Part shown: positions 1 through 64,000 of the stretch, piece after piece | Position numbering within the stretch: the first letter of the stretch is position 1 | Layout: each line of letters starts with the position of its first letter | Assembly (NCBI GenBank): GCA_045628985.1 | Contig: JAZQQH010000065.1 | Coordinates: forward strand, 181,514 to 245,513 | DNA from: Bacteroidales bacterium | GTDB taxonomy: Bacteria > Bacteroidota > Bacteroidia > Bacteroidales > UBA3663 | Reading direction: 5' to 3' | Length of the DNA: 64,000 nt | The notes under the pieces: model-generated | What the model was told of the DNA's origin: nothing | What the model saw: the letters and a program-made list of their open reading frames with translations, nothing else | Databases searched by the model: none | Program-made: the position numbers and the translations under genes

Positions 1-760
1 TCTCACCTGCATAATTTTTGGATTTAGTATATACTACATATTCGCCCCTAGGATAATTAGTTTTATCCGCTTCAATAAGTTCTGATATAGCAAACCACAA
101 TTTAGCATTAGTTTTAAAGTCTCGGATAAAACCAAATTGAGGCCCTATACTATGTATTTCGCCCATTTCTCGAATAACATCGTTATTTTCTTCCTCTCTA
201 ATATGAGAAATACTCTCTTCCATTCCAAGTAGAGTGGCAAGATCTTCCAAACTATTTGTTTTACCACCTTGAGCAGAAAACTTGCAGTTCTTTTTTGCCT
301 CTTTAATTAGCCTTTTGCTAAGTTCTTTTTCTGATTCCCTTTGGGGTGGGACCGTAGAATCCATTTCTGTTTGAATAGCAGACGTTTTACTCTCATCTCC
401 AGCGACACTGGGTTTTTCAGTATCTGCACTATCTGTACTCGCTTTTATTTCTCTTGGAATCACATAATTCTGTGAATCATTATTGATTTCGTTGTCAAAA
501 CTTTCGTTAGAAGAGAGATTTGTAGGCCGTTTGACTTCATCCATAGTTTCATTGTCACATTTATTATTAAGCGAATCAAATGTGTCGAAACTAATGATTT
601 CATCCCCCTTAATACCAGCTATTCCTCCTTCATTTTTCTTGATTGCAATTGAATTACCTACAATCTTGAGAATTGTGCCACAAACTATTTGGGACTTTTG
701 GCCATATTCAATTTTGATTGGGTCTCCTTCCTTAAAAAGACTTGAAATTAACTCTATCAT
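1..760 (-). CDS. Hypothetical protein, truncated at window edge; contains an OB/cold-shock-like segment
   Basis: Not in the ORF track. ATG at 760 gives MIELISSLFKEGDPIKIEYGQK. The same frame near the edge reads EMGEIHSIGPQFGFIRDFKTNAKLWF, resembling the cold-shock FGFI motif. Stops were checked by eye over part of the frame only. Confidence 0.6.
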   Translation of the reverse strand, partial: MIELISSLFKEGDPIKIEYGQKSQIVCGTILKIVGNSIAIKKNEGGIAGIKGDEIISFDTFDSLNNKCDNETMDEVKRPTNLSSNESFDNEINNDSQNYVIPREIKASTDSADTEKPSVAGDESKTSAIQTEMDSTVPPQRESEKELSKRLIKEAKKNCKFSAQGGKTNSLEDLATLLGMEESISHIREEENNDVIREMGEIHSIGPQFGFIRDFKTNAKLWFAISELIEADKTNYPRGEYVVYTKSKNYAGE

Positions 761-1016
761 ATATTTACTTATTTCTGTATTTAATTTATTTTTGAATATC
801 AATATTGTGAAAGTCAGAGATTTGCTAACGGCTGCAAATCACGTTGTGTGGTGTTGGCATACTACTTGGAAACCGTTACGGGATCCTACCCTAATTGACC
901 GACAAGCCAGACACAAGTTTTACCTGGATTAGACAATGAGTCCATAAATGTTCTCAGCTTTTTCATGCATATTTCTATTATTCTTAGTCTGAGCCGAGAC
1001 GTCATTCCCTGCAGTC

Positions 1017-2645
1017 TTAATTCAAATCACCAGCACTTTCTTCTATCAGCGTTCTTCCCTTGTCTGTTAGAACATATTGCTGGTTGCGAGACTTAGGTTT
1101 ATCTGGCACTGTAGGTGTTACTAACCCTGATTGAATGAGAACGTCCAAACTGGTGCGCTTGAAACGTGCTCTATTGGTTTGTTCGAATTTCTCCATCAGA
1201 TCAGATAATGTCGTGGCTTCTTGCAACACGATTAAGAGTTGCACAAGTTGTTTAATGTTTACACCATTAACTTTAGACAAACTATCAGATACAACTTGCA
1301 TAACCTCGTCATTAAACCTTTTGTTATCAACAAGTTCAACATTAGACATGACATTAGACACAACATTAGACAGATTATCATTCACAAACTCTGGATGACA
1401 AGGAATATCGATCAAGAAATAAGAACGGTCATCATCTGTCTCAATAGTTGCTGCTGCGGAACCGTTATCTTTCAGTTTCTTCTGTATCGTAGGCAGACCT
1501 GTGGCACGGCCCTCGGTCAGTTCCAGTTCTTTCAGAAACTCTCCGAGACGGCGGTTACGATACTTGCGGCATCTCAGGGATTGTGCCTTGCGAACCTCAT
1601 CCATCGGAATGGAGCGATCAGGACCCCCATGGTTTAGAATAGAGATTTTGTCTGGTTCGATAGTAATCTCTACAGGTTCCCTTTCCTGATAATTTCTGTG
1701 ATAGAGTGAGTTTACAACGGCTTCTTCCAACGCCTGATAGGGATAGTTGAAAAAACGCAGCGAATGCTCGTCATCTGTTTGTTTCACGATTCGTTCCTTG
1801 ACCACATTGACCCTAAGGTACGACATGGCATCGCGAATCATCATCGGAACAGAACCCTTGATGGCTGGGAGTTCTATGATGTTGTCTGGATTGTTGATTC
1901 GTCCTTCTGGGAACATCACAATATCTACCTGGGTTGTCTTGAAGAACTTCTCTGGATGCTCGCAGAACATCATAGCAGCCACATTCTTGATGTACCGTCT
2001 CTCGGTGGGGCCTTCAAGCAAATCCATCTGCACCAAGACTTGTTCTAGGTTGTTGACCAGGTCTTCATTCTGTAATTTACTACCTACCTTGACCAGATAA
2101 TCCTTCAACAGAAGTGGCGAGATGTCTTCAAGTTTGATATCCGGATTACCTCTATCATCGAATGGAACGCGATTCGCCATCTCTCTCAATTCATCCAAGA
2201 GTTCTCCTTTGGCTTCAATTGACGATGTACCATAGCGAATATAGAAGACAGGCTTCTTCAGTTTGGCAGTCACATCAGCAGGAGCTGAGTACGGACGGTT
2301 AATGCCCGACGGCACCCATATAACCAAAATCTTCTGTCCGTCGATATCTTCATCCGATATGCGTGGAGCATAGAAGGGCTCGATCATCTGATTGTATTGG
2401 AGCATCTCTCGTTGTATTTTGTCAAGCTGCTCCAATGGCACTCCTTTTACAGGACGAACAGCCTGACCATCCTTCTCTTCTACGCCAACTAGAATGTAGC
2501 CTCCGCCAATATTGTCGAAATCATTGGCGAAAGCACAGATAGAATGATAGATGGAAATGGGGTTCCATCCACTCTTGAATTCTATACGATTTGATTCGAC
2601 CTTGCGTTTATTCAGAAGGTCTGTTATATTGATGGGGAGTGCCAT
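1017..2645 (-). CDS. Schlafen/AlbA_2 DNA-binding domain + HATPase_c_4 (RecG-C-like) protein with C-terminal winged helix
   Basis: ESNRIEFKSGW and ICAFAND..GGGYILVGV (AlbA_2); EEAVVNSLYHRNY, YRNRRLGEFLKELELTEGRATG (HATPase_c_4); PDKPKSRNQQY tail. Confidence 0.85.
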   Translation of the reverse strand: MALPINITDLLNKRKVESNRIEFKSGWNPISIYHSICAFANDFDNIGGGYILVGVEEKDGQAVRPVKGVPLEQLDKIQREMLQYNQMIEPFYAPRISDEDIDGQKILVIWVPSGINRPYSAPADVTAKLKKPVFYIRYGTSSIEAKGELLDELREMANRVPFDDRGNPDIKLEDISPLLLKDYLVKVGSKLQNEDLVNNLEQVLVQMDLLEGPTERRYIKNVAAMMFCEHPEKFFKTTQVDIVMFPEGRINNPDNIIELPAIKGSVPMMIRDAMSYLRVNVVKERIVKQTDDEHSLRFFNYPYQALEEAVVNSLYHRNYQEREPVEITIEPDKISILNHGGPDRSIPMDEVRKAQSLRCRKYRNRRLGEFLKELELTEGRATGLPTIQKKLKDNGSAAATIETDDDRSYFLIDIPCHPEFVNDNLSNVVSNVMSNVELVDNKRFNDEVMQVVSDSLSKVNGVNIKQLVQLLIVLQEATTLSDLMEKFEQTNRARFKRTSLDVLIQSGLVTPTVPDKPKSRNQQYVLTDKGRTLIEESAGDLN

Positions 2646-2893
2646 GTTTCGTTTAAGGATTTGGACAAAGAAAAAGATTTGCTAGATATAAGCTCCGCTA
2701 GAGCCAGCCACACCAAGTAGTGACAAGTTCCTGACAAGTATATATAATATCGCGGGCAAATATACATTATTTATTTTAAAGATGCAAATTATGGGATTGA
2801 AACCTTATTGATGATAGCTGTTTTTTATGTTCTTTGTTATCGTTTTTTCATTTTCGGACGCTTTTTTGAATGTTAAAGAGGAACGGCGAAGGA

Positions 2894-3460
2894 CTAAAAC
2901 TGATCTTTATGCTTCTGATCGAACACAGCCAATTCAACAATCTCGATGGGTGTATCGACCTTCTTATATAGGTTGCTTACAGATGCCGGCTTTTTGTTGT
3001 CGCTAGTTGTTTCTAAAGGATACGGAATCTCCAGCAGATTGGAGAAAAGAGCGATAGCCAAATTGATGCTGTCCATCCGTGATATAGACTTCGAATAGGC
3101 ATGACAGGCTGAGTAGATTGTCGTTGTGAGATACTGCTTCGTGTAATGGGGATTGGTAGGGATCGACAACGACAAAGAAGGCAATTGCCGGCTCTTGAAG
3201 TACTCACGAATTGTCATAATGATAGATTCAAGTTCCTCCTTCTGGAACCGAATGAGCCGACGTGTCACCCAGGTACAGATAATCTCTACTCGCTCTGCCT
3301 CTATCATCATATTATTTGTCTTGTGCTCATGTATGATGGCCTCAAAGTTGTTCGTACTATGCGCATAGGCAACAGGTGTAATAACACGGACAGACACTGC
3401 TGGACGGATGCCCAACAGACAGCAAATTCTAGTGAAGATTGATTCGAGTAAATATGCCAT
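2894..3460 (-). CDS. Hypothetical protein
   Basis: 188-aa ORF with a minus-strand TATCTTTG promoter box near 3491-3498; no recognisable family. Confidence 0.55.
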   Translation of the reverse strand: MAYLLESIFTRICCLLGIRPAVSVRVITPVAYAHSTNNFEAIIHEHKTNNMMIEAERVEIICTWVTRRLIRFQKEELESIIMTIREYFKSRQLPSLSLSIPTNPHYTKQYLTTTIYSACHAYSKSISRMDSINLAIALFSNLLEIPYPLETTSDNKKPASVSNLYKKVDTPIEIVELAVFDQKHKDQF

Positions 3461-3591
3461 ATCGGTTAGCGATCATTTGAAATCGTGGTGCAAAGATATT
3501 GCAAAAAATATCAACCTCCAAATTTTTGTTTTTAACGTCATTTTAATGAATGCAATCTACTGCAATATAACATATTATTGAATTGATTGAA

Positions 3592-3648
3592 ATGTCCCAA
3601 AATGTCCCGCTGTCCCAAAGTGTCCCACCGTCTCAAAGTGTCCAAAAT
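3592..3648. repeat. Short tandem TGTCCCA-type repeats
   Basis: aatgtcccaaaatgtcccgctgtcccaaagtgtcccaccgtctcaaagtgtccaaaat. Confidence 0.6.
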
Positions 3649-4192
3649 CCATACTATCAGGCAGTCTCATCCGCCATCATAATCTTATCATCTGAGGATT
3701 GTCATGATAAGAACAATATACCGTCTACATTGACCCAGAATTATCAAAACGCGCGACTAAGACGATACAATGAAGAAAAGCTCGAAAATGCAATCTTATG
3801 CAATCTCAAGTGTTTTGATAATATTTTGTAAAGATTTTTCCAGATTTTGCGATTTGCCAATCGAGCCTTACAAAACAAGTCTTTTTCCGACAGCTTTTCC
3901 CCTCCTCGTCGAGCAATCCGAAATGCCTCTAAATTGTAATCCTCAACGGAAGAAATGCCTCCTTTGTAACAAATCCTTCATTCCCAACACACTTTTTTGT
4001 AACAAAAATTGGTCATATCGAAGAAAAGTCCCATCTTTGCACCGAACAAATCCTTATCGGTATTTATGGCAGCTTTACGCCTAATGATATTGGATTTGTA
4101 GTAAAACAGTAGTAAACAGACTTAACCCTTTGATTATTACCACTACTCATTTTCGAGGAGGTCAAGTGATTTCAACGAAATAAACAATAAAT

Positions 4193-4315
4193 AGCGGAGG
4201 CAAGTTCAGTCTTGTCTCCGCTTTTTTGTAGTATTAAATGTATGAGATTTGTCTTTTTTAGACCATTTGTCCGAAGCTCACCAATTTTTTTGGTAAGCTT
4301 CGGATAAATGGTTCT
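4193..4315. terminator. Two hairpins downstream of the RecQ-UvrD gene (terminator-like)
   Basis: agcggaggcaag...cttgtctccgct followed by a T-run; agaccatttgtccgaagct...agcttcggataaatggttct. Confidence 0.55.
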
Positions 4316-4374
4316 CTGTAGTAGACATTCTTATATCATTTCAGACATCATATTAGCAATACCTAATGTACTAA

Positions 4375-7300
4375 TCAAGATTTTTTTAGCGATAAATCTA
4401 CTAACAATACTGCATGCTCCTTTTCTTCTTTCGGAGCATCCTTGGGATGCCAAGCAACGATGAACCGAACAGATGAATCTACAACACAATATTGCTTCTC
4501 TGCCCATTGAGAAAGAACACTCTGCATCATCTGAGATAATTGAGCAACGGGCTTACCGGATCTTGTCTCATATAAATAATGATTTTCGTAACGCAACTTT
4601 TCTCCAGCCCTAAGTGAAAGAATATCAGCCTTACGAGGCTTGAAGAACCCAAGGTTCACATCTCTGTGGCTAAGCTGTAAAACTATCTCAGTAGGCATAT
4701 CATATACATTATAATCTGCCACCTTGTTGTCAATTGGCAAATTATCAAATAATGGACAATTTGTGTGTATAAACAACCGTTGTTTTGCTCGTGTTATACC
4801 AACGTAGTATCTACGTAAAACCTCAGCAGTAATGTGGTTAGGATCGGTAACTAGCAGATACACATCATCAAATTCGCGTCCTTTCGATTTATGAATGGTA
4901 GAAACGACCACATCAGCACCTGTCAAGTCACAAAAATCTTCAACAGATGCTTCAAATACATACTCCTTAAAGTCCATTAAGTATTTAGCTTTGTTCGTTT
5001 CTTCAAACAACTGAATACATCTTTGTAGATAATGAAGACTTCCCGAATCTTTATATGCAGAAAAAGTTCTGCTCTTTGCAGACTCCCAAACTTCGTCCGC
5101 AATAAGAGGAGTACGTGTCTCCTTCTCAATATATTTCATAAACAAACGAACCTCTGCAATATTCCAGAAACGGAATCCGTCCATACTCTGTATCAATTTA
5201 CTACTTAATCCATGCTTACGCAATAGGGCAACGAGTATGACAGCCTCTTCGTTTGTTTGTGTAAGTACACACATTGTTCCTTGACGCTTGCGATGTTGAA
5301 GCAGGTTCCGCAATAGCGGTTCATACATGAAAGATGATGAAGAATGATGTATCACACTAACCACTCCTTCTTCCTGACTCATCGAAACGATAGGTGTACC
5401 CTTCATTCTGCCTCGAAGACCCATAACAAAAGCATTAGCAAAGCTTACAATGTGCCGCGCACTTCGGTAGTTCTCTGTCATCTCGACAAATCTTCCCTCA
5501 GAATCCCTTAATAACTGAGCCATATATTTGGAATTCGAGCCTCGGAACTCATAGATGTTCTGATCATCATCACCTACCGCAATCACGCGCATCTCTTCAT
5601 TGGCAGTCATCAAAGCATGAACAAGAGCGTATTCCTCTGTACTCATATCCTGAGCTTCATCTATCACCAGTACCGTTTTTGCAATGCGATTCGGTTCTAC
5701 CTCTCCATCACTTATCATCTTTGCGGCACGTGATACTACGTCCTTTGCATCTTCCAGATTGCCGATTCTACCGAGGAGGTCAAAGCAATACGAATGAAAT
5801 GTCTTTATTTCTACGAAATGGGCAGCATTGCCAATGAGACCCATCAGACGTTGCTTGAACTCAATTGCGGCAGCACGAGAGAAGGTTAACATCAGCAACT
5901 GCTCATGTTTGACATCCTCAAGCATGAGCAACGATGCAAGCTTATGTACCAAAACACGCGTCTTACCACTACCAGGGCCAGCCGCAACAACAATGCATCG
6001 AGAATCCTTGTTTGAGATTATCTCCATCTGTTTTGGAGATAATGCACCAAAAAGTTGCTCGTATTTTCCAGGAGTAACGTTACGCTCTATCTCCTGAACG
6101 CGATTCCCTTTGAAATATTTCGAAACAAATCGCTTATAATCCATCTGGAAATAATCCTGTACGTACTGAAGAGCCGCATCATAATCCTTCACCATCAAGT
6201 TAGCATATTCACCTACGATGTGCACCTGTTGAATCTTTTGCTTATAGAACTCATTCAGCATGCGATAATCTTCTTGTTTATAACGGATACGATTATCCTT
6301 AACTCGACGGATATCCATGGCATTATAAAGCACTAGGAAGCCTCCTTCCAGCTTCAAAGCACCAATCTTTGAAAGATAGAGCAAGGCTTCTTCTACATCT
6401 TCCAATTGAATATCTTGTAATACATTAAAGAGATTCTGACCTTGCGACTTCAGTTCGTTGAGTAATTCAACAACTGAGAACTGTATGCCATTCTTCTGCG
6501 ACTCATCTGCTGTTGTCTTGGCTGCGAGTTTATACAGCCATTCTACAGAAAAACGACAAATTTCCAATCGTTTCTCAAAACGTTTGATAGTTGCTCCCAG
6601 ATCTGTCTGACGCTTCACTTCTAGATTATGTGCAGCATCTTCATTCTTACGAGTATACCCCTTTATTGTCAAGAAATAGAGCAAAGTACGGATATCTTTC
6701 TCTGTTGCAGAGAGAATACCTTCGTTCTGTGCATTATCATTTAGTTGTTTATAAGATATTCTAAGTACATCATCAGGAATATTATTCAATATAAAACGCT
6801 CCAATTTTGTGAAACGCTCAAGAAGTCTTTTTGACTTGTTCTCTGATTCACCAACATCATTGAGGTAAGCAGAAATATCCTTCGTATCAGCCAAAATGCC
6901 TTCCTGTCGCATTCGTTCCACAGCAGAAACGACTTCACACTTGTTCAAACCAAGAATGTCTGCCAAATAATCCACGCGAGACTCTGCCTCTGCATCTTGG
7001 GCCTTTGCTATGTGTTTTTGTGAAATCAGCGACTTGATAATACGGATAGCTTTCTCAACTTCGTCACTATCAAAAAGTAATGATTCAGTAATACGCTTAC
7101 GCGCTTCATCCATATTCTTTACAGTAATGCCAGTTGCATAGACATGAGGCACATTATTTCCACGTTCCAAATACCCAGCTTGCTCTAGCGCTGCCAATGC
7201 TGTACGGACACGAGTTTCAATATCAGAAACCGAATCATCCCATCCTGCCGTTCTTGCAATTTCCAAAGCCGAACAATAAGCACGCATGCGTTGACGAGTC

Positions 7301-9249
7301 AGTTCCTTTACAGCTTTCCATACCTGCTGAATTTCACTGATACTCAATTTTGTCTGATTGAGCAAAACAAAATGCTTGTCTAGGTCACCATCACTATAGA
7401 GGACAAAACATCGTGCTTCCAGATGAGGATCACGTCCTGCACGACCTGCTTCTTGAACGTAGTTTTCCAACGAATCGGAGATGTCATAATGCACTACCAA
7501 TCCCACATCACTCTTATCTACGCCCATGCCAAAGGCTGAGGTTGCTACAATAATGCGCACCTTATCGTTCATGAAAGCATCCTGATTTGCAATTTTTTCG
7601 TCTGCTTCCATCTGTCCATTGAAGGGCAAAGCTTTATAGCCATCACGAGTAAGTTTCTCAGCCAATTGTCTCGTGCGTTTTGTTCGAGACACGTAGACAA
7701 TAGTAGGACAATCACTTTCTGCTATTAGTGAGCGAAGTTTCGCGTACTTGTCTTCATCGGTATCTGCATGGATGACAGAGTATTGCAAATTTGTTCTTGA
7801 AGCAGTAGATGCAAATAGCTGAAGGTCAATGTCAAGTGACTGCTTGAAGTAATCACAAACATCCTGTATCACCTTCTGCTTTGCAGTAGCAGTAAAACAT
7901 GATACAGGAATAGCATCTTTGCAATGTTTCTTTTTCTGATACTCACTAATGAACTTACCGATATAAAGATAATCCACACGGAAGTCTTGGCCCCATGAGG
8001 AAAAACAATGTGCTTCGTCTATCACAAATCTTACTACATGACGAGCTAATAGAATTTTCTCTATAGTCTTAGAGCGAAGCATCTCGGGGGCAATATATAG
8101 CAGAGATGCATCACCGTCTTGCACACGCTGGATGGCTACAGAGCGGCTAATAGGGTCAAGCAAGCCATTGATTGTAACGGCATCCGTAATACCTCTTTCT
8201 GCGAGGTTATCCACCTGATCCTTCATTAACGATTGAAGAGGAGAGATAACCACAGTAAGACCATGTACAGAACGGCCCTCCATTAAAGCTGGCAACTGAA
8301 AAGTGAGAGATTTACCTCCTCCTGTTGGAAAGATAGCAAGCAAAGATTTTCCTTCTACAGCAGCTCTGGCAGCATTCTCTTGCAAAGGTTCTCCTTCATA
8401 AGTACGGAACTGATCGTAACCGAAGAATCTCTTCAGATTGTGAAGCACATCAAGATCTTTATTGCAATATGCACAACCTTCCTCACATCTAGTATATCGA
8501 AGAATTCTAACAATATTCTCCACATTGGGATAATTATGTAACACCCAAGATGGAGTAACAGAGCGATAATCAGTCGTATCAATCAGAGCCAACGCGTATG
8601 CAAGTTCGACCGGTTGTGAAGCAATCAAGTTTGCAATATCCACATGCTCGCAAATTTTACCTTTATACTCTGCACGAATCAATGCCGGAAGTTGAAGCTT
8701 GTCATCGACCTCTGCTCCTGCAAATAAAAGGAACCCATGAAACTCAGGTATGTCATAAAGCAAAGTTGCATAAATGATCTGCTTCTTATCTGAAAAAGCA
8801 CGCCACTGAGCTACCTCCTCCATTAGCAGATCTCTTGCTTTCTCACAATCGTTTACGGGATTGTTCATCTGCTCAGTAACCAGCTTATCATCTTTTAGCA
8901 AACGATGATAAGGGCGTTCTGGAAACAATAATGGCGAGACATATAACGTATCGACAAAAGCCCATTTAGGATTTTCTGCTCCAAAAAGATACTTCGCATC
9001 ATGATGAATGATATTATGGCCACACAGATAATCCACACCGTTAAGGAACCGTATTCCTGCATGTTTATCGGCAGAATGAAAAGTTGCGCCATCCCAACGC
9101 AATGCACCTATATCATGAATCTTTTTATCTTTCAAGCCGACTTCGCAATCCACTATAGCATAGTGGGAAGCATCTCGAGACACTTCCTGATGGGCTGCAA
9201 CAGAAACACTTCCGCTTACAGATTCAATGATTCTATTCCAGAAAGACAT
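4375..9249 (-). CDS. RecQ-family helicase fused to an N-terminal DEDD-type exonuclease-like domain and a C-terminal UvrD/REP (SF1) helicase
   Basis: IVDCEVG / CGHNIIHHD / DTL (exonuclease); PTGGGKS, DEAHC, WGQDFRVDY, QEAGRAGRD (RecQ); AGPGSGKT, DEAQD, VGDDDQNIYEFRG, STIHKSKGREFD, YVGITRAK (UvrD). Confidence 0.9.
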   Translation of the reverse strand: MSFWNRIIESVSGSVSVAAHQEVSRDASHYAIVDCEVGLKDKKIHDIGALRWDGATFHSADKHAGIRFLNGVDYLCGHNIIHHDAKYLFGAENPKWAFVDTLYVSPLLFPERPYHRLLKDDKLVTEQMNNPVNDCEKARDLLMEEVAQWRAFSDKKQIIYATLLYDIPEFHGFLLFAGAEVDDKLQLPALIRAEYKGKICEHVDIANLIASQPVELAYALALIDTTDYRSVTPSWVLHNYPNVENIVRILRYTRCEEGCAYCNKDLDVLHNLKRFFGYDQFRTYEGEPLQENAARAAVEGKSLLAIFPTGGGKSLTFQLPALMEGRSVHGLTVVISPLQSLMKDQVDNLAERGITDAVTINGLLDPISRSVAIQRVQDGDASLLYIAPEMLRSKTIEKILLARHVVRFVIDEAHCFSSWGQDFRVDYLYIGKFISEYQKKKHCKDAIPVSCFTATAKQKVIQDVCDYFKQSLDIDLQLFASTASRTNLQYSVIHADTDEDKYAKLRSLIAESDCPTIVYVSRTKRTRQLAEKLTRDGYKALPFNGQMEADEKIANQDAFMNDKVRIIVATSAFGMGVDKSDVGLVVHYDISDSLENYVQEAGRAGRDPHLEARCFVLYSDGDLDKHFVLLNQTKLSISEIQQVWKAVKELTRQRMRAYCSALEIARTAGWDDSVSDIETRVRTALAALEQAGYLERGNNVPHVYATGITVKNMDEARKRITESLLFDSDEVEKAIRIIKSLISQKHIAKAQDAEAESRVDYLADILGLNKCEVVSAVERMRQEGILADTKDISAYLNDVGESENKSKRLLERFTKLERFILNNIPDDVLRISYKQLNDNAQNEGILSATEKDIRTLLYFLTIKGYTRKNEDAAHNLEVKRQTDLGATIKRFEKRLEICRFSVEWLYKLAAKTTADESQKNGIQFSVVELLNELKSQGQNLFNVLQDIQLEDVEEALLYLSKIGALKLEGGFLVLYNAMDIRRVKDNRIRYKQEDYRMLNEFYKQKIQQVHIVGEYANLMVKDYDAALQYVQDYFQMDYKRFVSKYFKGNRVQEIERNVTPGKYEQLFGALSPKQMEIISNKDSRCIVVAAGPGSGKTRVLVHKLASLLMLEDVKHEQLLMLTFSRAAAIEFKQRLMGLIGNAAHFVEIKTFHSYCFDLLGRIGNLEDAKDVVSRAAKMISDGEVEPNRIAKTVLVIDEAQDMSTEEYALVHALMTANEEMRVIAVGDDDQNIYEFRGSNSKYMAQLLRDSEGRFVEMTENYRSARHIVSFANAFVMGLRGRMKGTPIVSMSQEEGVVSVIHHSSSSFMYEPLLRNLLQHRKRQGTMCVLTQTNEEAVILVALLRKHGLSSKLIQSMDGFRFWNIAEVRLFMKYIEKETRTPLIADEVWESAKSRTFSAYKDSGSLHYLQRCIQLFEETNKAKYLMDFKEYVFEASVEDFCDLTGADVVVSTIHKSKGREFDDVYLLVTDPNHITAEVLRRYYVGITRAKQRLFIHTNCPLFDNLPIDNKVADYNVYDMPTEIVLQLSHRDVNLGFFKPRKADILSLRAGEKLRYENHYLYETRSGKPVAQLSQMMQSVLSQWAEKQYCVVDSSVRFIVAWHPKDAPKEEKEHAVLLVDLSLKKS

Positions 9250-9269
9250 AAATAATAGTACAAACTACT

Positions 9270-11360
9270 TTATAAAAAGCCAAGTTTCTTAAGTCTTGAT
9301 CGAATGGAACCATTATTACGTTGCAGAATCGCACCAATCTCTGTAACAGACTTCCCTATTCGATGTAATCCGATGAGTGCTTGTTCTTCTTCTTCCGACC
9401 ATGGAGCATAAGCTTTCGCGTACATTTGCTTTTGTTTATCCATATAAGATAATACTTGTTTTGCACTTGACGGCTCATCAATAGCTGAAATTATGGCATC
9501 AGCAATTGGCAAATCTGAGCCTTGATTGCCCGGTGTTTCCTGAGAACGAGGAACTCCAATATGGTTGCAAATCAGATCAAGAAAACGTTTACCAAACTGA
9601 AGCTTTTTATGCTCACCAAGTCCATAGCAATTATCTAGCTGAAACATGCTAGTAGGCTTAACGGATGCCAACGACTGTAAAGATTTATCAGAGAGAACAA
9701 TGTAAGCAGGTTTGCCTATTTCTACAGAAATCGCTTTGCGGAGTTCCCAGAGTTTTTCAAACAGCGACTGATCTTCCGTCTGGGGTTCGAATGTAGATTC
9801 TAGCGAAACGATATTACGTTTACGTTTGGTGACACGAAGATCTTCTCTCACAATAACAGACAACTGAGCCTGCTTTTTCCCAAAAAGGACTTCCTCTCCA
9901 AGAGGTGTAACTTTCAAATGATTATCTTCGTCGTAAGCGATCTCGATGTAACCCATTTGCAACATCTGCAAAAGATACATATGCCAATCATTAGCTGGGA
10001 TATCAGAACCTGCACCAAAAGTCTTCAATTTATTAAACCCTTTACCAGAGATCAAAGGAGAATAACTTCCCTTTAGTATGTCAGTAGTTACCGAAAAACC
10101 GATCTGTTCATCTGTACGTTTGATAGCAGATAGCGCTTTCTGCACAATTATCGTTCCATCAAAATGTTGTGGAGGATTTTTACAAACATCACAATTACTG
10201 CAACTACATTCGGTTGCCTCACCAAAGTAGTTCAGCAGAATACGCCTACGGCATACCTGAGCCTCTGCATATTCCTGCATGCGTTTCAGCTTTTCAATAT
10301 TAATCTCACGTTGTCCACTCTCTTCTGCGAACTTCCGCAATGTTATCAAATCCTGTAAATTGTAAAAAAGAATTGTTTCTGTCGGCAATCCATCTCTACC
10401 ACCACGACCTATCTCCTGATAGAAACTCTCAATGCTCTTTGGAAGATTATTGTGTATGACAAAACGGATATTACTCTTGTCTATCCCCATTCCAAAAGCT
10501 ATCGTAGCACATATTACATTAATGCGGTCGTTGACGAAATCTTCTTGTACATGAGTTCGCTCTTCAGCAGACAACCCCGCATGGTAAACACCTACAGAAA
10601 TTCCATTCTGTTGGAGATCGGCGGCCATTTCTTCCGTTCCTTTCCTTGACAAACAGTAGATGATGCCACTTTCATTACTATGACGAGCAATAACCTCCAA
10701 TATGGTGCGCAAACGCTCCCTTTTTCTATACGCTTTACGAACATCAAGACTTAAATTCGGACGATCAAAACTTCCTACAAAAATCCTAGGATTTCTCAAC
10801 CTTAGCTGTTCAACAATATCCGCCTTTGTAACCTTATCCGCTGTTGCTGTCAATGCAAGAATAGGAATAGTAGGAAAACGGTTTTTCAACTGCCCTAATT
10901 GTGCATATTCTGGACGGAAATCGTGTCCCCATTGAGAAACACAATGCGCCTCGTCAATAGCGATCAAAGAAATCTTGACATAATGAAGCAACCATGGAAT
11001 CTCTGAAATTAGTCGTTCTGGCGAGATATAAAGAATTTTGATACTACCACATTGACAACGTTCTCGAATCGATTTATTTACAAGTTCATCATTACTGCTA
11101 TTTAATGCCTCTGCTTCAATGCCATTTGCTTGAAGAGAATCGACCTGATCTTTCATCAAAGATATGAGCGGAGACACAACAACAGTTGTTCCATCAAGCA
11201 TCAAAGCAGGAATCTGATAACAAATAGACTTTCCTCCACCAGTAGGCATCAAGACCAAAGCATCCTGACCAGAAACAACATAATTGATGATTTCTTTCTG
11301 GAGAGGACGGAATGAATCATATCCATAAACTGTTTTTAATAGTTGATATGCCTTATCCAT
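9270..11360 (-). CDS. recQ: ATP-dependent DNA helicase RecQ (RQC, HRDC, extra C-terminal HTH)
   Basis: MPTGGGKS, DEAHCVSQWGHDFRPEY, QEIGRGGRDG, CRRRILLNYFGE..CSNCDVC; HRDC-like LFEKLWELRK..PAYIVLSD. Confidence 0.93.
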   Translation of the reverse strand: MDKAYQLLKTVYGYDSFRPLQKEIINYVVSGQDALVLMPTGGGKSICYQIPALMLDGTTVVVSPLISLMKDQVDSLQANGIEAEALNSSNDELVNKSIRERCQCGSIKILYISPERLISEIPWLLHYVKISLIAIDEAHCVSQWGHDFRPEYAQLGQLKNRFPTIPILALTATADKVTKADIVEQLRLRNPRIFVGSFDRPNLSLDVRKAYRKRERLRTILEVIARHSNESGIIYCLSRKGTEEMAADLQQNGISVGVYHAGLSAEERTHVQEDFVNDRINVICATIAFGMGIDKSNIRFVIHNNLPKSIESFYQEIGRGGRDGLPTETILFYNLQDLITLRKFAEESGQREINIEKLKRMQEYAEAQVCRRRILLNYFGEATECSCSNCDVCKNPPQHFDGTIIVQKALSAIKRTDEQIGFSVTTDILKGSYSPLISGKGFNKLKTFGAGSDIPANDWHMYLLQMLQMGYIEIAYDEDNHLKVTPLGEEVLFGKKQAQLSVIVREDLRVTKRKRNIVSLESTFEPQTEDQSLFEKLWELRKAISVEIGKPAYIVLSDKSLQSLASVKPTSMFQLDNCYGLGEHKKLQFGKRFLDLICNHIGVPRSQETPGNQGSDLPIADAIISAIDEPSSAKQVLSYMDKQKQMYAKAYAPWSEEEEQALIGLHRIGKSVTEIGAILQRNNGSIRSRLKKLGFL

Positions 11361-11409
11361 TATAAGCTCCTTTTTGGAAATTTTTCAAAACACTCAGCAA
11401 AAATCAGAA

Positions 11410-11607
11410 TTACGTCTTCTCAACCCTCAACAGCTCATTAATATCCACTTCGAGGAGTTCTGCAATCTTAACAAACGTCTCCATTGGTGGCTGACAAGCA
11501 TTAGTGCACCATTTGCTTACGGTTGTTGGTGCGCATCCAATCTGCTCGGATAGCCATTTGTTGGTCTTCTTTTTGTCAACAAGAACTACTTTTATTCGGT
11601 TTTCCAT
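11410..11607 (-). CDS. XRE-family helix-turn-helix regulator
   Basis: NRIKVVLVDKKKTNKWLSEQIG...TVSKWCTN..QP, typical Bacteroidetes island HTH. Confidence 0.9.
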   Translation of the reverse strand: MENRIKVVLVDKKKTNKWLSEQIGCAPTTVSKWCTNACQPPMETFVKIAELLEVDINELLRVEKT

Positions 11608-11609
11608 TC

Positions 11610-12455
11610 TTATTCTGCTGAAGTTATTTGTTTGAGATCTGTTTGCACATTGTCAATCTCTGCATAGCCATTTACATGAAGAGCTTTGTCGAGAATATCA
11701 GTCTTGAATGCTACTCCTGTGCCATGACAAAGCATGGTGCCAATATGCAAAATTAACTTATAAAGCTGATGACCCTGGATGTGAAGGTATGCATTATCCT
11801 CATTAAGATGCTTGTTTACCATCACTTCTGAGATATGGAGGTCTTTCAACTTGTCACTAAACAAGTTTCTGACTTTTTCGACGTATGCATTTCCATTATT
11901 GACAAGGTCTTCTCTCTTTGGCTGAAGAGGCAAGCATAAATTGAACTTTGAAATGTTCCATTGCTGGTTCAACTCTGAGTTCTGGCTATAATGCACAAGG
12001 TAAAGAAGTGGCTTATACACAGCGGATGAAAGCTTCTGCAAAAAGATGCGAAAGTCAAATTCCGAATCATGAATCAATTCAGAAAAGCGAGACTGAAGAT
12101 GTTCTGCCTCACAGAAATGATTCTCCCAAGAATATGCGTATGTCTGAGCAATATTATTTTCGGAAGTTAATCCCTCCTCGCCTTTCAACTGGCGCAAATC
12201 GCTATCGATACAAACGAAAAACCGCTTTGTCAGATACGGCTTGTAACGCAGACATTGCTCACATCCACGAGCGTCATTGCCATTATCGTTTTTCGAATAG
12301 GTCAGAAATAGATAATTAGCTGGAGAGACGTTCTGAAGTTGATGCTTCCAGAAAAGAATATCCTCAGAATCCTCCAGATGCACGACAGCTTTAATGCTCC
12401 TGTCTCGTAATGGAAGATTACGATAGTATCGTGCTTGTTCTTCGATTCTATTCAT
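11610..12455 (-). CDS. DUF4435 TOPRIM-like nuclease (PARIS AriB-like)
   Basis: VHLEDSEDILFW (TOPRIM Glu), CIDSD (DxD), TYAYSWENH, QGH; directly downstream of an ABC ATPase. Confidence 0.8.
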   Translation of the reverse strand: MNRIEEQARYYRNLPLRDRSIKAVVHLEDSEDILFWKHQLQNVSPANYLFLTYSKNDNGNDARGCEQCLRYKPYLTKRFFVCIDSDLRQLKGEEGLTSENNIAQTYAYSWENHFCEAEHLQSRFSELIHDSEFDFRIFLQKLSSAVYKPLLYLVHYSQNSELNQQWNISKFNLCLPLQPKREDLVNNGNAYVEKVRNLFSDKLKDLHISEVMVNKHLNEDNAYLHIQGHQLYKLILHIGTMLCHGTGVAFKTDILDKALHVNGYAEIDNVQTDLKQITSAE

Positions 12456-12458
12456 ACG

Positions 12459-13202
12459 TTACTTGACTGGAGTGGTTACGTCTTCCATATAGATAATCTT
12501 ATCGCCCCATCCGTCACCAAAGATGCTTGGGGAATGTGTGGTGATGAAGTACTGAGCGTTAGGATTGAGCTTAACGAGAATATTGATCAACTCAAACTGC
12601 CAACTGATGTCAAGAGAGTTTTCTGGCTCATCAAGCAGTACAAAAGCATCCTGACCATCCAGAAGGAATACACGAAGCAGGATCAGAAGTATCTGCTTTT
12701 CTCCAGAAGAGAGGGCTTCAATGGATAAAATCTGATCACCAGATACGACATTGAACTTATTTCCTTCGATTTTGATATACTTTCCAGTACTTTTGAAAAG
12801 GTTGTTGATGGCCAAGCAGAAATCATCAATACGAGCTTTCATTTCTGCCTGCTTCTCAGCAGAAGCATCAATCATTGTCATTCGATAAGACATCATTGAC
12901 GGACCTGTCTTCATGTCGAACATATAATACTCAAGGTCTTGTGTCAATGCATTAGTTGTCTTACGTTTATCTCGCATGACGATGTCGTCAATAGAACGCA
13001 CATACACAACCTGACGCTTCTCCTCAAGGCCAAGATTGTTGTAAACTATCTTATAGATCTCATTTAAGAGAGTAGTTTTACCGCTACCATTTACACCAAC
13101 AATGATATTGACATCATCATTAGCGATAAAATGGACATCGTACTTATCCCAGAGTCGGGTCTTGATTTCTTTGATTTTGTTGTATGACATGATATCAGTC
13201 AT
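12459..13202 (-). CDS. ABC/AAA_21-type ATPase (PARIS AriA-like, short)
   Basis: GVNGSGKT Walker A, LSSGEKQ signature, LLDEPENSL Walker B, TTHSP. Confidence 0.85.
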   Translation of the reverse strand: MTDIMSYNKIKEIKTRLWDKYDVHFIANDDVNIIVGVNGSGKTTLLNEIYKIVYNNLGLEEKRQVVYVRSIDDIVMRDKRKTTNALTQDLEYYMFDMKTGPSMMSYRMTMIDASAEKQAEMKARIDDFCLAINNLFKSTGKYIKIEGNKFNVVSGDQILSIEALSSGEKQILLILLRVFLLDGQDAFVLLDEPENSLDISWQFELINILVKLNPNAQYFITTHSPSIFGDGWGDKIIYMEDVTTPVK

Positions 13203-13389
13203 TTGATTTCTTGCTGTTCAAAATAAAATGCACGCTATTATATTTACGCGTGCAAATATAATCATTTTTCGTCAATATCAAGAAGGGACTACTAAATTTC
13301 TGCAATAATTCCACACTTTAATAGCATTTCCTTCACTTTTTTGCAATATTATTGCCAAATTGGAGATGCAATGTAAAACACAAATTCAA

Positions 13390-13830
13390 TCGAGTTAACA
13401 CTTAACGCTTAACGCTTTTGCGAGATAGGCAATAGTGTTAAGCGTTAACGTTAACTTGATGCGACTGTAGATTGTTATAATGTCAAATCTATATTTCTTC
13501 GAGTTTACACTTTACGCTTTACGTTTTTACGTTTACATCTGCTATTGTCCGGGCATCCCCAAAAGTGTAAAGCGTAAAACGTAAAGTGTAAAGTGTATGT
13601 AATTCTGCATTTACTATTGACAAATAGGTACTGTCGTAAACTATATATTCATTTATATAAATCGCGCGCGATTATATATATAATTTTCGATTAAGATTAA
13701 TAGAATAAGTAATAGGAAGAAAAAAAGAAGTCCCTAAAGGAATGGTAGCCGCAGATGTGTATCATGTCAATGTGAGTTTCTATCGAGTTAACACTTTACA
13801 CTTTACGCTTTACGTTTTTACGTTGCACAT
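13390..13830. repeat. Heptamer repeat arrays (TTWACRC) in direct and inverted orientation
   Basis: Blocks beginning TCGAGTTWACACTTWAC at 13390, 13499 and 13783; inverted blocks near 13434-13456 and 13561-13597. Confidence 0.75.
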
Positions 13831-13916
13831 CTTACGGATTTACGAGCCGTGGGAAATGTCGATACAAGCAGTGGGAAATCTATTGTAGGGACAAGAAAAA
13901 AGCAGTATCTTTGCAC

Positions 13917-14080
13917 CGCCATTCAGAGGAGTCGAAGCTTGTACCGAATGCGGGCAATACTTATGATAACGGCCGAGCATAAGTATTGATTAACGTCTGG
14001 CATTAGTTAAGATCAACTACCCTACCTCAACCAAATAAGGTATGTTCGAGAGGACTGTGCTTGTAACGAACCTATTTTTT
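13917..14080 (+). ncRNA. Candidate structured ncRNA or orphan leader
   Basis: TATCTTTG box at 13906-13913; hairpins caatacttatg/cataagtattg, tacct/aggta, gttcg/cgaac followed by a T-run; no ORF in the track. Confidence 0.45.
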
Positions 14081-14277
14081 GATACTTATACATAATATTG
14101 TAGTGTTTTACGACTATCATAAAACACTGCAAAAATAGCGAAAATTATAAAATATAACAATTGCTCTCTTTTTTATGTGGCAACATATTACTTCTCATCG
14201 CTACTCTTTCTATTATCAAGCGAAAAATATCATTATTGAGCACACGCTCCAACTTTTTTATAAAAAAATACATTTTA

Positions 14278-14309
14278 CCTGTAACATTTCTATTTTCTGC
14301 ATACTATAA
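14278..14309 (+). promoter_or_regulatory. Putative ECF sigma promoter, copy 1
   Basis: CCTGTAACATTTC-N7-TGCATACTATAA; near-identical copy at 17720. Confidence 0.7.
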
Positions 14310-14356
14310 GAATGTAAGCAAACAACAATTCAAAAAAAATCATTAGCATCAACATC

Positions 14357-15148
14357 ATGAAGAAAATGAACGCAATGCTCGCTGTGGTCGAGCAAAGTGC
14401 ATCTCAATGCACAAAGAACCTGAAAGAACTTGCCACCAGTTTCAAAAAGAACTCTGGCGATTTCTTGGGTGTGAAGAAAACCTATAGGGCTCGTGAGGGA
14501 TATGCAGACGATCCGTCTAAACGAGGATACAAGCGTGTGGTATCAACTGTAGATGAGAAGATTGAGGCTCTACAAAAGGAGCTGACGGCACATCTCACCG
14601 ACCTGTTCTCCATAGAACGCACCAATAGTATTGGAGCTGCAAAGGTGCCACTCATAGTCGAAGGACGCAACTTCGGTGAAATGACTGCTATTGAACTTAT
14701 GCGTTTAAAGTCGTTCCTTATGCGAGAGGAGTTTGAACAGATATACAATGCCATTCCTGTCCGCTCTGATGCAGAGGATTGGACACGCACAACAGATTCC
14801 GATTACGAAGGACGAGAGATTTGGGAGACTCCTCTGATAAAAGGTGTAGCGAAGACCTCAGAGAACGAGGAGGTTATCCTTAAGGATCCAAATCTGAATC
14901 CTGAGAATCTTCCTGCCAACTATGTTGCAAAAACGACCGTCAAACGCAAGACGGTAGAAGTGGGCGACTATACTGCTCAGACATTCTCCGGTGAGTGGAA
15001 TCAGCGTCAGCGCTCTGAACTACTCCGCCGTCGTGCCACATTGCTCAAAGCTGTTATTGAGGCTCTCAAAATAGTAAATGATGTAGAGACGGTAGCATCT
15101 GAGATACAAGTAGAATCTCTTCTCAAATACATCCATTACGGAAAATAA
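14357..15148 (+). CDS. Conserved uncharacterised, probably helical/coiled-coil protein (candidate RNA-binding partner of the downstream ncRNA)
   Basis: 263-aa ORF. The pattern (MNAMLAV, FLGVKKTY, TNS..A.V..IVEG, ELMRL, IPV, VGDYT..FSG, ELLRR..LLKAV) resembles a family I recall from Actinobacteria, cyanobacteria and phages (possibly DUF7873; not verified). Confidence 0.8.
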   Translation: MKKMNAMLAVVEQSASQCTKNLKELATSFKKNSGDFLGVKKTYRAREGYADDPSKRGYKRVVSTVDEKIEALQKELTAHLTDLFSIERTNSIGAAKVPLIVEGRNFGEMTAIELMRLKSFLMREEFEQIYNAIPVRSDAEDWTRTTDSDYEGREIWETPLIKGVAKTSENEEVILKDPNLNPENLPANYVAKTTVKRKTVEVGDYTAQTFSGEWNQRQRSELLRRRATLLKAVIEALKIVNDVETVASEIQVESLLKYIHYGK

Positions 15149-15150
15149 TC

Positions 15151-15460
15151 GGGCAACGACCCAACAGGATAATTGACTAAAGCTTCACTTTTACGCATTA
15201 GCATCATGCCGCACCAATATAGTCATTGCCCTTACAGCGCGCTGTCTATATGGCACAAAGCATCAGCATTGAGTCAAAAGCATTGGCTTTAGCCTTACCG
15301 GTCGAAGACTGCTGGAATACGTGATTCATGAGACCCTGAAGATTGCAAGTTCGAATCTTGCATCCGCCTCAATCTTTATACTACATGGCGGATTGGTGCA
15401 ATGGTCAACACATCAGGAACATAGCCTTAGCATCATAGCAGCAGATACATTCGACAAAAC
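15151..15460 (+). ncRNA. Structured ncRNA containing a circularly permuted tRNA-like (YrlA/Y RNA-like) module
   Basis: T arm gcaag-TTCGAAT-cttgc (15345-15361) precedes acceptor stem atccgcc/ggcggat (15362-68/15387-93) and D arm (15396-15411). Closed by cctga/tcagg. Outer stems gtcgaa/ttcgac and ctgctg/cagcag. 5' domain gggcaacgac/gtcattgccc. Confidence 0.75.
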
Positions 15461-15497
15461 TCCATCCCTGTTCATGAAGGAAAAGAGCGAACAGGGA

Positions 15498-15568
15498 GGG
15501 CGGGTAGCTTAGTGGCAAAGCACACGACTGCAGATCATGACACATAGGTTCGATTCCTATCCCGCCCA
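15498..15568 (+). tRNA. tRNA with GCA anticodon (Cys-like), atypical
   Basis: Cloverleaf: gggcggg/cccgccc, gctt/aagc, cacga/tcatg (one mismatch) with loop ctGCAga, atagg-TTCGATT-cctat; discriminator A, no encoded CCA. Confidence 0.8.
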
Positions 15569-15645
15569 CGAATAATAATTCCAAAGCGAAGACAATGGAC
15601 CTTTAGAACAAAATCTTAGAAAGAATAGAATTAACGTTTTCCAAT

Positions 15646-16074
15646 ATGAAGAACAATGACAAAGTGCAACAAGCACTCCAATGGCTAGATGATGAGGGTT
15701 GGAGTGAACTGATTGACCCCAGATGGACACTTGAGGTTTATCATGAACTCCAAACGTCCAAACTTAATCTCAAAGATGAAGATATTCGTGAGACACTTGA
15801 TATTGTGATTTACGATAAACCCGACTACAATCCTGCAAATAATGAACGGCTCGTTCGCGGAATGACCGAGGACAGTCCAAAATACAAAGACTATATCTGC
15901 AAGATGCTGCAATGTAAGAAGGATGCAGAAACTGAAGATCCCAAACATTCTGGTTTCTTTGACCTGAGCAAACCTCACGAGAAGGCGGATGAGATTCTTT
16001 GCAATCTGCTCATGGATTTAGGGTTCAAAGATATTGTGGACGTTTATAAATCCTTTGACAAATGGTATGCTTAA
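15646..16074 (+). CDS. Hypothetical protein, phage-type C-terminal motif
   Basis: 142 aa; HEKADEILCNLLMDLGF...KWYA end resembles small phage hypotheticals (from recall). Confidence 0.7.
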   Translation: MKNNDKVQQALQWLDDEGWSELIDPRWTLEVYHELQTSKLNLKDEDIRETLDIVIYDKPDYNPANNERLVRGMTEDSPKYKDYICKMLQCKKDAETEDPKHSGFFDLSKPHEKADEILCNLLMDLGFKDIVDVYKSFDKWYA

Positions 16075-16098
16075 GCCCCCACCTTTAATTTCACAAAA

Positions 16099-16461
16099 AT
16101 GATAAAATATGATTCAATTGAGAACATCCTTCAGACATTGAAAGAAAAGTTCTCCCGTCAAGAAAAAGAAATTGAACGTCTCAGACTTGAGAATGCGAAG
16201 CTCAAGAACGGAATTTGGCAGGAAGAAGAAATGGCTTGGCTCAAAGCTGAATATGACAGAATGAAAGAAGAATATCATAGAGGGTTCTCTATCTCAAAAG
16301 AGGAGAAAGCAATAATAAATGAGTTCATAAATCAGCATAAAGGCTACTATGGTGCCATAGGCGGAGGTTTCTCATACCAGTTCATTCCGACTTCCATTGG
16401 CATTATTGGTACCATCATTGCCTCAAATGGTGATAAGTTAGTATTTAGAGAACTAGGATAA
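16099..16461 (+). CDS. Hypothetical protein (coiled coil + GAIGG motif), phage-type
   Basis: 120 aa; GAIGGGFSYQFIPTSIG motif. Confidence 0.7.
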   Translation: MIKYDSIENILQTLKEKFSRQEKEIERLRLENAKLKNGIWQEEEMAWLKAEYDRMKEEYHRGFSISKEEKAIINEFINQHKGYYGAIGGGFSYQFIPTSIGIIGTIIASNGDKLVFRELG

Positions 16462-16468
16462 TGAGAAC

Positions 16469-16702
16469 ATGCCCATGAGACTTCAATACAAAATAATCTT
16501 ATGCTTATTGGCATTACCAATAAACATCCTGATTTTGAAAATTGTTTGGAATTGGATTATACCATCCATTACCGGATGGAAAGAAATCAATTATCTGCAA
16601 GCGTGTGGCTTGTTTGTTCTATACTGGAGTATTCATGGAATGGTGCGTTTTACTTTCAACACACGGCAAAAGAGACAAAGTGTTTCGTTTCGCCAAATGT
16701 AA
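16469..16702 (+). CDS. Small membrane protein
   Basis: Two hydrophobic segments flanking WNWIIPSITGWKEINYLQACGL. Confidence 0.6.
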   Translation: MPMRLQYKIILCLLALPINILILKIVWNWIIPSITGWKEINYLQACGLFVLYWSIHGMVRFTFNTRQKRQSVSFRQM

Positions 16703-16715
16703 AATATGGCAATAC

Positions 16716-17636
16716 TTATAATGACAATTGATCATAAGCAGGACAAAAGTTAAGACGTTTATAGAAAGTCCACAAGACTGAAGGTACTGATTTCTGATAC
16801 TCTATGACTGTGGTGTCATGAACCATTCCTCCCCTCTTCTCCTTTCGTGAGAGTCGAAGTTCTGCCACCGCCTCAGCATTGGGGAGCTGTAATAATGTCT
16901 CTTCGTAATAGGCAATCAGGCAATTGTATAAATCGGAGAAATGATCATTGATGTCAGATGCTATCGAAAGATATTCAGATCCATATGATAATACTTGATT
17001 CCCCTGTTGCAACAGACTCAAATTATGCCTCATTTGAGCCTTGATTCGATACACGATGACTCTATATGCTTCATAAGATATTCCCATTGCCTGGGTAATG
17101 TCTTTCTCTGGTAGAGCTTTGCTTTTGTCCAAAATAGTCAGAAGCCAGCGCAACAAGATAAATCTTTCTCGTGGTTGTAGCACCTGAAGCATGTAGGCCA
17201 ACACATGAGAAAAAGTCTCAATCATACGTTCGGTTTGCAACAAAGGAAGACCATCACTACAAGCATTAATCTCGTCAGCATACTCAACATAAAACTCCCT
17301 TAATTTGGTTTCAGAAGCAACTCTATTAGCCAGATAATTCCGGAAGGTCGAACGGACCCATGTCACAAAAACATCTCGATGCTGCACGCCTAACAAAATT
17401 TTGTAAGGCTGGCTATTGTCTCCATCTTTTCCCTCACGCAAATACAGGAAGAAATCTTCCACTACATCTTCATAATCATCAAGAATCTCTTCTCTAAAGG
17501 CATCAAACTTCTCTCGCAACTGCGGCTTCAGCCTTTCGTGCAACAACCAGTACATTGCTTCGTCTGCTTGCTCTCGATGAGCAAGGATGAAGTCGAGAAA
17601 TTCGGATAAAGGTATATACTGGAAGTTCGTAGCCAT
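16716..17636 (-). CDS. ECF-type sigma-70 factor with C-terminal extension
   Basis: Region 2-like EDVVEDFFLYL...FVTWVRSTFRNYL; region 4-like LQPRERFILL...EKDITQAMGISYEAYRVIVYRIK; about 100 extra C-terminal residues. Confidence 0.75.
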   Translation of the reverse strand: MATNFQYIPLSEFLDFILAHREQADEAMYWLLHERLKPQLREKFDAFREEILDDYEDVVEDFFLYLREGKDGDNSQPYKILLGVQHRDVFVTWVRSTFRNYLANRVASETKLREFYVEYADEINACSDGLPLLQTERMIETFSHVLAYMLQVLQPRERFILLRWLLTILDKSKALPEKDITQAMGISYEAYRVIVYRIKAQMRHNLSLLQQGNQVLSYGSEYLSIASDINDHFSDLYNCLIAYYEETLLQLPNAEAVAELRLSRKEKRGGMVHDTTVIEYQKSVPSVLWTFYKRLNFCPAYDQLSL

Positions 17637-17719
17637 GAGGAGTATCTTTGTTTATTCTGCCGCGAATTTACGTATTATTTTGGAGAAATATCGTAAATAA
17701 TCAAAAAATATTGATTTGG

Positions 17720-17751
17720 CCTATAACATTTCGATTAATTGCATACTATAA
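17720..17751 (+). promoter_or_regulatory. Putative ECF sigma promoter, copy 2
   Basis: CCTATAACATTTC-N7-TGCATACTATAA, same spacing as the copy at 14278. Confidence 0.7.
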
Positions 17752-17842
17752 AGATGAAAATAGCCAAAAGAAAATATCATTGGCTATCTTTTCCAAACAA
17801 TAATAATATAAAGAAATTGAAAAAGAAAGTAGCATCATTGTT

Positions 17843-18178
17843 ATGAGTAATAAGACATGTAAGATATGCGGTTACGATGACGTAATTGAGGGTAAAGATA
17901 TTTGTAAATTCTGCGAAAATGCAAAAGCATCCATTAGCGATGTGGAAATGCGTAAGAGTGTTTCTGTTGATTTGCATAAGTTCTCCTCTCTATTCTCAAA
18001 AGAAGGAGATTACGTAGAGGTGACAGAATGGACGAACGGAGAGGGTTTTGACATCTGCTTGTGTACCTCTGAAACGAACCATAAAAGTAAAACGCTGTCA
18101 TTAACCAGAGATGAGCTGGAAGCTATTTATAATGCACTGGTTCTTCTGGGGATGGACTTCATAACGTACAAAAAATAA
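17843..18178 (+). CDS. Hypothetical protein with N-terminal CxxC..CxxC
   Basis: CKIC...CKFC; DYVEVTEWTNGEGFDI motif. Confidence 0.7.
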   Translation: MSNKTCKICGYDDVIEGKDICKFCENAKASISDVEMRKSVSVDLHKFSSLFSKEGDYVEVTEWTNGEGFDICLCTSETNHKSKTLSLTRDELEAIYNALVLLGMDFITYKK

Positions 18179-18184
18179 AACACG

Positions 18185-18556
18185 ATGAAGAAAGAATATT
18201 TCATAGGCGACAGACGCAAATATGGTATTACGCTGATGGAAACCATCCGGCTTGAGGAAAGATTACCTGGAAGGGAAATCTACAAAGTGAAATGGACAAC
18301 GCTCACAAACTATGATGGGTTGAATATTCAGGCCTTTCCAATGGTTAGGACAGATGGGGAGTTTTACGACTTTACTCCTATTACTAAAGCCGAATACAAC
18401 GAAATTCTGACCGTCTTAAGAAGTGTCAGTGAGGAACTAAAACCATTACTTGAAGTCAAAAAGCAGATTGATAATAAGATATGTGAGACACATAGAAAGG
18501 TATGGAAGAAATTCCCCCAAATAAGTATTCAATCTCAAAACACTATTATTCAATGA
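18185..18556 (+). CDS. Hypothetical protein
   Basis: 123-aa ORF 6 bp after the previous stop codon. Confidence 0.6.
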   Translation: MKKEYFIGDRRKYGITLMETIRLEERLPGREIYKVKWTTLTNYDGLNIQAFPMVRTDGEFYDFTPITKAEYNEILTVLRSVSEELKPLLEVKKQIDNKICETHRKVWKKFPQISIQSQNTIIQ

Positions 18557-18561
18557 TATCT

Positions 18562-19497
18562 TTATTTGTTCTTTCTCACAAAGAAACCTGCAGCAATACT
18601 TCCTGAGAAGTTGTGCCAAGCAGAGAAGATGGCACCGGGAACTGCAGCCATCGGATAGATGGCGAAATGAGTGGCGGCAAGAGAGGTCGCAAGGCCAGAG
18701 TTCTGCATACCTACCTCTATGGAGATAGCCGTACTTTTAGCTTTGCTCATTCCTGACAATCTGGCCAATGTGAATCCTAAGACGAGGCCTGACAGATTGT
18801 GCAGAATAACAGCTACAGCAACGATCAAGCTACAGCCAAGGATGTTGGAAGCGTTGTGCGATACCACGATACCGATAATGGCAGCGACAGAGAGTGTGGA
18901 GATCATCGGGAGCAATGGGGTAACCTTCTCTGTCTGAGCTTTGAACCAGTGGCTTACGACAAATCCAGCAATGATCGGCAGAATAACCACCTGCACAATA
19001 CTCAGGAACATGGCATACGGATTTACCTCGATATTCTCTCCTGCCAGAAGAAGCACAAGGAGCGGTGTGATCAAAGGCGCTAACATCGTGGATACCGCAG
19101 TCATTCCTACCGACAAGGCAATGTCTCCTTTGGCCAGATAACACATCACATTTGAGGCGGTTCCTCCAGGGCAACATCCCACCAGAATCACACCCAATGC
19201 AAGCTCTTGAGGCAAAGACAAGAGCTTACAAAGCAGCCATGCTACCAGCGGCATGATGATGAACTGAGATAGCTCTCCGATGAGAATATCTTTCGGACGT
19301 CTGAGTACAGGGACGAAATCCGCAGGCTTCAGTGTCAGGCCCATGCCAAACATAACGATACCCAAGAGTGGCGTCACCGTAGAGGTGTTCATCCAGAGGA
19401 AACTCCCTGGGATGAAAAGAGCGATGGCCGTCACTATCACAACAAGAATCGTGATATGCGAAGAGATAAGTTCGGAAAGATGATATAGCTGTTTCAC
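18562..19497 (-). CDS. Bile acid:sodium symporter (BASS) family transporter
   Basis: MFGMGLTL, GCCPGGTASN, IEVGMQNSGLA, FSAWHN. Confidence 0.92.
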   Translation of the reverse strand: MKQLYHLSELISSHITILVVIVTAIALFIPGSFLWMNTSTVTPLLGIVMFGMGLTLKPADFVPVLRRPKDILIGELSQFIIMPLVAWLLCKLLSLPQELALGVILVGCCPGGTASNVMCYLAKGDIALSVGMTAVSTMLAPLITPLLVLLLAGENIEVNPYAMFLSIVQVVILPIIAGFVVSHWFKAQTEKVTPLLPMISTLSVAAIIGIVVSHNASNILGCSLIVAVAVILHNLSGLVLGFTLARLSGMSKAKSTAISIEVGMQNSGLATSLAATHFAIYPMAAVPGAIFSAWHNFSGSIAAGFFVRKNK

Positions 19498-19654
19498 CGT
19501 AGTTCAGGATTGTGATCTTTAGGAAAAAATTCCTATTATTCTTGGATTATTATCGGTGCAAAGATAAAGAAAAAGCGGATATGTTGCATATAGAGTCAGA
19601 AATATTTGGTCAATTCATCAAAAAATATCATCTTTGCGTCCGATAAAATAACTA

Positions 19655-20452
19655 ATGATACAACAGATGTTCAAAAATATAAAAGCCGTATTCTTCGATA
19701 TTGACGGCACTTTGGTTTCCTTCAAGACGCATGAGGTACCACAATCGGCCAAAGAGGCGATTCATGAGGTGCGCCAACAAGGCGTGAAGGTCTTCATTGC
19801 CACGGGTCGCCCGATGCCCTTCATCAACAATCTGAAGGATGTGGAGTATGATGGTATCATGTCGGTGACGGGAGCTTGCTGCATGACGGCCGACGGAGAG
19901 ATCATCCAGAGCCAACCCGTCGAGAAAAGCGATATAGAAAGACTGATAAAGGAAACTTCACAACGTCCTATGCCAGTACTCTTTGCCAGCAAGGACAAGG
20001 CCATAGGCTGCATGATCGATGCAGATCGAAAAAGTGTGGAGGAGGTCATGACGCTAGTCAGCTTGGAGGTTCCCGAAGAGCAACCTATGGATAAGGCGCT
20101 GGACATGGAGGTACTACAGGTCATTGCCTTCTTCACCACAGAAGAAGAACCGAGAATGATGGACGAAGTGCTGAAGGGATGTGATGCCGCACGCTGGCAT
20201 CCTGCTTTTGCCGACTGTATCCGCAAAGGGACGAATAAAGCTACCGGCATTGACGCTATCTGTCAGTATTATGGCATTGATCTGCAGGACACTATGGCCG
20301 TGGGCGACGGAGGCAATGACATCACGATGCTCCGTCATGCTGGCGTAGGTGTTGCCATGGGAAATGCTTCGGACGAAGTAAAGGCTCATGCAGATTACAT
20401 CACCGACGACGTAGATAATGACGGTGTGGCGAAATTACTCCAGAAACTTTGA
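19655..20452 (+). CDS. Cof-type HAD-IIB hydrolase
   Basis: FFDIDGTL, IATGR, GDGGNDITML, GVAMGNA. Confidence 0.93.
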   Translation: MIQQMFKNIKAVFFDIDGTLVSFKTHEVPQSAKEAIHEVRQQGVKVFIATGRPMPFINNLKDVEYDGIMSVTGACCMTADGEIIQSQPVEKSDIERLIKETSQRPMPVLFASKDKAIGCMIDADRKSVEEVMTLVSLEVPEEQPMDKALDMEVLQVIAFFTTEEEPRMMDEVLKGCDAARWHPAFADCIRKGTNKATGIDAICQYYGIDLQDTMAVGDGGNDITMLRHAGVGVAMGNASDEVKAHADYITDDVDNDGVAKLLQKL

Positions 20453-20474
20453 TACCTTTCTTATCGAATAATAT

Positions 20475-21299
20475 ATGATCGAAAACAAAATAACTCCAGA
20501 GCTGGTAGCCAGTTGGCTGAAAGAGCGGAAACCAGACAGCCACAAAGGTGATTATGGCCGTGCGATGCTCGTAGCTGGCTGCAAGGGAATGATGGGTGCT
20601 GCACTGCTGGCAGCAAGAGCTTGTATGCGAAGTGGCGTTGGATTGCTGACCACAAGAGTCCCTGCATGCGGCTATGAGATCATGCAGTTGGGAATACCAG
20701 AGGCAAAATGCGATTGTGATCCTTGCGAAACACATCATTCGGCCATCGAGATTCCCAAAGATACCGAGGTGATTGCGATCGGTCCTGGATTAGGTCAACA
20801 CATAGAGACACAAAAAGCATTGCACCAACTACTGATGCAGAAGCCTCAGCGGCCGATGGTCATTGATGCGGATGCGCTCAACATCCTTGCCTTGCATCCG
20901 GAGTGGATGGAGCTTCTGCCTGCCGGATCAATACTCACTCCGCATCCTGGGGAGATGAAGCGACTGGCCGTCAATCCATATTTTCTGGCAGAACGGTACA
21001 ATCTGGTCATCGTGTTGAAAGGTCACCAAACGCGCATCATCGCCTCTGAAGAAGTTTATATCAATACACTCCATGGCAATGCAGGTATGGCTGTAGGAGG
21101 GTCAGGAGATGTCCTGACGGGCATTATCCTTGCCTTGTTAGCACAACACTATTCGCCTCTGCAAGCTGCCACATTAGGAGTCTGGCTGCATGCTTTTGCT
21201 GCAGATATAGCATTGACCGACCATAATAGCATGGAATCTTTACTTCCGTCTGATATTATTTCTCATTTAGGGGAAGCATTCATGAGGAGTCGCAAATAG
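20475..21299 (+). CDS. nnrD: NAD(P)H-hydrate dehydratase
   Basis: SHKGDYG, IGPGLG, DADALN, LTPHPGE, GGSGDVLTG. Confidence 0.9.
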   Translation: MIENKITPELVASWLKERKPDSHKGDYGRAMLVAGCKGMMGAALLAARACMRSGVGLLTTRVPACGYEIMQLGIPEAKCDCDPCETHHSAIEIPKDTEVIAIGPGLGQHIETQKALHQLLMQKPQRPMVIDADALNILALHPEWMELLPAGSILTPHPGEMKRLAVNPYFLAERYNLVIVLKGHQTRIIASEEVYINTLHGNAGMAVGGSGDVLTGIILALLAQHYSPLQAATLGVWLHAFAADIALTDHNSMESLLPSDIISHLGEAFMRSRK

Positions 21300-21446
21300 T
21301 GCACGATAAAAAACTCTTATCCGAATATCCTGTTTTTGAATAACCTTTGCCAGCTCTTATCACTTTTCATACCTATCTTTGCCTCCGAAATAGAGCGGGA
21401 AGAGTCCCTCTATCTGTATGTCTAACAACCTAAATCAGTATGATGT

Positions 21447-22016
21447 ATGAGAAGTATCACTAAACTGGAGCTGCAGTATGCTCATCGGTTCTACAAATTT
21501 CAGGGAGAGGCGCAGTATCTGCACGGGCACACAGGCGTCCTCACCATTGAGGTCGAAGATGATGTGACACCAGAGGTCAACATGGTCTTTCCTTGCAATG
21601 AAATCAAGAAGATCGCATGGGGAATACTAAAGAACTTCGACCATGCACTGGTATTGCGCGAAGACGATCCTCTCCTGCCAGCCATCCTTGGAGTCTATGA
21701 AAAGCAAGGAATCAAGGACGGCCATTGGCTGAACACCATGAAGGGAGAAGCATTCAAGACAGAATGGGCAACAGCTTATCCGGATTGCCGCCTCGTAGTC
21801 ACCAAGGAGAGCATGACGGTGGAAGGAATGATCAAGATCGTGCACGACCTGCTCAAGGACAAGCTGCCGATTGCCAAACTCACCTTCAAGAGTGGCGATA
21901 ACACTGCATCGCAGGAGTATTGTCCGAAGACTCACTTTGAGCGTTGTCCGAAGTGCGGCATCTCGCTCGACAAGCATGGCAAGTGTCCGAAATGCGGATA
22001 CCAGAAGAAAAAGTAA
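21447..22016 (+). CDS. 6-pyruvoyl-tetrahydropterin synthase/QueD-like T-fold protein with C-terminal Zn ribbon
   Basis: YAHR, LHGH, FDHA; C-terminal CPKCG...CPKCG. Confidence 0.8.
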   Translation: MRSITKLELQYAHRFYKFQGEAQYLHGHTGVLTIEVEDDVTPEVNMVFPCNEIKKIAWGILKNFDHALVLREDDPLLPAILGVYEKQGIKDGHWLNTMKGEAFKTEWATAYPDCRLVVTKESMTVEGMIKIVHDLLKDKLPIAKLTFKSGDNTASQEYCPKTHFERCPKCGISLDKHGKCPKCGYQKKK

Positions 22017-22101
22017 TAAACAGTAAGAAACAACGGATGTCGTGCATGCGGGACATCCGTTGTTTCAAATTTTAAATAATCGTAATTTATGTCTGAGGAA
22101 A

Positions 22102-24459
22102 TCAGAAGAACACCTTCTTGGTCGAACCATCGCTCATACGGATGATGTTCTGACCCTTCTGCAACTTCGAGTGACGGATGCCATTGGCATCGTAGATATC
22201 GAGAGCATGTACCTCCTTTTCGGTTTCAAGCTGTTCGATGCCGGAGCGATCGTTCACGGTTGCACGGATGCTTACTGAAGAACACTCTGGAATTTTAAAA
22301 GTTAATTCAGGTCCTTCATAAGCCACTCCTGTAGCCTCTCCTGCATATTCAACAACAACCGTCCAACCGGCCACATTCTTACCCGAAAGCTTTACTTCAC
22401 GATCCTGGAAGAACTTGCCATCGAACACATTTCTGGTGAGCTTGACGCCATTCATCTCCACCTCGATATCAGCCAGATCAGTATCAGTCAGAGTTGTATT
22501 GATCTCAAGCTTGGTAGGTTTACCGAGCTTGTAGTATTCAGCCACATGTTTGTAGAAGAAATCTACGCGCTTCTTGAGCCAGTTCTGTGCATTCTTCATT
22601 TCATCGTTGTAGTTTGGCCACCACTCATTAATCATCTTGCGATGGTAAGGGTACTCAAACTTGATACGCTCATACATAGGGCTCCAGATCTCTGGCCAGA
22701 TGTAATCATAGTTCAGGAAGTCACCCATATATACACAGCAGAGGTCGAAGAACATGTTGCTGAAATCCTTGTCAGCCATCAAGCGACGGAAGAGACGGGT
22801 ATGATCTGGCTGATTTGCCCAAGCATTATCACGGTCGTAACTATTGTTGTAGATCCAGTCAAGTGTCTTGTACTCCGATGATCTGCCATAAAGACCCAAA
22901 CCGAAATCCGTATCCTTGGCAATCCAGCGCCAGCGGCCATCCTCGGCTGTAGGACGCCACATCACGATGTTGTTGCCAGGGAAGTCAAGGTTTACATAGA
23001 ACAGGTTCATGATCATCAGGTTGGCAAACTCCTTGCAATCCATCCACTCCTCGAACTCAGCCATCGTGTGGCCTTGCTCGGTATAGAAATCCTTGAACTT
23101 ATTATAGTTATCCCATGTGCCGGTCTTCAGCTCCCACCAATTCTCGAACATATCAATGTCCTCAAGTTTATCGTAATTGGTGTAGATGTTGTCCTCGTTG
23201 CTACGCTCACGGATATTGAGCATGCCGAGGTACTTACCATTGATAAAGACAATGGCAGGACTGTATGCTTGATAGTCAAGATCGACGTTCCAGGCGAAAG
23301 AGCGCTGCATCACAGCATCACGCAGGTAGAGATAGTCGAAGTCATTGCCACTATTGCGCAGCATCAACGACTTGAACTCTGTCTTACCAGGACGATCCTC
23401 TGGGAAAAACTCGTAGCTGAAACGCTTCTTATCAGCGTCAAAACGCTTGTTGGCATAGAGTACGAGCGTCTTGTATTGTGCATTACGTGAGCCACCACCA
23501 GCAACACGTGTCTCACCGAGCTGGTTGATCTTGCTATCCTCATCAGGAGCTGCAAAATACTCAATATTCAACGGACGACGCCAGTCAAGCTTGTTATCAG
23601 AATTGTTGTTAGAATTATAGATACCATTCTTACTACCATAGAAATAGTCCCTATCGGTAACCAGAGATACCACAGGCAACGTCATCTTTCGTCCCATAAA
23701 GAGATAAGACTGAGCCAACGAGCGTGGTGACATATAACCGTCACAGACGACCTTGGCACGGATCACCTGCGAGCTGCTGATCTTGATAGGTTCAGTATAG
23801 ACGGTGCTACTCTCAATAGGCTCCTTGCCATCAGTGGTATAGACAATCTTTGCTCCCTTAGGTGCATCTTCTGGCAGTGATAATGTCAGGTCGAAGCTCT
23901 GTGCAGATTCAAAGACTCTGCCAAGGACACTGAAGACAGGATTACCCAGGAGTTTCTTTGCAGCGATCAACGTTCCGCAGTTAGTCTTACCAGGAGTTGG
24001 AACAGCCTGATAGCCTTGCTTCTCAGCTCCGTCAGTCTCTCTGCCGTAGGCAATGTTAGGAGCTGGCTGCTTCTTCATTTCCACGATCTTATCTACCACC
24101 TCATTTCCCTTGAAGAGATAGATCGAACCACCCTTGCCAGACTCAAGACGGAATGGAGCATGCCAAGCCTTATTGCCATCATACTTGTCGCAATAAATGA
24201 TCTTATAACTCTTGGCACCCAGCGTATAGGTTGTCAAACTAAATGCCTCTGCAGCATTGTCTGTCAATCCGATCTTATAGTCTTTCAGATTGATAGGTTC
24301 GGAACTCGTATTATATAGCTCTACCCATGAATCAGGGAACTCATGAATATCATCCATGATACAGTCGATGTTCGACTGCATCACCTCATTGATGACAACC
24401 TGCGCCTGAGCAGACATCACGCCAGCCGCACATAAAGAAAGAAGTAGTAGTTTTTTCAT
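22102..24459 (-). CDS. Secreted CotH-kinase family protein with lamin-tail and FN3-associated domains, T9SS-type C-terminus
   Basis: Signal peptide; VVINEVM..DSWVELYN (LTD); YTTDGKEP; YLGMLNIRER, DFPGNN, WRWIAKDTDFG (CotH); IYDANG..GQNIIR tail. Confidence 0.88.
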   Translation of the reverse strand: MKKLLLLSLCAAGVMSAQAQVVINEVMQSNIDCIMDDIHEFPDSWVELYNTSSEPINLKDYKIGLTDNAAEAFSLTTYTLGAKSYKIIYCDKYDGNKAWHAPFRLESGKGGSIYLFKGNEVVDKIVEMKKQPAPNIAYGRETDGAEKQGYQAVPTPGKTNCGTLIAAKKLLGNPVFSVLGRVFESAQSFDLTLSLPEDAPKGAKIVYTTDGKEPIESSTVYTEPIKISSSQVIRAKVVCDGYMSPRSLAQSYLFMGRKMTLPVVSLVTDRDYFYGSKNGIYNSNNNSDNKLDWRRPLNIEYFAAPDEDSKINQLGETRVAGGGSRNAQYKTLVLYANKRFDADKKRFSYEFFPEDRPGKTEFKSLMLRNSGNDFDYLYLRDAVMQRSFAWNVDLDYQAYSPAIVFINGKYLGMLNIRERSNEDNIYTNYDKLEDIDMFENWWELKTGTWDNYNKFKDFYTEQGHTMAEFEEWMDCKEFANLMIMNLFYVNLDFPGNNIVMWRPTAEDGRWRWIAKDTDFGLGLYGRSSEYKTLDWIYNNSYDRDNAWANQPDHTRLFRRLMADKDFSNMFFDLCCVYMGDFLNYDYIWPEIWSPMYERIKFEYPYHRKMINEWWPNYNDEMKNAQNWLKKRVDFFYKHVAEYYKLGKPTKLEINTTLTDTDLADIEVEMNGVKLTRNVFDGKFFQDREVKLSGKNVAGWTVVVEYAGEATGVAYEGPELTFKIPECSSVSIRATVNDRSGIEQLETEKEVHALDIYDANGIRHSKLQKGQNIIRMSDGSTKKVFF

Positions 24460-24633
24460 CTATAGGTAATATAAATAATATGCAACCAGAAAGCCAGAAC
24501 CAATCTTCCAGCTTATTTGGGTGCAAATATACGCAAAAAAGCAATTCATTGGTCAAAAAAGCCACAAAAAAACACCTCCCAACGACGCTAAGCCATGGGA
24601 AGTGTATATTATATATAAATAATGTGTCGATAA

Positions 24634-25299
24634 TCACTCGCCAACTACGAGTTCCTTGTCCGAAATCTTCGAGACGAAGCTGGTACCTTCATGCTCATAT
24701 TTCTTGACGTGTCCCTTGACCTTGACCGAGCCGACACCGTCTACAGAGATATGGAGATAGTCTGCTTCAATCTCAAGCTTGCACGAACCGACGCCTGCAC
24801 TGCGGACATTAGCATTCTGGCAATTGATGCTGAGGTCCGAACTGCCTACACCTTCCTGGTCGTACTTGAAATCCTTGCAGGTGAAGTTCTTGATTTTGAC
24901 CGAACCAACACCATTAGACTCAAACATAAAGTTATTGTCAAAGTTGACTTCCGAAGTAGATTCGAAGCTACCTACGCCATTGGTCTCAGCCTTCTCAAGT
25001 GATGGTGCGGTGACATAGATATCGAGACCTTTCTTGACCTTATTATTTGACTTCTGAGAGACTCTCATACAACCGTTATCAAAAGTCACGATCGTCCTGG
25101 AGATCAACGCGCTGTCGCCCTCTAGACGGACACTATAGTCACTGCCCTGGGTGAAGATGATGTTGCCTACTCCATCCATCACGACCTGAGAGAAAGGCTG
25201 AGTCTCATAGTTTACAACCTTTTCTACCTTACCAGATTTAGCGCAACCAGTCATTACAATCATGGCTGCAAAAGCCATCATAACTAAAAACTTTTTCAT
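24634..25299 (-). CDS. DUF2807 (GIN-domain) lipoprotein
   Basis: Lipobox MTGC; repeated GVGS beta-helix motifs. Confidence 0.85.
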   Translation of the reverse strand: MKKFLVMMAFAAMIVMTGCAKSGKVEKVVNYETQPFSQVVMDGVGNIIFTQGSDYSVRLEGDSALISRTIVTFDNGCMRVSQKSNNKVKKGLDIYVTAPSLEKAETNGVGSFESTSEVNFDNNFMFESNGVGSVKIKNFTCKDFKYDQEGVGSSDLSINCQNANVRSAGVGSCKLEIEADYLHISVDGVGSVKVKGHVKKYEHEGTSFVSKISDKELVVGE

Positions 25300-25329
25300 A
25301 TCATCATAGGATTAAAAAAAATATACATA

Positions 25330-25650
25330 TTACTTGATTTTTACTGCAGTACCGCTACAAGACACCATCAGCATGCTGCCACTGACGCCTATCGTCTCAT
25401 AGTCGAGGTCAATGCCAACAACGGCATTGGCTCCCACACGAGCTGCAGCTTCAGACATTTCCTTCAGAGCGGCCTCCTTTGCCTCGCGCAATACGCCTTC
25501 GTAACTGCTGCTTCTGCCACCGAAGACATCGTGAATACGCGCTGTGAAATCTTTCAGGAAGTTGGCTCCTATAATGGTCTCTCCAGAAACGATTCCGAAA
25601 TAAGTCTCAATCTCATGACCCTGAACGGTCGGGGTAGTTGTCATTAACAT
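25330..25650 (-). CDS. YbjQ/UPF0145 heavy-metal-binding domain protein
   Basis: GIVSGETIIGAN, GGRSSSYE, GANAVVGIDLDYE, GTAV. Confidence 0.93.
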   Translation of the reverse strand: MLMTTTPTVQGHEIETYFGIVSGETIIGANFLKDFTARIHDVFGGRSSSYEGVLREAKEAALKEMSEAAARVGANAVVGIDLDYETIGVSGSMLMVSCSGTAVKIK

Positions 25651-25871
25651 AGTCGCAATTTATTTTGTGGTTAATAATTTTGATGGTGCAAAGATACGTC
25701 CTTTTTCCGAAACATAAAAACTTTTGACAACGTTTTCTTCTTTTTTTCGATTCTTTAGCAAGAATAGCAGGAAAGGTTGCAATATTGTCAGCAAACCGTC
25801 ACATTTTTAAATATAAAATTGGAATAATAAAAAAAAGCATGTATATTTGCGCCAAATTTCATAAACAAAAA

Positions 25872-27224
25872 ATGGCACCATTCCGACACCTTGATCATAA
25901 GAACCTTGTAGCTTTTGTTCGCGTTGTATCCGAACTCATCAGGATTGACAATGTTATCGACGCAGAAGAGATAACCATGCTCCTCAAACTGGAGCAGCAG
26001 TATGGCTTTGACCGCACCTATAAGCGCGAAGCCATGCACCTCAGCCTTGCCGATGCCATCAGTCAGTTGGCTCAGCTCGACCTACAAGCCCGTACTCAAA
26101 TACTCCAATCGTTCACCGAAATTGCTGGCGCTGACCGTGTCTACGTGACCCGTGAAGCCATCATGCTCCTCGCCCTTCGCTACATTCTCGAAGGCAAGCA
26201 GCAGAAGAAATGCCAGGTCATCGACTGTCCCGCCAGTATGAGCGCTCCTGACCAGTCACCTTTTGTGATGTATGTGGAGAGCGAATATGACGATGATCGA
26301 CACGAGCAGATCGACAGTCAGATGGAACTCATCCAGCTCAGGTTGCAGCAATACGGACTTCGCCTCTTCTACGTCGAGCAGATCGTCAACAAACTGTCTG
26401 AGATGGATAAGGACATGCTCCTGACCACTCTCGGCTATCTGGCTCCTGAACTGGACGACTCGCAGGTGGAGCAGATGTACGAGCGCATGCAGTCGACCGA
26501 CACGCCGACATTCACCACACGCGTCATGGCACGCGACCTGCAGGTCTCTGCTCTTCGCAACATACAGCCTTCGCTGCTCGTCAGCATGGGTTCGTCATTC
26601 CTATGCATCACGCTCGACGATACCGTCCTGTCGCACCTCAAAGACTTCCTTCAGGACTTCGGACAACTTGTCAGCCCTGGCAGCATCGTGGCCAATGCAC
26701 ACATTGACGCAGGCGACGACAAGCTCCGATACTTCGGTTACTATAAAGCCTTTTTCGACTTCATTCTCAAGGCCGAACCTAAGGAGAGCCATCTGGTCAT
26801 CTGGCCATTCAAGTCGGAGTTTGAGTTCCCTGAGGCTCATCGCACCCTCCGCCTCAACCAGCAGGAAGCCTCGCTCTATACGCTCATCCTGGAGTATACC
26901 TACAAGCACGATGGCAAGGGCCTTCCCCTCTGCTACACGCCAGCACAGAAGCGCATCGAGGCCCTCTATCGCACGATCTATTGTAATAAGAAGTGTGTCG
27001 AGGAGTCAGACGTCATCTATCCTGAGAACCTCGCTCCTATCCGCGCCAAGATTGAGCGTAAGATGCGCGATCAGCTCACCGGCCTCAGCAACCTTGAGGA
27101 CTACATCCCGCGCAACGACAACCGACAAGGTTTCTATCGCATCGCCGCGCACGTACATAATATAAAAGTAAGAGCCGACATCCGCCAGGATGAGGTAAGC
27201 TTGCAAGACTACGACTGGCGATAA
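25872..27224 (+). CDS. TerB-like N-terminal domain protein with possible C-terminal DNA-binding domain
   Basis: ELIRIDNVIDAEEI and EIAGAD..TRE (TerB-like); start moved to the ATG at 25872 after an A-rich leader. Confidence 0.65.
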   Translation: MAPFRHLDHKNLVAFVRVVSELIRIDNVIDAEEITMLLKLEQQYGFDRTYKREAMHLSLADAISQLAQLDLQARTQILQSFTEIAGADRVYVTREAIMLLALRYILEGKQQKKCQVIDCPASMSAPDQSPFVMYVESEYDDDRHEQIDSQMELIQLRLQQYGLRLFYVEQIVNKLSEMDKDMLLTTLGYLAPELDDSQVEQMYERMQSTDTPTFTTRVMARDLQVSALRNIQPSLLVSMGSSFLCITLDDTVLSHLKDFLQDFGQLVSPGSIVANAHIDAGDDKLRYFGYYKAFFDFILKAEPKESHLVIWPFKSEFEFPEAHRTLRLNQQEASLYTLILEYTYKHDGKGLPLCYTPAQKRIEALYRTIYCNKKCVEESDVIYPENLAPIRAKIERKMRDQLTGLSNLEDYIPRNDNRQGFYRIAAHVHNIKVRADIRQDEVSLQDYDWR

Positions 27225-27349
27225 GACAACTTGCCAACGCAGAATTGCCTCTCTTGCATTTTTGATCGACAATATTGTCAGCAAATTCATGGTTTGGAAA
27301 TAATGCCGTATCTTTGCACCAACAAAAAAAGATAAAACTTTCTTAGCGA

Positions 27350-27412
27350 TGTCATTCTGAGCAAAGCGAAGAAACTCACACGTGAGGTCCTTCACAAACA
27401 TTCAGGATGACA
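27350..27412. repeat. REP-like palindromic element
   Basis: tgtcattctgagcaaagcgaagaa...ttcaggatgaca terminal inverted repeat. Confidence 0.65.
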
Positions 27413-27458
27413 ATAGAGAAAAAAACAAGCATTATCAACCCATTAAAACTTTACAACT

Positions 27459-27659
27459 ATGAAGAAGCTGACTAAGTCTTACAACAAGAGAATTTCAGGC
27501 GTATGTGGCGGTATCGCAGAGTATTTCGACATTGATCCAACAGCTGTTCGTCTCGGTTATCTCTGCCTCTCGATCTTTGCTCACTGCTTCCCAGGCTTGC
27601 TCCTTTATATCATCCTGGCTTGCGTGATGCCAAAGCCCGATACTAAGCTCATTAACTAA
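27459..27659 (+). CDS. pspC: PspC domain protein
   Basis: KRISGVCGGIAEYFDIDPTAVRL...LYII..VMP. Confidence 0.92.
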   Translation: MKKLTKSYNKRISGVCGGIAEYFDIDPTAVRLGYLCLSIFAHCFPGLLLYIILACVMPKPDTKLIN

Positions 27660-27734
27660 GAGGGAAATGCATAATTGCTCCTTGCAGTCTCGAGTGTAAT
27701 TTGTAATTAGTAATTTGTAATTCATATAATCCCT

Positions 27735-28601
27735 ATGGCAAATCAGCAACCAAACAAGAAACTCAGCGCAGGATGTCTCATCTCTGTATTCTGCTGCATC
27801 GTCATCACCATCATCCTGGCCAACAGCTGCACTGTGGTCGACTCTGGTGAGATCGGTATCAAGTTCCACAAGTGGTCGAGCAACGAGCAGGATTACGGTG
27901 GAGTTGAAGGTACATGCAAAGGTTGGGTATTCTACAATCCTATCACCTCGAGTGTCTTCACCTACCCTACCTACATCCAGCGTAAGAACTACGAGCCATT
28001 CAACGTCAATGCGAAGGACGCTTCGGTCTTCAAGATGGATCCTACCATCGCCTACCGCATCAATCCAGAGAAGGCTTGTGATATCTTCACCAAATATCGT
28101 AAAGGTATTGAGGATCTGGAGAATGGCTATATCCGCACCTGCATCTATGAGGCCTATCGAACCTGTGCTAACCGCTATTCGAGCGACTCGCTGATGTCCA
28201 ATCGTGCCAACTTCGAGAATGACGTCCGTGTACGTCTGGAGTCAAGCCTCATGGCCGAAGGCTTCATCGTCGAAGAGTTCACCTCTCAGATCACCCCACC
28301 TGAGTCATTGGCTCAGATGATCAATGAGAAGAACGCGGCCGTACAGTCAGCACTCAAGGCCGAGAACAAGGTCAAGGAGGCTGAAGCAGAGGCAAAGATC
28401 AAGATCGCAGAAGCTAAGGGTGCTGCAGAAGCCATGCAGATCAAGGCCGACGCTGAAGCATACTACAACCGCACCATCTCTGCATCCCTCTCTCCTCTCA
28501 TCGTACAGGAAGACTGGATCGAGAAGTGGAACGGCACCGTACCAACCGTAGTAGGCGGTTCGAACATGATGTTCGACATGAGCAAGTTCACCTCAAAGTA
28601 A
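27735..28601 (+). CDS. SPFH/band-7 (prohibitin-like) membrane protein
   Basis: N-terminal TM segment, VDSGEIGI, Ala/Glu coiled coil, IEKWNGTVP. Confidence 0.88.
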   Translation: MANQQPNKKLSAGCLISVFCCIVITIILANSCTVVDSGEIGIKFHKWSSNEQDYGGVEGTCKGWVFYNPITSSVFTYPTYIQRKNYEPFNVNAKDASVFKMDPTIAYRINPEKACDIFTKYRKGIEDLENGYIRTCIYEAYRTCANRYSSDSLMSNRANFENDVRVRLESSLMAEGFIVEEFTSQITPPESLAQMINEKNAAVQSALKAENKVKEAEAEAKIKIAEAKGAAEAMQIKADAEAYYNRTISASLSPLIVQEDWIEKWNGTVPTVVGGSNMMFDMSKFTSK

Positions 28602-28623
28602 GTTGAAGAACAATTAAATCAGA

Positions 28624-28667
28624 ATCACCACCAGCGTTGCGCAATGCAGGAACGCTGGTGGTGATAT
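28624..28667. terminator. Hairpin atcaccacc...ggtggtgat (related copy at 32429-32472)
   Basis: atcaccaccagcgtt...aacgctggtggtgat. Confidence 0.6.
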
Positions 28668-28684
28668 TATATAAAGGTGTCAAT

Positions 28685-28902
28685 AACGATGGCATATCTT
28701 CCACGGTACCATGGAAAGGATGCCGCGATGATGGCATATCTGCCACTGTACCGTGGAAAGGATGCCGTGACGAAGCCATCTCCTACACCGTACACTGGGG
28801 AGGATGCCGTGACGAAGCCATCTCCTGCACCGTACACTGGGGAGGATGCCGTGACGAAGCCATCTCCTGCACCGTACACTGGGGAGGATGACGCGACGAA
28901 GG
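28685..28902. repeat. 42-bp tandem repeat, about 5 copies
   Basis: GATG(C/A)C recurs at 28719, 28761, 28803, 28845 and 28887; two unit variants. Confidence 0.9.
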
Positions 28903-29055
28903 ATACACTTCTATCCTTTAGAAGCATAGTTTTATGATTGTATTACAAAATACTTTGTAAAAAGAAGTACTTTTTCGATTATAATTTGGTAATATAAAAA
29001 CTTATATTTATATTTGCAGCGGATAATCACTTCCTCACTAATCACGGATATCCTT

Positions 29056-30840
29056 ATGAACAAAAGCTCGAAGCTGAAGATGACCCTGCGAATACTGCTC
29101 ACCCTGTTTGTAGTATTCACCATTGGCAACATTGCAGCCCTTCAATATAGCAAGAAGAAAATTCTGGAAGAAGCCGACGTGGTTGCCACGCGCGACATGG
29201 ACAATCTGTTGCTTCATGCCGACAAACTGCTCACCGAATGCCAGACCTCCGGTTACAACCTGCGAGGCCTGCTCGGGTATGAAACCATTGGATCGGACAG
29301 CCTCAACAACGTACTCGAGTCATTCCTGAAGGTCAATCCTCACCTCTACGGAGTGGTGACGGCGTTTGATCCTTCTCAACTCAAGCGCTTCGGCATCAAG
29401 GCTCCCGCCATCTTTATGTACGGTCATAAGAATCAGGGATATAGGACTATACATCTCGACAGTATCTATGACTATACGCAGTCGGAATGGTACTCTAAGA
29501 CCAAGAATCTCAATCATTCCAACTGGGGACATCCGATTATTGCCTCCGATGGAACTCTGCTGGCTCCATTCTGCATGCCTATGCGGACGCCAGAGGGTGA
29601 GTTCCTGGGAGTCCTCTCTGTCGATATCCAGCTTGAGGAGTTGAGCGAAGCCCTGGATAAGGCTGCACCTTTTCCTGATGCAATCGTGACGATGATGGAC
29701 GATCAGTTCCGCTTCGTCACACATCCTAATAAGGATTACGTCCTCAAGATGTCGCTCGACTCTCTTTTGCATACATCCACCGTGCAGGTCAACGAGAGTA
29801 TCTTTGTTGAGATGAAGGAGGCCAAGCGCGGATCGAGTTCGTATGGCAAGGACGAGGAGTCTCGACTGATCTATTACGCTCCGGTAGAGAAGGCCAACTG
29901 GACCATCACCATCGACTGTTCTTACAATGACATCTATGCTCCCGTTGAGGACATGAAGTTAGGCATGTTGCTTAATATGCTATTCGGCATGGCTATCTTC
30001 CTGTTTGTCTGCTGGAAGCTCGTTAAGCGTGTCGAACAGTTTGAGAAAACAGCAGCTGCCAAGGCTGCCATCCAGGGAGAATTGAACATCGCAGCAGCTA
30101 TTCAGAAAGGCATGTTGCCTAAGCTCTATCCTCCCTTCCCCGAGGTGGAAGAACTCGATGTCTTTGGCACGTTGATCCCGGCCAAGGAGGTAGGTGGCGA
30201 CCTGTTCGACTACTTCATCCGTGACGGAAAGTTCTTCTTCTGCATCGGTGATGTCTCGGGCAAGGGAGTTCCTGCGTCGCTCTTCATGGCCGTACTCCGC
30301 TCGCTGTTCCGCAACGTTTCGCTCCATGCTACCAGTCCTGCCGAGATTGCTTCATCGCTCAACAAAGCCCTCTCTGAAGGCAATGAGCAGAACATGTTCT
30401 GCACGATGTTCCTCGGCGTACTCGACTATAAGACAGGCCTCTTACGCTTCTGTAACTGTGGTCACAACAAACCAGTGGTTCGTCACATCACGTCTGATAA
30501 TCAGTTCGATGTACACTACGAACAGATCAATACAAATATTGCCGTGGGTATCCTCGATGACTTCCCTTATGCCGAGGAAGAAGCCACGATGAAACCCGGC
30601 GAGGCCATCTTCCTCTACACCGATGGTGTCACAGAAGCAGAGAGCGCTGACAAGAAACTCTACGGCGAGGACCGACTGTTGCAAGCCTTGGCCAACGCTC
30701 GCAGCCATAACGCCCACACTGCCAAGGACTTCGTCGAAGCCATCTATACCGATGTCGAGTCATTTGCCGAGATTGGCTACCAGAGTGACGACATCACCAT
30801 GGTCGTTGTCGAGTACAAGGGTCCTAAGTCAAAGTCTTAA
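29056..30840 (+). CDS. Cache-domain SpoIIE/PP2C phosphatase (RsbU-like)
   Basis: Two TM segments around a Cache-like domain; EVGGDLFD, IGDVSGKGVPA, LYTDGVTEA, DDIT. Confidence 0.92.
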   Translation: MNKSSKLKMTLRILLTLFVVFTIGNIAALQYSKKKILEEADVVATRDMDNLLLHADKLLTECQTSGYNLRGLLGYETIGSDSLNNVLESFLKVNPHLYGVVTAFDPSQLKRFGIKAPAIFMYGHKNQGYRTIHLDSIYDYTQSEWYSKTKNLNHSNWGHPIIASDGTLLAPFCMPMRTPEGEFLGVLSVDIQLEELSEALDKAAPFPDAIVTMMDDQFRFVTHPNKDYVLKMSLDSLLHTSTVQVNESIFVEMKEAKRGSSSYGKDEESRLIYYAPVEKANWTITIDCSYNDIYAPVEDMKLGMLLNMLFGMAIFLFVCWKLVKRVEQFEKTAAAKAAIQGELNIAAAIQKGMLPKLYPPFPEVEELDVFGTLIPAKEVGGDLFDYFIRDGKFFFCIGDVSGKGVPASLFMAVLRSLFRNVSLHATSPAEIASSLNKALSEGNEQNMFCTMFLGVLDYKTGLLRFCNCGHNKPVVRHITSDNQFDVHYEQINTNIAVGILDDFPYAEEEATMKPGEAIFLYTDGVTEAESADKKLYGEDRLLQALANARSHNAHTAKDFVEAIYTDVESFAEIGYQSDDITMVVVEYKGPKSKS

Positions 30841-30854
30841 AAGCATATAGTCCT

Positions 30855-31622
30855 ATGAATGAAGATAAGCAAAAACAAGTCTTAACACATCTCCAGCTGC
30901 TTCGCCAGCTAAAGGAACAAGCCGTATCAGCGGCAGAAGCACTTCCTGCCTGTGATGCTGCAATGGAAGTCTATGGTCCGATGGCCGAAGACCTTGGCCT
31001 GCACCATGAGCAGTATGAAATGCTCAACTTGGCCGTCGAACTCGGTCATCCTGAGGACTATCAGAAACTCAAGCGCCTGCTTTTTGACTCAGAAGCTATG
31101 TGCGAGATCGTCTTCAAGACCTTCTCCCTCCCTATCTGTTCGATGCTCGACAGCCTCGGCCTTGAGTACACCTTCCAGTACCGCATGAAGTCGGTTTATA
31201 GCATCTGGCGTAAGATGCGCGTCGATCATAAAGAGTTCGATGATGTCTATGACCTCTTTGCTACTCGCATCGTCTATAAGGTCCCTGAGAATATTTCTAC
31301 TCTCAATGAAGGTAACTGCATGGAGCAGAATCCTGAGGTCGAGCAGGTCAAGGGACAGACGTTGGAAGGTCTCGACGCCGAGCGTCTCTGGTGCTGGAAA
31401 GTCTATACCGTCATCAGTTCGCTCTATCGCATCCATCCTGACCGCATCAAGGACTGGGTGTCTCATCCTAAACCTTCTGGTTACCAGGCCCTCCAGCTCA
31501 CGGTTATGGGACCGGATTGTAACTGGATTGAGATACAGATACGTTCGGAGCGCATGGATTACGAGGCGGAATATGGTAGCGCAAGCCATGCACTCTACAA
31601 GCAGGAGAAACCGGTTAAATAA
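30855..31622 (+). CDS. Stand-alone RelA/SpoT nucleotidyltransferase domain protein (small alarmone synthetase-like)
   Basis: RMKSVYSIWRKM, DLFATRI, KDWVSHPKPSGYQAL, IEIQIRSERM, AEYGSASH..YK. Confidence 0.85.
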   Translation: MNEDKQKQVLTHLQLLRQLKEQAVSAAEALPACDAAMEVYGPMAEDLGLHHEQYEMLNLAVELGHPEDYQKLKRLLFDSEAMCEIVFKTFSLPICSMLDSLGLEYTFQYRMKSVYSIWRKMRVDHKEFDDVYDLFATRIVYKVPENISTLNEGNCMEQNPEVEQVKGQTLEGLDAERLWCWKVYTVISSLYRIHPDRIKDWVSHPKPSGYQALQLTVMGPDCNWIEIQIRSERMDYEAEYGSASHALYKQEKPVK

Positions 31623-31683
31623 TTCTTATTGACCGGCAGAAGATAACTTATTGCAGAAAACTAATAACTTTATACATAGCCCT

Positions 31684-31986
31684 ATGGAAATTAAAATCAA
31701 CATTCAGCCATCAACCGCTGAAGCTCAGCTGAATGGCCGTCTTGACACAGCAGCCTCATCACAGTTCGCTACTGATATGCAGCCTCTTATGGACAATGCA
31801 GACAAGGCTATCACCCTTGATTGTGCCGGTCTTGACTTCATCTCATCAAGCGGACTTCGCCTCTTCCTCAGCCTCCGCAAGCAGACCATTGCCAAGGGTG
31901 GTAAGGTGATCATTACCAACATGAACCCTGAAGTTAAGCAGGTATTCGCCATTACTGGTTTCACCGCTCTCTTCGAATTCAAATAA
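31684..31986 (+). CDS. STAS anti-sigma-factor antagonist (RsbV-like)
   Basis: GRLDT, LDFISSSGLR, VFAITGF. Confidence 0.92.
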   Translation: MEIKINIQPSTAEAQLNGRLDTAASSQFATDMQPLMDNADKAITLDCAGLDFISSSGLRLFLSLRKQTIAKGGKVIITNMNPEVKQVFAITGFTALFEFK

Positions 31987-31989
31987 AAC

Positions 31990-32409
31990 ATGCTAACGCT
32001 CACGATTCATAACGATGTGTCAGAGATGGCAGCGTTGGAGCCATTCGTAGAACAGATCAGTGAGGAATATGGCCTGGACATGGCTTTTTCCTTCCAACTG
32101 CAACTGTCGCTCGACGAAGCCGTCTCCAATGTTGTCAACTATGCTTATGGTGAGCAAAAAGACATGCCAATCACGATCGAAGCTCAAGAGACGACTGAAG
32201 GAGAACGACGTCAGCTGGAACTTCGACTCATCGACAATGGTGTGGAGTTCAATCCATTAGCTGAAGCTCCAGATGTCGATGTTACGCTCAGCGCCGAAGA
32301 TCGTCAAGTCGGCGGTCTTGGAATCTTCCTTATCCGCCAGGTTATGGACGAAGTAAGCTATGAGCGAAAGTCTGATCAGAACCTGCTCACTATGATCAAA
32401 TACCTTTAG
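31990..32409 (+). CDS. Anti-sigma factor Ser/Thr kinase (RsbW-like, HATPase_c_2)
   Basis: DEAVSNVVNYAY, DNGVEFNP, GGLGIFLIRQVMD. Confidence 0.92.
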   Translation: MLTLTIHNDVSEMAALEPFVEQISEEYGLDMAFSFQLQLSLDEAVSNVVNYAYGEQKDMPITIEAQETTEGERRQLELRLIDNGVEFNPLAEAPDVDVTLSAEDRQVGGLGIFLIRQVMDEVSYERKSDQNLLTMIKYL

Positions 32410-32513
32410 TCGACTCCTAAAATAATAAATATCACCACCTTCACTACAATGCTGTAGCGTTGGTGGTGATATTTTGTTCTCAGCTTTATCTTAAGCGCTA
32501 ATGAGTAGCAGAA

Positions 32514-32870
32514 TTATTGTCCGAGGATTCCTTCAAGAATACCTTTGAGAATGCCAGATCCCTCATTGACATAAGTAGAGATCCAGTTGACAACCTTCTG
32601 TACTTTACTCTTGGCAAACTTTGCCACACAGCGGCCTTTGAGTTCGCCATATTCTTTCGACTGCTGAGGAGTGAGTTTCGTCTCGTCCATCTTCTCATCA
32701 ATGGACTTATACTTCTCGAGAGCATTTTCCCAGTCTTCCATTGTGTAGCGGTCGCCACGGGCCTCAATACGTTCTGTCAACGTACGCATCTGACCTAAAG
32801 CGCGGCGCTCAGTGCTGCAAGATGAAAGTAGCAATGTGGAAAATGCGATGAGAATAAATAGTTTCTTCAT
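32514..32870 (-). CDS. Hypothetical lipoprotein
   Basis: Signal peptide with LSSC lipobox. Confidence 0.75.
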   Translation of the reverse strand: MKKLFILIAFSTLLLSSCSTERRALGQMRTLTERIEARGDRYTMEDWENALEKYKSIDEKMDETKLTPQQSKEYGELKGRCVAKFAKSKVQKVVNWISTYVNEGSGILKGILEGILGQ

Positions 32871-32885
32871 AGTCAGAAAAACTAA

Positions 32886-34277
32886 TTACTTGTTACGAGC
32901 CTCGATCTCCTTGTTGATCTCATCGATCTTGTCGTCGGTCAACTCATACTTAGAGATGATGAACATAGCAAGAAGGAGGAGTGCAGCAGGGATGACACAT
33001 ACGAGCCAGAGGATACCCTCCTCAGCCATTGGAGACTGCTCAATGCTATCGCTGTTGTAAGCTACATAACCAAGAACGAGAGGAGTAACGATACCGCCGA
33101 GGGTCATACCAGCCTTGAAGAAGATACCAGTCAATGCATTGACGATACCAGCGATACGCTTGCCGCTCTTCCACTCACCGTAAGAGATAACCTCAGGTAC
33201 GAGAGCCCACATGTAACCAGTAGCAACGATGACACCGGTAGACTTGATGAACTGTGCGATGTAGATCCAGGTCATGCTTGGCTCATCCATCTTGGCAATG
33301 ACATAAAGCATAGCCATACCGAGGATAGCGCAACCGAGGAATGCATAGAACATGTTCTTCTTACCGATAGCCTTCTTGATAGCAGGAACGAGTGGCATGA
33401 AGATGAATGAAGGAATAGAACCCAATGCCATGAAGATAGACAACTGAGCTGCAGTACCATGCATGTTACTGTTCATGAAGTATGCACCAGCAGCGTTGCC
33501 GATAGACATCATTGCGAATGCGGTGATGAAGAAGAATGCAATGACACGGAGAGGACGGTTGCTACCGAACTCCATCCAGAGGTCAGAGATCTTCACGTTC
33601 TCACTGTCCTTAGCATCCATAACGACACGCTCCTTACACTGCGAGAAGCAGAAGATGAGGAGTGCCATACCTACGATAGCGTAGATAGACATGGTGATGA
33701 ACCAAGCGTGTGAGTCCTTAGGAAGCTCATCGCCAGCAGCTACTGCGAAGAGGCCGATGACCAAAGGAAGACCAGAGTTAACTGCCAGACCACCGACATT
33801 GGCCATGAACATACGAACAGAGGTCAGGATGGTGATCTCCTCGGTATCACGGGTCAATGATGAGTTCAAAGCACCGTAAGGTACATTAATAAACGTATAG
33901 AGCAAGGTCATTGCAATATAAGTAATGTACGCATAGATGATCGAAGGTCTGAATCCGTCATAGAAGCAGAGGATTGCAGAGATTGACAGAGGTACACCTA
34001 CATAAAGCAAGTAAGAACGATACTTACCGAACTTAGGATTGCTCTTATCGATAATAGCACCTACGATAGGGTCCCAGATTACGTTCAATACGTTACCGAC
34101 GGTGAACATCAATGCAACAGCAGCAGCATCGAGGCCATAGATATCGGTAAAGAAGAAGGTCAGATAAGTACAGGTTACCTGGAAAATCAGGTTCTGAGCA
34201 AGGTCACCAGAGCCGAAGCCGATGCGTTGTGTCCAATTTAGTTTATAGAAGCCTTTAGCTTCATCTACATTTGCCAT
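32886..34277 (-). CDS. Glycoside-pentoside-hexuronide (GPH) MFS symporter, likely xyloside transporter
   Basis: WDPIVGAIIDK..KFGKYR, NVPYGAL, about 12 TM segments; adjacent to a GH43 gene. Confidence 0.9.
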   Translation of the reverse strand: MANVDEAKGFYKLNWTQRIGFGSGDLAQNLIFQVTCTYLTFFFTDIYGLDAAAVALMFTVGNVLNVIWDPIVGAIIDKSNPKFGKYRSYLLYVGVPLSISAILCFYDGFRPSIIYAYITYIAMTLLYTFINVPYGALNSSLTRDTEEITILTSVRMFMANVGGLAVNSGLPLVIGLFAVAAGDELPKDSHAWFITMSIYAIVGMALLIFCFSQCKERVVMDAKDSENVKISDLWMEFGSNRPLRVIAFFFITAFAMMSIGNAAGAYFMNSNMHGTAAQLSIFMALGSIPSFIFMPLVPAIKKAIGKKNMFYAFLGCAILGMAMLYVIAKMDEPSMTWIYIAQFIKSTGVIVATGYMWALVPEVISYGEWKSGKRIAGIVNALTGIFFKAGMTLGGIVTPLVLGYVAYNSDSIEQSPMAEEGILWLVCVIPAALLLLAMFIISKYELTDDKIDEINKEIEARNK

Positions 34278-34293
34278 GATATTAAAGTTTTAT

Positions 34294-35319
34294 TTAGTCG
34301 ATACCAGGAATTGTCTTGATCTTGCCATCTACCCACTCGATCTCGCAAACCTTCAAGCTACGGAGCCAAGACTTGCCACCTGAAGGTACTGAGTCATGGT
34401 GGAAGAGATACCACTTGCCCTTGAACTCGATGATAGCGTGGTGAGTGGTCCAACCTACTACTGGAGTAAGGATCTCACCCTGATAGGTGAATGGGCCGTA
34501 AGGATTGTCACCTACAGCATAGCAGAGGAGGTGGCTGTCACCGGTAGAATAAGAGAAGTAGTACTTGCCATCCTTCTTGAAGGTCCAAGAAGCCTCGAAG
34601 AAGCGGTGAGGATCGTTAGCCTTGAGAGGCTGGCCATTCTCGTCGACAACGAGGATTGGACGTGGAGCCTCAGCATAGTTCAGACCATCCTTAGTCAAGC
34701 GTACGCAACGGCTTGGGAGAGCGTCAGCATCACCCTCTGGGAGATATGGAGTCTCAAGGTGGATGTTATCCTTGTAGCGCTGGAGCTGGCCACCCCAGAG
34801 GCCACCGAAGTATACATAGACCTCGCCATCAGCGTCGTCCTTGAAAGCGCACATATCGATGCTGTAGCTTCCAGGTACTGGTGCTGGCTGTGGGATGAAT
34901 GGACCTGCAGGATTGTCGGCAATAGCAGTACCCCAGTGGAATACGTCGTTGCGATCCTTGAGAGGGAAATACATGATATACTTCTTGACCTTCTTGCTGA
35001 AGCCCATGCCAGCAGCCTGCTCCTCAGCGTTGGTAGGAACCTCCTGGATGTACTCCTGTACGTCGCAGTCCCAGAGCTGGCGGCCAGCCCAAGGGATGTC
35101 CTCCTGACGGAGCACACAGCCGTGGTCAGTAACCTCACCGGTCATTGGATCACCATCAATAGAAAGAACATGATAGTCCTTCATGATATACTGGTCACCA
35201 TTGTCATTCTCTACGTTCGAAGCCTCCCAGTCGTGGCTTGGATAAATGTAGATCTTACCATCAAATACATGTACTGATGGATCTGCCATGTAGTCGGCAG
35301 GGAAAAGATAGCGTTTCAT
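34294..35319 (-). CDS. GH43 beta-xylosidase/alpha-arabinofuranosidase
   Basis: ADPSVHVFDGKIYIYPSHD, SID, FGGLWGGQLQ, FFEA, VGWTTHH. Confidence 0.93.
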   Translation of the reverse strand: MKRYLFPADYMADPSVHVFDGKIYIYPSHDWEASNVENDNGDQYIMKDYHVLSIDGDPMTGEVTDHGCVLRQEDIPWAGRQLWDCDVQEYIQEVPTNAEEQAAGMGFSKKVKKYIMYFPLKDRNDVFHWGTAIADNPAGPFIPQPAPVPGSYSIDMCAFKDDADGEVYVYFGGLWGGQLQRYKDNIHLETPYLPEGDADALPSRCVRLTKDGLNYAEAPRPILVVDENGQPLKANDPHRFFEASWTFKKDGKYYFSYSTGDSHLLCYAVGDNPYGPFTYQGEILTPVVGWTTHHAIIEFKGKWYLFHHDSVPSGGKSWLRSLKVCEIEWVDGKIKTIPGID

Positions 35320-35420
35320 TTTCTTAAGGTAATATAAATTGTGATTAAAATGTTTTCAGCGGCAAAGATAATAGTTTTTGTCGAGAAAAAGAACAATTTC
35401 TGTGACAAAAATCTCTAAAA

Positions 35421-35435
35421 TCGTAACATTAACGA
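35421..35435. promoter_or_regulatory. Candidate NrtR/XylR operator
   Basis: tcGTaacattaACga fits the GT-N7-AC NrtR-family pattern; lies in the divergent promoter region; near-copy at 35498-35508. Confidence 0.45.
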
Positions 35436-35533
35436 AAAATAACGCAATTTTAATTGCTTTCTTGACTAATTGTAACTATATTTGCAGCACATTATAAGTA
35501 ACATTACCCAAATACTAATCATACCAAGACTCC

Positions 35534-37546
35534 ATGAGAAGAGCACTTTTGACCTCTTTCCTGCTATCGACCGTATGCCTCTCTGCTATGGCCGAAGTCA
35601 AGTTGCCACGCTTCATCAGCGATGGCATGGTATTGCAGCGCAATAACACTCCATGCATCTGGGGTAGCGCAGCTCCTAATGAAAACATCGACATCACTTT
35701 CCTCAAAAAGAAATATAAGGCCACAGCCAATGCAGACGGCAAGTGGAGCGTCGCCATCCCTACTACCAACAAGAAGATGATCGGCGGCCCTTACACCGTC
35801 AAGATCGAAGGATCAGAGACCGCTGAGCCTATTATATTAAAAGATGTGTATGTAGGAGACGTCTGGCTCTGCACGGGTCAGTCGAACATGGACCTCCACA
35901 CCGCACGTCTTGTAGATCTCTATAAGGAAGAATTCGATACCGACAGCAATCCTGCCATCCACTTGGTGCAGACGGCTCGCAATCCTACTCTCGATGATCC
36001 TAAGGACGACGTGGATGGCCACGGCGGCTTCTACGCTTGGGAGTCGATGAAGCCAGAGAATGTCGGTCACTGGTCAGGTATCGGTTACTTCCTCGCCAAG
36101 GAGATGTATAAGGCCTCGAAGGGTGTACCACAGGGTATCATCAGCGCCAGCATGGGCGGCTCAGACATCGTAGCATGGTGCAGCAATGAGGTACTCACCG
36201 AATTAGCTCCAAACCATGTGACACGACGTGCACACCTCAAGCGCGACGGCTATTCTCAGCGCGCCAGCCAGCTAGGTGGCGTCATCGGCAGCACCTATTC
36301 CAAGCTTCGTGATGAGAATGATCCAGGTCTCTCAGAGAAATGGATGAACGAGAATATCGACGAGAGCCAGTGGGAAGTTGTCAATCAGTACGATCCTAAG
36401 CTCGGCGATGCAGATGGTCAGTCATGGGTCGGCTCATTGTGGTTGCGCAAGGAATTCAATGTTCCAGCAGACATGGTCGGCAAGGACTCGCTCCTCCGCC
36501 TCGGCTGTCTCGTCGATGCAGATGTCACTTATGTCAATGGCGTGAAGGTCGGCGAGACAGGTTATCAGTATCCTCCTCGCAAGTATACCATTCCACAGGG
36601 AGTCCTCAAGGCAGGTCGTAACGTCGTGACTATCCGACTCATGAGCGGCGGTCAGCGTATGATGTTCATGCCAGAGAAACCATATAAGCTCATCTTCCAC
36701 GGTGGAAAGGAGATCAGCCTCGAAGGCGACTGGAAATTGCGTCGCGGCGTCCTGATGCCAAATCAGCCAGGTGTGAATAATGTCAGCAACGCTACCGCCT
36801 CTTCGCTCTATGCCAATGTCATCCACCCTCTCCTACCTTATCGCGTAGCTGGTATCATCTGGTATCAGGGAGAGACCAACGCAGGTCGTCCAGACGAGTA
36901 TCATACCCTCCTCCCAGCCATGATCAATGACTGGCGCAAGAGCTATGGCGACGTTCCTGCGGTGATCTGTGGCTTGGCCAACTTCCAGGAGAGCCATACC
37001 GATGCCAATTACTATGGCGGTTGGGCTCGTCTACGTGACGCTCAGCGTCTCGGCACCCAGGAAATGGGCAATGCAGGCTTTGCCGTATTGACCGATCTCG
37101 GTGAGTGGAACGATATCCACCCACTGCATAAGAAGGAAGCTGCAGCGCGTATTGCCCGCATCCTTCGTCAGCGCCATCTTGGCGAGAAGATTGTGGCCGA
37201 AGGTCCAGCTTACGAGAGCGTCCGCTTCGAGGGCAACAAGGCCATCCTGACCTTCCGTGCCGGTACTGGCACCCTCGCTCCTGCCCCAGCAGAGACTCCA
37301 GCCATGCATCACTACCACACTCCTGCCGTCAATGCAGACGGTACGCTCAATGGCTTTGCAGTATGTGGCAAGGATCGCAAGTTCCATTGGGCCAAGGCTC
37401 GCATCACCGGTGACAATCAGATAGAAGTATGGTGTGACGAGGTCTCTGAACCTATAGTAGTACGTTATGGTTGGGACGACGATCCTATCGTCTCGCTCTA
37501 TAATACAGACGGTCTGCCAGCAGCATCTTTCACGACTGGCAAATAA
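35534..37546 (+). CDS. Sialate O-acetylesterase (SASA) family carbohydrate esterase
   Basis: GDVWLCTGQSNM, WYQGETN, DIHP..K; signal peptide. Confidence 0.9.
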   Translation: MRRALLTSFLLSTVCLSAMAEVKLPRFISDGMVLQRNNTPCIWGSAAPNENIDITFLKKKYKATANADGKWSVAIPTTNKKMIGGPYTVKIEGSETAEPIILKDVYVGDVWLCTGQSNMDLHTARLVDLYKEEFDTDSNPAIHLVQTARNPTLDDPKDDVDGHGGFYAWESMKPENVGHWSGIGYFLAKEMYKASKGVPQGIISASMGGSDIVAWCSNEVLTELAPNHVTRRAHLKRDGYSQRASQLGGVIGSTYSKLRDENDPGLSEKWMNENIDESQWEVVNQYDPKLGDADGQSWVGSLWLRKEFNVPADMVGKDSLLRLGCLVDADVTYVNGVKVGETGYQYPPRKYTIPQGVLKAGRNVVTIRLMSGGQRMMFMPEKPYKLIFHGGKEISLEGDWKLRRGVLMPNQPGVNNVSNATASSLYANVIHPLLPYRVAGIIWYQGETNAGRPDEYHTLLPAMINDWRKSYGDVPAVICGLANFQESHTDANYYGGWARLRDAQRLGTQEMGNAGFAVLTDLGEWNDIHPLHKKEAAARIARILRQRHLGEKIVAEGPAYESVRFEGNKAILTFRAGTGTLAPAPAETPAMHHYHTPAVNADGTLNGFAVCGKDRKFHWAKARITGDNQIEVWCDEVSEPIVVRYGWDDDPIVSLYNTDGLPAASFTTGK

Positions 37547-37558
37547 CATTACCTTAAT

Positions 37559-38248
37559 ATGGAACTAAATTTTGATCCTCATATTTCCGTCGACTGTGTC
37601 GTTCTTGGCTACGACGGAGAAAACCTTCAGGTACTGCTTTCAAAGCGTGGTAGCGAAGCTCCAACCGAAGACTACACGACACTGAAGCTTCCTGGCCGAC
37701 TCCTGCACGTCGACGAAGATCTGGACGATGCAGCAGACAACATCATCAGTTCGCTCACCGGCAGCAAGCCTCGTCTGGTCCGTCAGTTCAAAGCCTACGG
37801 TTCCCCTAACCGTACTCAGGATCCTCGTGACGTGCTCTGGCTCGAGAATGCCATCAAGCAGAAGATCGGTCGTATCGTGACCATCTCCTATCTCTGTCTG
37901 ATGCGTATCACCAGCCGCACACCACGTACCTTTGCAGGAAATAACCTGACCTGGTATCCAGTCACAGATCTGCCACACCTGGCCTTCGATCATAACAAGA
38001 TCATCCAGGACACCCTGCAGGAGCTATATCGCATCGCAGGTCAGCAGCCACAACTACTTTTCGAGATGATGCCAGCCAAATTTACGGCTCTCCAGCTCCG
38101 CCACCTCCATGAGCAGATCATCGGCCAGCCACTCGACGTGCGTAACTTTGCCAAGATCGTGATGAGCAAGCCTTACATCATCCCACTCGATGAGTTTGAG
38201 CAGAATGTGAGCCACAGAGCAGCAAGATACTATAAATTCAAAGCGTAA
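37559..38248 (+). CDS. NrtR-family Nudix transcriptional regulator (XylR-like)
   Basis: SVDCVVLG, LPG, LAFDH, FTALQL, DVRNF, RAARYY; upstream of xylulokinase. Confidence 0.88.
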   Translation: MELNFDPHISVDCVVLGYDGENLQVLLSKRGSEAPTEDYTTLKLPGRLLHVDEDLDDAADNIISSLTGSKPRLVRQFKAYGSPNRTQDPRDVLWLENAIKQKIGRIVTISYLCLMRITSRTPRTFAGNNLTWYPVTDLPHLAFDHNKIIQDTLQELYRIAGQQPQLLFEMMPAKFTALQLRHLHEQIIGQPLDVRNFAKIVMSKPYIIPLDEFEQNVSHRAARYYKFKA

Positions 38249-38272
38249 TAACATTTTTAATTATATACAAAT

Positions 38273-39748
38273 ATGCGATATTTACTTGGATATGACATTG
38301 GTACATCTTCAGTGAAGGCTTCACTCGTAGATGCAGAGACCGGACAGACAGTTGCAAGTGCACAGTACCCAGATGCTGAGGCTCCTATCACCTCTAAGCA
38401 GGCAGGTTGGGCTGAGCAGGAACCAGAGATGTGGTGGGACGAGCTCAAGCAGGCTACCAAGCGCGTAGCTGACAAGGCTCCAGGCGCTCTCTCAAGCGTT
38501 GCTGCTATCGGTATCTCTTATCAGATGCACGGTTTGGTTTGCGTCGATAAGGAGGGCAAGCCACTTCGTCCAGCTATCATCTGGTGCGACGGTCGTGCAG
38601 TACCTTACGGCCAGCGTGCATTCGAGACCCTCGGCGGCTCATTCTGTCTCTCTCACCTCCTCAACAGCCCTGGCAACTTCACTGCTGCTAAGCTCGCATG
38701 GGTTAAGGAGAACGAACCTGAGATCTTCGCTCAGATCGACAAGATCATGCTCCCTGGCGATTACATCGCTATGAAGCTCACCGACGCTTGCTCAACCACC
38801 ATCAGTGGTCTTTCTGAGGGTATGTTCTGGGACTTCAAGGAGAACTGCGTCTGCAAGGAGCTCATGAAGAACTTCGGCTTCGACGAGAAGGTCATCCCTA
38901 CCATCAACCCAACCTTCAGCGTACAGGGTCGCGTCAACGCTGCCGCTGCTGCTGAGCTCGGTCTCCCAGAGGGTGCTCCTGTAGCATATCGTGGTGGTGA
39001 CCAGCCAAACAACGCTCTCTCGCTCAACGTTATGAAGCCAGGTGAGATTGCTGCTACCGGTGGCACCTCAGGTGTTGTATATGGCGTCCTCGGTGAGGTG
39101 AACTATGACAAGCTCTCACGCGTCAATACTTTCGCTCACGTCAATCATGGCGAGCAGACCCGTCTCGGTGTTCTCCTCTGCATCAATGGTACCGGTATTC
39201 TCAACGCTTGGATGCGTCGCACCGTAGCTCCAGAGGGTATCAAGTATTCTGAGATGAATGACCTCGCAGAGAGCGTTCCAGTAGGTGCTGAGGGACTTAG
39301 CGTCATCCCATTCGGTAATGGTGCAGAGCGCGTCCTCCAGAACCAGAACCCTGGTGCTTCAGTTCATGGCATCAACTTCAACATCCACACCAAGGCTCAC
39401 ATGCTCCGCGCTGCTCAGGAAGGTATCGCCTTCTCATTCGCATACGGCATGGAGATCATGGCTGGCATGGGCATGGACATCAAGACCATCAAGGCTGGCC
39501 ACGCTAACCTCTTCCTTTCTCCTCTCTTCCGTCGTACCCTCGCTGCTGTCACTGGCGCAAGCATTGAGCTCTATGAGACCGACGGTTCTGTAGGTGCAGC
39601 TTACGGTGCTGGTATCGGTGCTGGCATCTATAAGGACTCTGACGATGCATTCAAGACCCTCAAGCATATCGCTACCGAGGCTCCTGTTGCTGAGACCGAG
39701 GCTTACAAGGCTGCTTACGAGCGCTGGAAGGCTTGCTTGGAGAAGTAA
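38273..39748 (+). CDS. xylB: Xylulokinase (FGGY family)
   Basis: GYDIGTSSVK, YQMHGLV, IIWCD, GDQPNNA, GGTSGV. Confidence 0.9.
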   Translation: MRYLLGYDIGTSSVKASLVDAETGQTVASAQYPDAEAPITSKQAGWAEQEPEMWWDELKQATKRVADKAPGALSSVAAIGISYQMHGLVCVDKEGKPLRPAIIWCDGRAVPYGQRAFETLGGSFCLSHLLNSPGNFTAAKLAWVKENEPEIFAQIDKIMLPGDYIAMKLTDACSTTISGLSEGMFWDFKENCVCKELMKNFGFDEKVIPTINPTFSVQGRVNAAAAAELGLPEGAPVAYRGGDQPNNALSLNVMKPGEIAATGGTSGVVYGVLGEVNYDKLSRVNTFAHVNHGEQTRLGVLLCINGTGILNAWMRRTVAPEGIKYSEMNDLAESVPVGAEGLSVIPFGNGAERVLQNQNPGASVHGINFNIHTKAHMLRAAQEGIAFSFAYGMEIMAGMGMDIKTIKAGHANLFLSPLFRRTLAAVTGASIELYETDGSVGAAYGAGIGAGIYKDSDDAFKTLKHIATEAPVAETEAYKAAYERWKACLEK

Positions 39749-39753
39749 TTTTT

Positions 39754-39938
39754 TAAGGGATCCTAAGGGATTTTAAGGGATTCTAAGAGAATCTAAGGGA
39801 CAATAGCTATACTTCGCGCTTATTCTTGGCGCATCTTGTGGTAACGTCCCTTAGTATCCCTTAAATTCCCTTAGTATCCCTTAGCTTCCCTTCCCCTAAA
39901 GTCCCTTAGTATCCTTTAGTATCCCTTAATATCCCTTA
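39754..39938. repeat. Roughly 10-bp TAAGGGA repeats facing inverted TCCCTTA repeats
   Basis: About 5 copies of taaggga (39754-39800) and about 8 of tccctta (39846-39938). Confidence 0.8.
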
Positions 39939-39944
39939 TTTACT

Positions 39945-40364
39945 ATGCACAGCGATCCATCACAGTGTCTCTATTGTCAGGACACCTGGGACAATCTCAT
40001 GATCAAGATTGCCGACCTCAAAGTTTCACGCGCTTTCCTCTTCAAGGAGCAGACCTATCGCGGCCGTTGCCTCGTGGCATATAATGGCCATGTCAATGAC
40101 CTCAACGAACTCTCTGTCGAAGAGCGCAACGCCTTCATGGACGACGTCTGCCGCGTCACCAAGGCTATGCAGCAGGCCTTCAATCCAGAGAAGATCAACT
40201 ACGGTGCTTACAGCGATAAACTCTCGCACCTCCACTTCCACCTCGCTCCAAAGTATGTAGATGGTCCAGATTATGGTGGCATCTTCACCATGAATCCTGG
40301 CAAGGTCTACCTCAGCGATGCAGAGTATGAGGAGTTGATCAATGCAGTAAAGAAATATCTGTAA
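39945..40364 (+). CDS. HIT family protein
   Basis: CLYC, KINYG, HLHFHL histidine triad. Confidence 0.92.
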   Translation: MHSDPSQCLYCQDTWDNLMIKIADLKVSRAFLFKEQTYRGRCLVAYNGHVNDLNELSVEERNAFMDDVCRVTKAMQQAFNPEKINYGAYSDKLSHLHFHLAPKYVDGPDYGGIFTMNPGKVYLSDAEYEELINAVKKYL

Positions 40365-40659
40365 TGATTCACAAAGAGAATCGGGCAATAGCTTTATTCC
40401 AATAAAACTGTCTGCCTGTCACGAGAGCAGTCACCACTGCTCTCGTTTCTTTTAAGACGTAGTCTTTTTCTATTCTATATCTACTCTATATAATATATAA
40501 ATATATAATATGTTCGCGCGCGCCGCAGTTACCCTTACAGAATACTCAAAGTAGGGACTTAACATCCACATTAAGGACAAGAAAAGACAGAATAAACACA
40601 TCTTCTGAAAAAAACTTTTCATTTATTTGGAGAATTTACAAAATGTGATTATCTTTGCA

Positions 40660-40966
40660 GCGTGCTCTTTAAGAGTACACTCGATTATACGATCAAAATC
40701 AGATAATCACTCTAACGCAAGTTAGATTTACATACTATAACAGCATTGACTATTATTTGAGTTCGCCTGAAAGCCTAGGAAACTATCAGTGAAATAAGAA
40801 CGAAAAAATAATGGTTGGTTCATTTCCTACCTGGAAGTGAGCCTTCGTCTCTTTGTACAGAGTCGATGCTTGTGTCATTCTGGCATGAGCATTTCTTAAA
40901 AGGGACGGAGGTTTCACATCCTAGGCTGCCTCGGCGAACTCATAAGGAAGGTTCATGCCTTTTTTA
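40660..40966 (+). promoter_or_regulatory. Structured 5' leader/ncRNA upstream of the SNF2-Type III R-M operon
   Basis: TATCTTTG at 40650-57; long-range pairs tgagttcgcc/ggcgaactca and agcctagga/tcctaggct; terminator-like end. Confidence 0.6.
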
Positions 40967-41063
40967 TGTCCGTTTGCGGAGGGTGTGTATCATGGAAACA
41001 CAAATAAGGTTGATGCAAAAACATCCGGTAAGGATTAGACTCCGGTAAGGAACAGCATCAGCC

Positions 41064-44000
41064 ATGGATCTACCTAAGCAATTTGATAACATAACACAGC
41101 GCGTCATCGACGACTTACGTGTCACCATACAACGTGGTGGCAAGTTGTCGGTGGCGGCTGCTTCGTTTTCTATCTATGCTTTCGAAGCCTTGCGCAAGGA
41201 GCTTTCACAGATTGAAGAACTGCGATTCATCTTTACTTCTCCTACCTTCAACAAAGAACATATCACCAAGCAGAAGCGCGAGTTCTATATCCCGAAGCTC
41301 AATCGTGAACGTACGCTCTATGGTTCGGAGTTTGAGATCAAGCTCCGCAATAAGCTCGACCAGAAAGCCATTGCACGAGAGTGTGCAGAATGGATCAGAC
41401 AGAAAGCTAAGTTCAAGACCAACATCTCGCAGATGAACATGCCAGGGTTCCTCAATGTCAAGACCGACGGGGAACTCTACACCTACATGCCATTCAATGA
41501 GTTTACCACTACAGAGCTCGGCTGTGAGCGAGGCAATAATATCTTCCAGCTGATACAACGTCTGCCATCACCTATCTCTGATGCTTATCTGCGTAACTTC
41601 AATGACTTCTGGCTGGACAAGACGCAGGTGGCCGATGTGACAGAAGCGGTCATCGAGAATATTGAGAACGTCTATCGAGAGAACTCTCCAGACTTCATCT
41701 ACTTTGTGACGCTCTATAATATCTTCCACGAGTTCCTGGAGGATATCAGCGAGGACGTGTTGCCCAACGAGGCCACAGGCTTCAAGAGTTCACAGATCTG
41801 GAGCAAGCTCTACAACTTCCAGAAAGATGCAGCACTGGCCATCATCAATAAGCTGGAGACCTACAACGGCTGTATCTTAGCTGATTCGGTAGGCTTAGGT
41901 AAGACCTTCACGGCGCTGAGTGTCATCAAGTATTATGAGAACCGAAACAAGTCGGTACTCGTGCTCTGTCCGAAGAAGCTCTACGACAACTGGAATACCT
42001 ACAAGAGCAACTACAAGAACAATCCGTTGGAGAAAGACCGTCTGCGCTACGACGTACTCTTCCATAGTGACCTGTCACGTGAACATGGTGTGTCAAATGG
42101 CATGGATCTCGACCGACTGAACTGGGGAAACTATGACCTCATTGTGATCGATGAGAGCCATAACTTCCGCAACGGTGGCAAGGTGACGACCGATGAGGAG
42201 GATGAGAATCCACGCGAGAACCGCTATCTGCGACTGATGAACAAGGTGATCCGTGCTGGTGTCAAGACCAAGGTGCTGATGCTGTCGGCCACTCCGGTCA
42301 ACAACCGCTTCAATGACCTGAAGAACCAGTTGCAGTTGGCATACGAAGGTGATCAGTCGCTGATCAATGACAAGCTGGAGATTGATCATCCGATAGAGGA
42401 TATCTTCAAGGTGGCACAGAAGCAATACAACACGTGGTCGAAGTTGCCAGAGCGTGAGCGCAAGACAGAGCGATTGCTTGATATGCTCTCGTTTGACTTC
42501 TTCCAGGTACTGGATGCAGTCACCATAGCACGATCGCGTAAACATATCGAGAAGTATTATGACACGACCGAGATCGGCAAGTTCCCTACGCGTCTGCGTC
42601 CAATCTCTAAGCGTCCGCATCTGACTGATCTGGCAGCGTCGAAGACCGTCACTTATAAGGAGATCTCCGAGCAGCTGAATCTGATGAATCTGGGTGTCTA
42701 TGCTCCGTCAGATTATATCTTGCCGTCGCGCAGAGACAAGTACGAGATCAATACCGACAGGAAGAAAGGCCAGATGGGTATGTCTGGCCGAGAGAAAGGA
42801 CTCAAGAAGCTCATGGCCATCAATCTGCTGAAACGTCTGGAGTCGTCGGTCAATTCTTTCCGACTGACTCTTGACCGTGTGAAGAAACAGATTGACACTA
42901 CGCTCCGTGAGATAGACAACTACCTGCTGACCCGTGAGGATGTCCGCATAGATGTGCAGTCAATGGACGGTATGTTCGATGGCGATGACAGCGAGTACGA
43001 CTTCCTGATAGGAGGCAAGAAGTCGCGTGTTGCTCTGTCAGACATGGATTGTGTAAGCTGGAAGCGTGACTTGGTAGCTGATCAGGAGATCTTCGGCCTC
43101 TTGCTTGAGATGCTCAAAGACATCACACCTGGACATGACAGCAAGTTGCAGATGCTCATCAGCAATCTGCGTGAGAAGTTTGACAACCCTATCAATCCGG
43201 GGAATAAGAAGGTGCTGATCTTTACGGCATTCTCCGATACTGCGGAATACTTGTATGATAACCTGTTGGCTGCAAGAAGTCGCGACTATAATATCGGCTT
43301 GGTGACAGGCGATGCCATACGCTCAACGGTGAGCCGTGTGGGTGCAGACTTCAATAGTATCCTGACGTTGTTCTCACCAATATCGAAAGAGAAGGCTCAG
43401 CTATTGCCTACAGTTAATGAGGAGATTGAGGTGCTGATAGCTACTGACTGTATTTCCGAAGGTCAGAACTTGCAGGATTGTGACTACCTGATCAACTACG
43501 ATATCCACTGGAATCCGGTACGTATCATACAGCGTTTCGGACGTGTGGATCGTATCGGTTCACGCAACGAGGTGATACAGCTGGTCAACTACTGGCCAGA
43601 CATGGAGCTCGATGACTATCTGCGACTGAAAGGCCGTGTAGAGTCACGTATGGCTGGTATGGACATCACGGGTGCTGGTGGCAGCAATGTGTTGCTCTCG
43701 AATGAAGAACAGGCGGATCTGGATTATCGCAAGTCACAGTTGCAACGACTACAGGAAGAGGTGGTAGATCTGGAGGATATGGATACGGGTATCAACATCA
43801 TGGATCTCGGTTTGAATGAGTTCCGTCTGGATCTGCTGGCGTATATGAAGGACAATCCGGACATAGAACACACACCTTATGGTATGAGTGCGGTGGTAGG
43901 AGCTTCGGACACAGCGCAACCTGGTGTGATCTTTATCCTGAAGAACCGTAATAAGGCGGTAGATATCAAGCACCAGAATCTGCTGCATCCATTCTACATG

Positions 44001-44318
44001 GTTTATCTGACTCATGAAGGTGAGACGATCATCAATCACCTCTCACCAAAGCGTCTGCTCGATGTGATGCGAACGGCTTGCAAAGGTCAGTCAGAGCCGA
44101 TACTCAGCCTATGCCGCCAATTCAATAAGGAGACGAAGGATGGCCGTGCCATGCAGCATTACAGCGAACTTCTACAAAAGGCGGTGGCTACCATTGTGGA
44201 TCAGAAAGAGATGTCTGATCTGGAAAGTCTCTTCTCGTTCGGTGAGACTACGGCACTGGTAGGGGATATCGCAGGATTGGATGACTTTGAACTGATCTGC
44301 TTCCTAGTTATTAAATGA
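41064..44318 (+). CDS. SNF2-family helicase associated with Type III R-M
   Basis: LADSVGLGKT, IDESHNFRN, LSATPVNN, SEGQNLQ, QRFGRVDRIG. Confidence 0.9.
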   Translation: MDLPKQFDNITQRVIDDLRVTIQRGGKLSVAAASFSIYAFEALRKELSQIEELRFIFTSPTFNKEHITKQKREFYIPKLNRERTLYGSEFEIKLRNKLDQKAIARECAEWIRQKAKFKTNISQMNMPGFLNVKTDGELYTYMPFNEFTTTELGCERGNNIFQLIQRLPSPISDAYLRNFNDFWLDKTQVADVTEAVIENIENVYRENSPDFIYFVTLYNIFHEFLEDISEDVLPNEATGFKSSQIWSKLYNFQKDAALAIINKLETYNGCILADSVGLGKTFTALSVIKYYENRNKSVLVLCPKKLYDNWNTYKSNYKNNPLEKDRLRYDVLFHSDLSREHGVSNGMDLDRLNWGNYDLIVIDESHNFRNGGKVTTDEEDENPRENRYLRLMNKVIRAGVKTKVLMLSATPVNNRFNDLKNQLQLAYEGDQSLINDKLEIDHPIEDIFKVAQKQYNTWSKLPERERKTERLLDMLSFDFFQVLDAVTIARSRKHIEKYYDTTEIGKFPTRLRPISKRPHLTDLAASKTVTYKEISEQLNLMNLGVYAPSDYILPSRRDKYEINTDRKKGQMGMSGREKGLKKLMAINLLKRLESSVNSFRLTLDRVKKQIDTTLREIDNYLLTREDVRIDVQSMDGMFDGDDSEYDFLIGGKKSRVALSDMDCVSWKRDLVADQEIFGLLLEMLKDITPGHDSKLQMLISNLREKFDNPINPGNKKVLIFTAFSDTAEYLYDNLLAARSRDYNIGLVTGDAIRSTVSRVGADFNSILTLFSPISKEKAQLLPTVNEEIEVLIATDCISEGQNLQDCDYLINYDIHWNPVRIIQRFGRVDRIGSRNEVIQLVNYWPDMELDDYLRLKGRVESRMAGMDITGAGGSNVLLSNEEQADLDYRKSQLQRLQEEVVDLEDMDTGINIMDLGLNEFRLDLLAYMKDNPDIEHTPYGMSAVVGASDTAQPGVIFILKNRNKAVDIKHQNLLHPFYMVYLTHEGETIINHLSPKRLLDVMRTACKGQSEPILSLCRQFNKETKDGRAMQHYSELLQKAVATIVDQKEMSDLESLFSFGETTALVGDIAGLDDFELICFLVIK

Positions 44319-44322
44319 TGCT

Positions 44323-45000
44323 ATGGAGAATCTGCTGAAATACCCACAGTCATGCATAGTGGACAGAGTCGTTCCGAAGACGATGTTCTATAAGTTCATG
44401 GAGGTGAATCCTCGCATGAAGTCGCACTTCGTGAACGATGTGGTGAGTATCACCTGGCTCTATAAGCTCTCTGCACAGACGCTCAATGTGACGGATAGTG
44501 AGACGATGAAGGAGATAGAGGTTTTTGTGGCACAACTGAAGCACGGGGATTGTCCTACGGATCTATTCTCGTTCATTGATGAGAACATGCCACAACACAT
44601 CGTCTTTATTCTGGAGTATGAAGGGAATGCTATGCTCCTGATTAACTACAAAGACTGGAAGGATGACACTCATACGAAGTTTAAGATCACACAGTCATTC
44701 TCTTCGCTATGGGTACCGCTGCAAGAACTCTCATTGTCGGTAGATGGTCAGTCGTTGCCACGTATCTATGAGAACTTCGTAGCACAGGTAGGTGACATCG
44801 GAGAACACAAAGCGGGTGCGATGGCAGAGATTGTGGCGCTACGTAAGCGTATTGCCGCTATGGAAGCAGAAGTCCGCAATCTGCAAGCGCGTGTACGCAA
44901 GGAACCGCAGTTCAACGTGCAAATGGAGATGAACAAGCAGGTGAAGGCGAAACGCAAGGAACTCGAGAAATTGAAACAGGAAATCAATACATTACTATAA
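44323..45000 (+). CDS. DUF4391 family protein
   Basis: VPKTMFY, ITWLYKL, EIEVF, KEPQFN..MEMN; usual position between SNF2 and mod. Confidence 0.85.
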   Translation: MENLLKYPQSCIVDRVVPKTMFYKFMEVNPRMKSHFVNDVVSITWLYKLSAQTLNVTDSETMKEIEVFVAQLKHGDCPTDLFSFIDENMPQHIVFILEYEGNAMLLINYKDWKDDTHTKFKITQSFSSLWVPLQELSLSVDGQSLPRIYENFVAQVGDIGEHKAGAMAEIVALRKRIAAMEAEVRNLQARVRKEPQFNVQMEMNKQVKAKRKELEKLKQEINTLL

Positions 45001-45005
45001 TATAT

Positions 45006-47009
45006 ATGGAACACCTCAATATGCAAACACCAGATGGAGCACAGCTTAATCTGGATGCTCTCTATAAGCTCTGTCCTTCTTGCTTTACCGAAGGCAAGGA
45101 TAAGGACGGAAATCTCACTCATAAGATTAACTGGAACAAGCTACGTGAACTCCTTGGCGATTATGCTGAGGAGAATGCTCCTGAGAGCTATGACTTCACA
45201 TGGGTAGGCAAACGTGCTGCTCAGCGTGAGGCTGCTGCGCCTATCAATAAGACGTTACGTCCATGTCCGGAGGAATCTGTGGATTGGGAGAATACACAGA
45301 ACTTGTATATTGAGGGAGATAATCTGGAGGTGTTTAAACTGCTCCAGAACTCGTATATGGGTAAGGTCAAGATGATTTATATTGATCCACCGTATAATAC
45401 GGGTAATGACTTCGTGTATCATGATGACTTTGCAGTTTCTGCCGAGGAATTTGAGGCGGCTTCTGGTAATCATAACGATGAAGGTGAGAAATATCGTAAA
45501 AATACAGATTCGAATGGTAGATTTCATTCGGATTGGTGCAGTATGATGTATTCTAGATTGATGGTGGCAAGAACATTATTACGTGAAGATGGTGTTATCT
45601 TTATTTCTATCGACGATAATGAGGTTAAAAATACAAAAAACATATGTGATGAAATATTTGGTGAATCAAATTTCCTAAATCAGTTTGTATGGTTAAATAA
45701 ACCTGAAGGAAGACAGATTTCAGGATTTGGAGCTGCTGGAACTCATGAATATATATTATTATATTCTAAAAACTCACTACATCAAACTGTATTTTCTGTA
45801 AGTGCAGAATGGCTAAAAGAGTATATGCCTTCATCTTACAATGGACAGTTTACAAATGTAAAATATGATAAAAAAGGCGCTTATATCATAACTCATGAAT
45901 TGCATAATGGTAATTCAAAATTTAATGAAGAAACACGTCCAACTCTTGTGTTTGATATTTATTACAGAGAAACGGATGGAGATCTAATTATTGAACCCGT
46001 TTCAGAAAATCATATCCACATTGGATATTCGAAAATATCACCACATGTTAATTCTGATGGGCTCCATAAATATCATGCATATAGATGGAGTAAAGAAAAA
46101 ATAATGAACGAAAAAGATGATTTGGAATTTGTTAGGTCAGGAGGGAAACTTAAAGTCTATTCTAAACGCAGAAATTTTGATTTAACAAATGTCAAGGATA
46201 TAATTACAGATATTTTCACAACAAATGGTAATAAGGATTTAAAGACATTGGAAATAAAAGGATTTGACTATCCAAAATCTGTTGCACTACTAAGTGTTTT
46301 GATAAAAATGTCATCATCTGAATTATTGGAAAACGACGAAACCAAAGAAATAGATGAAAGTATTGTTTTAGATTTTTTCTCAGGTTCTGCGACAACAGGC
46401 CATGCTGTAATGAAACTTAATTCAGAGGATGGAGGTAAAAGAAAATTCATTATGGTGCAACTTGCAGAAAAAACAATTAGAGAAACAGAGGCTTATAAGT
46501 CAGGCTATAAGAACATCTGCGAAATCGGCAAAGAGCGCATTCGTCGTGCAGGAGCCAAGATCAAAGCAGAGAATCCGAATGTAGATACCGGCTTCCGTGT
46601 CTTCAAGTGTGACTCTTCGAACATGAAGGAAGTCTATTTCCATCCGAATGACTATTCTCAGGATCTCTTGGCAGGATTGGAAGACAACATCAAGGAAGAC
46701 AGAACGGATCTGGATCTGCTCTTTGACTGCATGCTCCGATGGGGTGTGGAGCTGAGCCTGCCATTGAGTCAGAAGAAGGTAGGAGGTTGCACCATCCATA
46801 ACGTCAACGATGGTGACTTGGTAGCGTGCTTCGATGGTAAGATCACAGAGGCGGTGATTGATGAGATTGCAACGATGAATCCTCTGCGTGTGGTATTCCG
46901 TGACAGCAGTTTTGAGGAAGCTTCAGAAAAAATGAACCTGTTCGAACTCTTCAAGCAGAAATGCCAGTGGAGCGAACAGGAGGTAAAGAATAATGTAAGG
47001 GTGATCTGA
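45006..47009 (+). CDS. mod: Type III R-M methyltransferase (Mod)
   Basis: YIEGDNL, IYIDPPYNTG (motif IV), FDYPKS, VLDFFSGSATTGHA (motif I). Confidence 0.95.
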   Translation: MEHLNMQTPDGAQLNLDALYKLCPSCFTEGKDKDGNLTHKINWNKLRELLGDYAEENAPESYDFTWVGKRAAQREAAAPINKTLRPCPEESVDWENTQNLYIEGDNLEVFKLLQNSYMGKVKMIYIDPPYNTGNDFVYHDDFAVSAEEFEAASGNHNDEGEKYRKNTDSNGRFHSDWCSMMYSRLMVARTLLREDGVIFISIDDNEVKNTKNICDEIFGESNFLNQFVWLNKPEGRQISGFGAAGTHEYILLYSKNSLHQTVFSVSAEWLKEYMPSSYNGQFTNVKYDKKGAYIITHELHNGNSKFNEETRPTLVFDIYYRETDGDLIIEPVSENHIHIGYSKISPHVNSDGLHKYHAYRWSKEKIMNEKDDLEFVRSGGKLKVYSKRRNFDLTNVKDIITDIFTTNGNKDLKTLEIKGFDYPKSVALLSVLIKMSSSELLENDETKEIDESIVLDFFSGSATTGHAVMKLNSEDGGKRKFIMVQLAEKTIRETEAYKSGYKNICEIGKERIRRAGAKIKAENPNVDTGFRVFKCDSSNMKEVYFHPNDYSQDLLAGLEDNIKEDRTDLDLLFDCMLRWGVELSLPLSQKKVGGCTIHNVNDGDLVACFDGKITEAVIDEIATMNPLRVVFRDSSFEEASEKMNLFELFKQKCQWSEQEVKNNVRVI

Positions 47010-47023
47010 TCTGTCAGAACGAT

Positions 47024-47293
47024 TTATGCGGCAGGATCATAGCAGACAGAGTCTTCTGCTTCTGTCAGGTCACATAAACCAGCTTCGTGGAACATTCCCT
47101 CAAAAGAGAGGTCTTCATCAAGCTGTGGCCAGTGAATGCCAGAATAGGTGAGATAGAAATCCTGTCGCTGTTCAGGTGTTCCTGCAGCAAGCAAAGGCCA
47201 TCTGCTGATCAGATAGCTGGCCACCGCTCCATCGCGGGTCTGAGCATAAACACGTTCTGTGTCAACCCATACTTTATCTATATATCTGCACAT
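47024..47293 (-). CDS. DUF2442 family protein (putative antitoxin)
   Basis: WPLLAAGTPEQR..GIHWPQLDEDLSFEG. Confidence 0.88.
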   Translation of the reverse strand: MCRYIDKVWVDTERVYAQTRDGAVASYLISRWPLLAAGTPEQRQDFYLTYSGIHWPQLDEDLSFEGMFHEAGLCDLTEAEDSVCYDPAA

Positions 47294-47299
47294 AGTCGG

Positions 47300-47542
47300 T
47301 TATTTTTTATCTTTGAAGTATTCCTTCCAACGGGCAGTAATAACTTCAACATTCTCTTCGATGACGCCTTCTATCATGGAGATTTCATGTTTCTTGAACC
47401 CATGATTATATACTTGAGTCACTTCAGGCTCGACATTATACTTTGCTTCATGACCATCTTTTTCAATGTGTACATGAATAGGCTCGTGATCATCAGAGTA
47501 AAACTTGAAGATAAAGCCAAAAAGAATGAAGATGGTAGGCAT
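47300..47542 (-). CDS. DUF4160 family protein (putative toxin)
   Basis: MPTIFILFGFIFKFYSDDHEPIHVHIEK..EAK. Confidence 0.88.
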   Translation of the reverse strand: MPTIFILFGFIFKFYSDDHEPIHVHIEKDGHEAKYNVEPEVTQVYNHGFKKHEISMIEGVIEENVEVITARWKEYFKDKK

Positions 47543-47641
47543 ATTTGTAACGTATTAAATTTATGCGGCAAAGATAGAGTGTTTTTGCAAGAAATGCAAA
47601 TTTCTGCGATAAAATAAAGAAAAAATAGGTAAATACACGAT

Positions 47642-50600
47642 ATGAAACTGAAATTCAAGAACCAAAAGTTCCAAACGGATGCGGCCAAGGCGGTGACTGA
47701 TGTATTCAAGCAGCAGCGCAAAAGTGACATGCAGGAGTATATGCTTGACACGGGTTATGGCGAAGCTGGCACCTTATCGGTCATGGATGTAATGGGTTTC
47801 AGAAACCATCCGCTGACGGTATCGCCAGATCAGTTATTGGAAAATATCAGAGCCATACAGATGGAAGCGCAGCTGAAGCCTTCGATAAGCGTCAATACGA
47901 GAGACTTGCGACTGACCATCGAGATGGAGACAGGTACAGGTAAGACCTATACTTATATCAAGACGATGTTCGAGCTGAACAAGCTGTATGGATGGAGTAA
48001 GTTCATCATCGTGGTACCCTCGATAGCGATACGCGAAGGTGTGTGCAAGTCGTTCGAGATCATGAGCGAACACTTCGCTGCGGAGTATGGTAAGCGTATC
48101 CAGTCGTTTGTCTATGACTCGAAGCAGCTGACGAAGATTGACCAATTTGCATCGGACAACAATCTGCATGTGATGATCATCAATACGCAGGCCTTTGCGG
48201 CAAGAGGTGAGGATGCACGTCGCATCTACATGAGGCTGGATGCCTTCCGTTCGCGTAAGCCTATTGACGTGATATCTGCCACAAATCCGATCCTGATCAT
48301 CGATGAGCCACAGTCGGTACTGGGAGCAGATAAGAAGAATACAACGCGTGAGAAGCTGCAGGAGTTCAAGCCACTCTTCACCTTATTATATAGTGCTACA
48401 CACCGTGCAGAAGACATCCAGAACATGATCTACCGACTGGATGCCATGGATGCGTATAACCAGAAGCTGGTAAAGAAGATCTCGGTAAAGGGTATCGAAC
48501 AGAAAGGTTCGACGGCAACGAATGGTTATCTCTATCTGGAGAGTATAGAGCTGAGTGAGGGGAATCCGCGTGCTCGTATCGGCTTTGACAAGAAGACGGC
48601 AACAGGCACGAAACAGGTGACGCAGCTGGTGGAGGATGGCTTTGACATCTATCAGCAGTCGGGTCAGCTGGAGGAGTATGCTGATCATTTTCGCATAGAG
48701 CAGATTGATGGTTATAACCGTACGGTGAGGCTGCTGAATGGCCTGGTGCTTTCAGAGGGTGACGTGATAGGTGCCGTGAACGAGAGGGTGATACGCAGAG
48801 CACAGATCAGAGAGACAATTAAGTCGCACTTAGCGAAGGAACGTAAGCTCTTCAAGCGTGGCATCAAGTGTTTGTCTCTCTTCTTCATTGACCATGTAGA
48901 TAACTACCGCTTGTATGAAGGCGGAGGAAAGACCAGCAATGGTGTGTATGCAGAGATGTTTGAGGAGGAGTATGCCGAGGAGGTAAGACGGCTGGAAGGG
49001 GATCTGTTTGAGGATGAGACGGAGTATCGGAACTATCTGCAAAGGTTTACAGCAGAACAGGTGCATAATGGTTACTTCTCACGCGACAACAAAGGACACT
49101 TTGTGCAGCCAAAGGCTTCGGAAGTGAAAAACGAAAGCAGTAATGACGTGTCAGCATACGACCTGATTATGAAAGACAAGGAGCGTCTGCTGTCGTTTGA
49201 CGAACCTACACGCTTCATCTTCTCGCACTCAGCGCTGAAGGAAGGTTGGGATAATCCGAATGTCTTCCAGATCTGTACGCTGAAAGATAGTGACAACCAG
49301 ACGAAGAAACGTCAGGAGGTAGGTCGTGGCATGCGTCTGTGTGTAAACCGTGAGGGTGAGCGCCAGGATGACAATGTGCTGCATGGAAACGTCTTTGAGG
49401 TGAATGAGCTGACAATCATTGCCAGTGAGTCGTATAACTCGTTTGCATCGAAGCTACAGACGGAGATTGCTGAGGCGGTGGCTGATCGACCGCAGAAGGT
49501 GACACGAGAGCTCTTCCTGGATCTGGTAGTGACGAACGAACGCGGTGAGAAAAAGAAGCTGAAAGACGAGGATGCTTCGGAGATGCTCTTTACTCTGCGT
49601 ATGAAAGGTTATATCACGAAGCAAGGGCAGCTCACGCAACAGTATCATGACGATAAGCTGCAGGGCGTGCTGGACTTTGGTGAATATGAGGAATATAAGG
49701 GCGATATTGTGAAGCGCTTGGATGCGATCTTCAATCCGGAGGCTATGAAGCCAGAGAATGCTCGTCAGGTGCGAGAGGCAAAGTTCGATACTCGTAAATT
49801 CGAGCGTGTGGAATTCCAGAAGTTCTGGAAGAAGATCAATCATCAGACCTACTACACGGTGGACTTCTCTACACAGGAACTGATAGATAAGGCTGTGGTG
49901 CAGCTGGATAATCACCTGCATGTATCGAAGATAGAGATACGTGTGGTAGAGGGTACGATGGACAAGATCAAGAACAAGGAAGAGCTGGTGGCTGGTAAAG
50001 CGATGATGGTACGTGATGACGGTGTTGCCAACAGTAGGTTGAAAGATCAGGTAGGTAGCAGTGTGCGCTATGATCTGATAGGCAAGCTGGTGGAGAATAC
50101 GCAGCTGACGCGTCATGTGGTGGTGGCTATCCTACAGAAGATTCAGACATCAACCTTTAATCAGTTCAAGGCTAATCCGGAGGAGTTTATCATCAAAGCC
50201 AGTAACATCATCAATGAATGTAAGGCCATTGCTGTCATTGAGCATGTGAAGTATCACAAGCTGGAGCAGCAGTTCGAAGCAGATATCTTCAGCAACGCTA
50301 CGTTAAAGGGTAAACTGGGTGTAAATGCCATCGAGGCGCAAAAGTCGCTCTACGACCTGGTAGTGGTGGATTCTGCGGGCGTGGAGATGAACTTTGCAAA
50401 GGATTTGGAGAAAGAGTCGGACGTACTGGTATATACCAAGCTGCCAGGAGGTTTCTACATTAACACGCCTGTAGGCCATTACAATCCTGACTGGGCCATC
50501 GTCTTTAAGGAAGGAACTGACGTGAAGCACGTCTATTTCGTGGCCGAGACTAAGGGATCACTCTCGGAGACACAGCTGCGCGATACGGAGAAGTCGAAGA

Positions 50601-50701
50601 TTGAATGTGCACGCCGCCACTTCAAGACGATCTCTGATGCTACGGTGAAGTATGATGTGGTGACGAAGTATTCGGAGCTGAGGGATATTATTACGAAATA
50701 A
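47642..50701 (+). CDS. res: Type III restriction endonuclease (Res)
   Basis: EMETGTGKTY, IIDEPQ, LKEGWDNPNVFQIC, YNPDWAI..VAETKG (PD-(D/E)xK). Confidence 0.95.
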   Translation: MKLKFKNQKFQTDAAKAVTDVFKQQRKSDMQEYMLDTGYGEAGTLSVMDVMGFRNHPLTVSPDQLLENIRAIQMEAQLKPSISVNTRDLRLTIEMETGTGKTYTYIKTMFELNKLYGWSKFIIVVPSIAIREGVCKSFEIMSEHFAAEYGKRIQSFVYDSKQLTKIDQFASDNNLHVMIINTQAFAARGEDARRIYMRLDAFRSRKPIDVISATNPILIIDEPQSVLGADKKNTTREKLQEFKPLFTLLYSATHRAEDIQNMIYRLDAMDAYNQKLVKKISVKGIEQKGSTATNGYLYLESIELSEGNPRARIGFDKKTATGTKQVTQLVEDGFDIYQQSGQLEEYADHFRIEQIDGYNRTVRLLNGLVLSEGDVIGAVNERVIRRAQIRETIKSHLAKERKLFKRGIKCLSLFFIDHVDNYRLYEGGGKTSNGVYAEMFEEEYAEEVRRLEGDLFEDETEYRNYLQRFTAEQVHNGYFSRDNKGHFVQPKASEVKNESSNDVSAYDLIMKDKERLLSFDEPTRFIFSHSALKEGWDNPNVFQICTLKDSDNQTKKRQEVGRGMRLCVNREGERQDDNVLHGNVFEVNELTIIASESYNSFASKLQTEIAEAVADRPQKVTRELFLDLVVTNERGEKKKLKDEDASEMLFTLRMKGYITKQGQLTQQYHDDKLQGVLDFGEYEEYKGDIVKRLDAIFNPEAMKPENARQVREAKFDTRKFERVEFQKFWKKINHQTYYTVDFSTQELIDKAVVQLDNHLHVSKIEIRVVEGTMDKIKNKEELVAGKAMMVRDDGVANSRLKDQVGSSVRYDLIGKLVENTQLTRHVVVAILQKIQTSTFNQFKANPEEFIIKASNIINECKAIAVIEHVKYHKLEQQFEADIFSNATLKGKLGVNAIEAQKSLYDLVVVDSAGVEMNFAKDLEKESDVLVYTKLPGGFYINTPVGHYNPDWAIVFKEGTDVKHVYFVAETKGSLSETQLRDTEKSKIECARRHFKTISDATVKYDVVTKYSELRDIITK

Positions 50702-50715
50702 AATATATAAGTATG

Positions 50716-50866
50716 CACAGAATCGGGACGTCCGATCCTGCATCCAGGATAGGTACGCAGGAAATCGGGGCGTCCGATCCTGCAGCAAGGATTCGCACAC
50801 AGGAAATCGGGACGTCTGATCCTACAATAAAAATAGGTACACAGAAATCTCTGCGTACCTATTTTT
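50716..50866. repeat. Three ATCGGGRCGTCYGAT palindromic REP-like units plus terminator hairpin
   Basis: aatcgggacgtccgatcct x3 (variants); aaaataggtac...gtacctatttt. Confidence 0.7.
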
Positions 50867-50910
50867 ATTATTTATTTAGCACAGGAAGAATCTCCTGTAC
50901 TTATTTATTC

Positions 50911-51732
50911 TTAGAGATAGCTTGCCATCTCGTCAGCCACCTTCTTAGCCTCCTGTGCAGCGACAGCAGCGAAGTTCTCGGTGTGGTCAGCATAGATGAT
51001 GGCACGTGAGCTGTTGACGATGAGGCCACACTGCTTGTTCATGCCATACTTGACAACCTCAGCGAGGGAGCCGCCCTGAGCGCCAACGCCAGGAACGAGG
51101 AGGAAGCTATCTGGAGCTACACGGCGGATGTCCTCGAACATCTGGCCCTGGGTAGCACCTACGACGAACATTACCTGATCCTCTGTACCCCAAGTCTTGA
51201 CGGTGCGGATGACCTTCTCAAAGAGACGCTCCTCAGTACCGTCGACGGTAGATAACTGGAAGTCATGGCTACCCTTGTTGCTGGTGAGAGCGAGGCAGAT
51301 GACCCACTTACCCTCATAGCCGAGGAATGGCTTGACACTATCCTCACCCATGTATGGAGCTACGGTGACTGCATCGAGGTCAAGATGCTCGAAGAATGAA
51401 CGAGCATAGAGCATCGAGGTGTTGCCGATATCGCCACGCTTGGCATCAGCGATGATGAACTGGTTAGGATACTGCTCGCGGATGTACTTGACGGTACGCT
51501 CGAAAGCGATCCAACCCTCAACGCCAAAGCACTCATAGAAAGCCAGATTTGGCTTGTATGCGATACAGTATGGCTCGGTAGCGTCGATGATCGCCTTGTT
51601 GAACTGGAAGATTGCCTCAGCAGGCTCCAGGCTCTGGAGGTGCTCAGGAATCTTCTTAATATCAGTATCCAGACCCACGCAGAGGAAAGTCTTCTTCTGC
51701 TGGATCTGGGCAAATAATTGTTCTCTATTCAT
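50911..51732 (-). CDS. pyrF: Orotidine-5'-phosphate decarboxylase
   Basis: [37 protein letters not shown]. Confidence 0.96.
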
Positions 51733-51737
51733 GGAAA

Positions 51738-52091
51738 TTACTTGATCTTTGCAGCCTTAGCAGCAGCCTTCTCTGCCTTCTCTGCAGCCTGCTTAGCCTT
51801 CTTGTTGGCCTTCTCAAGAGCCTTCTGAGCCTTGATGTTACCATCGATAACCTTCTTCTTACCCTGAACATCCTCAAGCTTCAACTTGAGCTCCTGCTCC
51901 TCAGCCTTCAACTTTGCATCAGTTGGATTGAGCTTCTGGCTTGCCTTGTTGGTCTTGAGCTGACCCTTGATAGCCTCAATCTGGTACTTGTACTCGCGGC
52001 TGAGCTGCTCGTCAGACTTCTCGTCTGCAAATGAAGTGAAAGGTGCTGCGATGAGTGCACCAAGAAGCATGATCTTTGCGAAAGTCTTCAT
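51738..52091 (-). CDS. Hypothetical secreted coiled-coil protein
   Basis: Signal peptide; Lys/Ala-rich helix. Confidence 0.75.
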
Positions 52092-52124
52092 AGTCGTAAT
52101 GTTTTAATTAGTTGGTTAATAAGA

Positions 52125-53453
52125 TTACTTGATGAAATCAACACCCATCCAAGGCTTCAATACCTCTGGAACCTTGATTGAACCATCCTCCTGCTGGTAG
52201 TTCTCCATGATAGAGGCTACGATGCGTGGCAATGCAAGTGCAGAACCATTGAGGGTGTGGCAGAGCTCGATCTTCTTGTCAGCAGCTTTACGATAGCGGC
52301 ACTTCAAGCGATTAGCCTGGTAGGTATCGAAGTTAGAGACAGAAGAAACCTCGAGCCAGCGGTTCTGTGCTGCTGAGTATACCTCGAAGTCGTAGCAGAC
52401 AGCGCTGGTGAATGACTGGTCGCCACCACAAAGACGAAGGATACGATATGGAAGGCCGAGCTTCTGGAGGAGGCCCTCAACATGCTCGAGCATCTCCTTG
52501 TGGCTCTCAGCTGAGTGCTCTGGAGTATCGATACGGACGATCTCGATCTTAGAGAACTCGTGCAGACGGTTCAGGCCACGAACGTCCTTACCATATGAAC
52601 CAGCCTCACGACGGAAACACTGGGTGTATGCACAGTTCTTGATTGGGAGCTCCTTCTCGTCGATGATGACGTCACGATAGATGTTGGTGACAGGAACCTC
52701 AGCGGTAGGGATGAGATAGAAGTCATCGATCTCGCAGTGATACATCTGACCCTCCTTGTCTGGCAACTGACCTGTGCCATAGCCAGAAGCCTGGTTAACA
52801 ACTGTAGGTGGCATAATCTCCTCATAACCAGCCTTCGCAGCCTCGGTGAGGAAGAAGTTGATCAATGCACGCTGCAGACGAGCACCAAGACCACGATAGA
52901 CAGGGAAACCTGCACCGGTGATCTTCACACCAAGGTCAAAGTCGATGAGGTTGAGGTTCTTAGCCAACTCCCAGTGAGGAAGCTTAGCGTTTGGATACTG
53001 TGCATCTGGATTAGCGTCCCAGTTGCCTACGGTATCCTGACCAACGACACACTCCTTGAGGTTAGACTTTACTACCCAGTTATCCTCAGCGCAGCTACCC
53101 TCAGGAACCTCGTCATAAGGAATGTTAGGAATCTGGCAGAGCATGGTGACGATCTCCTGCTCAAGTGCAGCCTTCTTCTCATCGAGCTCCTTGTTAGCGC
53201 CCTTGAGCTCAGCGACCTTAGCCTTAGCAGCCTCAGCCTCTTCCTTCTGGCCATTCTTCATCAGCATACCGATGGTCTTAGCGAGCTTGTTAGCCTCAGC
53301 CAAGTTACCATCAAGCTGCTGCTGAGTGCTACGACGCTCCTGATCCTTAGCGATCACTGCATCGATAGCCTCCTTGGCACCCTTGAAGTGCTTCTTATTC
53401 AAACCGGCAATGACGCGATCGTACTGCTCGGTAATCAATTTCAATGTTAACAT
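52125..53453 (-). CDS. serS: Serine--tRNA ligase
   Basis: GTGQLP, LIPTAEVP, FRREAGSYG, HTLNGSALA. Confidence 0.97.
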   Translation of the reverse strand: MLTLKLITEQYDRVIAGLNKKHFKGAKEAIDAVIAKDQERRSTQQQLDGNLAEANKLAKTIGMLMKNGQKEEAEAAKAKVAELKGANKELDEKKAALEQEIVTMLCQIPNIPYDEVPEGSCAEDNWVVKSNLKECVVGQDTVGNWDANPDAQYPNAKLPHWELAKNLNLIDFDLGVKITGAGFPVYRGLGARLQRALINFFLTEAAKAGYEEIMPPTVVNQASGYGTGQLPDKEGQMYHCEIDDFYLIPTAEVPVTNIYRDVIIDEKELPIKNCAYTQCFRREAGSYGKDVRGLNRLHEFSKIEIVRIDTPEHSAESHKEMLEHVEGLLQKLGLPYRILRLCGGDQSFTSAVCYDFEVYSAAQNRWLEVSSVSNFDTYQANRLKCRYRKAADKKIELCHTLNGSALALPRIVASIMENYQQEDGSIKVPEVLKPWMGVDFIK

Positions 53454-53456
53454 AAA

Positions 53457-53671
53457 GACCCACCCCTACCCTCCCTCAAAGGGAGGGAGCATAATAGTTA
53501 GTTATGCCTGCCGCAAGATGGAAACGGCTATATTATTCATTATAAAAAAGCGAAAAAGGGCAACCGACAACTGAGAAATCAGGTGTCAATTGTCCTTTGT
53601 TTCTTAAAGTTTTGAGTCAAGCATTAGTGACTTTCCAACTCCCTCCCTTTGAGGGAGGGTTGGGGTGGGTC
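53457..53671. repeat. Inverted pair of REP elements (REPIN-like)
   Basis: gacccacccctaccctccctcaaagggagggag ... ctccctccctttgagggagggttggggtgggtc. Confidence 0.75.
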
Positions 53672-53674
53672 ATT

Positions 53675-53932
53675 TTATGCCAATGGCTCAACTGAGACGT
53701 AGCTCTTGTTCTCACGCTTCTTGGTGAAGACTACCTTACCATCGATGAGAGCGTAAAGAGTATCGTCCTTGCCAAGGCCTACGTTGAGACCTGGATTGTG
53801 CTTGGTGCCACGCTGACGAACGAGGATGTTGCCAGCCTTAACGATTTCGCCACCAAACTTCTTAACACCGAGTCGCTTTGAATGAGACTCACGGCCGTTC
53901 TTAGAACTACCTACACCTTTTTTGTGTGCCAT
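53675..53932 (-). CDS. rpmA: 50S ribosomal protein L27
   Basis: [24 protein letters not shown]. Confidence 0.98.
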
Positions 53933-53964
53933 AGTGAACTTTCTTTTTTAATAGCGAAAAACGC

Positions 53965-54282
53965 TTATGCAACAATAGACTTAACTAACACTTCGGTAAA
54001 GTGCTGACGAGCACCGGTGAGCTTATCGAAGCCCTTACGACGCTTCTTGTGGAACACCTTAATCTTCTTACCGCGAAGCTCAACCTGTGAAACTTCGAGA
54101 ACTACCTTTGCACCCTCAACTACTGGGGTACCTACGGTGATAGCACCGTCGTTGTTGACGAGGAGCACCTTCTCGATGGTGATCTCCTGACCAACCTCAG
54201 CGCCTGCGATGTTCAAAACGCAGATCTTCTGATCTGGCTCAACAGTGAACTGCTGGCCCTGAATCTCAACAATTGCGTACAT
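53965..54282 (-). CDS. rplU: 50S ribosomal protein L21
   Basis: MYAIVEIQGQQF...KKRRKG; start reset to the ATG at 54282. Confidence 0.97.
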   Translation of the reverse strand: MYAIVEIQGQQFTVEPDQKICVLNIAGAEVGQEITIEKVLLVNNDGAITVGTPVVEGAKVVLEVSQVELRGKKIKVFHKKRRKGFDKLTGARQHFTEVLVKSIVA

Positions 54283-54583
54283 TGTTATATATAAAAACTT
54301 AAAGTTTCTCCGCAAGGCGAACACCTCAAAATCGGGCGTTACTTGTATTGCCTACCTCGGAATCAGCGTGCAAAGATAATGATTATATCATTCATTCGCA
54401 CTTTTATCACTCATTTTTTCTTCAAAAATCTTTAGTTTTTGCGCAAAGTCACCTCATTTGCTATCCGGAGATGATTATTTTACACTCCGAAAACCATCCC
54501 AAGAAGATTATTTCGCACCCAGAAAACTATCAATTTTACATTTTACATTTTTAATTTTACATTTATCCAAAGAAAGGTCCTGA

Positions 54584-57076
54584 TTATAGGTCCTTCTTTG
54601 GATAAAGTGCCTCCCACCAGGTAGGATCATCCTGCAGCCACTTGGCAAACCAAGCCATCGTAGCATTGTGCCATGCGATACGCTTGTCGTAGTCAAGGAT
54701 GTGATGCTGCTGGTTGGTAACGCTCACCAGAGCGGTCTCACGGCCGAGGAGTTTCAAGGCGGTGAACATCTGCAATGAGTTGTTATATGGCACGTTGTTG
54801 TCGGTCACACCATGCAGGAAGAGCAATGGAGTGTGGATCTTATCGACGCGATAGAGAGGCGACTGATCGACGTAGAGATCCTTGCGAGTCCAAGGATAGC
54901 TGTCGGCCATAGACACCTGGCTGTAGGTATATCCCCAGTCGCCAAGGCCCCAGTAGTTAGAGTGATCGCTGATACCTGCATGGCTGATAGCACAGGCAAA
55001 GATATCGGTGACGGTCTGCAGATACATGGTCATAAAACCACCGTACGAAGCTCCGATACAGCCGATCTTCTTCTCATTGACGTAGCTATGCTGCTTGCAG
55101 AACTCCTTGACAGCCTCAATGATGTCACGAGCAGGATCGACACCAGCTGTATTGACGTGACGCGAACCCCACTCCTGGCCGAAGCCAGATGCACCACTTG
55201 GCTCGACGATCAATGCCACGTAACCGAGTGCGGCCCATGAGTTCTGAGGATAGTTACTCTCGAAGGTACGACTGGTTGGCGAGCAGCCGCCATAATAGTT
55301 GACAATCATTGGATATTGACCAGCCTTAGCCTTCTCAGCATCGAAGCCGACAGGCAGATAGAAGCGGCAATAGACGGTATCGCCGATGCTATTGGTGAAC
55401 GACCAAGGCAGACACTCTCCGAGCTCAATACCAGCGATGTTCTTGGCGCTGAGGTCCTCCACCAGCGTCACAGCGTTCTTCTTGGTGCCGACGAGCTTGG
55501 TATCGAGGGTATAGAGACGATCACTGTTCGAAGCACTCACGCCATAGAAAGCCAGCACTGGAGCGGTCTGCGCCAACGAGAGGCTGTTGACCAAATCCTC
55601 AGGAGCAGGAATGTTCTGGATCTTGCCATCCTTCGGGTTCATGCGATAGAGGCAGATGCTGTCACGATGCTCAGCGGTGAAATAGAGCTGGCCATCGAAC
55701 TTACTCCACTCCACATTCTGGATAGCAGGATTGAAGAGGCGCGTCATAGGCTTGACCTCCTTATTGCTCATATCCATAAGGAAGAGCTGGACATCGTACT
55801 CATTAGGAATCTTATCTGCTGGCAACGTGCAACCGATGCGACCGAATGAGTCAGGGCTACCAGTAAAAGCAAGATACTTGCCGTCTGGCGAGAGGCCTAC
55901 AGGACGTGCGAAGCCTTCGTGCTGCACGAGTGTATCGATCTGCAGAGTATTCACGTCGAGCATATAGACGTCAGAGAATACGGTAGGGCGCATGGCCGAG
56001 ATCTCATTGATACTCTTGCTCAGGATCACCTTGCTGCCATCAGCAGTGAAATCGACTGGATAGACGTTGCTATGGCCGAAGGTCAATGGCTGGAGAGCGC
56101 CGGTCTTGAGGTCGAACTTTGCCAAAGAGGTACGATTGCGGAAACCTGGCTGACGATCCTCTGGATGGATCATCTCATAGACATCAGGATTGAGCTCCTT
56201 CGGTCCATTCTCGCGCTGCATCACGATGAGATAATCCTCAGTTGGTGCGATGACGAAGCTTCCGTTTGGCAGATTGCTGCAGAGCACCTTCTCCTCGCTG
56301 GTAGCAGGATTGACCGTCACGAGCTCGCGACCCTTGACCGTCTTGCGCGTAAAATAATAAAGGTTGCTGGTTGGCATCCAGCTGGCATCCTGACGCTCGC
56401 TGATGACGCGACCTGTCTGGCGCTCGATGATCTTGCCCGACCACTTGTCGCCTCCCGATGCACGCTGCTGATAACTCAGGATCATATATTTGCCATCAGG
56501 AGAGAGTTGAGCGCCCTTGATGAGACGGCTATCGAGCTGAGTGCGGACGGTGTAGAGGCCCTTGCCTTCGAGCGATGGAGCCACCTCGTAAGCTGTCTTT
56601 GTGTCGATGCTCATCTTGAGGCTGTCGGCCTTTCCTTCCTCCGAGAGATACTTCAGGACGATATGGTGCAGATCTGGTTCGAGCGTGATCTCACCAGTAT
56701 GTGCAGACTTGCCATCGATATAGAGTTCATAGCTCTTTGGAGCCTTATCGAGCTTCAATGATCCTTTGAGGTAGCTGCGATTGATGAGGTCGAAGCCGAC
56801 CATGTGCAGCGCATACTTGTTACCTGCTGGCGAACCAGGAAGTGCGACCGCGCTCATCTCCTCTCCCTTCAGCACAGCTTCGAGATTTAAAGCTGACTTC
56901 AAGAGTGACGTGGCGGCAAATGCTTTACCATTGACATCAGTAGTATCAACCATCACTGGTGCCTGTACAGGATAAGGTCCTGCATAGAGATATTTCTCAA
57001 CCGACTGGCTTTTTGCCAGTGATGGCAACACTGTCACTACGAACAGAGTTGCCATCATTGATAAATGTTTCTTCAT
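54584..57076 (-). CDS. S9 prolyl oligopeptidase family peptidase
   Basis: GASYGG nucleophile motif, HGVTDNNVP, catalytic His region; beta-propeller; signal peptide. Confidence 0.92.
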   Translation of the reverse strand: MKKHLSMMATLFVVTVLPSLAKSQSVEKYLYAGPYPVQAPVMVDTTDVNGKAFAATSLLKSALNLEAVLKGEEMSAVALPGSPAGNKYALHMVGFDLINRSYLKGSLKLDKAPKSYELYIDGKSAHTGEITLEPDLHHIVLKYLSEEGKADSLKMSIDTKTAYEVAPSLEGKGLYTVRTQLDSRLIKGAQLSPDGKYMILSYQQRASGGDKWSGKIIERQTGRVISERQDASWMPTSNLYYFTRKTVKGRELVTVNPATSEEKVLCSNLPNGSFVIAPTEDYLIVMQRENGPKELNPDVYEMIHPEDRQPGFRNRTSLAKFDLKTGALQPLTFGHSNVYPVDFTADGSKVILSKSINEISAMRPTVFSDVYMLDVNTLQIDTLVQHEGFARPVGLSPDGKYLAFTGSPDSFGRIGCTLPADKIPNEYDVQLFLMDMSNKEVKPMTRLFNPAIQNVEWSKFDGQLYFTAEHRDSICLYRMNPKDGKIQNIPAPEDLVNSLSLAQTAPVLAFYGVSASNSDRLYTLDTKLVGTKKNAVTLVEDLSAKNIAGIELGECLPWSFTNSIGDTVYCRFYLPVGFDAEKAKAGQYPMIVNYYGGCSPTSRTFESNYPQNSWAALGYVALIVEPSGASGFGQEWGSRHVNTAGVDPARDIIEAVKEFCKQHSYVNEKKIGCIGASYGGFMTMYLQTVTDIFACAISHAGISDHSNYWGLGDWGYTYSQVSMADSYPWTRKDLYVDQSPLYRVDKIHTPLLFLHGVTDNNVPYNNSLQMFTALKLLGRETALVSVTNQQHHILDYDKRIAWHNATMAWFAKWLQDDPTWWEALYPKKDL

Positions 57077-57108
57077 TATTATATATATAATGTGTATCGA
57101 AGAATCGA

Positions 57109-58890
57109 TTAGTCTTTCAAATTGAGCGCGATCTGGAGCTCATCAAGCTGAGCTTCGTCGATAGCACAAGGAGCATCCATCATTACGTCACGACCTGCAT
57201 TGTTCTTAGGGAAGGCGATGACGTCGCGGATCGAATCAAGCTCTGCGAACATTGAAACAACGCGATCAAGACCGAATGCAAGACCAGCGTGAGGAGGTGC
57301 ACCATACTTGAATGCATTGATCAGGCAACCGAACTGAGCCATAGCCTTCTCCTCGGTGAAGCCAAGGAGTTTGAACATCTTAGCCTGAAGCTCTGAGTCG
57401 TGGATACGGACAGAACCGCCACCAAGCTCAACGCCATTCATGACACAGTCATAAGCCCATGAGCGAACCTTACCCTGATCGGTATCGAGCAATGGGATAT
57501 CCTCAGGATTTGGCATGGTGAATGGGTGGTGAGTAGCGTAGAAGCGCTGTGTCTCCTCATCCCACTCGAAGAGAGGGAAGTCGATGACCCAGAGTGGCAC
57601 GAACTTAGAAGGATCGCGGAAACCGAGCTGCTCAGCCATCTCAAGACGGAGTGCACAGAGCTGCTTCTGAGTCTTGCGCATCTCACCACAGAGGATGAGC
57701 ATCAAATCGCCATTCTCAGCACCGAACTTCTCGCAGATAGCAGCGATAACCTCAGGGCCATAGAACTTGTCGATGCTTGACTTCAAGGTGCCATCAGCGT
57801 TCTTGCGAACCCAGATAAGGCCCTTAGCACCGATCTGGCTCTTCTTCACGAAGTCGGTCAAGCCATCGATCTGCTTGCGAGTGTAACCAGCGCAACCCTT
57901 AGCGTTGATACCAGCTACGTAGTTGACATCATCGAATACAGAGAAGCAGCCAGCAGGAAGAACTGACTCGATCTCATAATCCTTGGTAGTATTCTTGAGC
58001 TCGACGAACTTCATATCGAAACGGAGGTCTGGCTTATCCGAACCGTAGTACTTCATAGCATCCTCCCAAGTCATGCGAGGGAACTTATCGAACTCGATAC
58101 CCTTCAACTCCTTGAAGAGATGCTTCATCATACCCTCGAACATCTCGATAACGTCCTCCTGCTCAGCGAACGACATCTCGCAGTCGATCTGAGTAAACTC
58201 TGGCTGACGGTCAGCACGGAGGTCCTCATCACGGAAACACTTAACGATCTGGAAATAGCGGTCGAAGCCTGCAACCATCAAGAGCTGCTTGAACTGCTGA
58301 GGAGACTGTGGCAAAGCATAGAACTGACCAGGGTTCATACGGCTTGGTACGACAAAGTCACGCGCACCTTCAGGAGTAGACTTGATCAACATTGGAGTCT
58401 CAACCTCAAGGAAGTTCTGAGCGTCGAGATAGCGACGGCACTCGAAAGCCAGCTTGTGACGAAGCTCGAGGTTCTTGCGGACGCATGGACGACGGAGGTC
58501 GAGGTAACGATACTGCATACGGAGGTCATCACCACCATCCGAGTTATCCTCGATGGTGAATGGAGGAACCTCTGAAGAAGAGATGATATTGAGCTCCTTG
58601 GCAACGATCTCAACGTCACCTGTAGGAATATTCTTGTTCTTCTGCTCACGCTCACGGACGGTACCAACCACCTGGATCACATACTCACGACCCAGCTTGT
58701 TAGCCTTCTCGCAGAGCTCAGGGCTCAGCACTGATTCATCAAACACGAGCTGAGTGATGCCATAGCGGTCACGCAGATCGACGAAGGTAAGGCCACCGAA
58801 CTTACGTACGGTCTTCACCCATCCTGCCAGAGTTACCTCCTGGCCGAGGTTAGCGAGACGAAGCTCGCCACAAGTCTGTTTACGATACAT
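57109..58890 (-). CDS. aspS: Aspartate--tRNA ligase
   Basis: [41 protein letters not shown]. Confidence 0.98.
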
Positions 58891-59088
58891 TATAGTGGAA
58901 TTTTCTTAGATTTTCTATAAAAATGCGCGGCAAATATAGTCATCTTTTTGGAGTATTCCAAATATTTGGCAAAAATAACACTTTTTCGAACTCATTTTGC
59001 CTTCTTTTCCAAAGAAATTTCTTAACTTTGCAAAACCGAATAAGTACATTTCTCCTTATTTATTATTAACTAGTCATCGAAAACTGCT

Positions 59089-59913
59089 ATGCAAGAGTTA
59101 GGCAATCAGATAGGGCGATATCAGAGCGACTCCATTCCATTGTGGGTGGAGTGGATGATGCATTTGCCAGGATTGAAGAAGAAATTCGCCAAGCGTGCAG
59201 TATCGGAGATCCGCGTCTTCGAGCAAGGTATCATGCTGATGCATGGCAATCATGCGCAAAAGGAGGACAAGGCGATGTCGTTGACCTATAAAGAGATTCG
59301 TCGTGTCTGGTTCGAGCGCTTCCAGACGGGTAGCGAGGAAGCAGGACATACCGCTTTCCGCATCGATATCATTGCCGAAAATCTGGATACGCTCTTCTCT
59401 TTGACCAAAACAGATTGCTCCGAAGAGGATCCGGATCTGCGACTGATGGAGTACCTCTACCAGACATGGAAAGCCTCAACATGGCGACACTATCATGTGG
59501 TGGCTGCTATCGTGCAGATGGAGGCAGGCAAGGCAGGAAGAACGGACATTCAGGATCCTACGACACCGGTTTATCTCTGCATGCAGAAGCCTCGAACACG
59601 CTATGATTACACTTCTTATCACTGGGAGTTCCCCGGAGGCAAAGTCGAGGAAGGAGAATCCGAGCCACAAGCCTTGCAGCGCGAACTCAAAGAAGAAATG
59701 GAATACGAGGTGACCGTCGAACAGCACCTAACCACCGTCGAACACAGCTACCGGGACTTCTCTCTCTCGCTCTCCTGCTACCTCTGCACGGCTACGACTC
59801 CAGACTTCGTTCGCAAAGAGCATCAGGATCATCGCTGGCTCACAACTGAAGAAATGCAGGCGCTGGAATGGTGCGCTGCTGATGAACCAGTGATCGAATT
59901 ATTAAACACTTAG
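59089..59913 (+). CDS. MutT/NudG-like Nudix hydrolase with N-terminal extension
   Basis: WEFPGGKVEEGESEPQALQRELKEE Nudix box; about 130-aa unknown N-terminal domain. Confidence 0.85.
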   Translation: MQELGNQIGRYQSDSIPLWVEWMMHLPGLKKKFAKRAVSEIRVFEQGIMLMHGNHAQKEDKAMSLTYKEIRRVWFERFQTGSEEAGHTAFRIDIIAENLDTLFSLTKTDCSEEDPDLRLMEYLYQTWKASTWRHYHVVAAIVQMEAGKAGRTDIQDPTTPVYLCMQKPRTRYDYTSYHWEFPGGKVEEGESEPQALQRELKEEMEYEVTVEQHLTTVEHSYRDFSLSLSCYLCTATTPDFVRKEHQDHRWLTTEEMQALEWCAADEPVIELLNT

Positions 59914-59932
59914 ACAAATAAACACAAAAGAT

Positions 59933-61612
59933 ATGCTCCAGATTCGCTGTAAAAATAATAACGAGACGAGAGAAGTGCCATTTGGCAGCTCATTGCAAGA
60001 GATCTTCAAAGAGTTCAATCTCGATGCTTCTTTGTGTCCTATCTCTGCCAAGGTCAATAATGTATCGCAGGGTTTGAAGTTCCGACTGTATCAGAACCGC
60101 GATATCGAGTATCTCGACATTACCAATCCCAGCGGCATGCGTGTCTACATCCGCTCGCTCTGCTTCGTGCTCTACAAGGCTGTGCACGATATCTTCCCTG
60201 GGTCAAAGCTCTATATCGAACACCCAATCTCTCGCGGTTTCTATTGCAACTTCATCAAGCCTGCGAGCAATGGCCGCACTCGTGGCATTTCGGCCGACGA
60301 GATTGCTCGCATCTATGAGCGAATGCAGGAAATTGTGCGAGAGGACATGCCATTCCATCGCAATGAGGTGCCTACCGAGGAGGCTATCCGCATCTTCCGC
60401 GAGCAAGGATTTGCCGACAAGGTCAAGCTGCTCGAGACGTCAGAGAAGGTCTATACCGATTATTACACGCTCGGCGATACAGCAGATTTCTATTATGGCG
60501 CGCTCGTCCCATCGGCCGGTTACCTGAAGGTCTTCGGATTGGAGTCCTACGGTGAGGGCATGCTGCTGCGAGTTCCTGATGCGAAGAATCCGTCACAACT
60601 GGCAGAGATGGTGCCACAGCCAAAGACGTTCGATGTATATAAGGAGAAGGTGAAGTGGGACGTCATCATGCATCTGGCCAACGCTGGCGACGTCAACAAA
60701 GCTTGTCAGAAAGGTATGGCTTCAGAACTCATTCAGGTATCGGAGGCGCTACAAGAGAAGAAGATCGTCCAGATCGCAGAGGAGATCGAGCGCAGATATA
60801 CCGAAGACGGATTGAAGTTGGTGCTCATCACAGGTCCATCCAGCTCAGGCAAGACCACCTTCTGCAAGCGACTGGCGATTCAGCTGCTGGCATGTGGCCT
60901 CCGTCCGCTATCATTCTCGACCGACGACTACTTCGTCAATCGCGTCGACACCCCTCTCCTACCGAACGGACAATACGACTTCGACAACTTCGATACTGTC
61001 GATCACAAGCTGCTTGGAGAGCATCTCAACCTCCTGCTTCAAGGCAAGGAAGTGGAAGTGCCAGAGTATAACTTCACAACCGGCATGCGCGAGTGGAATC
61101 ATAAGAAACTCCGCATCAAGGACAAGCACATATTGATCATCGAAGGTATCCATGCGCTCAATCCTCGCCTCACGGAGCAGATTTCAGACAGTCAGAAGTT
61201 CAAGATCTATACATCAGCCTTGACCACTGTCTCACTTGACGATCATAACTGGGTACCGACGCGCGACAACCGACTGCTCCGCCGCATCATCCGCGATTAC
61301 AACAAGGGGGCCTTCACTGCCCGCGAGACCATCCAGCATTGGCCAAATGTCTGCGAAGCTGAGGAGCAATGGATCTTCCCATATCAGGAGAATGCCGACG
61401 TGATGTTCAACTCCGCGCTCAACATTGAGTTCGCCGTCCTCCGCAATCATGCAGAGCCTATCCTCCAGTCAGTCCCCAAGAACTGTCCAGAGTACGCCGA
61501 GGCTCATCGTCTGCTGAAGTTCCTACATTACTTCACTCCAATTCCAGACAAGGACATTCCACCTACATCTATCATGAGAGAGTTTGTGGGAGGATCGTCA
61601 TTCAAGTATTGA
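59933..61612 (+). CDS. Nucleoside (uridine) kinase with ThrRS-like N-terminal domain
   Basis: TGS/ThrRS-like N-terminus; GPSSSGKTT, DDYF, IEGIHALN, RLLRRIIRD. Confidence 0.9.
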   Translation: MLQIRCKNNNETREVPFGSSLQEIFKEFNLDASLCPISAKVNNVSQGLKFRLYQNRDIEYLDITNPSGMRVYIRSLCFVLYKAVHDIFPGSKLYIEHPISRGFYCNFIKPASNGRTRGISADEIARIYERMQEIVREDMPFHRNEVPTEEAIRIFREQGFADKVKLLETSEKVYTDYYTLGDTADFYYGALVPSAGYLKVFGLESYGEGMLLRVPDAKNPSQLAEMVPQPKTFDVYKEKVKWDVIMHLANAGDVNKACQKGMASELIQVSEALQEKKIVQIAEEIERRYTEDGLKLVLITGPSSSGKTTFCKRLAIQLLACGLRPLSFSTDDYFVNRVDTPLLPNGQYDFDNFDTVDHKLLGEHLNLLLQGKEVEVPEYNFTTGMREWNHKKLRIKDKHILIIEGIHALNPRLTEQISDSQKFKIYTSALTTVSLDDHNWVPTRDNRLLRRIIRDYNKGAFTARETIQHWPNVCEAEEQWIFPYQENADVMFNSALNIEFAVLRNHAEPILQSVPKNCPEYAEAHRLLKFLHYFTPIPDKDIPPTSIMREFVGGSSFKY

Positions 61613-61620
61613 ACCCAACA

Positions 61621-61787
61621 GACCCTCCCCCAGCCCCTCCACAAGGGAGGGGAGTAAATAATACTCATGCTAAAAACTATAAAAATAATCATCACTAAAG
61701 ACCTTCTTTTCAAAGAAACTTTAGTGATGATTTTGCGTATATTACACTAATCACTCCCCTCCCTTGTGGAGGGGCTGGGGGAGGGTC
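61621..61787. repeat. Inverted pair of REP elements between convergent genes
   Basis: gaccctcccccagcccctccacaagggaggggagt with its reverse complement at 61753-61787; inner atcactaaag/ctttagtgat. Confidence 0.8.
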
Positions 61788-63273
61788 AGAACTTTACATT
61801 ATGCATATCCCCACTCTTCTTAAACTCCCTGTGGAATGCAAACGCATGCTCCAGCGACATCGGCGTATGACCAGCCTGGCACTCTGGCAGATTGAGATAC
61901 TCGCGCAAGAGAGGACGGAAGTCTGGATGTGCACAGTTCTCGATGATTGCCTCAGCACGCTCACGTGGCGACTTGCCACGAAGGTCGGCTACACCTTGCT
62001 CGGTAATGACTACCATGACTGAGTGTTCGCTCGAATCGACATGCGATACGTATGGCACGATGGCCGAGATAGCACCCTTCTTAGCGGTCGAAGGACAGAT
62101 GAAGATCGAAGTATAAGCGTTGCGAGCAAAGTCGGCAGAGCCACCTACACCATTCATCATCGTCGTACCCATCACATGCGTTGAGTTGACGTTGCCACAG
62201 ATATCCACCTCCAGCGCGGTATTAATCGTGATGACACCCAAGCGACGGACGAGTTCAGGATGGTTCGACAACTCATAAGGACGCAGGATGATATGCTCCT
62301 TGTAGAAGTCGATATTGTCCATGATTCGGTCATATACCGCATCGCTCACAGCCAACGAACCCGTTGACGCGAAGGTGCATCGACCCTTATCGATAAGCTC
62401 CACACCCTGATCCTGCAATACCTCAGTATATAAGGTGAAAGGAGGAATCTCAGGAGCGTCCTGCAGCGCTGCAAGCACCGCGTTAGCGATGTTACCTACA
62501 CCCGACTGAATTGGCTGGAAGTCCTTGTGCACACGACCATGTTTCACCTCATCCGTAAGGAAAGACGCCACATTCTTACCCAGCTGCTTGGTAACTTCGT
62601 CGACTGGAGAGAATGGTGGCACATTATATTTATAATGACAAGGAACCACGGCCACGATCTTCTTAGGATCGACCTTCAGGATAGGCGAACCGATACGGTC
62701 AGAAGGCTTGTACAGAGGGATCACATCACGGCGCGGAGGTGGCAGGGGAGTATAGATGTCGTGCATGCCACGGATGCGGAAGTCGTAAGCCGAGTTGAGC
62801 TCAATGATGATCTTGTCGGCCACCTGAGCGTAAGTATCGACGCAACCAACGCCACCAGAGAGAGTGATCTCTCCCAAGTCAGTGATATCGACAGCCTCGA
62901 TGATACACCAGTCAATCTTGCCCATGAAGCCATAGCGCACGTACTGTCCCACCATCGAAAGGTGCATATCCGTGTAGCACACCTCACCCGAGTTGATGGA
63001 CTTACGCATAGGACTTGAGCCATTGAATGGCAGACGACGGTTCACAGCCTTAGCGTTAGCCAATGCATCGTCAAGAGCGTCATTGGTCACTGCACCTGTG
63101 AAAAGATTCACCTTGAAAGGTCGACCAGCCTCATGCTCAGCCTCGGCTCTTTTAGCCAAAGCTGCTGGCACAACGCGAGGTGTTCCCGCAGCGGTAAAGC
63201 CACTAAAACCTAACGTATCGCCATCTTTGATGAGAGCTGCAGCCTCTTCGGCGGTCATTTTGGTATAAATCAT
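61786..63273 (-). CDS. Acetyl-CoA hydrolase/succinate CoA-transferase
   Basis: FSGFTAAG, QSGVGNIANAV, YTEVLQD, NGVGGSADFARN, EQGVADLRG; start reset to 63273. Confidence 0.92.
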   Translation of the reverse strand: MIYTKMTAEEAAALIKDGDTLGFSGFTAAGTPRVVPAALAKRAEAEHEAGRPFKVNLFTGAVTNDALDDALANAKAVNRRLPFNGSSPMRKSINSGEVCYTDMHLSMVGQYVRYGFMGKIDWCIIEAVDITDLGEITLSGGVGCVDTYAQVADKIIIELNSAYDFRIRGMHDIYTPLPPPRRDVIPLYKPSDRIGSPILKVDPKKIVAVVPCHYKYNVPPFSPVDEVTKQLGKNVASFLTDEVKHGRVHKDFQPIQSGVGNIANAVLAALQDAPEIPPFTLYTEVLQDQGVELIDKGRCTFASTGSLAVSDAVYDRIMDNIDFYKEHIILRPYELSNHPELVRRLGVITINTALEVDICGNVNSTHVMGTTMMNGVGGSADFARNAYTSIFICPSTAKKGAISAIVPYVSHVDSSEHSVMVVITEQGVADLRGKSPRERAEAIIENCAHPDFRPLLREYLNLPECQAGHTPMSLEHAFAFHREFKKSGDMHNVKF

Positions 63274-63423
63274 ATTAAATATTTTGCTTCTTTGAAAAAA
63301 TTTGTCTATCTTTGCGGCGCAAATATACTCCAATATTTTGACAATAACAAATATTTTCTGCTAAATCAATAAGCGTTGCTGATTATTCGACGATAATCAT
63401 TCGGTTTTTGACAAATGGAGTAA

Positions 63424-63510
63424 TAAAAAAACTTGCCTACTCTCACGAGCAGACAAGCATTATTAACCTAAACCTTAACTATGATAAAAAAATAGTGTAT
63501 TATTCATACA
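63424..63510 (-). ncRNA. Candidate Bacteroidales sRNA
   Basis: Minus-strand TACCTTTG box (63516-23), UCAUAGUUAAGGUUUAGGUU core, terminator cttgtctgctc-gtga-gagtaggcaag + U-run. Confidence 0.55.
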
Positions 63511-63660
63511 CGCTGCAAAGGTAGTACTAAATTTAGTCGCTTCCAAATTTTTGACAGCAAAAATGTAAAAAAAGGCAAAAATTTAACATTTAAGTGACAT
63601 TTTGTCTCTTTTCACATTTCATTTTTCAATATAAAAGTACAAGAAGAACGAATTCTAGAT

Positions 63661-64000
63661 ATGAAAAAACTCTTTATCGAAACATACGGTTGCCAGATGA
63701 ATGTGGCCGACTCAGAGGTCGTCGCTTCCATCATGGAAACCATCGGCTACGAACTGTGCGAACAGCTCGAGGAGGCCGATGCCGTCTTTATGAATACCTG
63801 CTCCGTGCGCGATAACGCTGAGCAGAAGATCTATGGCCGCCTGCAATTCTTCCAGAGCCTCAAGGCAAAGCGCGACGCTGAGTATCGCAAGGCAATAAAC
63901 AAGCTCAAGAAGACCAAGGCCTCGGCAGAAGAAATAGAAGCAGTGAAACCTCAGCAGCTCATCGTAGGCGTACTGGGGTGCATGGCCGAGCGTGTCCGTG
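63661..64000 (+). CDS. miaB: tRNA-2-methylthio-N6-dimethylallyladenosine synthase MiaB (truncated at window end)
   Basis: MKKLFIETYGCQMNVADSE...MNTCSVRDNAEQK...VGVLGCMAER; not in the ORF track. Confidence 0.93.
   Translation, partial: MKKLFIETYGCQMNVADSEVVASIMETIGYELCEQLEEADAVFMNTCSVRDNAEQKIYGRLQFFQSLKAKRDAEYRKAINKLKKTKASAEEIEAVKPQQLIVGVLGCMAERVR

Follow-up and report, generated by a model that had tools for sequence, protein, structure and literature searches.

A Bacteroidales genome carries, on a small mobile island, a module that consists of a promoter motif, a gene for a DUF7873 protein, a structured RNA of about 325 nt, and a tRNA (positions 14279-15569 of the window, by which we mean the whole 64,000-nucleotide stretch of DNA that was analysed). 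The source of the DUF7873/RNA/tRNA module is large gut phages, where it usually heads a tRNA array; the island holds a compact copy, which comes with its own sigma-like regulator. The RNA contains a conserved, circularly permuted tRNA mimic with YrlA-type topology, and the most fitting reading is that of a divergent, YrlA-type Y RNA because, in 25 of 41 viral loci, the gene immediately upstream of DUF7873 encodes a predicted Ro60-fold protein. The module as a whole seems to represent a new branch among the RNA-care systems of the Ro/Y-RNA family. Its features are listed in Table 1.

Table 1. Features of the module and the surrounding island, in window coordinates.
Feature	Position	Strand	Basis or remark
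Promoter-like motif copy 1, CTGTAACATTTC-N11-TACTATAAG	14279-14310	+	Upstream of DUF7873
DUF7873 protein, 263 aa	14357-15148	+	Pfam PF25283
RNA 5' domain	15173-15300	+	P1 (15173-15178 with 15272-15277) around AGC repeats and an inner hairpin
Long bulged stem bearing the permuted tRNA-like domain	15301-15455	+	Computed fold
Circularly permuted cloverleaf	15335-15417	+	R1 model, 90.3 bits
Cloverleaf, first half	15335-15339, 15345-15361, 15362-15368		Anticodon-stem 3' strand, T arm, acceptor 3' strand
Cloverleaf, joint	15369-15386		Loop, with U73 at 15369
Cloverleaf, second half	15387-15393, 15396-15411, 15413-15417		Acceptor 5' strand, D arm, anticodon-stem 5' strand
3' hairpin, AGGAA in loop	15466-15496	+	Computed fold; ends 1 nt short of the tRNA
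tRNA, anticodon GCA	15498-15569	+	ARAGORN; Rfam tRNA, 66.7 bits
Three small ORFs (142, 120, and 77 aa)	15646-16702	+	Island cargo
Sigma-70/ECF-like regulator, 306 aa	16716-17636	-	Sub-threshold TIGR02937
Promoter-like motif copy 2	17721-17753	+	Precedes a pair of small ORFs
Two small ORFs (111 and 123 aa)	17843-18556	+	After motif copy 2

The conserved RNA is non-coding and runs from about 15173 to 15496. An earlier reading of this DNA, made from the sequence only, had described a highly base-paired region with a permuted tRNA fold at 15151-15460. The fold was right and it covaries, but the extent has to be moved, and the spacer as a whole is not unusually stable (MFE z of -0.96; 17 of 100 shuffles fold equally well). 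In the 5' domain, the AGC repeats recur with a period of 6 nt, and the enclosing helix P1 is paired in 96.7% of cases, with double changes in 3 of its 5 pairs. The strands of the long bulged stem (helices P-a, 15301-15306 with 15450-15455, and P-b, 15309-15314 with 15439-15444) vary between lineages while their complementarity is kept, and by-eye comparison suggests the same for the 3' hairpin. The cloverleaf is a complete, L-shaped tRNA body with an acceptor stem of 7 bp. Its acceptor ends are bridged by a variable loop, and the bulged stem takes the place of the anticodon loop.

The permuted cloverleaf could be parsed in 40 of 41 unique modules, with a joining loop of 18-245 nt. In an alignment of 19 sequences, 94.2% of cells were paired and 17 of the 21 pairs showed double changes (none of 500 shuffles was as good, and slid controls paired at 35-44%). 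With 24 sequences, 19 of 22 pairs showed double changes, and again no shuffle out of 500 matched the observed values. Each of the four arms contained compensatory changes. The tertiary 15:48 pair was complementary in 22 of 24 sequences (CG in 12, UA in 8). The mimic always has U73, C74, and A76; among the real tRNA genes of the same loci (n = 306), C74 is present in 293 and A76 in 194, and the mimic and these genes have a common 3' trailer. The RNA element is kept even where DUF7873 identity falls to 38-54%.

A model of the permuted-cloverleaf core (R1), which we ran on 56 DUF7873 loci and on the genomes of the genus, scored at least 51 bits in 53 of the 56 DUF7873 sources. The sequence-only reading is supported on this point, as the conserved RNA is closely linked to homologues of the 263-aa protein. 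The R1 matches were on the same strand as DUF7873 and always downstream of it, at a distance of 1.4 kb in one locus (L014). Across 39 genomes of the genus, R1 reached at least 84 bits in exactly the four that carry DUF7873, and each match was beside the gene. Conversely, IMG/VR loci that were found by the RNA pattern had DUF7873 directly upstream in 27 of 33 cases. This linkage spans relatives of 38-98% identity. Megaphages have both components (4/4 records), but unlinked; in Lak-A1 and Lak-B5, the RNA and its tRNA are 160-180 kb away from DUF7873, so co-transcription is not required. Linkage by itself cannot prove that the RNA and DUF7873 form a complex. The RNA-library data consisted of contigs only, and their depth pattern was equally present in DNA runs.

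The 263-aa protein matches Pfam DUF7873 over residues 1-260 (116.7 bits, E = 1.8e-33), well above the family's cut-off of 27 bits, and the DUF7873 clusters are for the most part viral. Fold comparison with its AF2 model (pLDDT 88.5) gave no convincing match and no recognisable RNA-binding fold. Judging by its gene context, DUF7873 is best read as a new partner of the Y-RNA-like RNA, and a more constant one than Ro.

The neighbour in the viral loci is a protein of 600 aa that, according to its structural model, has the Ro60 fold, with a helical-repeat TROVE ring and a vWA domain. The top 12 Foldseek matches are all Ro60/TROVE entries (E of 6.6e-7 to 3.7e-5), as are the top 10 from VIA-align (Z of 11.7-13.9, covering model residues 47-577), with moderate model confidence (pLDDT 68) and a TM of about 0.3. 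Pfam TROVE (PF05731) matched none of five phage records, though L017, L022, and L053 hold the Ro-like gene; the Pfam domains of this protein are DUF2828 and DUF7788. A profile of the Ro-like protein matched no PDB sequence. The sequence-only reading had noted no TROVE or RtcB gene nearby and had proposed a ribonucleoprotein with a non-Ro partner. The first point extends from the window to the whole genome (88.7% complete), as neither contains a match to TROVE, DUF2828, the Ro-like profile, or RtcB; similarly, four other island hosts show no Ro60 or Ro-like gene. The second point is not borne out in that form: the module comes from large phages, where a Ro60-fold protein is so often encoded next to it, and it cannot be called a Ro-free invention. 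In the bulged stem, the 5' strand (GGUCGAAG) matches GNCGAAN0-1G, which PMC4201824 gives as the Y-RNA motif for Ro binding. This motif is in the RNA of the window and in 8 of 8 island RNAs, and in 1 of 12 other RNAs. It does not appear to be a feature of the family because none of the 20 RNAs that adjoin a Ro-like gene carries it.

The tRNA downstream has a canonical cloverleaf. The earlier reading had called it atypical; its discriminator is A (at 15568) and not U73, which is an identity element of tRNA-Cys. The tRNA(GCA) genes of relatives have U73 in 9 of 14 cases. The tRNA that follows the RNA has a constant body and an anticodon that differs from copy to copy, namely GCA, GAT, TGT, CCA, or AGT in the 8 island copies and TTC, TTT, GTT, CTT, ATT, or ACT in phage copies.

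On the island, the two copies of the promoter-like motif lie within repeats (14262-14317 and 17704-17759) that are 77% identical over 56 nt, which bears out their earlier description. A core of CTGTAACATTTC-N11-12-TACTATWAG is found upstream of DUF7873 in 8/8 island loci (the window and all 7 other island loci with upstream sequence, L006-L012). The gene between the two copies had been called an ECF-like sigma factor. Its product matches TIGR02937 (sigma70-ECF) at positions 26-165 of the 165 in the profile, with 25.6 bits and E = 7.9e-6 (the cut-off is 42.9), and a phrog_351 sigma factor with E = 0.015. As the TIGR02937 match is sub-threshold and there is no Pfam match, the assignment is plausible but not proven. 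Homologues of this protein flank DUF7873 in island loci, and the promoter motif and sigma-like genes accompany the module in islands. The RNA is thus placed behind a promoter motif that it has in common with the sigma-like regulator. The small ORFs are positioned as previously described. The set of three is mosaic between islands, and its 77-aa member matches phrog_705 and phrog_2169; after motif copy 2, the 111-aa ORF has homologues in L005, L009, L013, and L016.

We infer the following scheme for how the module works. The promoter motif would drive DUF7873, and the DUF7873-RNA-tRNA unit would be transcribed as one RNA. RNase P, together with the 3' tRNA-processing enzymes, would free the tRNA, and the same enzymes probably open the mimic's acceptor loop, as PMC4201824 describes for M. 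smegmatis YrlA; this would yield two pieces with a CCA end. DUF7873 would then bind the mimic RNA to form an RNP, which the Ro60-like protein would join in many phages, and in phage-host conflict over tRNAs this RNP would influence either the quality of tRNA or RNA or the supply of tRNA. In short, the RNA probably serves, after processing, as a two-piece tRNA mimic that is protein-bound and active in tRNA conflicts. On balance, we lean towards this account of a phage-derived module, with one transcript, a mimic, a DUF7873 RNP, and a tRNA/RNA role in phage-host conflict. A bolder version is rather unlikely in our view: the module would be self-contained and independent of Ro60, with DUF7873 reading the AGC hexamers, the mimic being cut, CCA-tailed, and perhaps aminoacylated, and the anticodon of the tRNA setting which tRNA species is protected, replaced, or targeted. 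If true, megaphages, smaller phages, and chromosomal islands would be exchanging a module that serves as a programmable tool in the phage-host tRNA contest.

Another possibility is that the RNA acts in cis, as a leader or punctuation mark for tRNA and tmRNA transcripts, and that DUF7873 is a syntenic neighbour, not a binding partner. A tRNA-shaped signal would recruit RNase P and the 3' enzymes so that the mRNA on its upstream side and the tRNAs on its downstream side are separated or stabilised. This would account for the module's place at the head of tRNA arrays and for the trailer that the mimic has in common with real tRNA genes. It also fits Lak-A1, where the RNA and a tRNA-Lys stand alone after an AT-rich region, 179 kb from DUF7873, and L053, where a second permuted tRNA-like element (48.9 bits) is immediately 5' of the tmRNA gene. 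However, a simple processing signal has no need of a conserved 5' AGC domain, a long bulged stem, or a 3' hairpin, and the RNA and DUF7873 occur together in 4/4 megaphage records and in 4/4 DUF7873-bearing genomes of the genus. As the Ro60-fold neighbour also points to an RNP, we doubt this explanation.

The RNA might instead be a decoy that soaks up tRNA-targeting nucleases or tRNA-binding defence proteins, with the adjoining tRNA replacing the attacked one. The mimic is indeed a tRNA body that lacks an anticodon loop, followed by a tRNA whose body is constant and whose anticodon changes, and in L038 a gene for the RNA-repair protein RlaP is upstream of DUF7873. Also, the island in the window is adjoined by PARIS (AriA, E = 2e-108; AriB, E = 7.7e-116), which cleaves tRNA and can be neutralised by a phage tRNA. 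But PARIS is adjacent only in the window (the neighbours in L012 are different), and a decoy leaves unexplained why DUF7873 or a Ro-like protein should be needed, so we consider it improbable.

It is very improbable that the RNA serves as an adaptor, two-piece and tmRNA-like or aminoacylated, whose GCN-UUA-GCN-UAA repeats are read as a short Ala-Leu-Ala tag. The permuted gene order does recall two-piece tmRNA, the 7-bp acceptor stem and the conserved U73 would suit an adaptor, and the AGC repeats of 6-nt period end with an in-phase stop in many copies. But that stop is absent in L009, L012, and L013 and comes after one codon in L007, and there is no G3:U70 (the acceptor 3:70 pairs are GC, CG, or AU only). 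ARAGORN found no tmRNA at the module, and Rfam tmRNA and tmRNA_permuted had no match to the module RNA. Furthermore, the tRNA-like domain of tmRNA does not have a complete D arm and anticodon stem, and the module RNA has both. Finally, that the element consists of functionless chance or decayed tRNA fragments, such as attachment-site remnants, is hardly credible: the ordinary folding energy of the whole spacer and the end of island-to-island homology at the tRNA 3' end would be expected, but this reading is contradicted by the covariation counts, with compensatory changes in four arms and a covarying tertiary pair, and by the element's retention in divergent loci.

YrlA is one of the known RNAs that are closest in design to the module RNA. 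Chen et al. 2014 (PMC4201824) describe the same order of T arm, acceptor-like stem-loop, and D arm, on a stem of 5' and 3' flanks, as well as retained tertiary tRNA pairs and, for M. smegmatis YrlA, an acceptor stem of 7 bp, as here, with RNase P cleavage and addition of CCA. In the window RNA, the stem also has GNCGAAG on its 5' strand, and a Ro60-fold gene is nearby in phages. In contrast to YrlA, for which the Rfam model has 114 positions, the module RNA measures about 325 nt, roughly three times as much, and has a 3' hairpin as well as an extra 5' domain with AGC hexamer repeats. Its scores also fall below the Rfam threshold: Rfam YrlA (RF02553, gathering score 69 bits) had no match in window positions 14000-19000 at E up to 10, and its one match among the loci of 8 relatives was sub-threshold (L039 module RNA, 35.5 bits). 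Other differences are that the copies beside a Ro-like gene lack the Ro motif, that the constant neighbour is DUF7873 and not Ro (with no Ro found in this host), and that the RNA is always followed by a tRNA whose anticodon is changeable.

Phage-encoded Ro60-fold proteins with adjoining genes for Y-RNA-like RNAs have precedents in Thermus phage phiLo (PMC12135203) and in jumbo-phage ROT/TROVE (PMC7824862), for which these papers propose that they help to repair RNA or to escape host defence. Unlike in those systems, the Ro-like protein here belongs to DUF2828 and DUF7788 and is missed by Pfam TROVE, a third component (DUF7873) stands between the Ro-like gene and the RNA, and the RNA, at the head of a tRNA array, contains a full permuted cloverleaf.

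Two-piece tmRNA (Rfam RF04321) has a permuted gene order. The module RNA resembles it in that the T arm and the acceptor 3' strand precede the acceptor 5' strand and that the piece in between is presumably removed, but it has neither the Ala identity pair nor a conserved tag frame, and its D arm and anticodon stem are complete. GOLLD and ROOL are large ornate RNAs beside phage tRNA genes. Like them, the module RNA is a structured non-coding phage RNA that adjoins tRNA arrays, but it has no Rfam match, is much smaller, and comes with a tRNA mimic and a dedicated protein neighbour.

The structured RNA lies in the 349-nt spacer between the stop codon of DUF7873 and the tRNA. Taken whole, the spacer is of ordinary stability (z -0.96). 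Among the relatives, which were gathered using DUF7873 as bait, the tRNA lies 275-535 nt past the stop codon in 44 of 50 loci, and a profile of the near relatives' spacers finds the same sequence directly 3' of DUF7873 in many phage loci. A permuted cloverleaf is present in 40 of 41 unique modules. (The exception, L032, is a deletion variant.) It begins with the 3' strand of the anticodon stem, the variable region, the T arm, the 7-nt 3' strand of the acceptor and U73-C74-N-A76; after a loop of 18-245 nt come the 7-nt 5' strand of the acceptor, the D arm and the 5' strand of the anticodon stem. In an alignment of 19 sequences, 94.2% of cells were paired, as against 35-44% in slid controls, with double changes in 17 of 21 pairs. 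In an alignment of 24 sequences, 88.8% of cells were paired, with double changes in 19 of 22 pairs. In both alignments, none of 500 shuffles reached the observed value. Also, at the tertiary pair 15:48 G:C alternates with A:U, and 22 of the 24 sequences are complementary there. Together, the covariation and the switching of this tertiary pair imply an L-shaped tRNA body and exclude a chance hairpin. This confirms the permuted tRNA fold that the sequence-only reading had placed after the 263-aa ORF.

The cloverleaf is embedded in further structure. RNAalifold found no structure when given a MAFFT alignment of the 5' half, which was gappy; we worked from anchored sub-alignments instead. The helix that closes the 5' domain (P1) is 96.7% paired, with double changes in three of five pairs, and the long bulged stem (segments P-a and P-b) has strands that vary by lineage while keeping their complementarity. 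A 3' hairpin ends 1 nt before the tRNA; in the window and in relatives, the lineages share an AGGA(U/A) motif in its loop, and its stem covaries. The single-stranded parts are rich in AGC triplets at a spacing of exactly 6 nt: the distance from one AGC to the next is 6 in 82 cases (25 RNAs), where the expectation is about 0.1 or less per RNA. We dropped a coding reading of these repeats (Ala-Leu-Ala-stop) because three of the loci (L009, L012, and L013) lack the stop. Two RNA-library runs gave contigs (only) over parts of the module, and the depth pattern was the same in DNA runs.

The DUF7873 gene was found in four of 39 congeneric genomes, at 11 loci in genome contigs, and at 41 loci in IMG/VR viral contigs (28-269 kb). 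Across several Bacteroidales MAGs, the proteins of the chromosomal copies share 86-98% identity. Searches for a fold or a further family were unproductive: Foldseek against PDB and BFVD gave no match at E <= 0.001, a wide VIA-align search gave a best Z of only 6.4, to helical bundles (nothing usable), PHROGs, NCBIfam, and PADLOC have no family for it, and ESM Atlas returned DUF7873 clusters only. We found no paper on DUF7873.

How tightly are the RNA and DUF7873 linked? A covariance model of the permuted cloverleaf (R1) scored at least 51 bits in 53 of 56 sources, in each case downstream of DUF7873. (Of the other three, L011 lacks downstream sequence, L032 is the deletion variant, and L043 scored 40.5 bits.) Within the genus, R1 scored at least 84 bits in exactly four of the 39 genomes; these are the four with DUF7873, and the matches lie beside that gene. 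R1 matches of 20-49 bits were rejected as modules, as they are halves of neighbouring tandem tRNAs, and so was a match of 52.8 bits in genome G013, which is a run of odd tRNA-like units. That run (L107, contig G013:C123, ~5100-5800, - strand) consists of tandem units whose anticodon region is interrupted by an insert of ~50 nt; they are not called by ARAGORN and are unrelated to the module.

In the reverse direction, an RNA pattern retrieved 33 IMG/VR loci, and DUF7873 is directly upstream in 27 of them. The remaining six are on contigs of 313-553 kb; two of these were searched, and both have DUF7873 elsewhere. All 15 phage records that match DUF7873 are Lak megaphages of Prevotella, in which DUF7873 stands alone and the full RNA, followed by tRNA-Lys(UUU), is 160-180 kb away. 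The RNA and DUF7873 thus co-occur in every genome tested, and co-transcription is not obligatory. In a Bacillota MAG (L014, 4783-6166), the RNA is 1.4 kb downstream of DUF7873, with something inserted between them.

A gene for a 600-aa protein with the Pfam domains DUF2828 and DUF7788 ends just short of DUF7873 in 25 of the 41 viral loci. The AlphaFold model of this protein (pLDDT 68) resembles Ro60: the best 12 PDB matches in Foldseek were all Ro60/TROVE entries (E 6.6e-7 to 3.7e-5), including Xenopus, human, Deinococcus Rsr, and Thermus phage phiLo, and the best ten in VIA-align (Z 11.7-13.9) were again all Ro60/TROVE and spanned the helical ring as well as the vWA domain. Given these fold matches and the gene positions, the phage gene order is Ro60-like gene, DUF7873, tRNA-mimic RNA, tRNA array, and this arrangement groups the RNA with the Y RNAs. 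Pfam TROVE matched none of five phage records, though the Ro-like gene is present in three; taking this as a sign that the phages have no Ro is misleading, because the gene escapes that model. Searches for the Ro-like gene found none in Lak-A1, Lak-B5, and two other phage records, and none in the window's own genome or four other island hosts (78-89% complete where given). A search of the whole own genome for TROVE, DUF2828, and RtcB found none, which extends the earlier remark that no Ro60 or RtcB is nearby. As the Ro-like gene was not found in several phages and island hosts, DUF7873 is the more constant partner of the RNA.

The mimic is probably processed as real tRNAs are. U73, C74, and A76 after its acceptor strand are invariant, and among 306 unique real tRNA genes of these loci (L003-L057), C74 is encoded in 293 and A76 in 194. 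(Position 75 is mostly A or T.) These tRNA genes seem to encode only part of CCA: C74, often A76, but in most cases not C75. Because the mimic's invariant bases match the trailer of the real tRNA genes, it probably enters the same 3' maturation pathway. Such maturation together with RNase P would open the mimic's variable loop.

The tRNA 3' of the RNA has a constant body and an anticodon that varies between copies. The eight island copies have GCA (three), TGT (two), GAT, CCA, and AGT, and phage copies with one shared body have TTC, TTT, GTT, CTT, ATT, and ACT. A change of anticodon between near-identical copies points to selection on tRNA identity. The first tRNA in four loci (L017, L022, L037, and L053) has an odd anticodon arm (a 6-bp stem, a 9-nt loop, or no U33).

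In the islands, the motif CTGTAACATTTC-N11-12-TACTATWAG is upstream of DUF7873 in all eight loci, and this promoter-like motif is found again ahead of the second set of small ORFs. The ECF-like sigma gene of the sequence-only reading is a plausible candidate: it matches TIGR02937 only below the cut-off and has no Pfam match. Its homologues flank DUF7873 in island loci. The islands are homologous up to the 3' end of the tRNA and carry mosaic cargo past that point. Upstream of DUF7873, a 1.1-kb ORF-free stretch holds repeats that resemble iterons; in close relatives, a second sigma-like gene occupies the equivalent position.

Features of the window around the DUF7873 module
Feature	Position	Strand	Remarks
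Schlafen AlbA_2/Fic-like protein	1017-2645	-	
Double helicase	4375-9249	-	1624 aa
RecQ/DpdF-like helicase	9270-11360	-	
AriB (PARIS)	11610-12455	-	PADLOC, E 7.7e-116
AriA (PARIS)	12459-13202	-	PADLOC, E 2e-108
Iteron-like repeats	13360-13830		dense direct and inverted repeats of ACACTTTACGCTTTACG-like units
Promoter-like repeat, two copies	14262-14317 and 17704-17759		56 nt; copies 77% identical
DUF7873 protein	14357-15148	+	263 aa; Pfam DUF7873, E 1.8e-33
3' hairpin of the RNA	15466-15496		
tRNA, anticodon GCA	15498-15569		discriminator A
Sigma-like gene	16716-17636	-	306 aa; TIGR02937 (sigma70-ECF), E 7.9e-6, 25.6 bits (cut-off 42.9)

A row of conflict-type genes (window 1017-11360, - strand) is followed by a PARIS pair that adjoins the island; PARIS is seen beside the island in this window only. 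PARIS acts on tRNA, so its neighbourhood may matter. Other RNA elements occur near the phage modules. L053 has a second permuted tRNA-like element (7645-7734), with A as its discriminator and scores of 48.9 bits (R1) and 33.8 bits (Rfam YrlA); a phage tmRNA gene (7754-8243) comes directly after it. In L017, two RNAs (at 106-643 and 1871-1975) sit just upstream of the Ro-like gene: a tmRNA scoring 81.3 bits and a RAGATH-34 RNA scoring 76.7 bits, above its gathering score. In L038, a phage without the Ro-like gene, RlaP (PF10127, an RNA-repair-associated nucleotidyltransferase; 2168-3421) is upstream of DUF7873.

This is a large and diverse RNA family with Y-RNA topology, in gut phages (Lak megaphages included) and Bacteroidales islands, that is consistently accompanied by one protein of unknown fold; the Ro60-like gene, which standard models miss, accompanies it in some lineages only. 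DUF7873 is a directly testable candidate partner for the tRNA mimic, and the islands offer a natural case of such a system persisting without Ro, of relevance to the Y RNA, phage tRNA biology, and defence fields. The literature that we found on permuted tRNA in phages and on phage Ro60 and Y RNA does not describe the module; the phage YrlA RNAs in the supplementary tables of Chen et al. (2014) may bear on novelty.

Y-RNA-like partners of phage Ro60 are already known (PMC12135203; PMC7824862). As described in Chen et al. (2014, PMC4201824), nearly all known bacterial Y RNAs lie beside a canonical Ro60, and no partner has yet been named for their tRNA-like domain. YrlA there has the order T arm, acceptor-like stem-loop, D arm, and the topology of the module RNA is the same. 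The likeness did not extend to the Rfam YrlA model: an Rfam search of the spacer, YrlA included, gave no match at E up to 10, and the model reached at most 35.5 bits (gathering score 69), in one of eight relatives. The Ro motif, defined in the same paper as GNCGAAN0-1G, is present in all 8 island RNAs, in 1 of 12 other RNAs, and in none of 20 RNAs beside the Ro-like gene. The sequence-only observation holds, and its interpretation is right in part. The earlier proposal of a system with a non-Ro partner needs amending as to its origin: the module RNA, to which a new protein partner is linked, is a Y-RNA-like tRNA mimic derived from phage Ro-type loci, and the system is not free of Ro ancestry.

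Follow-up and report, generated by a model that had tools for sequence, protein, structure and literature searches.

The window, a 64,000-nt stretch of DNA from a Bacteroidales bacterium, encodes at 15149–15497 a structured noncoding RNA of a family that is absent from Rfam 15. The 3′ two-thirds of this RNA is a circularly permuted tRNA mimic with the layout of YrlA, the bacterial Y RNA, and the 5′ third consists of a helix (P1) and a hairpin (P2) with arrays of a hexamer motif, a fifth copy of which lies directly before the start codon of the adjacent DUF7873 gene. The RNA represents a gut-phage noncoding RNA family that is widely conserved and previously undescribed. The best explanation overall is that the RNA would be a Y RNA-like modular tether, with hexamer arrays that dock DUF7873 dimers and a leader copy that damps translation; we put the chances of this explanation being correct at roughly even.

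Architecture of the RNA

The tRNA mimic consists, in this order, of a bipartite closing stem at the position of the anticodon stem, a variable region, a T-arm, a loop-closed 7-bp acceptor stem and a D-arm; these and all other elements of the RNA are on the plus strand. The 5′ strand of the closing stem lies at 15301–15314 (GTCGAA at 15301–15306, CTGCTG at 15309–15314) and the 3′ strand at 15439–15455 (CAGCAG at 15439–15444, TTCGAC at 15450–15455), and all 6 pairs of its lower part were altered on both sides. The T-arm (15345–15361), with a 5-bp stem and a TTCGAAT loop, was paired in 100% of cells and compensatory in 4 of 5 pairs. The acceptor-like stem (15362–15393), formed by ATCCGCC (15362–15368) and GGCGGAT (15387–15393) around an 18-nt loop, was 97.7% paired and compensatory in 5 of 7 pairs, the closing loop measuring 16–245 nt among relatives, and the D-arm (15396–15411) was 94.7% paired with all 3 pairs compensatory. 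A terminal hairpin with a GGA-containing loop follows at 15466–15496; relatives carry a hairpin at the equivalent place, where the alignment is poor. On the MAFFT alignment, pairing reached 41% in the upper part of the closing stem and 51% in the terminal hairpin, low values that we ascribe to misalignment.

P1 is formed by TTGACT (15173–15178) and AGTCAA (15272–15277), with 92% of cells paired and 2–3 of 6 pairs altered on both sides. P2 (15214–15253), as seen in the minimum free energy (MFE) fold, is enlarged in the window's clade; the short P2 of phage relatives shows compensatory changes, with pair 89/138 altered on both sides in 7 sequences. The covariation score was 0.424, compared with 0.176 ± 0.013 in shuffles (none of 500 reached 0.424) and at most 0.189 with the partners slid. 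The tRNA-like module was found by pattern search in 106 of 128 loci, 3 of these hits looking spurious. The stability of the MFE fold of the window RNA was not unusual (z = −0.96).

At the gathering score, Rfam 15 yielded tRNA matches alone in the window, and a search of the spacer at E ≤ 10 returned only a chance-level minus-strand row for mir-2483 overlapping 15149–15190 (E 8.5, with 17 bits where the gathering score is 75); likewise, no Rfam match was found on the RNA in 8 other loci. Contigs from two RNA libraries extend over both the gene and the RNA; a single contig of 261 nt spans 15313–15566. These contigs are weak evidence, since contigs alone do not prove transcription, and the parts uncovered in X1 and X2 carry no meaning.

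In its published description, YrlA is defined by V, T stem-loop, AS stem-loop and D stem-loop elements inside a 5′/3′ stem and by the motif GNCGAAN0–1G (PMC4201824). The window RNA has the same order of elements, its T- and D-loops are tRNA-like, and GUCGAAG at 15301–15307, on the 5′ strand of the closing stem, fits GNCGAAN0–1G, the presumed Ro60 contact. GNCGAA is kept in the window's clade (as GCCGAAG in L003) and is confined to it; in phage clades the closing stem covaries. The new RNA differs from YrlA in being approximately three times as long, in an acceptor that is always 7 bp, and in the additional 5′ domain (P1, P2 and the hexamer arrays), which is not described in the portions of the Y RNA literature that were covered. 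It also differs in its constant protein partner, which is DUF7873 rather than Ro60, and in the variable-anticodon tRNA that always follows it.

Hexamer arrays in the spacer

A preliminary description of this DNA had listed nine RGCHTY hexamers in the spacer, and all nine were found in place: AGCTTC at 15181, AGCATC at 15200 and 15259, AGCATT at 15265 and 15279, GGCTTT at 15285, AGCCTT at 15291 and 15423, and AGCATC at 15429. They make up a motif of period 6, A-G-(C/A)-N-U-(U/C), in four arrays: H1 (15181–15205, units at 15181 and 15200), H2 (15259–15270, AGCATC AGCATT), H3 (15279–15296, AGCATT GGCTTT AGCCTT) and H4 (15423–15434, AGCCTT AGCATC). H1 is degenerate in the window's clade and has four clean units in phage relatives, and H4 lies 3′ of the D-arm in most representatives. 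The hexamer logo, drawn from 9 aligned units in 29 non-redundant RNAs, reads A 91%, G 86%, C 68%/A 18%, N, U 96%, U 67%/C 22%; U5 is invariant in both H2 units across the 29 sequences, as are A and G in the second unit of H2.

In the 349 nt of 15149–15497, the 9 RGCHTY hexamers compare with 1.75 ± 1.24 in 2000 dinucleotide-preserving shuffles. Only 0.46% of the 349-nt stretches in the window contain at least 9 such hexamers, the maximum being 10 in a stretch overlapping the same spot, and an unbiased 5-mer test against the window background gave AGCAT as the most enriched 5-mer of the spacer (5 vs. 0.57 expected). Because the motif was defined after inspection of the sequence, one could read the hexamers as a chance or compositional artefact. 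We give that reading practically no credence: none of the 2000 shuffles reached the count, and the motif, its register and the array positions are kept in homologous loci, with companion proteins only 40–57% identical, a family comparison that already refutes it. In the first 450 nt 3′ of the gene, AGC[ACT]TN occurred 2–14 times in loci with a tRNA-like module (with a TTCRA-type T-loop), or 4–14 times except in L015 (2), and 0–4 times in 21 of 22 loci without a module call, the exception being L114 with 8.

The preliminary description placed the hexamers mostly between predicted stems, which is roughly right, as units flank P1 and P2 or sit between the D-arm and the closing stem. The part that did not hold concerns P3, a pairing that can form between unit one and a portion of array H3 (15279–15296): GCUUU of the middle H3 unit can pair with AAAGC at 15179–15183, with 85% of cells paired and little covariation. 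In place of P3, RNAalifold predicted a small hairpin within H3. Given the P3 pairing and this hairpin, part of the hexamer motif may be structural.

The same two pairings could be taken as the purpose of the motif as a whole, AGCU cores pairing either within the RNA (the P3 pseudoknot, the H3 hairpin) or between copies to give a ROOL/GOLLD-like multimer; ROOL and GOLLD form homo-oligomers from RNA only, according to a study of them (PMC12286853). Yet the conserved positions are A1, G2 and U5, whereas only 53% of cells have the U at position 4 that AGCU needs, and 18% have A at position 3. P3 is almost free of compensatory change (2 single cells) and is broken in the clade with AGUUUU/AGUCUU units, and the units of H2 and H4 (AGCAU, AGAUU) are not self-complementary. 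We consider a purely structural role of the hexamers unlikely and keep to docking of DUF7873 dimers as the preferred reading of the arrays.

H3 also bears on the reading of the RNA as tmRNA-like, in which in-frame GCN-UUR repeats would encode an Ala-Leu tag beside a tRNA-like domain. One frame of H3 reads Ala-Leu-Ala-Leu-Ala-Leu, with a stop 1–2 codons on in several phage relatives by eye, and tmRNA genes do occur in phages of the group (L137, Rfam 54.8 bits). In the window, neither ARAGORN nor Rfam called a tmRNA, and a stop follows in the frame only after 14 open codons. The acceptor is loop-closed, and CCA is not encoded. Alanine charging needs a G3:U70 pair, which was present in none of the acceptor stems inspected. 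A tmRNA identity was rejected on the lack of a call and of G3:U70; it is close to refuted, and we regard it as very improbable.

The cassette and its distribution

The RNA is part of a conserved cassette on the plus strand (14333–15569) comprising a leader, the DUF7873 gene, the RNA and a tRNA, with flanks that vary between homologous loci. In blastn of window positions 9001–20000 against 12 homologous loci, homology extended from 14316–14343 to 15566–15577 where the loci hold that side, and L002, L010 and L013 had additional shared stretches downstream of the cassette. Contigs from sequencing runs diverge from the window at 14343/14353 and 15566/15569. Upstream lie promoter-like boxes, CTGTAACATTTC at 14279–14290 and TACTAT at 14302–14307 (plus strand), which all 8 leaders aligned from the window's clade retain despite indels in the surrounding sequence and which may act as a promoter. 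The region 13890–14095, considered as a second conserved RNA, was rejected; beyond the promoter part it occurred in only one other genome of 60, and its fold was not unusual.

Of 134 related loci, 115 have the structured RNA after the gene for DUF7873. The covariance model of the 5′ domain gave a single match, on the strand of the gene and downstream of it, in 98 of 100 loci and in 17 of a further 34. The misses were two loci with less than 130 nt downstream and 17 Lak-like megaphage loci. Among the five Lak-like records searched, two that are at least 76% complete carry one RNA copy, far from the DUF7873 gene, and two fragments (29% and 45% complete) yielded no copy; in L139, the RNA copy away from the gene is followed by a tRNA-Lys. 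In the distant locus L015, with a protein of 28% identity, all parts are still present: gene, RNA (E 5.8e-4), tRNA-like module and a tRNA.

The RNA was found in none of 150 other genomes of the order, and DUF7873 in 2 of 401 genomes. The family is widespread in large gut phages, namely Lak megaphages and viral contigs mostly of approximately 95–190 kb, some up to 550 kb, and in phages the cassette heads tRNA arrays. A literature search found no paper mentioning DUF7873. Among the papers listed by searches on YrlA, Ro60 and phage Y RNA, and phage tRNA-like RNAs and tRNA arrays, no title or abstract describes the RNA; the phage RNAs in the supplement of the YrlA paper could hold relatives.

DUF7873 and the motif before its start codon

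The DUF7873 gene (14357–15148, plus strand) encodes 263 aa and matches Pfam PF25283 with E 1.8e-33 and 116.7 bits against a cut-off of 27; the protein has a pI of 7.7, and its AF2 model a mean pLDDT of 89.2. Foldseek against PDB gave Cas7 subunits as the best rows (E 0.02, TM 0.1), too weak to use, and the best Z of VIA-align was 6.4, the noise level for helical proteins. No match was obtained in BFVD at E ≤ 0.001, in the ESM Atlas at ≥ 0.9, or in PHROGs and PADLOC, and Pfam detected no RNA-binding domain.

The preliminary description had supposed that the hexamers bind this protein and that the RNA acts as a scaffold or sponge for an oligomer of it. Oligomer structure prediction indeed gave a homodimer, with an ipSAE of 0.66 compared with 0.00 for the best control; among proteins of solved structure, 20 of 30 same-chain pairs attained the 0.66 mark, as did 1 of 23 single chains. 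Contact agreement in the dimer runs was at least 35%, and partner pLDDT at least 72. A scaffold role would be consistent with the known activity of Y RNAs; the sponge role found no specific support.

An 11-mer, CATTAGCATCA, occurs twice as previously described, at 15196–15206 in the RNA and at 14341–14351 before the ATG of the gene (14357), where it includes a leader unit AGCATC (14345–14350, plus strand) 7 nt before the ATG. With the motif taken into account, the exact match is less striking; 1 of 29 RNAs of other lineages also has an 11-mer in common with the window's leader. All 8 leaders from the window's clade retain an AGCHUY unit. Across lineages, the motif lay at −25 to −6 in 14 of 46 dereplicated leaders, compared with 2.4 ± 1.5 in shuffles (0 of 1000 reached 14) and with 13 of 151 other ORFs in the same loci. 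A stricter AGC-only motif was present in 8 of 47 leaders, 5 of the 8 being from the window's own clade. Co-evolution of the leader with its own RNA was generally unsupported, the own RNA being no better a match than foreign RNAs in 9 of 13 cases. In the lineages that have the motif, surplus protein may repress its own translation, as the preliminary description proposed. As a family-wide rule, autorepression by DUF7873 is excluded, because 32 of the 46 leaders are without the motif and in 68 loci the gene abuts an upstream Ro60-like gene.

A Ro60-like gene in about half of the loci

The gene directly 5′ of DUF7873 in 68 of 138 loci encodes a structural homologue of Ro60. Its product was modelled with pLDDT 89.5 and pTM 0.89, and its 13 best Foldseek matches in PDB were all Ro60/TROVE (best E 8.1e-9, over 505–631 columns). 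The model has the TROVE ring and a vWA domain with a MIDAS, whose DxSxS motif was invariant in 43 sequences. In a profile search of PDB sequences Ro60 was the best match (E 0.008), a single-sequence search of PDB sequences gave no match, and the Pfam assignment is DUF2828/DUF7788, not TROVE. Such a gene next to the RNA adds, together with the occurrence in phages, to the likeness to YrlA for the family. The window itself differs from YrlA here: its clade and many phage clades have no adjoining Ro60-like gene, and searches of the bacterium's own genome (88.7% complete) found neither PF05731 nor PF11443, nor anything related to the Ro60-like protein of the phages.

The arrays might dock a factor other than DUF7873, whose own action would then lie elsewhere in the pathway. 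Such a factor could be the Ro60-like protein or come from the host, as PNPase or a different exoribonuclease, or as some other protein that binds RNA. Known Y RNAs tether Ro60 to PNPase via a non-stem module, as two studies report for Deinococcus and for the Thermus phage phiLo (PMC4201824, PMC12135203), a Ro60-like gene is a frequent neighbour, and DUF7873 has no recognisable RNA-binding fold. Against this stand DUF7873, not Ro60, as the constant companion of the RNA, the clades without an adjoining Ro60-like gene, none having been found in the bacterium's own genome either, and the placement of the motif specifically at the DUF7873 start codon rather than at other ORFs. We judge docking of another factor improbable and continue with DUF7873 dimers as the likelier partner of the arrays.

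The trailing tRNA and PARIS

The cassette ends with a module-specific tRNA with anticodon GCA (15498–15569, plus strand), called by ARAGORN and by Rfam (tRNA, 66.7 bits). Its body is conserved and was found only in module-carrying genomes (3 of 41), and the anticodon varies between loci, even near-identical ones. Among the variants are tRNAs with A at position 34, tRNAs with an 8-base loop and tRNAs lacking U33. Some phage tRNAs bypass anticodon nucleases, for example T5 tRNAs in the face of PARIS. The module tRNA resembles the T5 type in being a mobile-element tRNA with a quickly changing anticodon loop, and differs in that one conserved body carries many anticodons and is always fused to a Y-like RNA.

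In the window, a PARIS system with both the ABC ATPase AriA and the DUF4435/Toprim nuclease AriB lies at 11610–13202 (PADLOC 2e-108 and 7.7e-116; Pfam AAA_21 and DUF4435), 1.1 kb from the cassette, and the setting is a bacterial defence island. The anticodons of the module tRNA often equal those of the AriB targets Lys-UUU, Thr-UGU and Asn-GUU, which are reported in a recent study (10.1101/2025.02.04.636281). Other loci have tRNA-related neighbours, namely an RNA ligase (L008), PTH2 (L009) and RlaP (L089). A bolder proposal, which we offer tentatively and hold to be more probably wrong than right by a wide measure, is that DUF7873, the Y-like RNA and the variable-anticodon tRNA would form a self-contained ribonucleoprotein with which phages and other mobile elements counter PARIS and similar tRNA-cutting immunity. 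On the AG..U arrays, DUF7873 dimers would sit in six-base register, and the tRNA mimic would recruit or decoy the nuclease or the repair enzymes. Diversifying selection would act on the anticodon loop of the attached tRNA, which would replace or bait the host tRNA under attack; the bacterium of the window would have captured the cassette beside its own PARIS.

Discussion

Bacterial Y RNAs of the YrlA type are bound by Ro60 and modified by TruB and DusA, and in some species they are cut by RNase P and receive CCA. In the explanation that we prefer, the new RNA would act like these RNAs as a modular tether. Its tRNA-like domain and closing stem would engage tRNA-handling enzymes, and Ro60 where present, and the hexamer arrays would serve as a docking platform for DUF7873 dimers with one contact per six bases. 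In the lineages having the leader copy, surplus DUF7873 could damp its own translation. Biologically, the RNA would most likely serve to repair tRNAs, to control their quality or to shield against defences that cut them. We count against this explanation that the DUF7873 fold matches nothing known, that the MFE is ordinary, and that the gene and the RNA are far apart in the two megaphage records searched. The pI of 7.7, the undetected RNA-binding domain, the pairing of units in P3, the leaders that are without the motif or match their own RNA no better than foreign ones, the restriction of GNCGAA to one clade and the lack of a Ro60 match in the bacterium's genome also weigh against it.

Two further kinds of RNA invite comparison. 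The TRAP-binding trp leader carries (G/U)AG repeats and CsrB/RsmZ carry GGA repeats. As in these RNAs, many cores of 2–3 bases occur at fixed short spacing, with a copy at the translation start of the regulated gene; the new arrays differ in their A-G..U core, their strict six-base period and their split into arrays of 2–4 units by helices, and no homology of DUF7873 to TRAP or CsrA was found. This likeness may indicate how the RNA works, not membership of either group. ROOL and GOLLD are, like the new RNA, large structured phage RNAs of unknown function encoded near tRNA genes. The new RNA has no Rfam match, and ROOL and GOLLD are without a dedicated protein and without a tRNA mimic.

Y RNAs have been known as partners of Ro60. 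The new family keeps the tRNA-mimic core with another constant protein partner and an added repeat-bearing domain. DUF7873 thereby gains a first testable function, in an RNA–protein pair with a simple periodic code to probe. Through this family, Ro/Y-type ribonucleoproteins become linked with the tRNA arrays of phages and with the arms race over tRNA-cutting defence. Its tRNA, in which the body is conserved and the often non-canonical anticodon loop changes fast, is unusual in itself.

Organization and distribution of the cassette

The DUF7873 gene of the window (14357-15148, 263 aa, Pfam DUF7873 match) is followed directly on its 3′ side by a non-coding stretch of 349 nt (15149-15497) and then by a tRNA gene (15498-15569; Cys-GCA in ARAGORN, 66.7 bits for Rfam tRNA), forming with the leader a plus-strand cassette (14333-15569). 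Conserved boxes TGTAAC and TACTAT, spaced by about 16-17 nt, lie upstream of the cassette (14279-14307) and look more like -35 and -10 elements than like the usual Bacteroidetes promoter. A candidate small RNA is located at 13915-14085, with a Bacteroidetes-type promoter, TATCTTTG (13906-13913), ahead of it, a hairpin and U-run at its end and a second GUCGAAG at 13931-13937; of 60 genomes, only one other matches it past the promoter, and its fold is not unusual. Two RNA libraries contained contigs over the DUF7873 gene and the RNA, and one RNA-library contig of 261 nt spans 15313-15566, from the tRNA-like domain (see below) to the tRNA 3′ end; these are contigs only, with DNA carry-over possible, and constitute weak evidence for transcription of the cassette.

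DUF7873 relatives were collected from species-representative genomes (9 loci), metagenome contigs (the best 80 of 165) and viral contigs (43 loci in records of 35-554 kb, mostly over 90 kb). In an annotated phage collection, the protein was confined to 15 records of Prevotella Lak megaphages; among genomes of the order, two of 401 have it. Most loci with enough downstream DNA carry a same-strand tRNA 275-545 nt 3′ of the gene, usually the first of a tRNA array. With L135 and L138 left out, a covariance model of the RNA's 5′ domain (R1) gave a single match, downstream and on the strand of the gene, in 98 of 100 loci and, for a further 34, in 17. The misses comprise two loci with less than 130 nt of downstream DNA and 17 Lak-like megaphage loci. 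Five Lak-like megaphage records were searched whole; those 100% and 76% complete hold one RNA copy each, far from the gene (with tRNA-Lys next in the one examined), and no copy was found in two fragments (29% and 45% complete). Even at locus L015, where the protein is only 28% identical, the RNA is retained (E 5.8e-4), along with the tRNA-like module and a tRNA. Under stricter filters, the RNA was not found in any of 150 further genomes of the order. The cassette is distributed patchily within the window's genus, being present in 4 of 37 genomes with the window's own included. Its homology extends from 14316-14343 to 15566-15577 in loci holding the respective side, the flanks being otherwise mostly unrelated, and it behaves as a mobile cassette.

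The non-coding RNA contains a permuted tRNA mimic

No Rfam 15 family was found inside the spacer at E ≤ 10; an overlapping minus-strand mir-2483 row scores 17 bits (gathering score 75), which is chance level. A pattern consisting of a T-arm joined straight to a 7-nt strand, the complement of that strand 16-245 nt on, and then a D-arm was found in 106 of 128 downstream regions, though three calls look spurious. The stem sequences of this tRNA-like element vary among loci. In an alignment of 19 sequences, 100% of cells were paired in the T-arm (4 of 5 pairs changed on both sides), 97.7% in the acceptor-like stem (5 of 7), 94.7% in the D-stem (3 of 3) and 72.6% in the lower closing stem (6 of 6). 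The 5′ strand of the closing stem carries GUCGAAG in the window (15301-15307). The covariation score was 0.424, compared with 0.176 ± 0.013 in shuffles (none of 500 reached 0.424) and at most 0.189 for slid partners. By this pairing and covariation, the 3′ two-thirds of the RNA is a circularly permuted tRNA mimic, in which the chain enters and exits at the place of the anticodon stem and the acceptor is closed by a loop. The 5′ third contains the helix P1 (TTGACT, 15173-15178, with AGTCAA, 15272-15277), which encloses the hairpin P2; P1 was paired in 92% of cells, with compensatory changes in three of six pairs. Just ahead of the tRNA, a hairpin at 15466-15496 has GGA in its loop, which reads AAGGAA in the window and GAGGAU in many of the phage relatives; by eye, it resembles a CsrA-type or anti-Shine-Dalgarno-like site.

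Conserved hexamer arrays

The nine RGCHTY hexamers and the two copies of an 11-mer (14341-14351, just before the ATG, and 15196-15206) noted in the preliminary description were all confirmed at their positions. Dinucleotide-preserving shuffles of the 349 nt contained 1.75 ± 1.24 hexamers, none of 2000 reaching nine, and the spacer is the densest RGCHTY stretch of the 64-kb window. The motif is also present in homologous loci, where the hexamers are a conserved part of the 5′ domain across 29 non-redundant RNAs. The logo over nine aligned units of these RNAs was A (91%), G (86%), C (68%) or A (18%), any base, U (96%), and U (67%) or C (22%); the underlying motif is thus A-G-(C/A)-N-U-(U/C), repeated with a strict period of six bases, and RGCHTY approximates it well. 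The units form four arrays: H1, 3′ of the P1 5′ strand; H2, ahead of the P1 3′ strand; H3, 3′ of the P1 3′ strand; and H4, in the stretch from the D-arm to the closing stem. One clade has AGAUUU in place of AGCAUN in both H2 units. Over the first 450 nt downstream of the gene, AGC[ACT]TN occurs 2-14 times in loci with the tRNA-like module and a TTCRA-type T-loop (4-14 except in the distant L015), and 0-4 times in 21 of 22 loci without a module call, the exception being L114 with eight.

Pairing between the hexamers themselves was considered. AAAGC and GCUUU of two units could form a pseudoknot relative to P1 in 85% of cells; this pairing shows almost no compensatory change and is broken in one clade, and only 53% of cells have the U at position 4 needed for self-pairing of AGCU cores. 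Conservation of this kind thus seems to fit recognition of unpaired bases better than it fits helices.

Similarity to Y RNAs and a Ro60-like neighbour

According to the available text of PMC4201824, the YrlA RNAs form a subfamily of Y RNAs, from bacteria and phages, that mimics tRNA and has GNCGAAN0-1G near the 5′ end. The order of elements in our RNA (V, T, closed acceptor-like stem-loop and D, within a 5′/3′ stem) corresponds to the YrlA architecture described there, and the GUCGAAG of the window RNA corresponds to the YrlA motif. Outside the window's clade, the GNCGAA motif is absent, and the closing stem covaries there.

DUF7873 is abutted on its upstream side, in 68 of 138 loci, by a gene for a protein of about 580-600 aa that matches Pfam DUF2828 and DUF7788. 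A Foldseek search of the PDB with the model of this protein (folded with 43 homologues; pLDDT 89.5, pTM 0.89) gave Ro60/TROVE proteins as all of the top 13 matches, among them Deinococcus Rsr and Ro60 of Thermus phage phiLo (best E 8.1e-9; alignments over 505-631 columns), and the MIDAS DxSxS motif is invariant. The protein is thus, by its predicted fold, a Ro60 homologue, and half of the family is arranged as Ro60-like gene, DUF7873, Y-like RNA and tRNA. Neither TROVE nor DUF2828 nor any relative of the Ro60-like protein was found in the window's genome (88.7% complete), so that DUF7873 rather than Ro60 is the constant partner of the RNA. Published work describes phage Ro60 together with Y-like RNAs that engage host PNPase as well (PMC12135203), and a TROVE protein with a tRNA-like partner has been put forward as a platform for RNA repair in jumbo phages (PMC7824862); the available parts of these two papers mention neither DUF7873 nor hexamer arrays nor an attached tRNA. 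The stretch is best classed as a new family of Y RNA-like molecules, in which a YrlA-type tRNA mimic is combined with an added hexamer-array domain, a constant protein partner that is new and an attached variable-anticodon tRNA; the family is absent from Rfam 15 and undescribed in the papers found by literature search.

DUF7873 and the leader copy of the motif

The AF2 model of DUF7873 (pLDDT 89.2) is a helical bundle with an inserted beta-sheet, for which no credible match was found in the PDB or BFVD. Two-copy prediction passed controls with a score of 0.66 (best control 0.00). Of proteins solved as one-chain pairs, 20 of 30 reached this value, as did one of 23 solved as single chains; contact agreement between runs was at least 35% and partner pLDDT at least 72. 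The prediction supports, but does not prove, a symmetric homodimer.

All eight leaders of the window's clade keep an AGCHUY unit 7-10 nt 5′ of the ATG despite indels around it. Across the family, a motif unit starts at -25 to -6 in 14 of 46 dereplicated leaders, five of them from the window's clade, against 2.4 ± 1.5 in shuffles (none of 1000 reached 14) and 13 of 151 other ORFs (≥ 100 aa) in the same loci; an AGC-only motif occurs in eight of 47. In nine of 13 cases, a leader matched its own RNA no better than foreign RNAs. The hexamers had been proposed to be binding sites through which excess protein represses its own translation. Such feedback is plausible in some lineages but cannot be general, because the gene begins straight after the Ro60-like gene in 68 loci. 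The proposal is partly supported: the RNA carries a conserved, periodic and apparently single-stranded motif, which a third of lineages repeat at the translation start of the gene, and it is always accompanied by a predicted dimeric protein, as would be expected of a putative protein-docking array.

The attached tRNA and a possible role of the cassette

The RNA shows 84-98% identity across the window's clade and the tRNA body hardly changes there, while the anticodon varies: GCA (window, L002, L010), AGT (L009), CCA (L008, L004), TGT (L005, L007) and GAT (L003). Phage clades likewise carry near-identical tRNAs one anticodon base apart (TTT/TTC/GTT, ATT/ACT), with CTT and others also seen. Several anticodon loops are eight bases long, carry A at position 34 or are without U33. 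The tRNA body occurs only in genomes with the cassette (3 of 41), and the window tRNA-Cys is the sole tRNA-Cys detected by ARAGORN in the incomplete (88.7%) assembly.

Other RNA genes were observed near phage cassettes: a RAGATH-34 RNA (Rfam RF03103, 80-86 bits) about 2 kb upstream of DUF7873 in human-gut phage loci (L023:366-470, L026:285-386), a phage tmRNA gene (L137:2048-2448, Rfam tmRNA, 54.8 bits) and permuted-tmRNA calls by ARAGORN (L022:4305-4758, L025:4721-5272). In L019, L021, L022, L025, L049, L087 and L088, tRNAs with a CTA anticodon (amber-suppressor type) are first or second after the RNA, which hints at stop-codon recoding in those phages.

A complete AriA/AriB (PARIS) defence pair (AriB 11610-12455, AriA 12459-13202; PADLOC 2e-108 and 7.7e-116 for AriA/AriB) lies 1.1 kb upstream of the cassette on the minus strand, divergent from it, inside a defence-island-like stretch with, farther along, a RecQ/DpdF-like helicase (9270-11360), a DEAD+UvrD helicase of 1624 aa (4375-9249) and a Schlafen/AlbA_2 protein (1017-2645). 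Lys-UUU, Thr-UGU and Asn-GUU, frequent among cassette tRNAs, are reported targets of the PARIS nuclease AriB in the available text of 10.1101/2025.02.04.636281. Neighbours of the cassette elsewhere include an RNA ligase with a PHA02142 OB-fold (L008:589-1977), the peptidyl-tRNA hydrolase PTH2 (L009:1012-1497) and an RlaP nucleotidyltransferase (L089:668-1921). Taken together, the AriB-target anticodons, the nearby AriA/AriB pair and these neighbours are circumstantial evidence that suggests a role of the cassette in tRNA repair or counter-defence.
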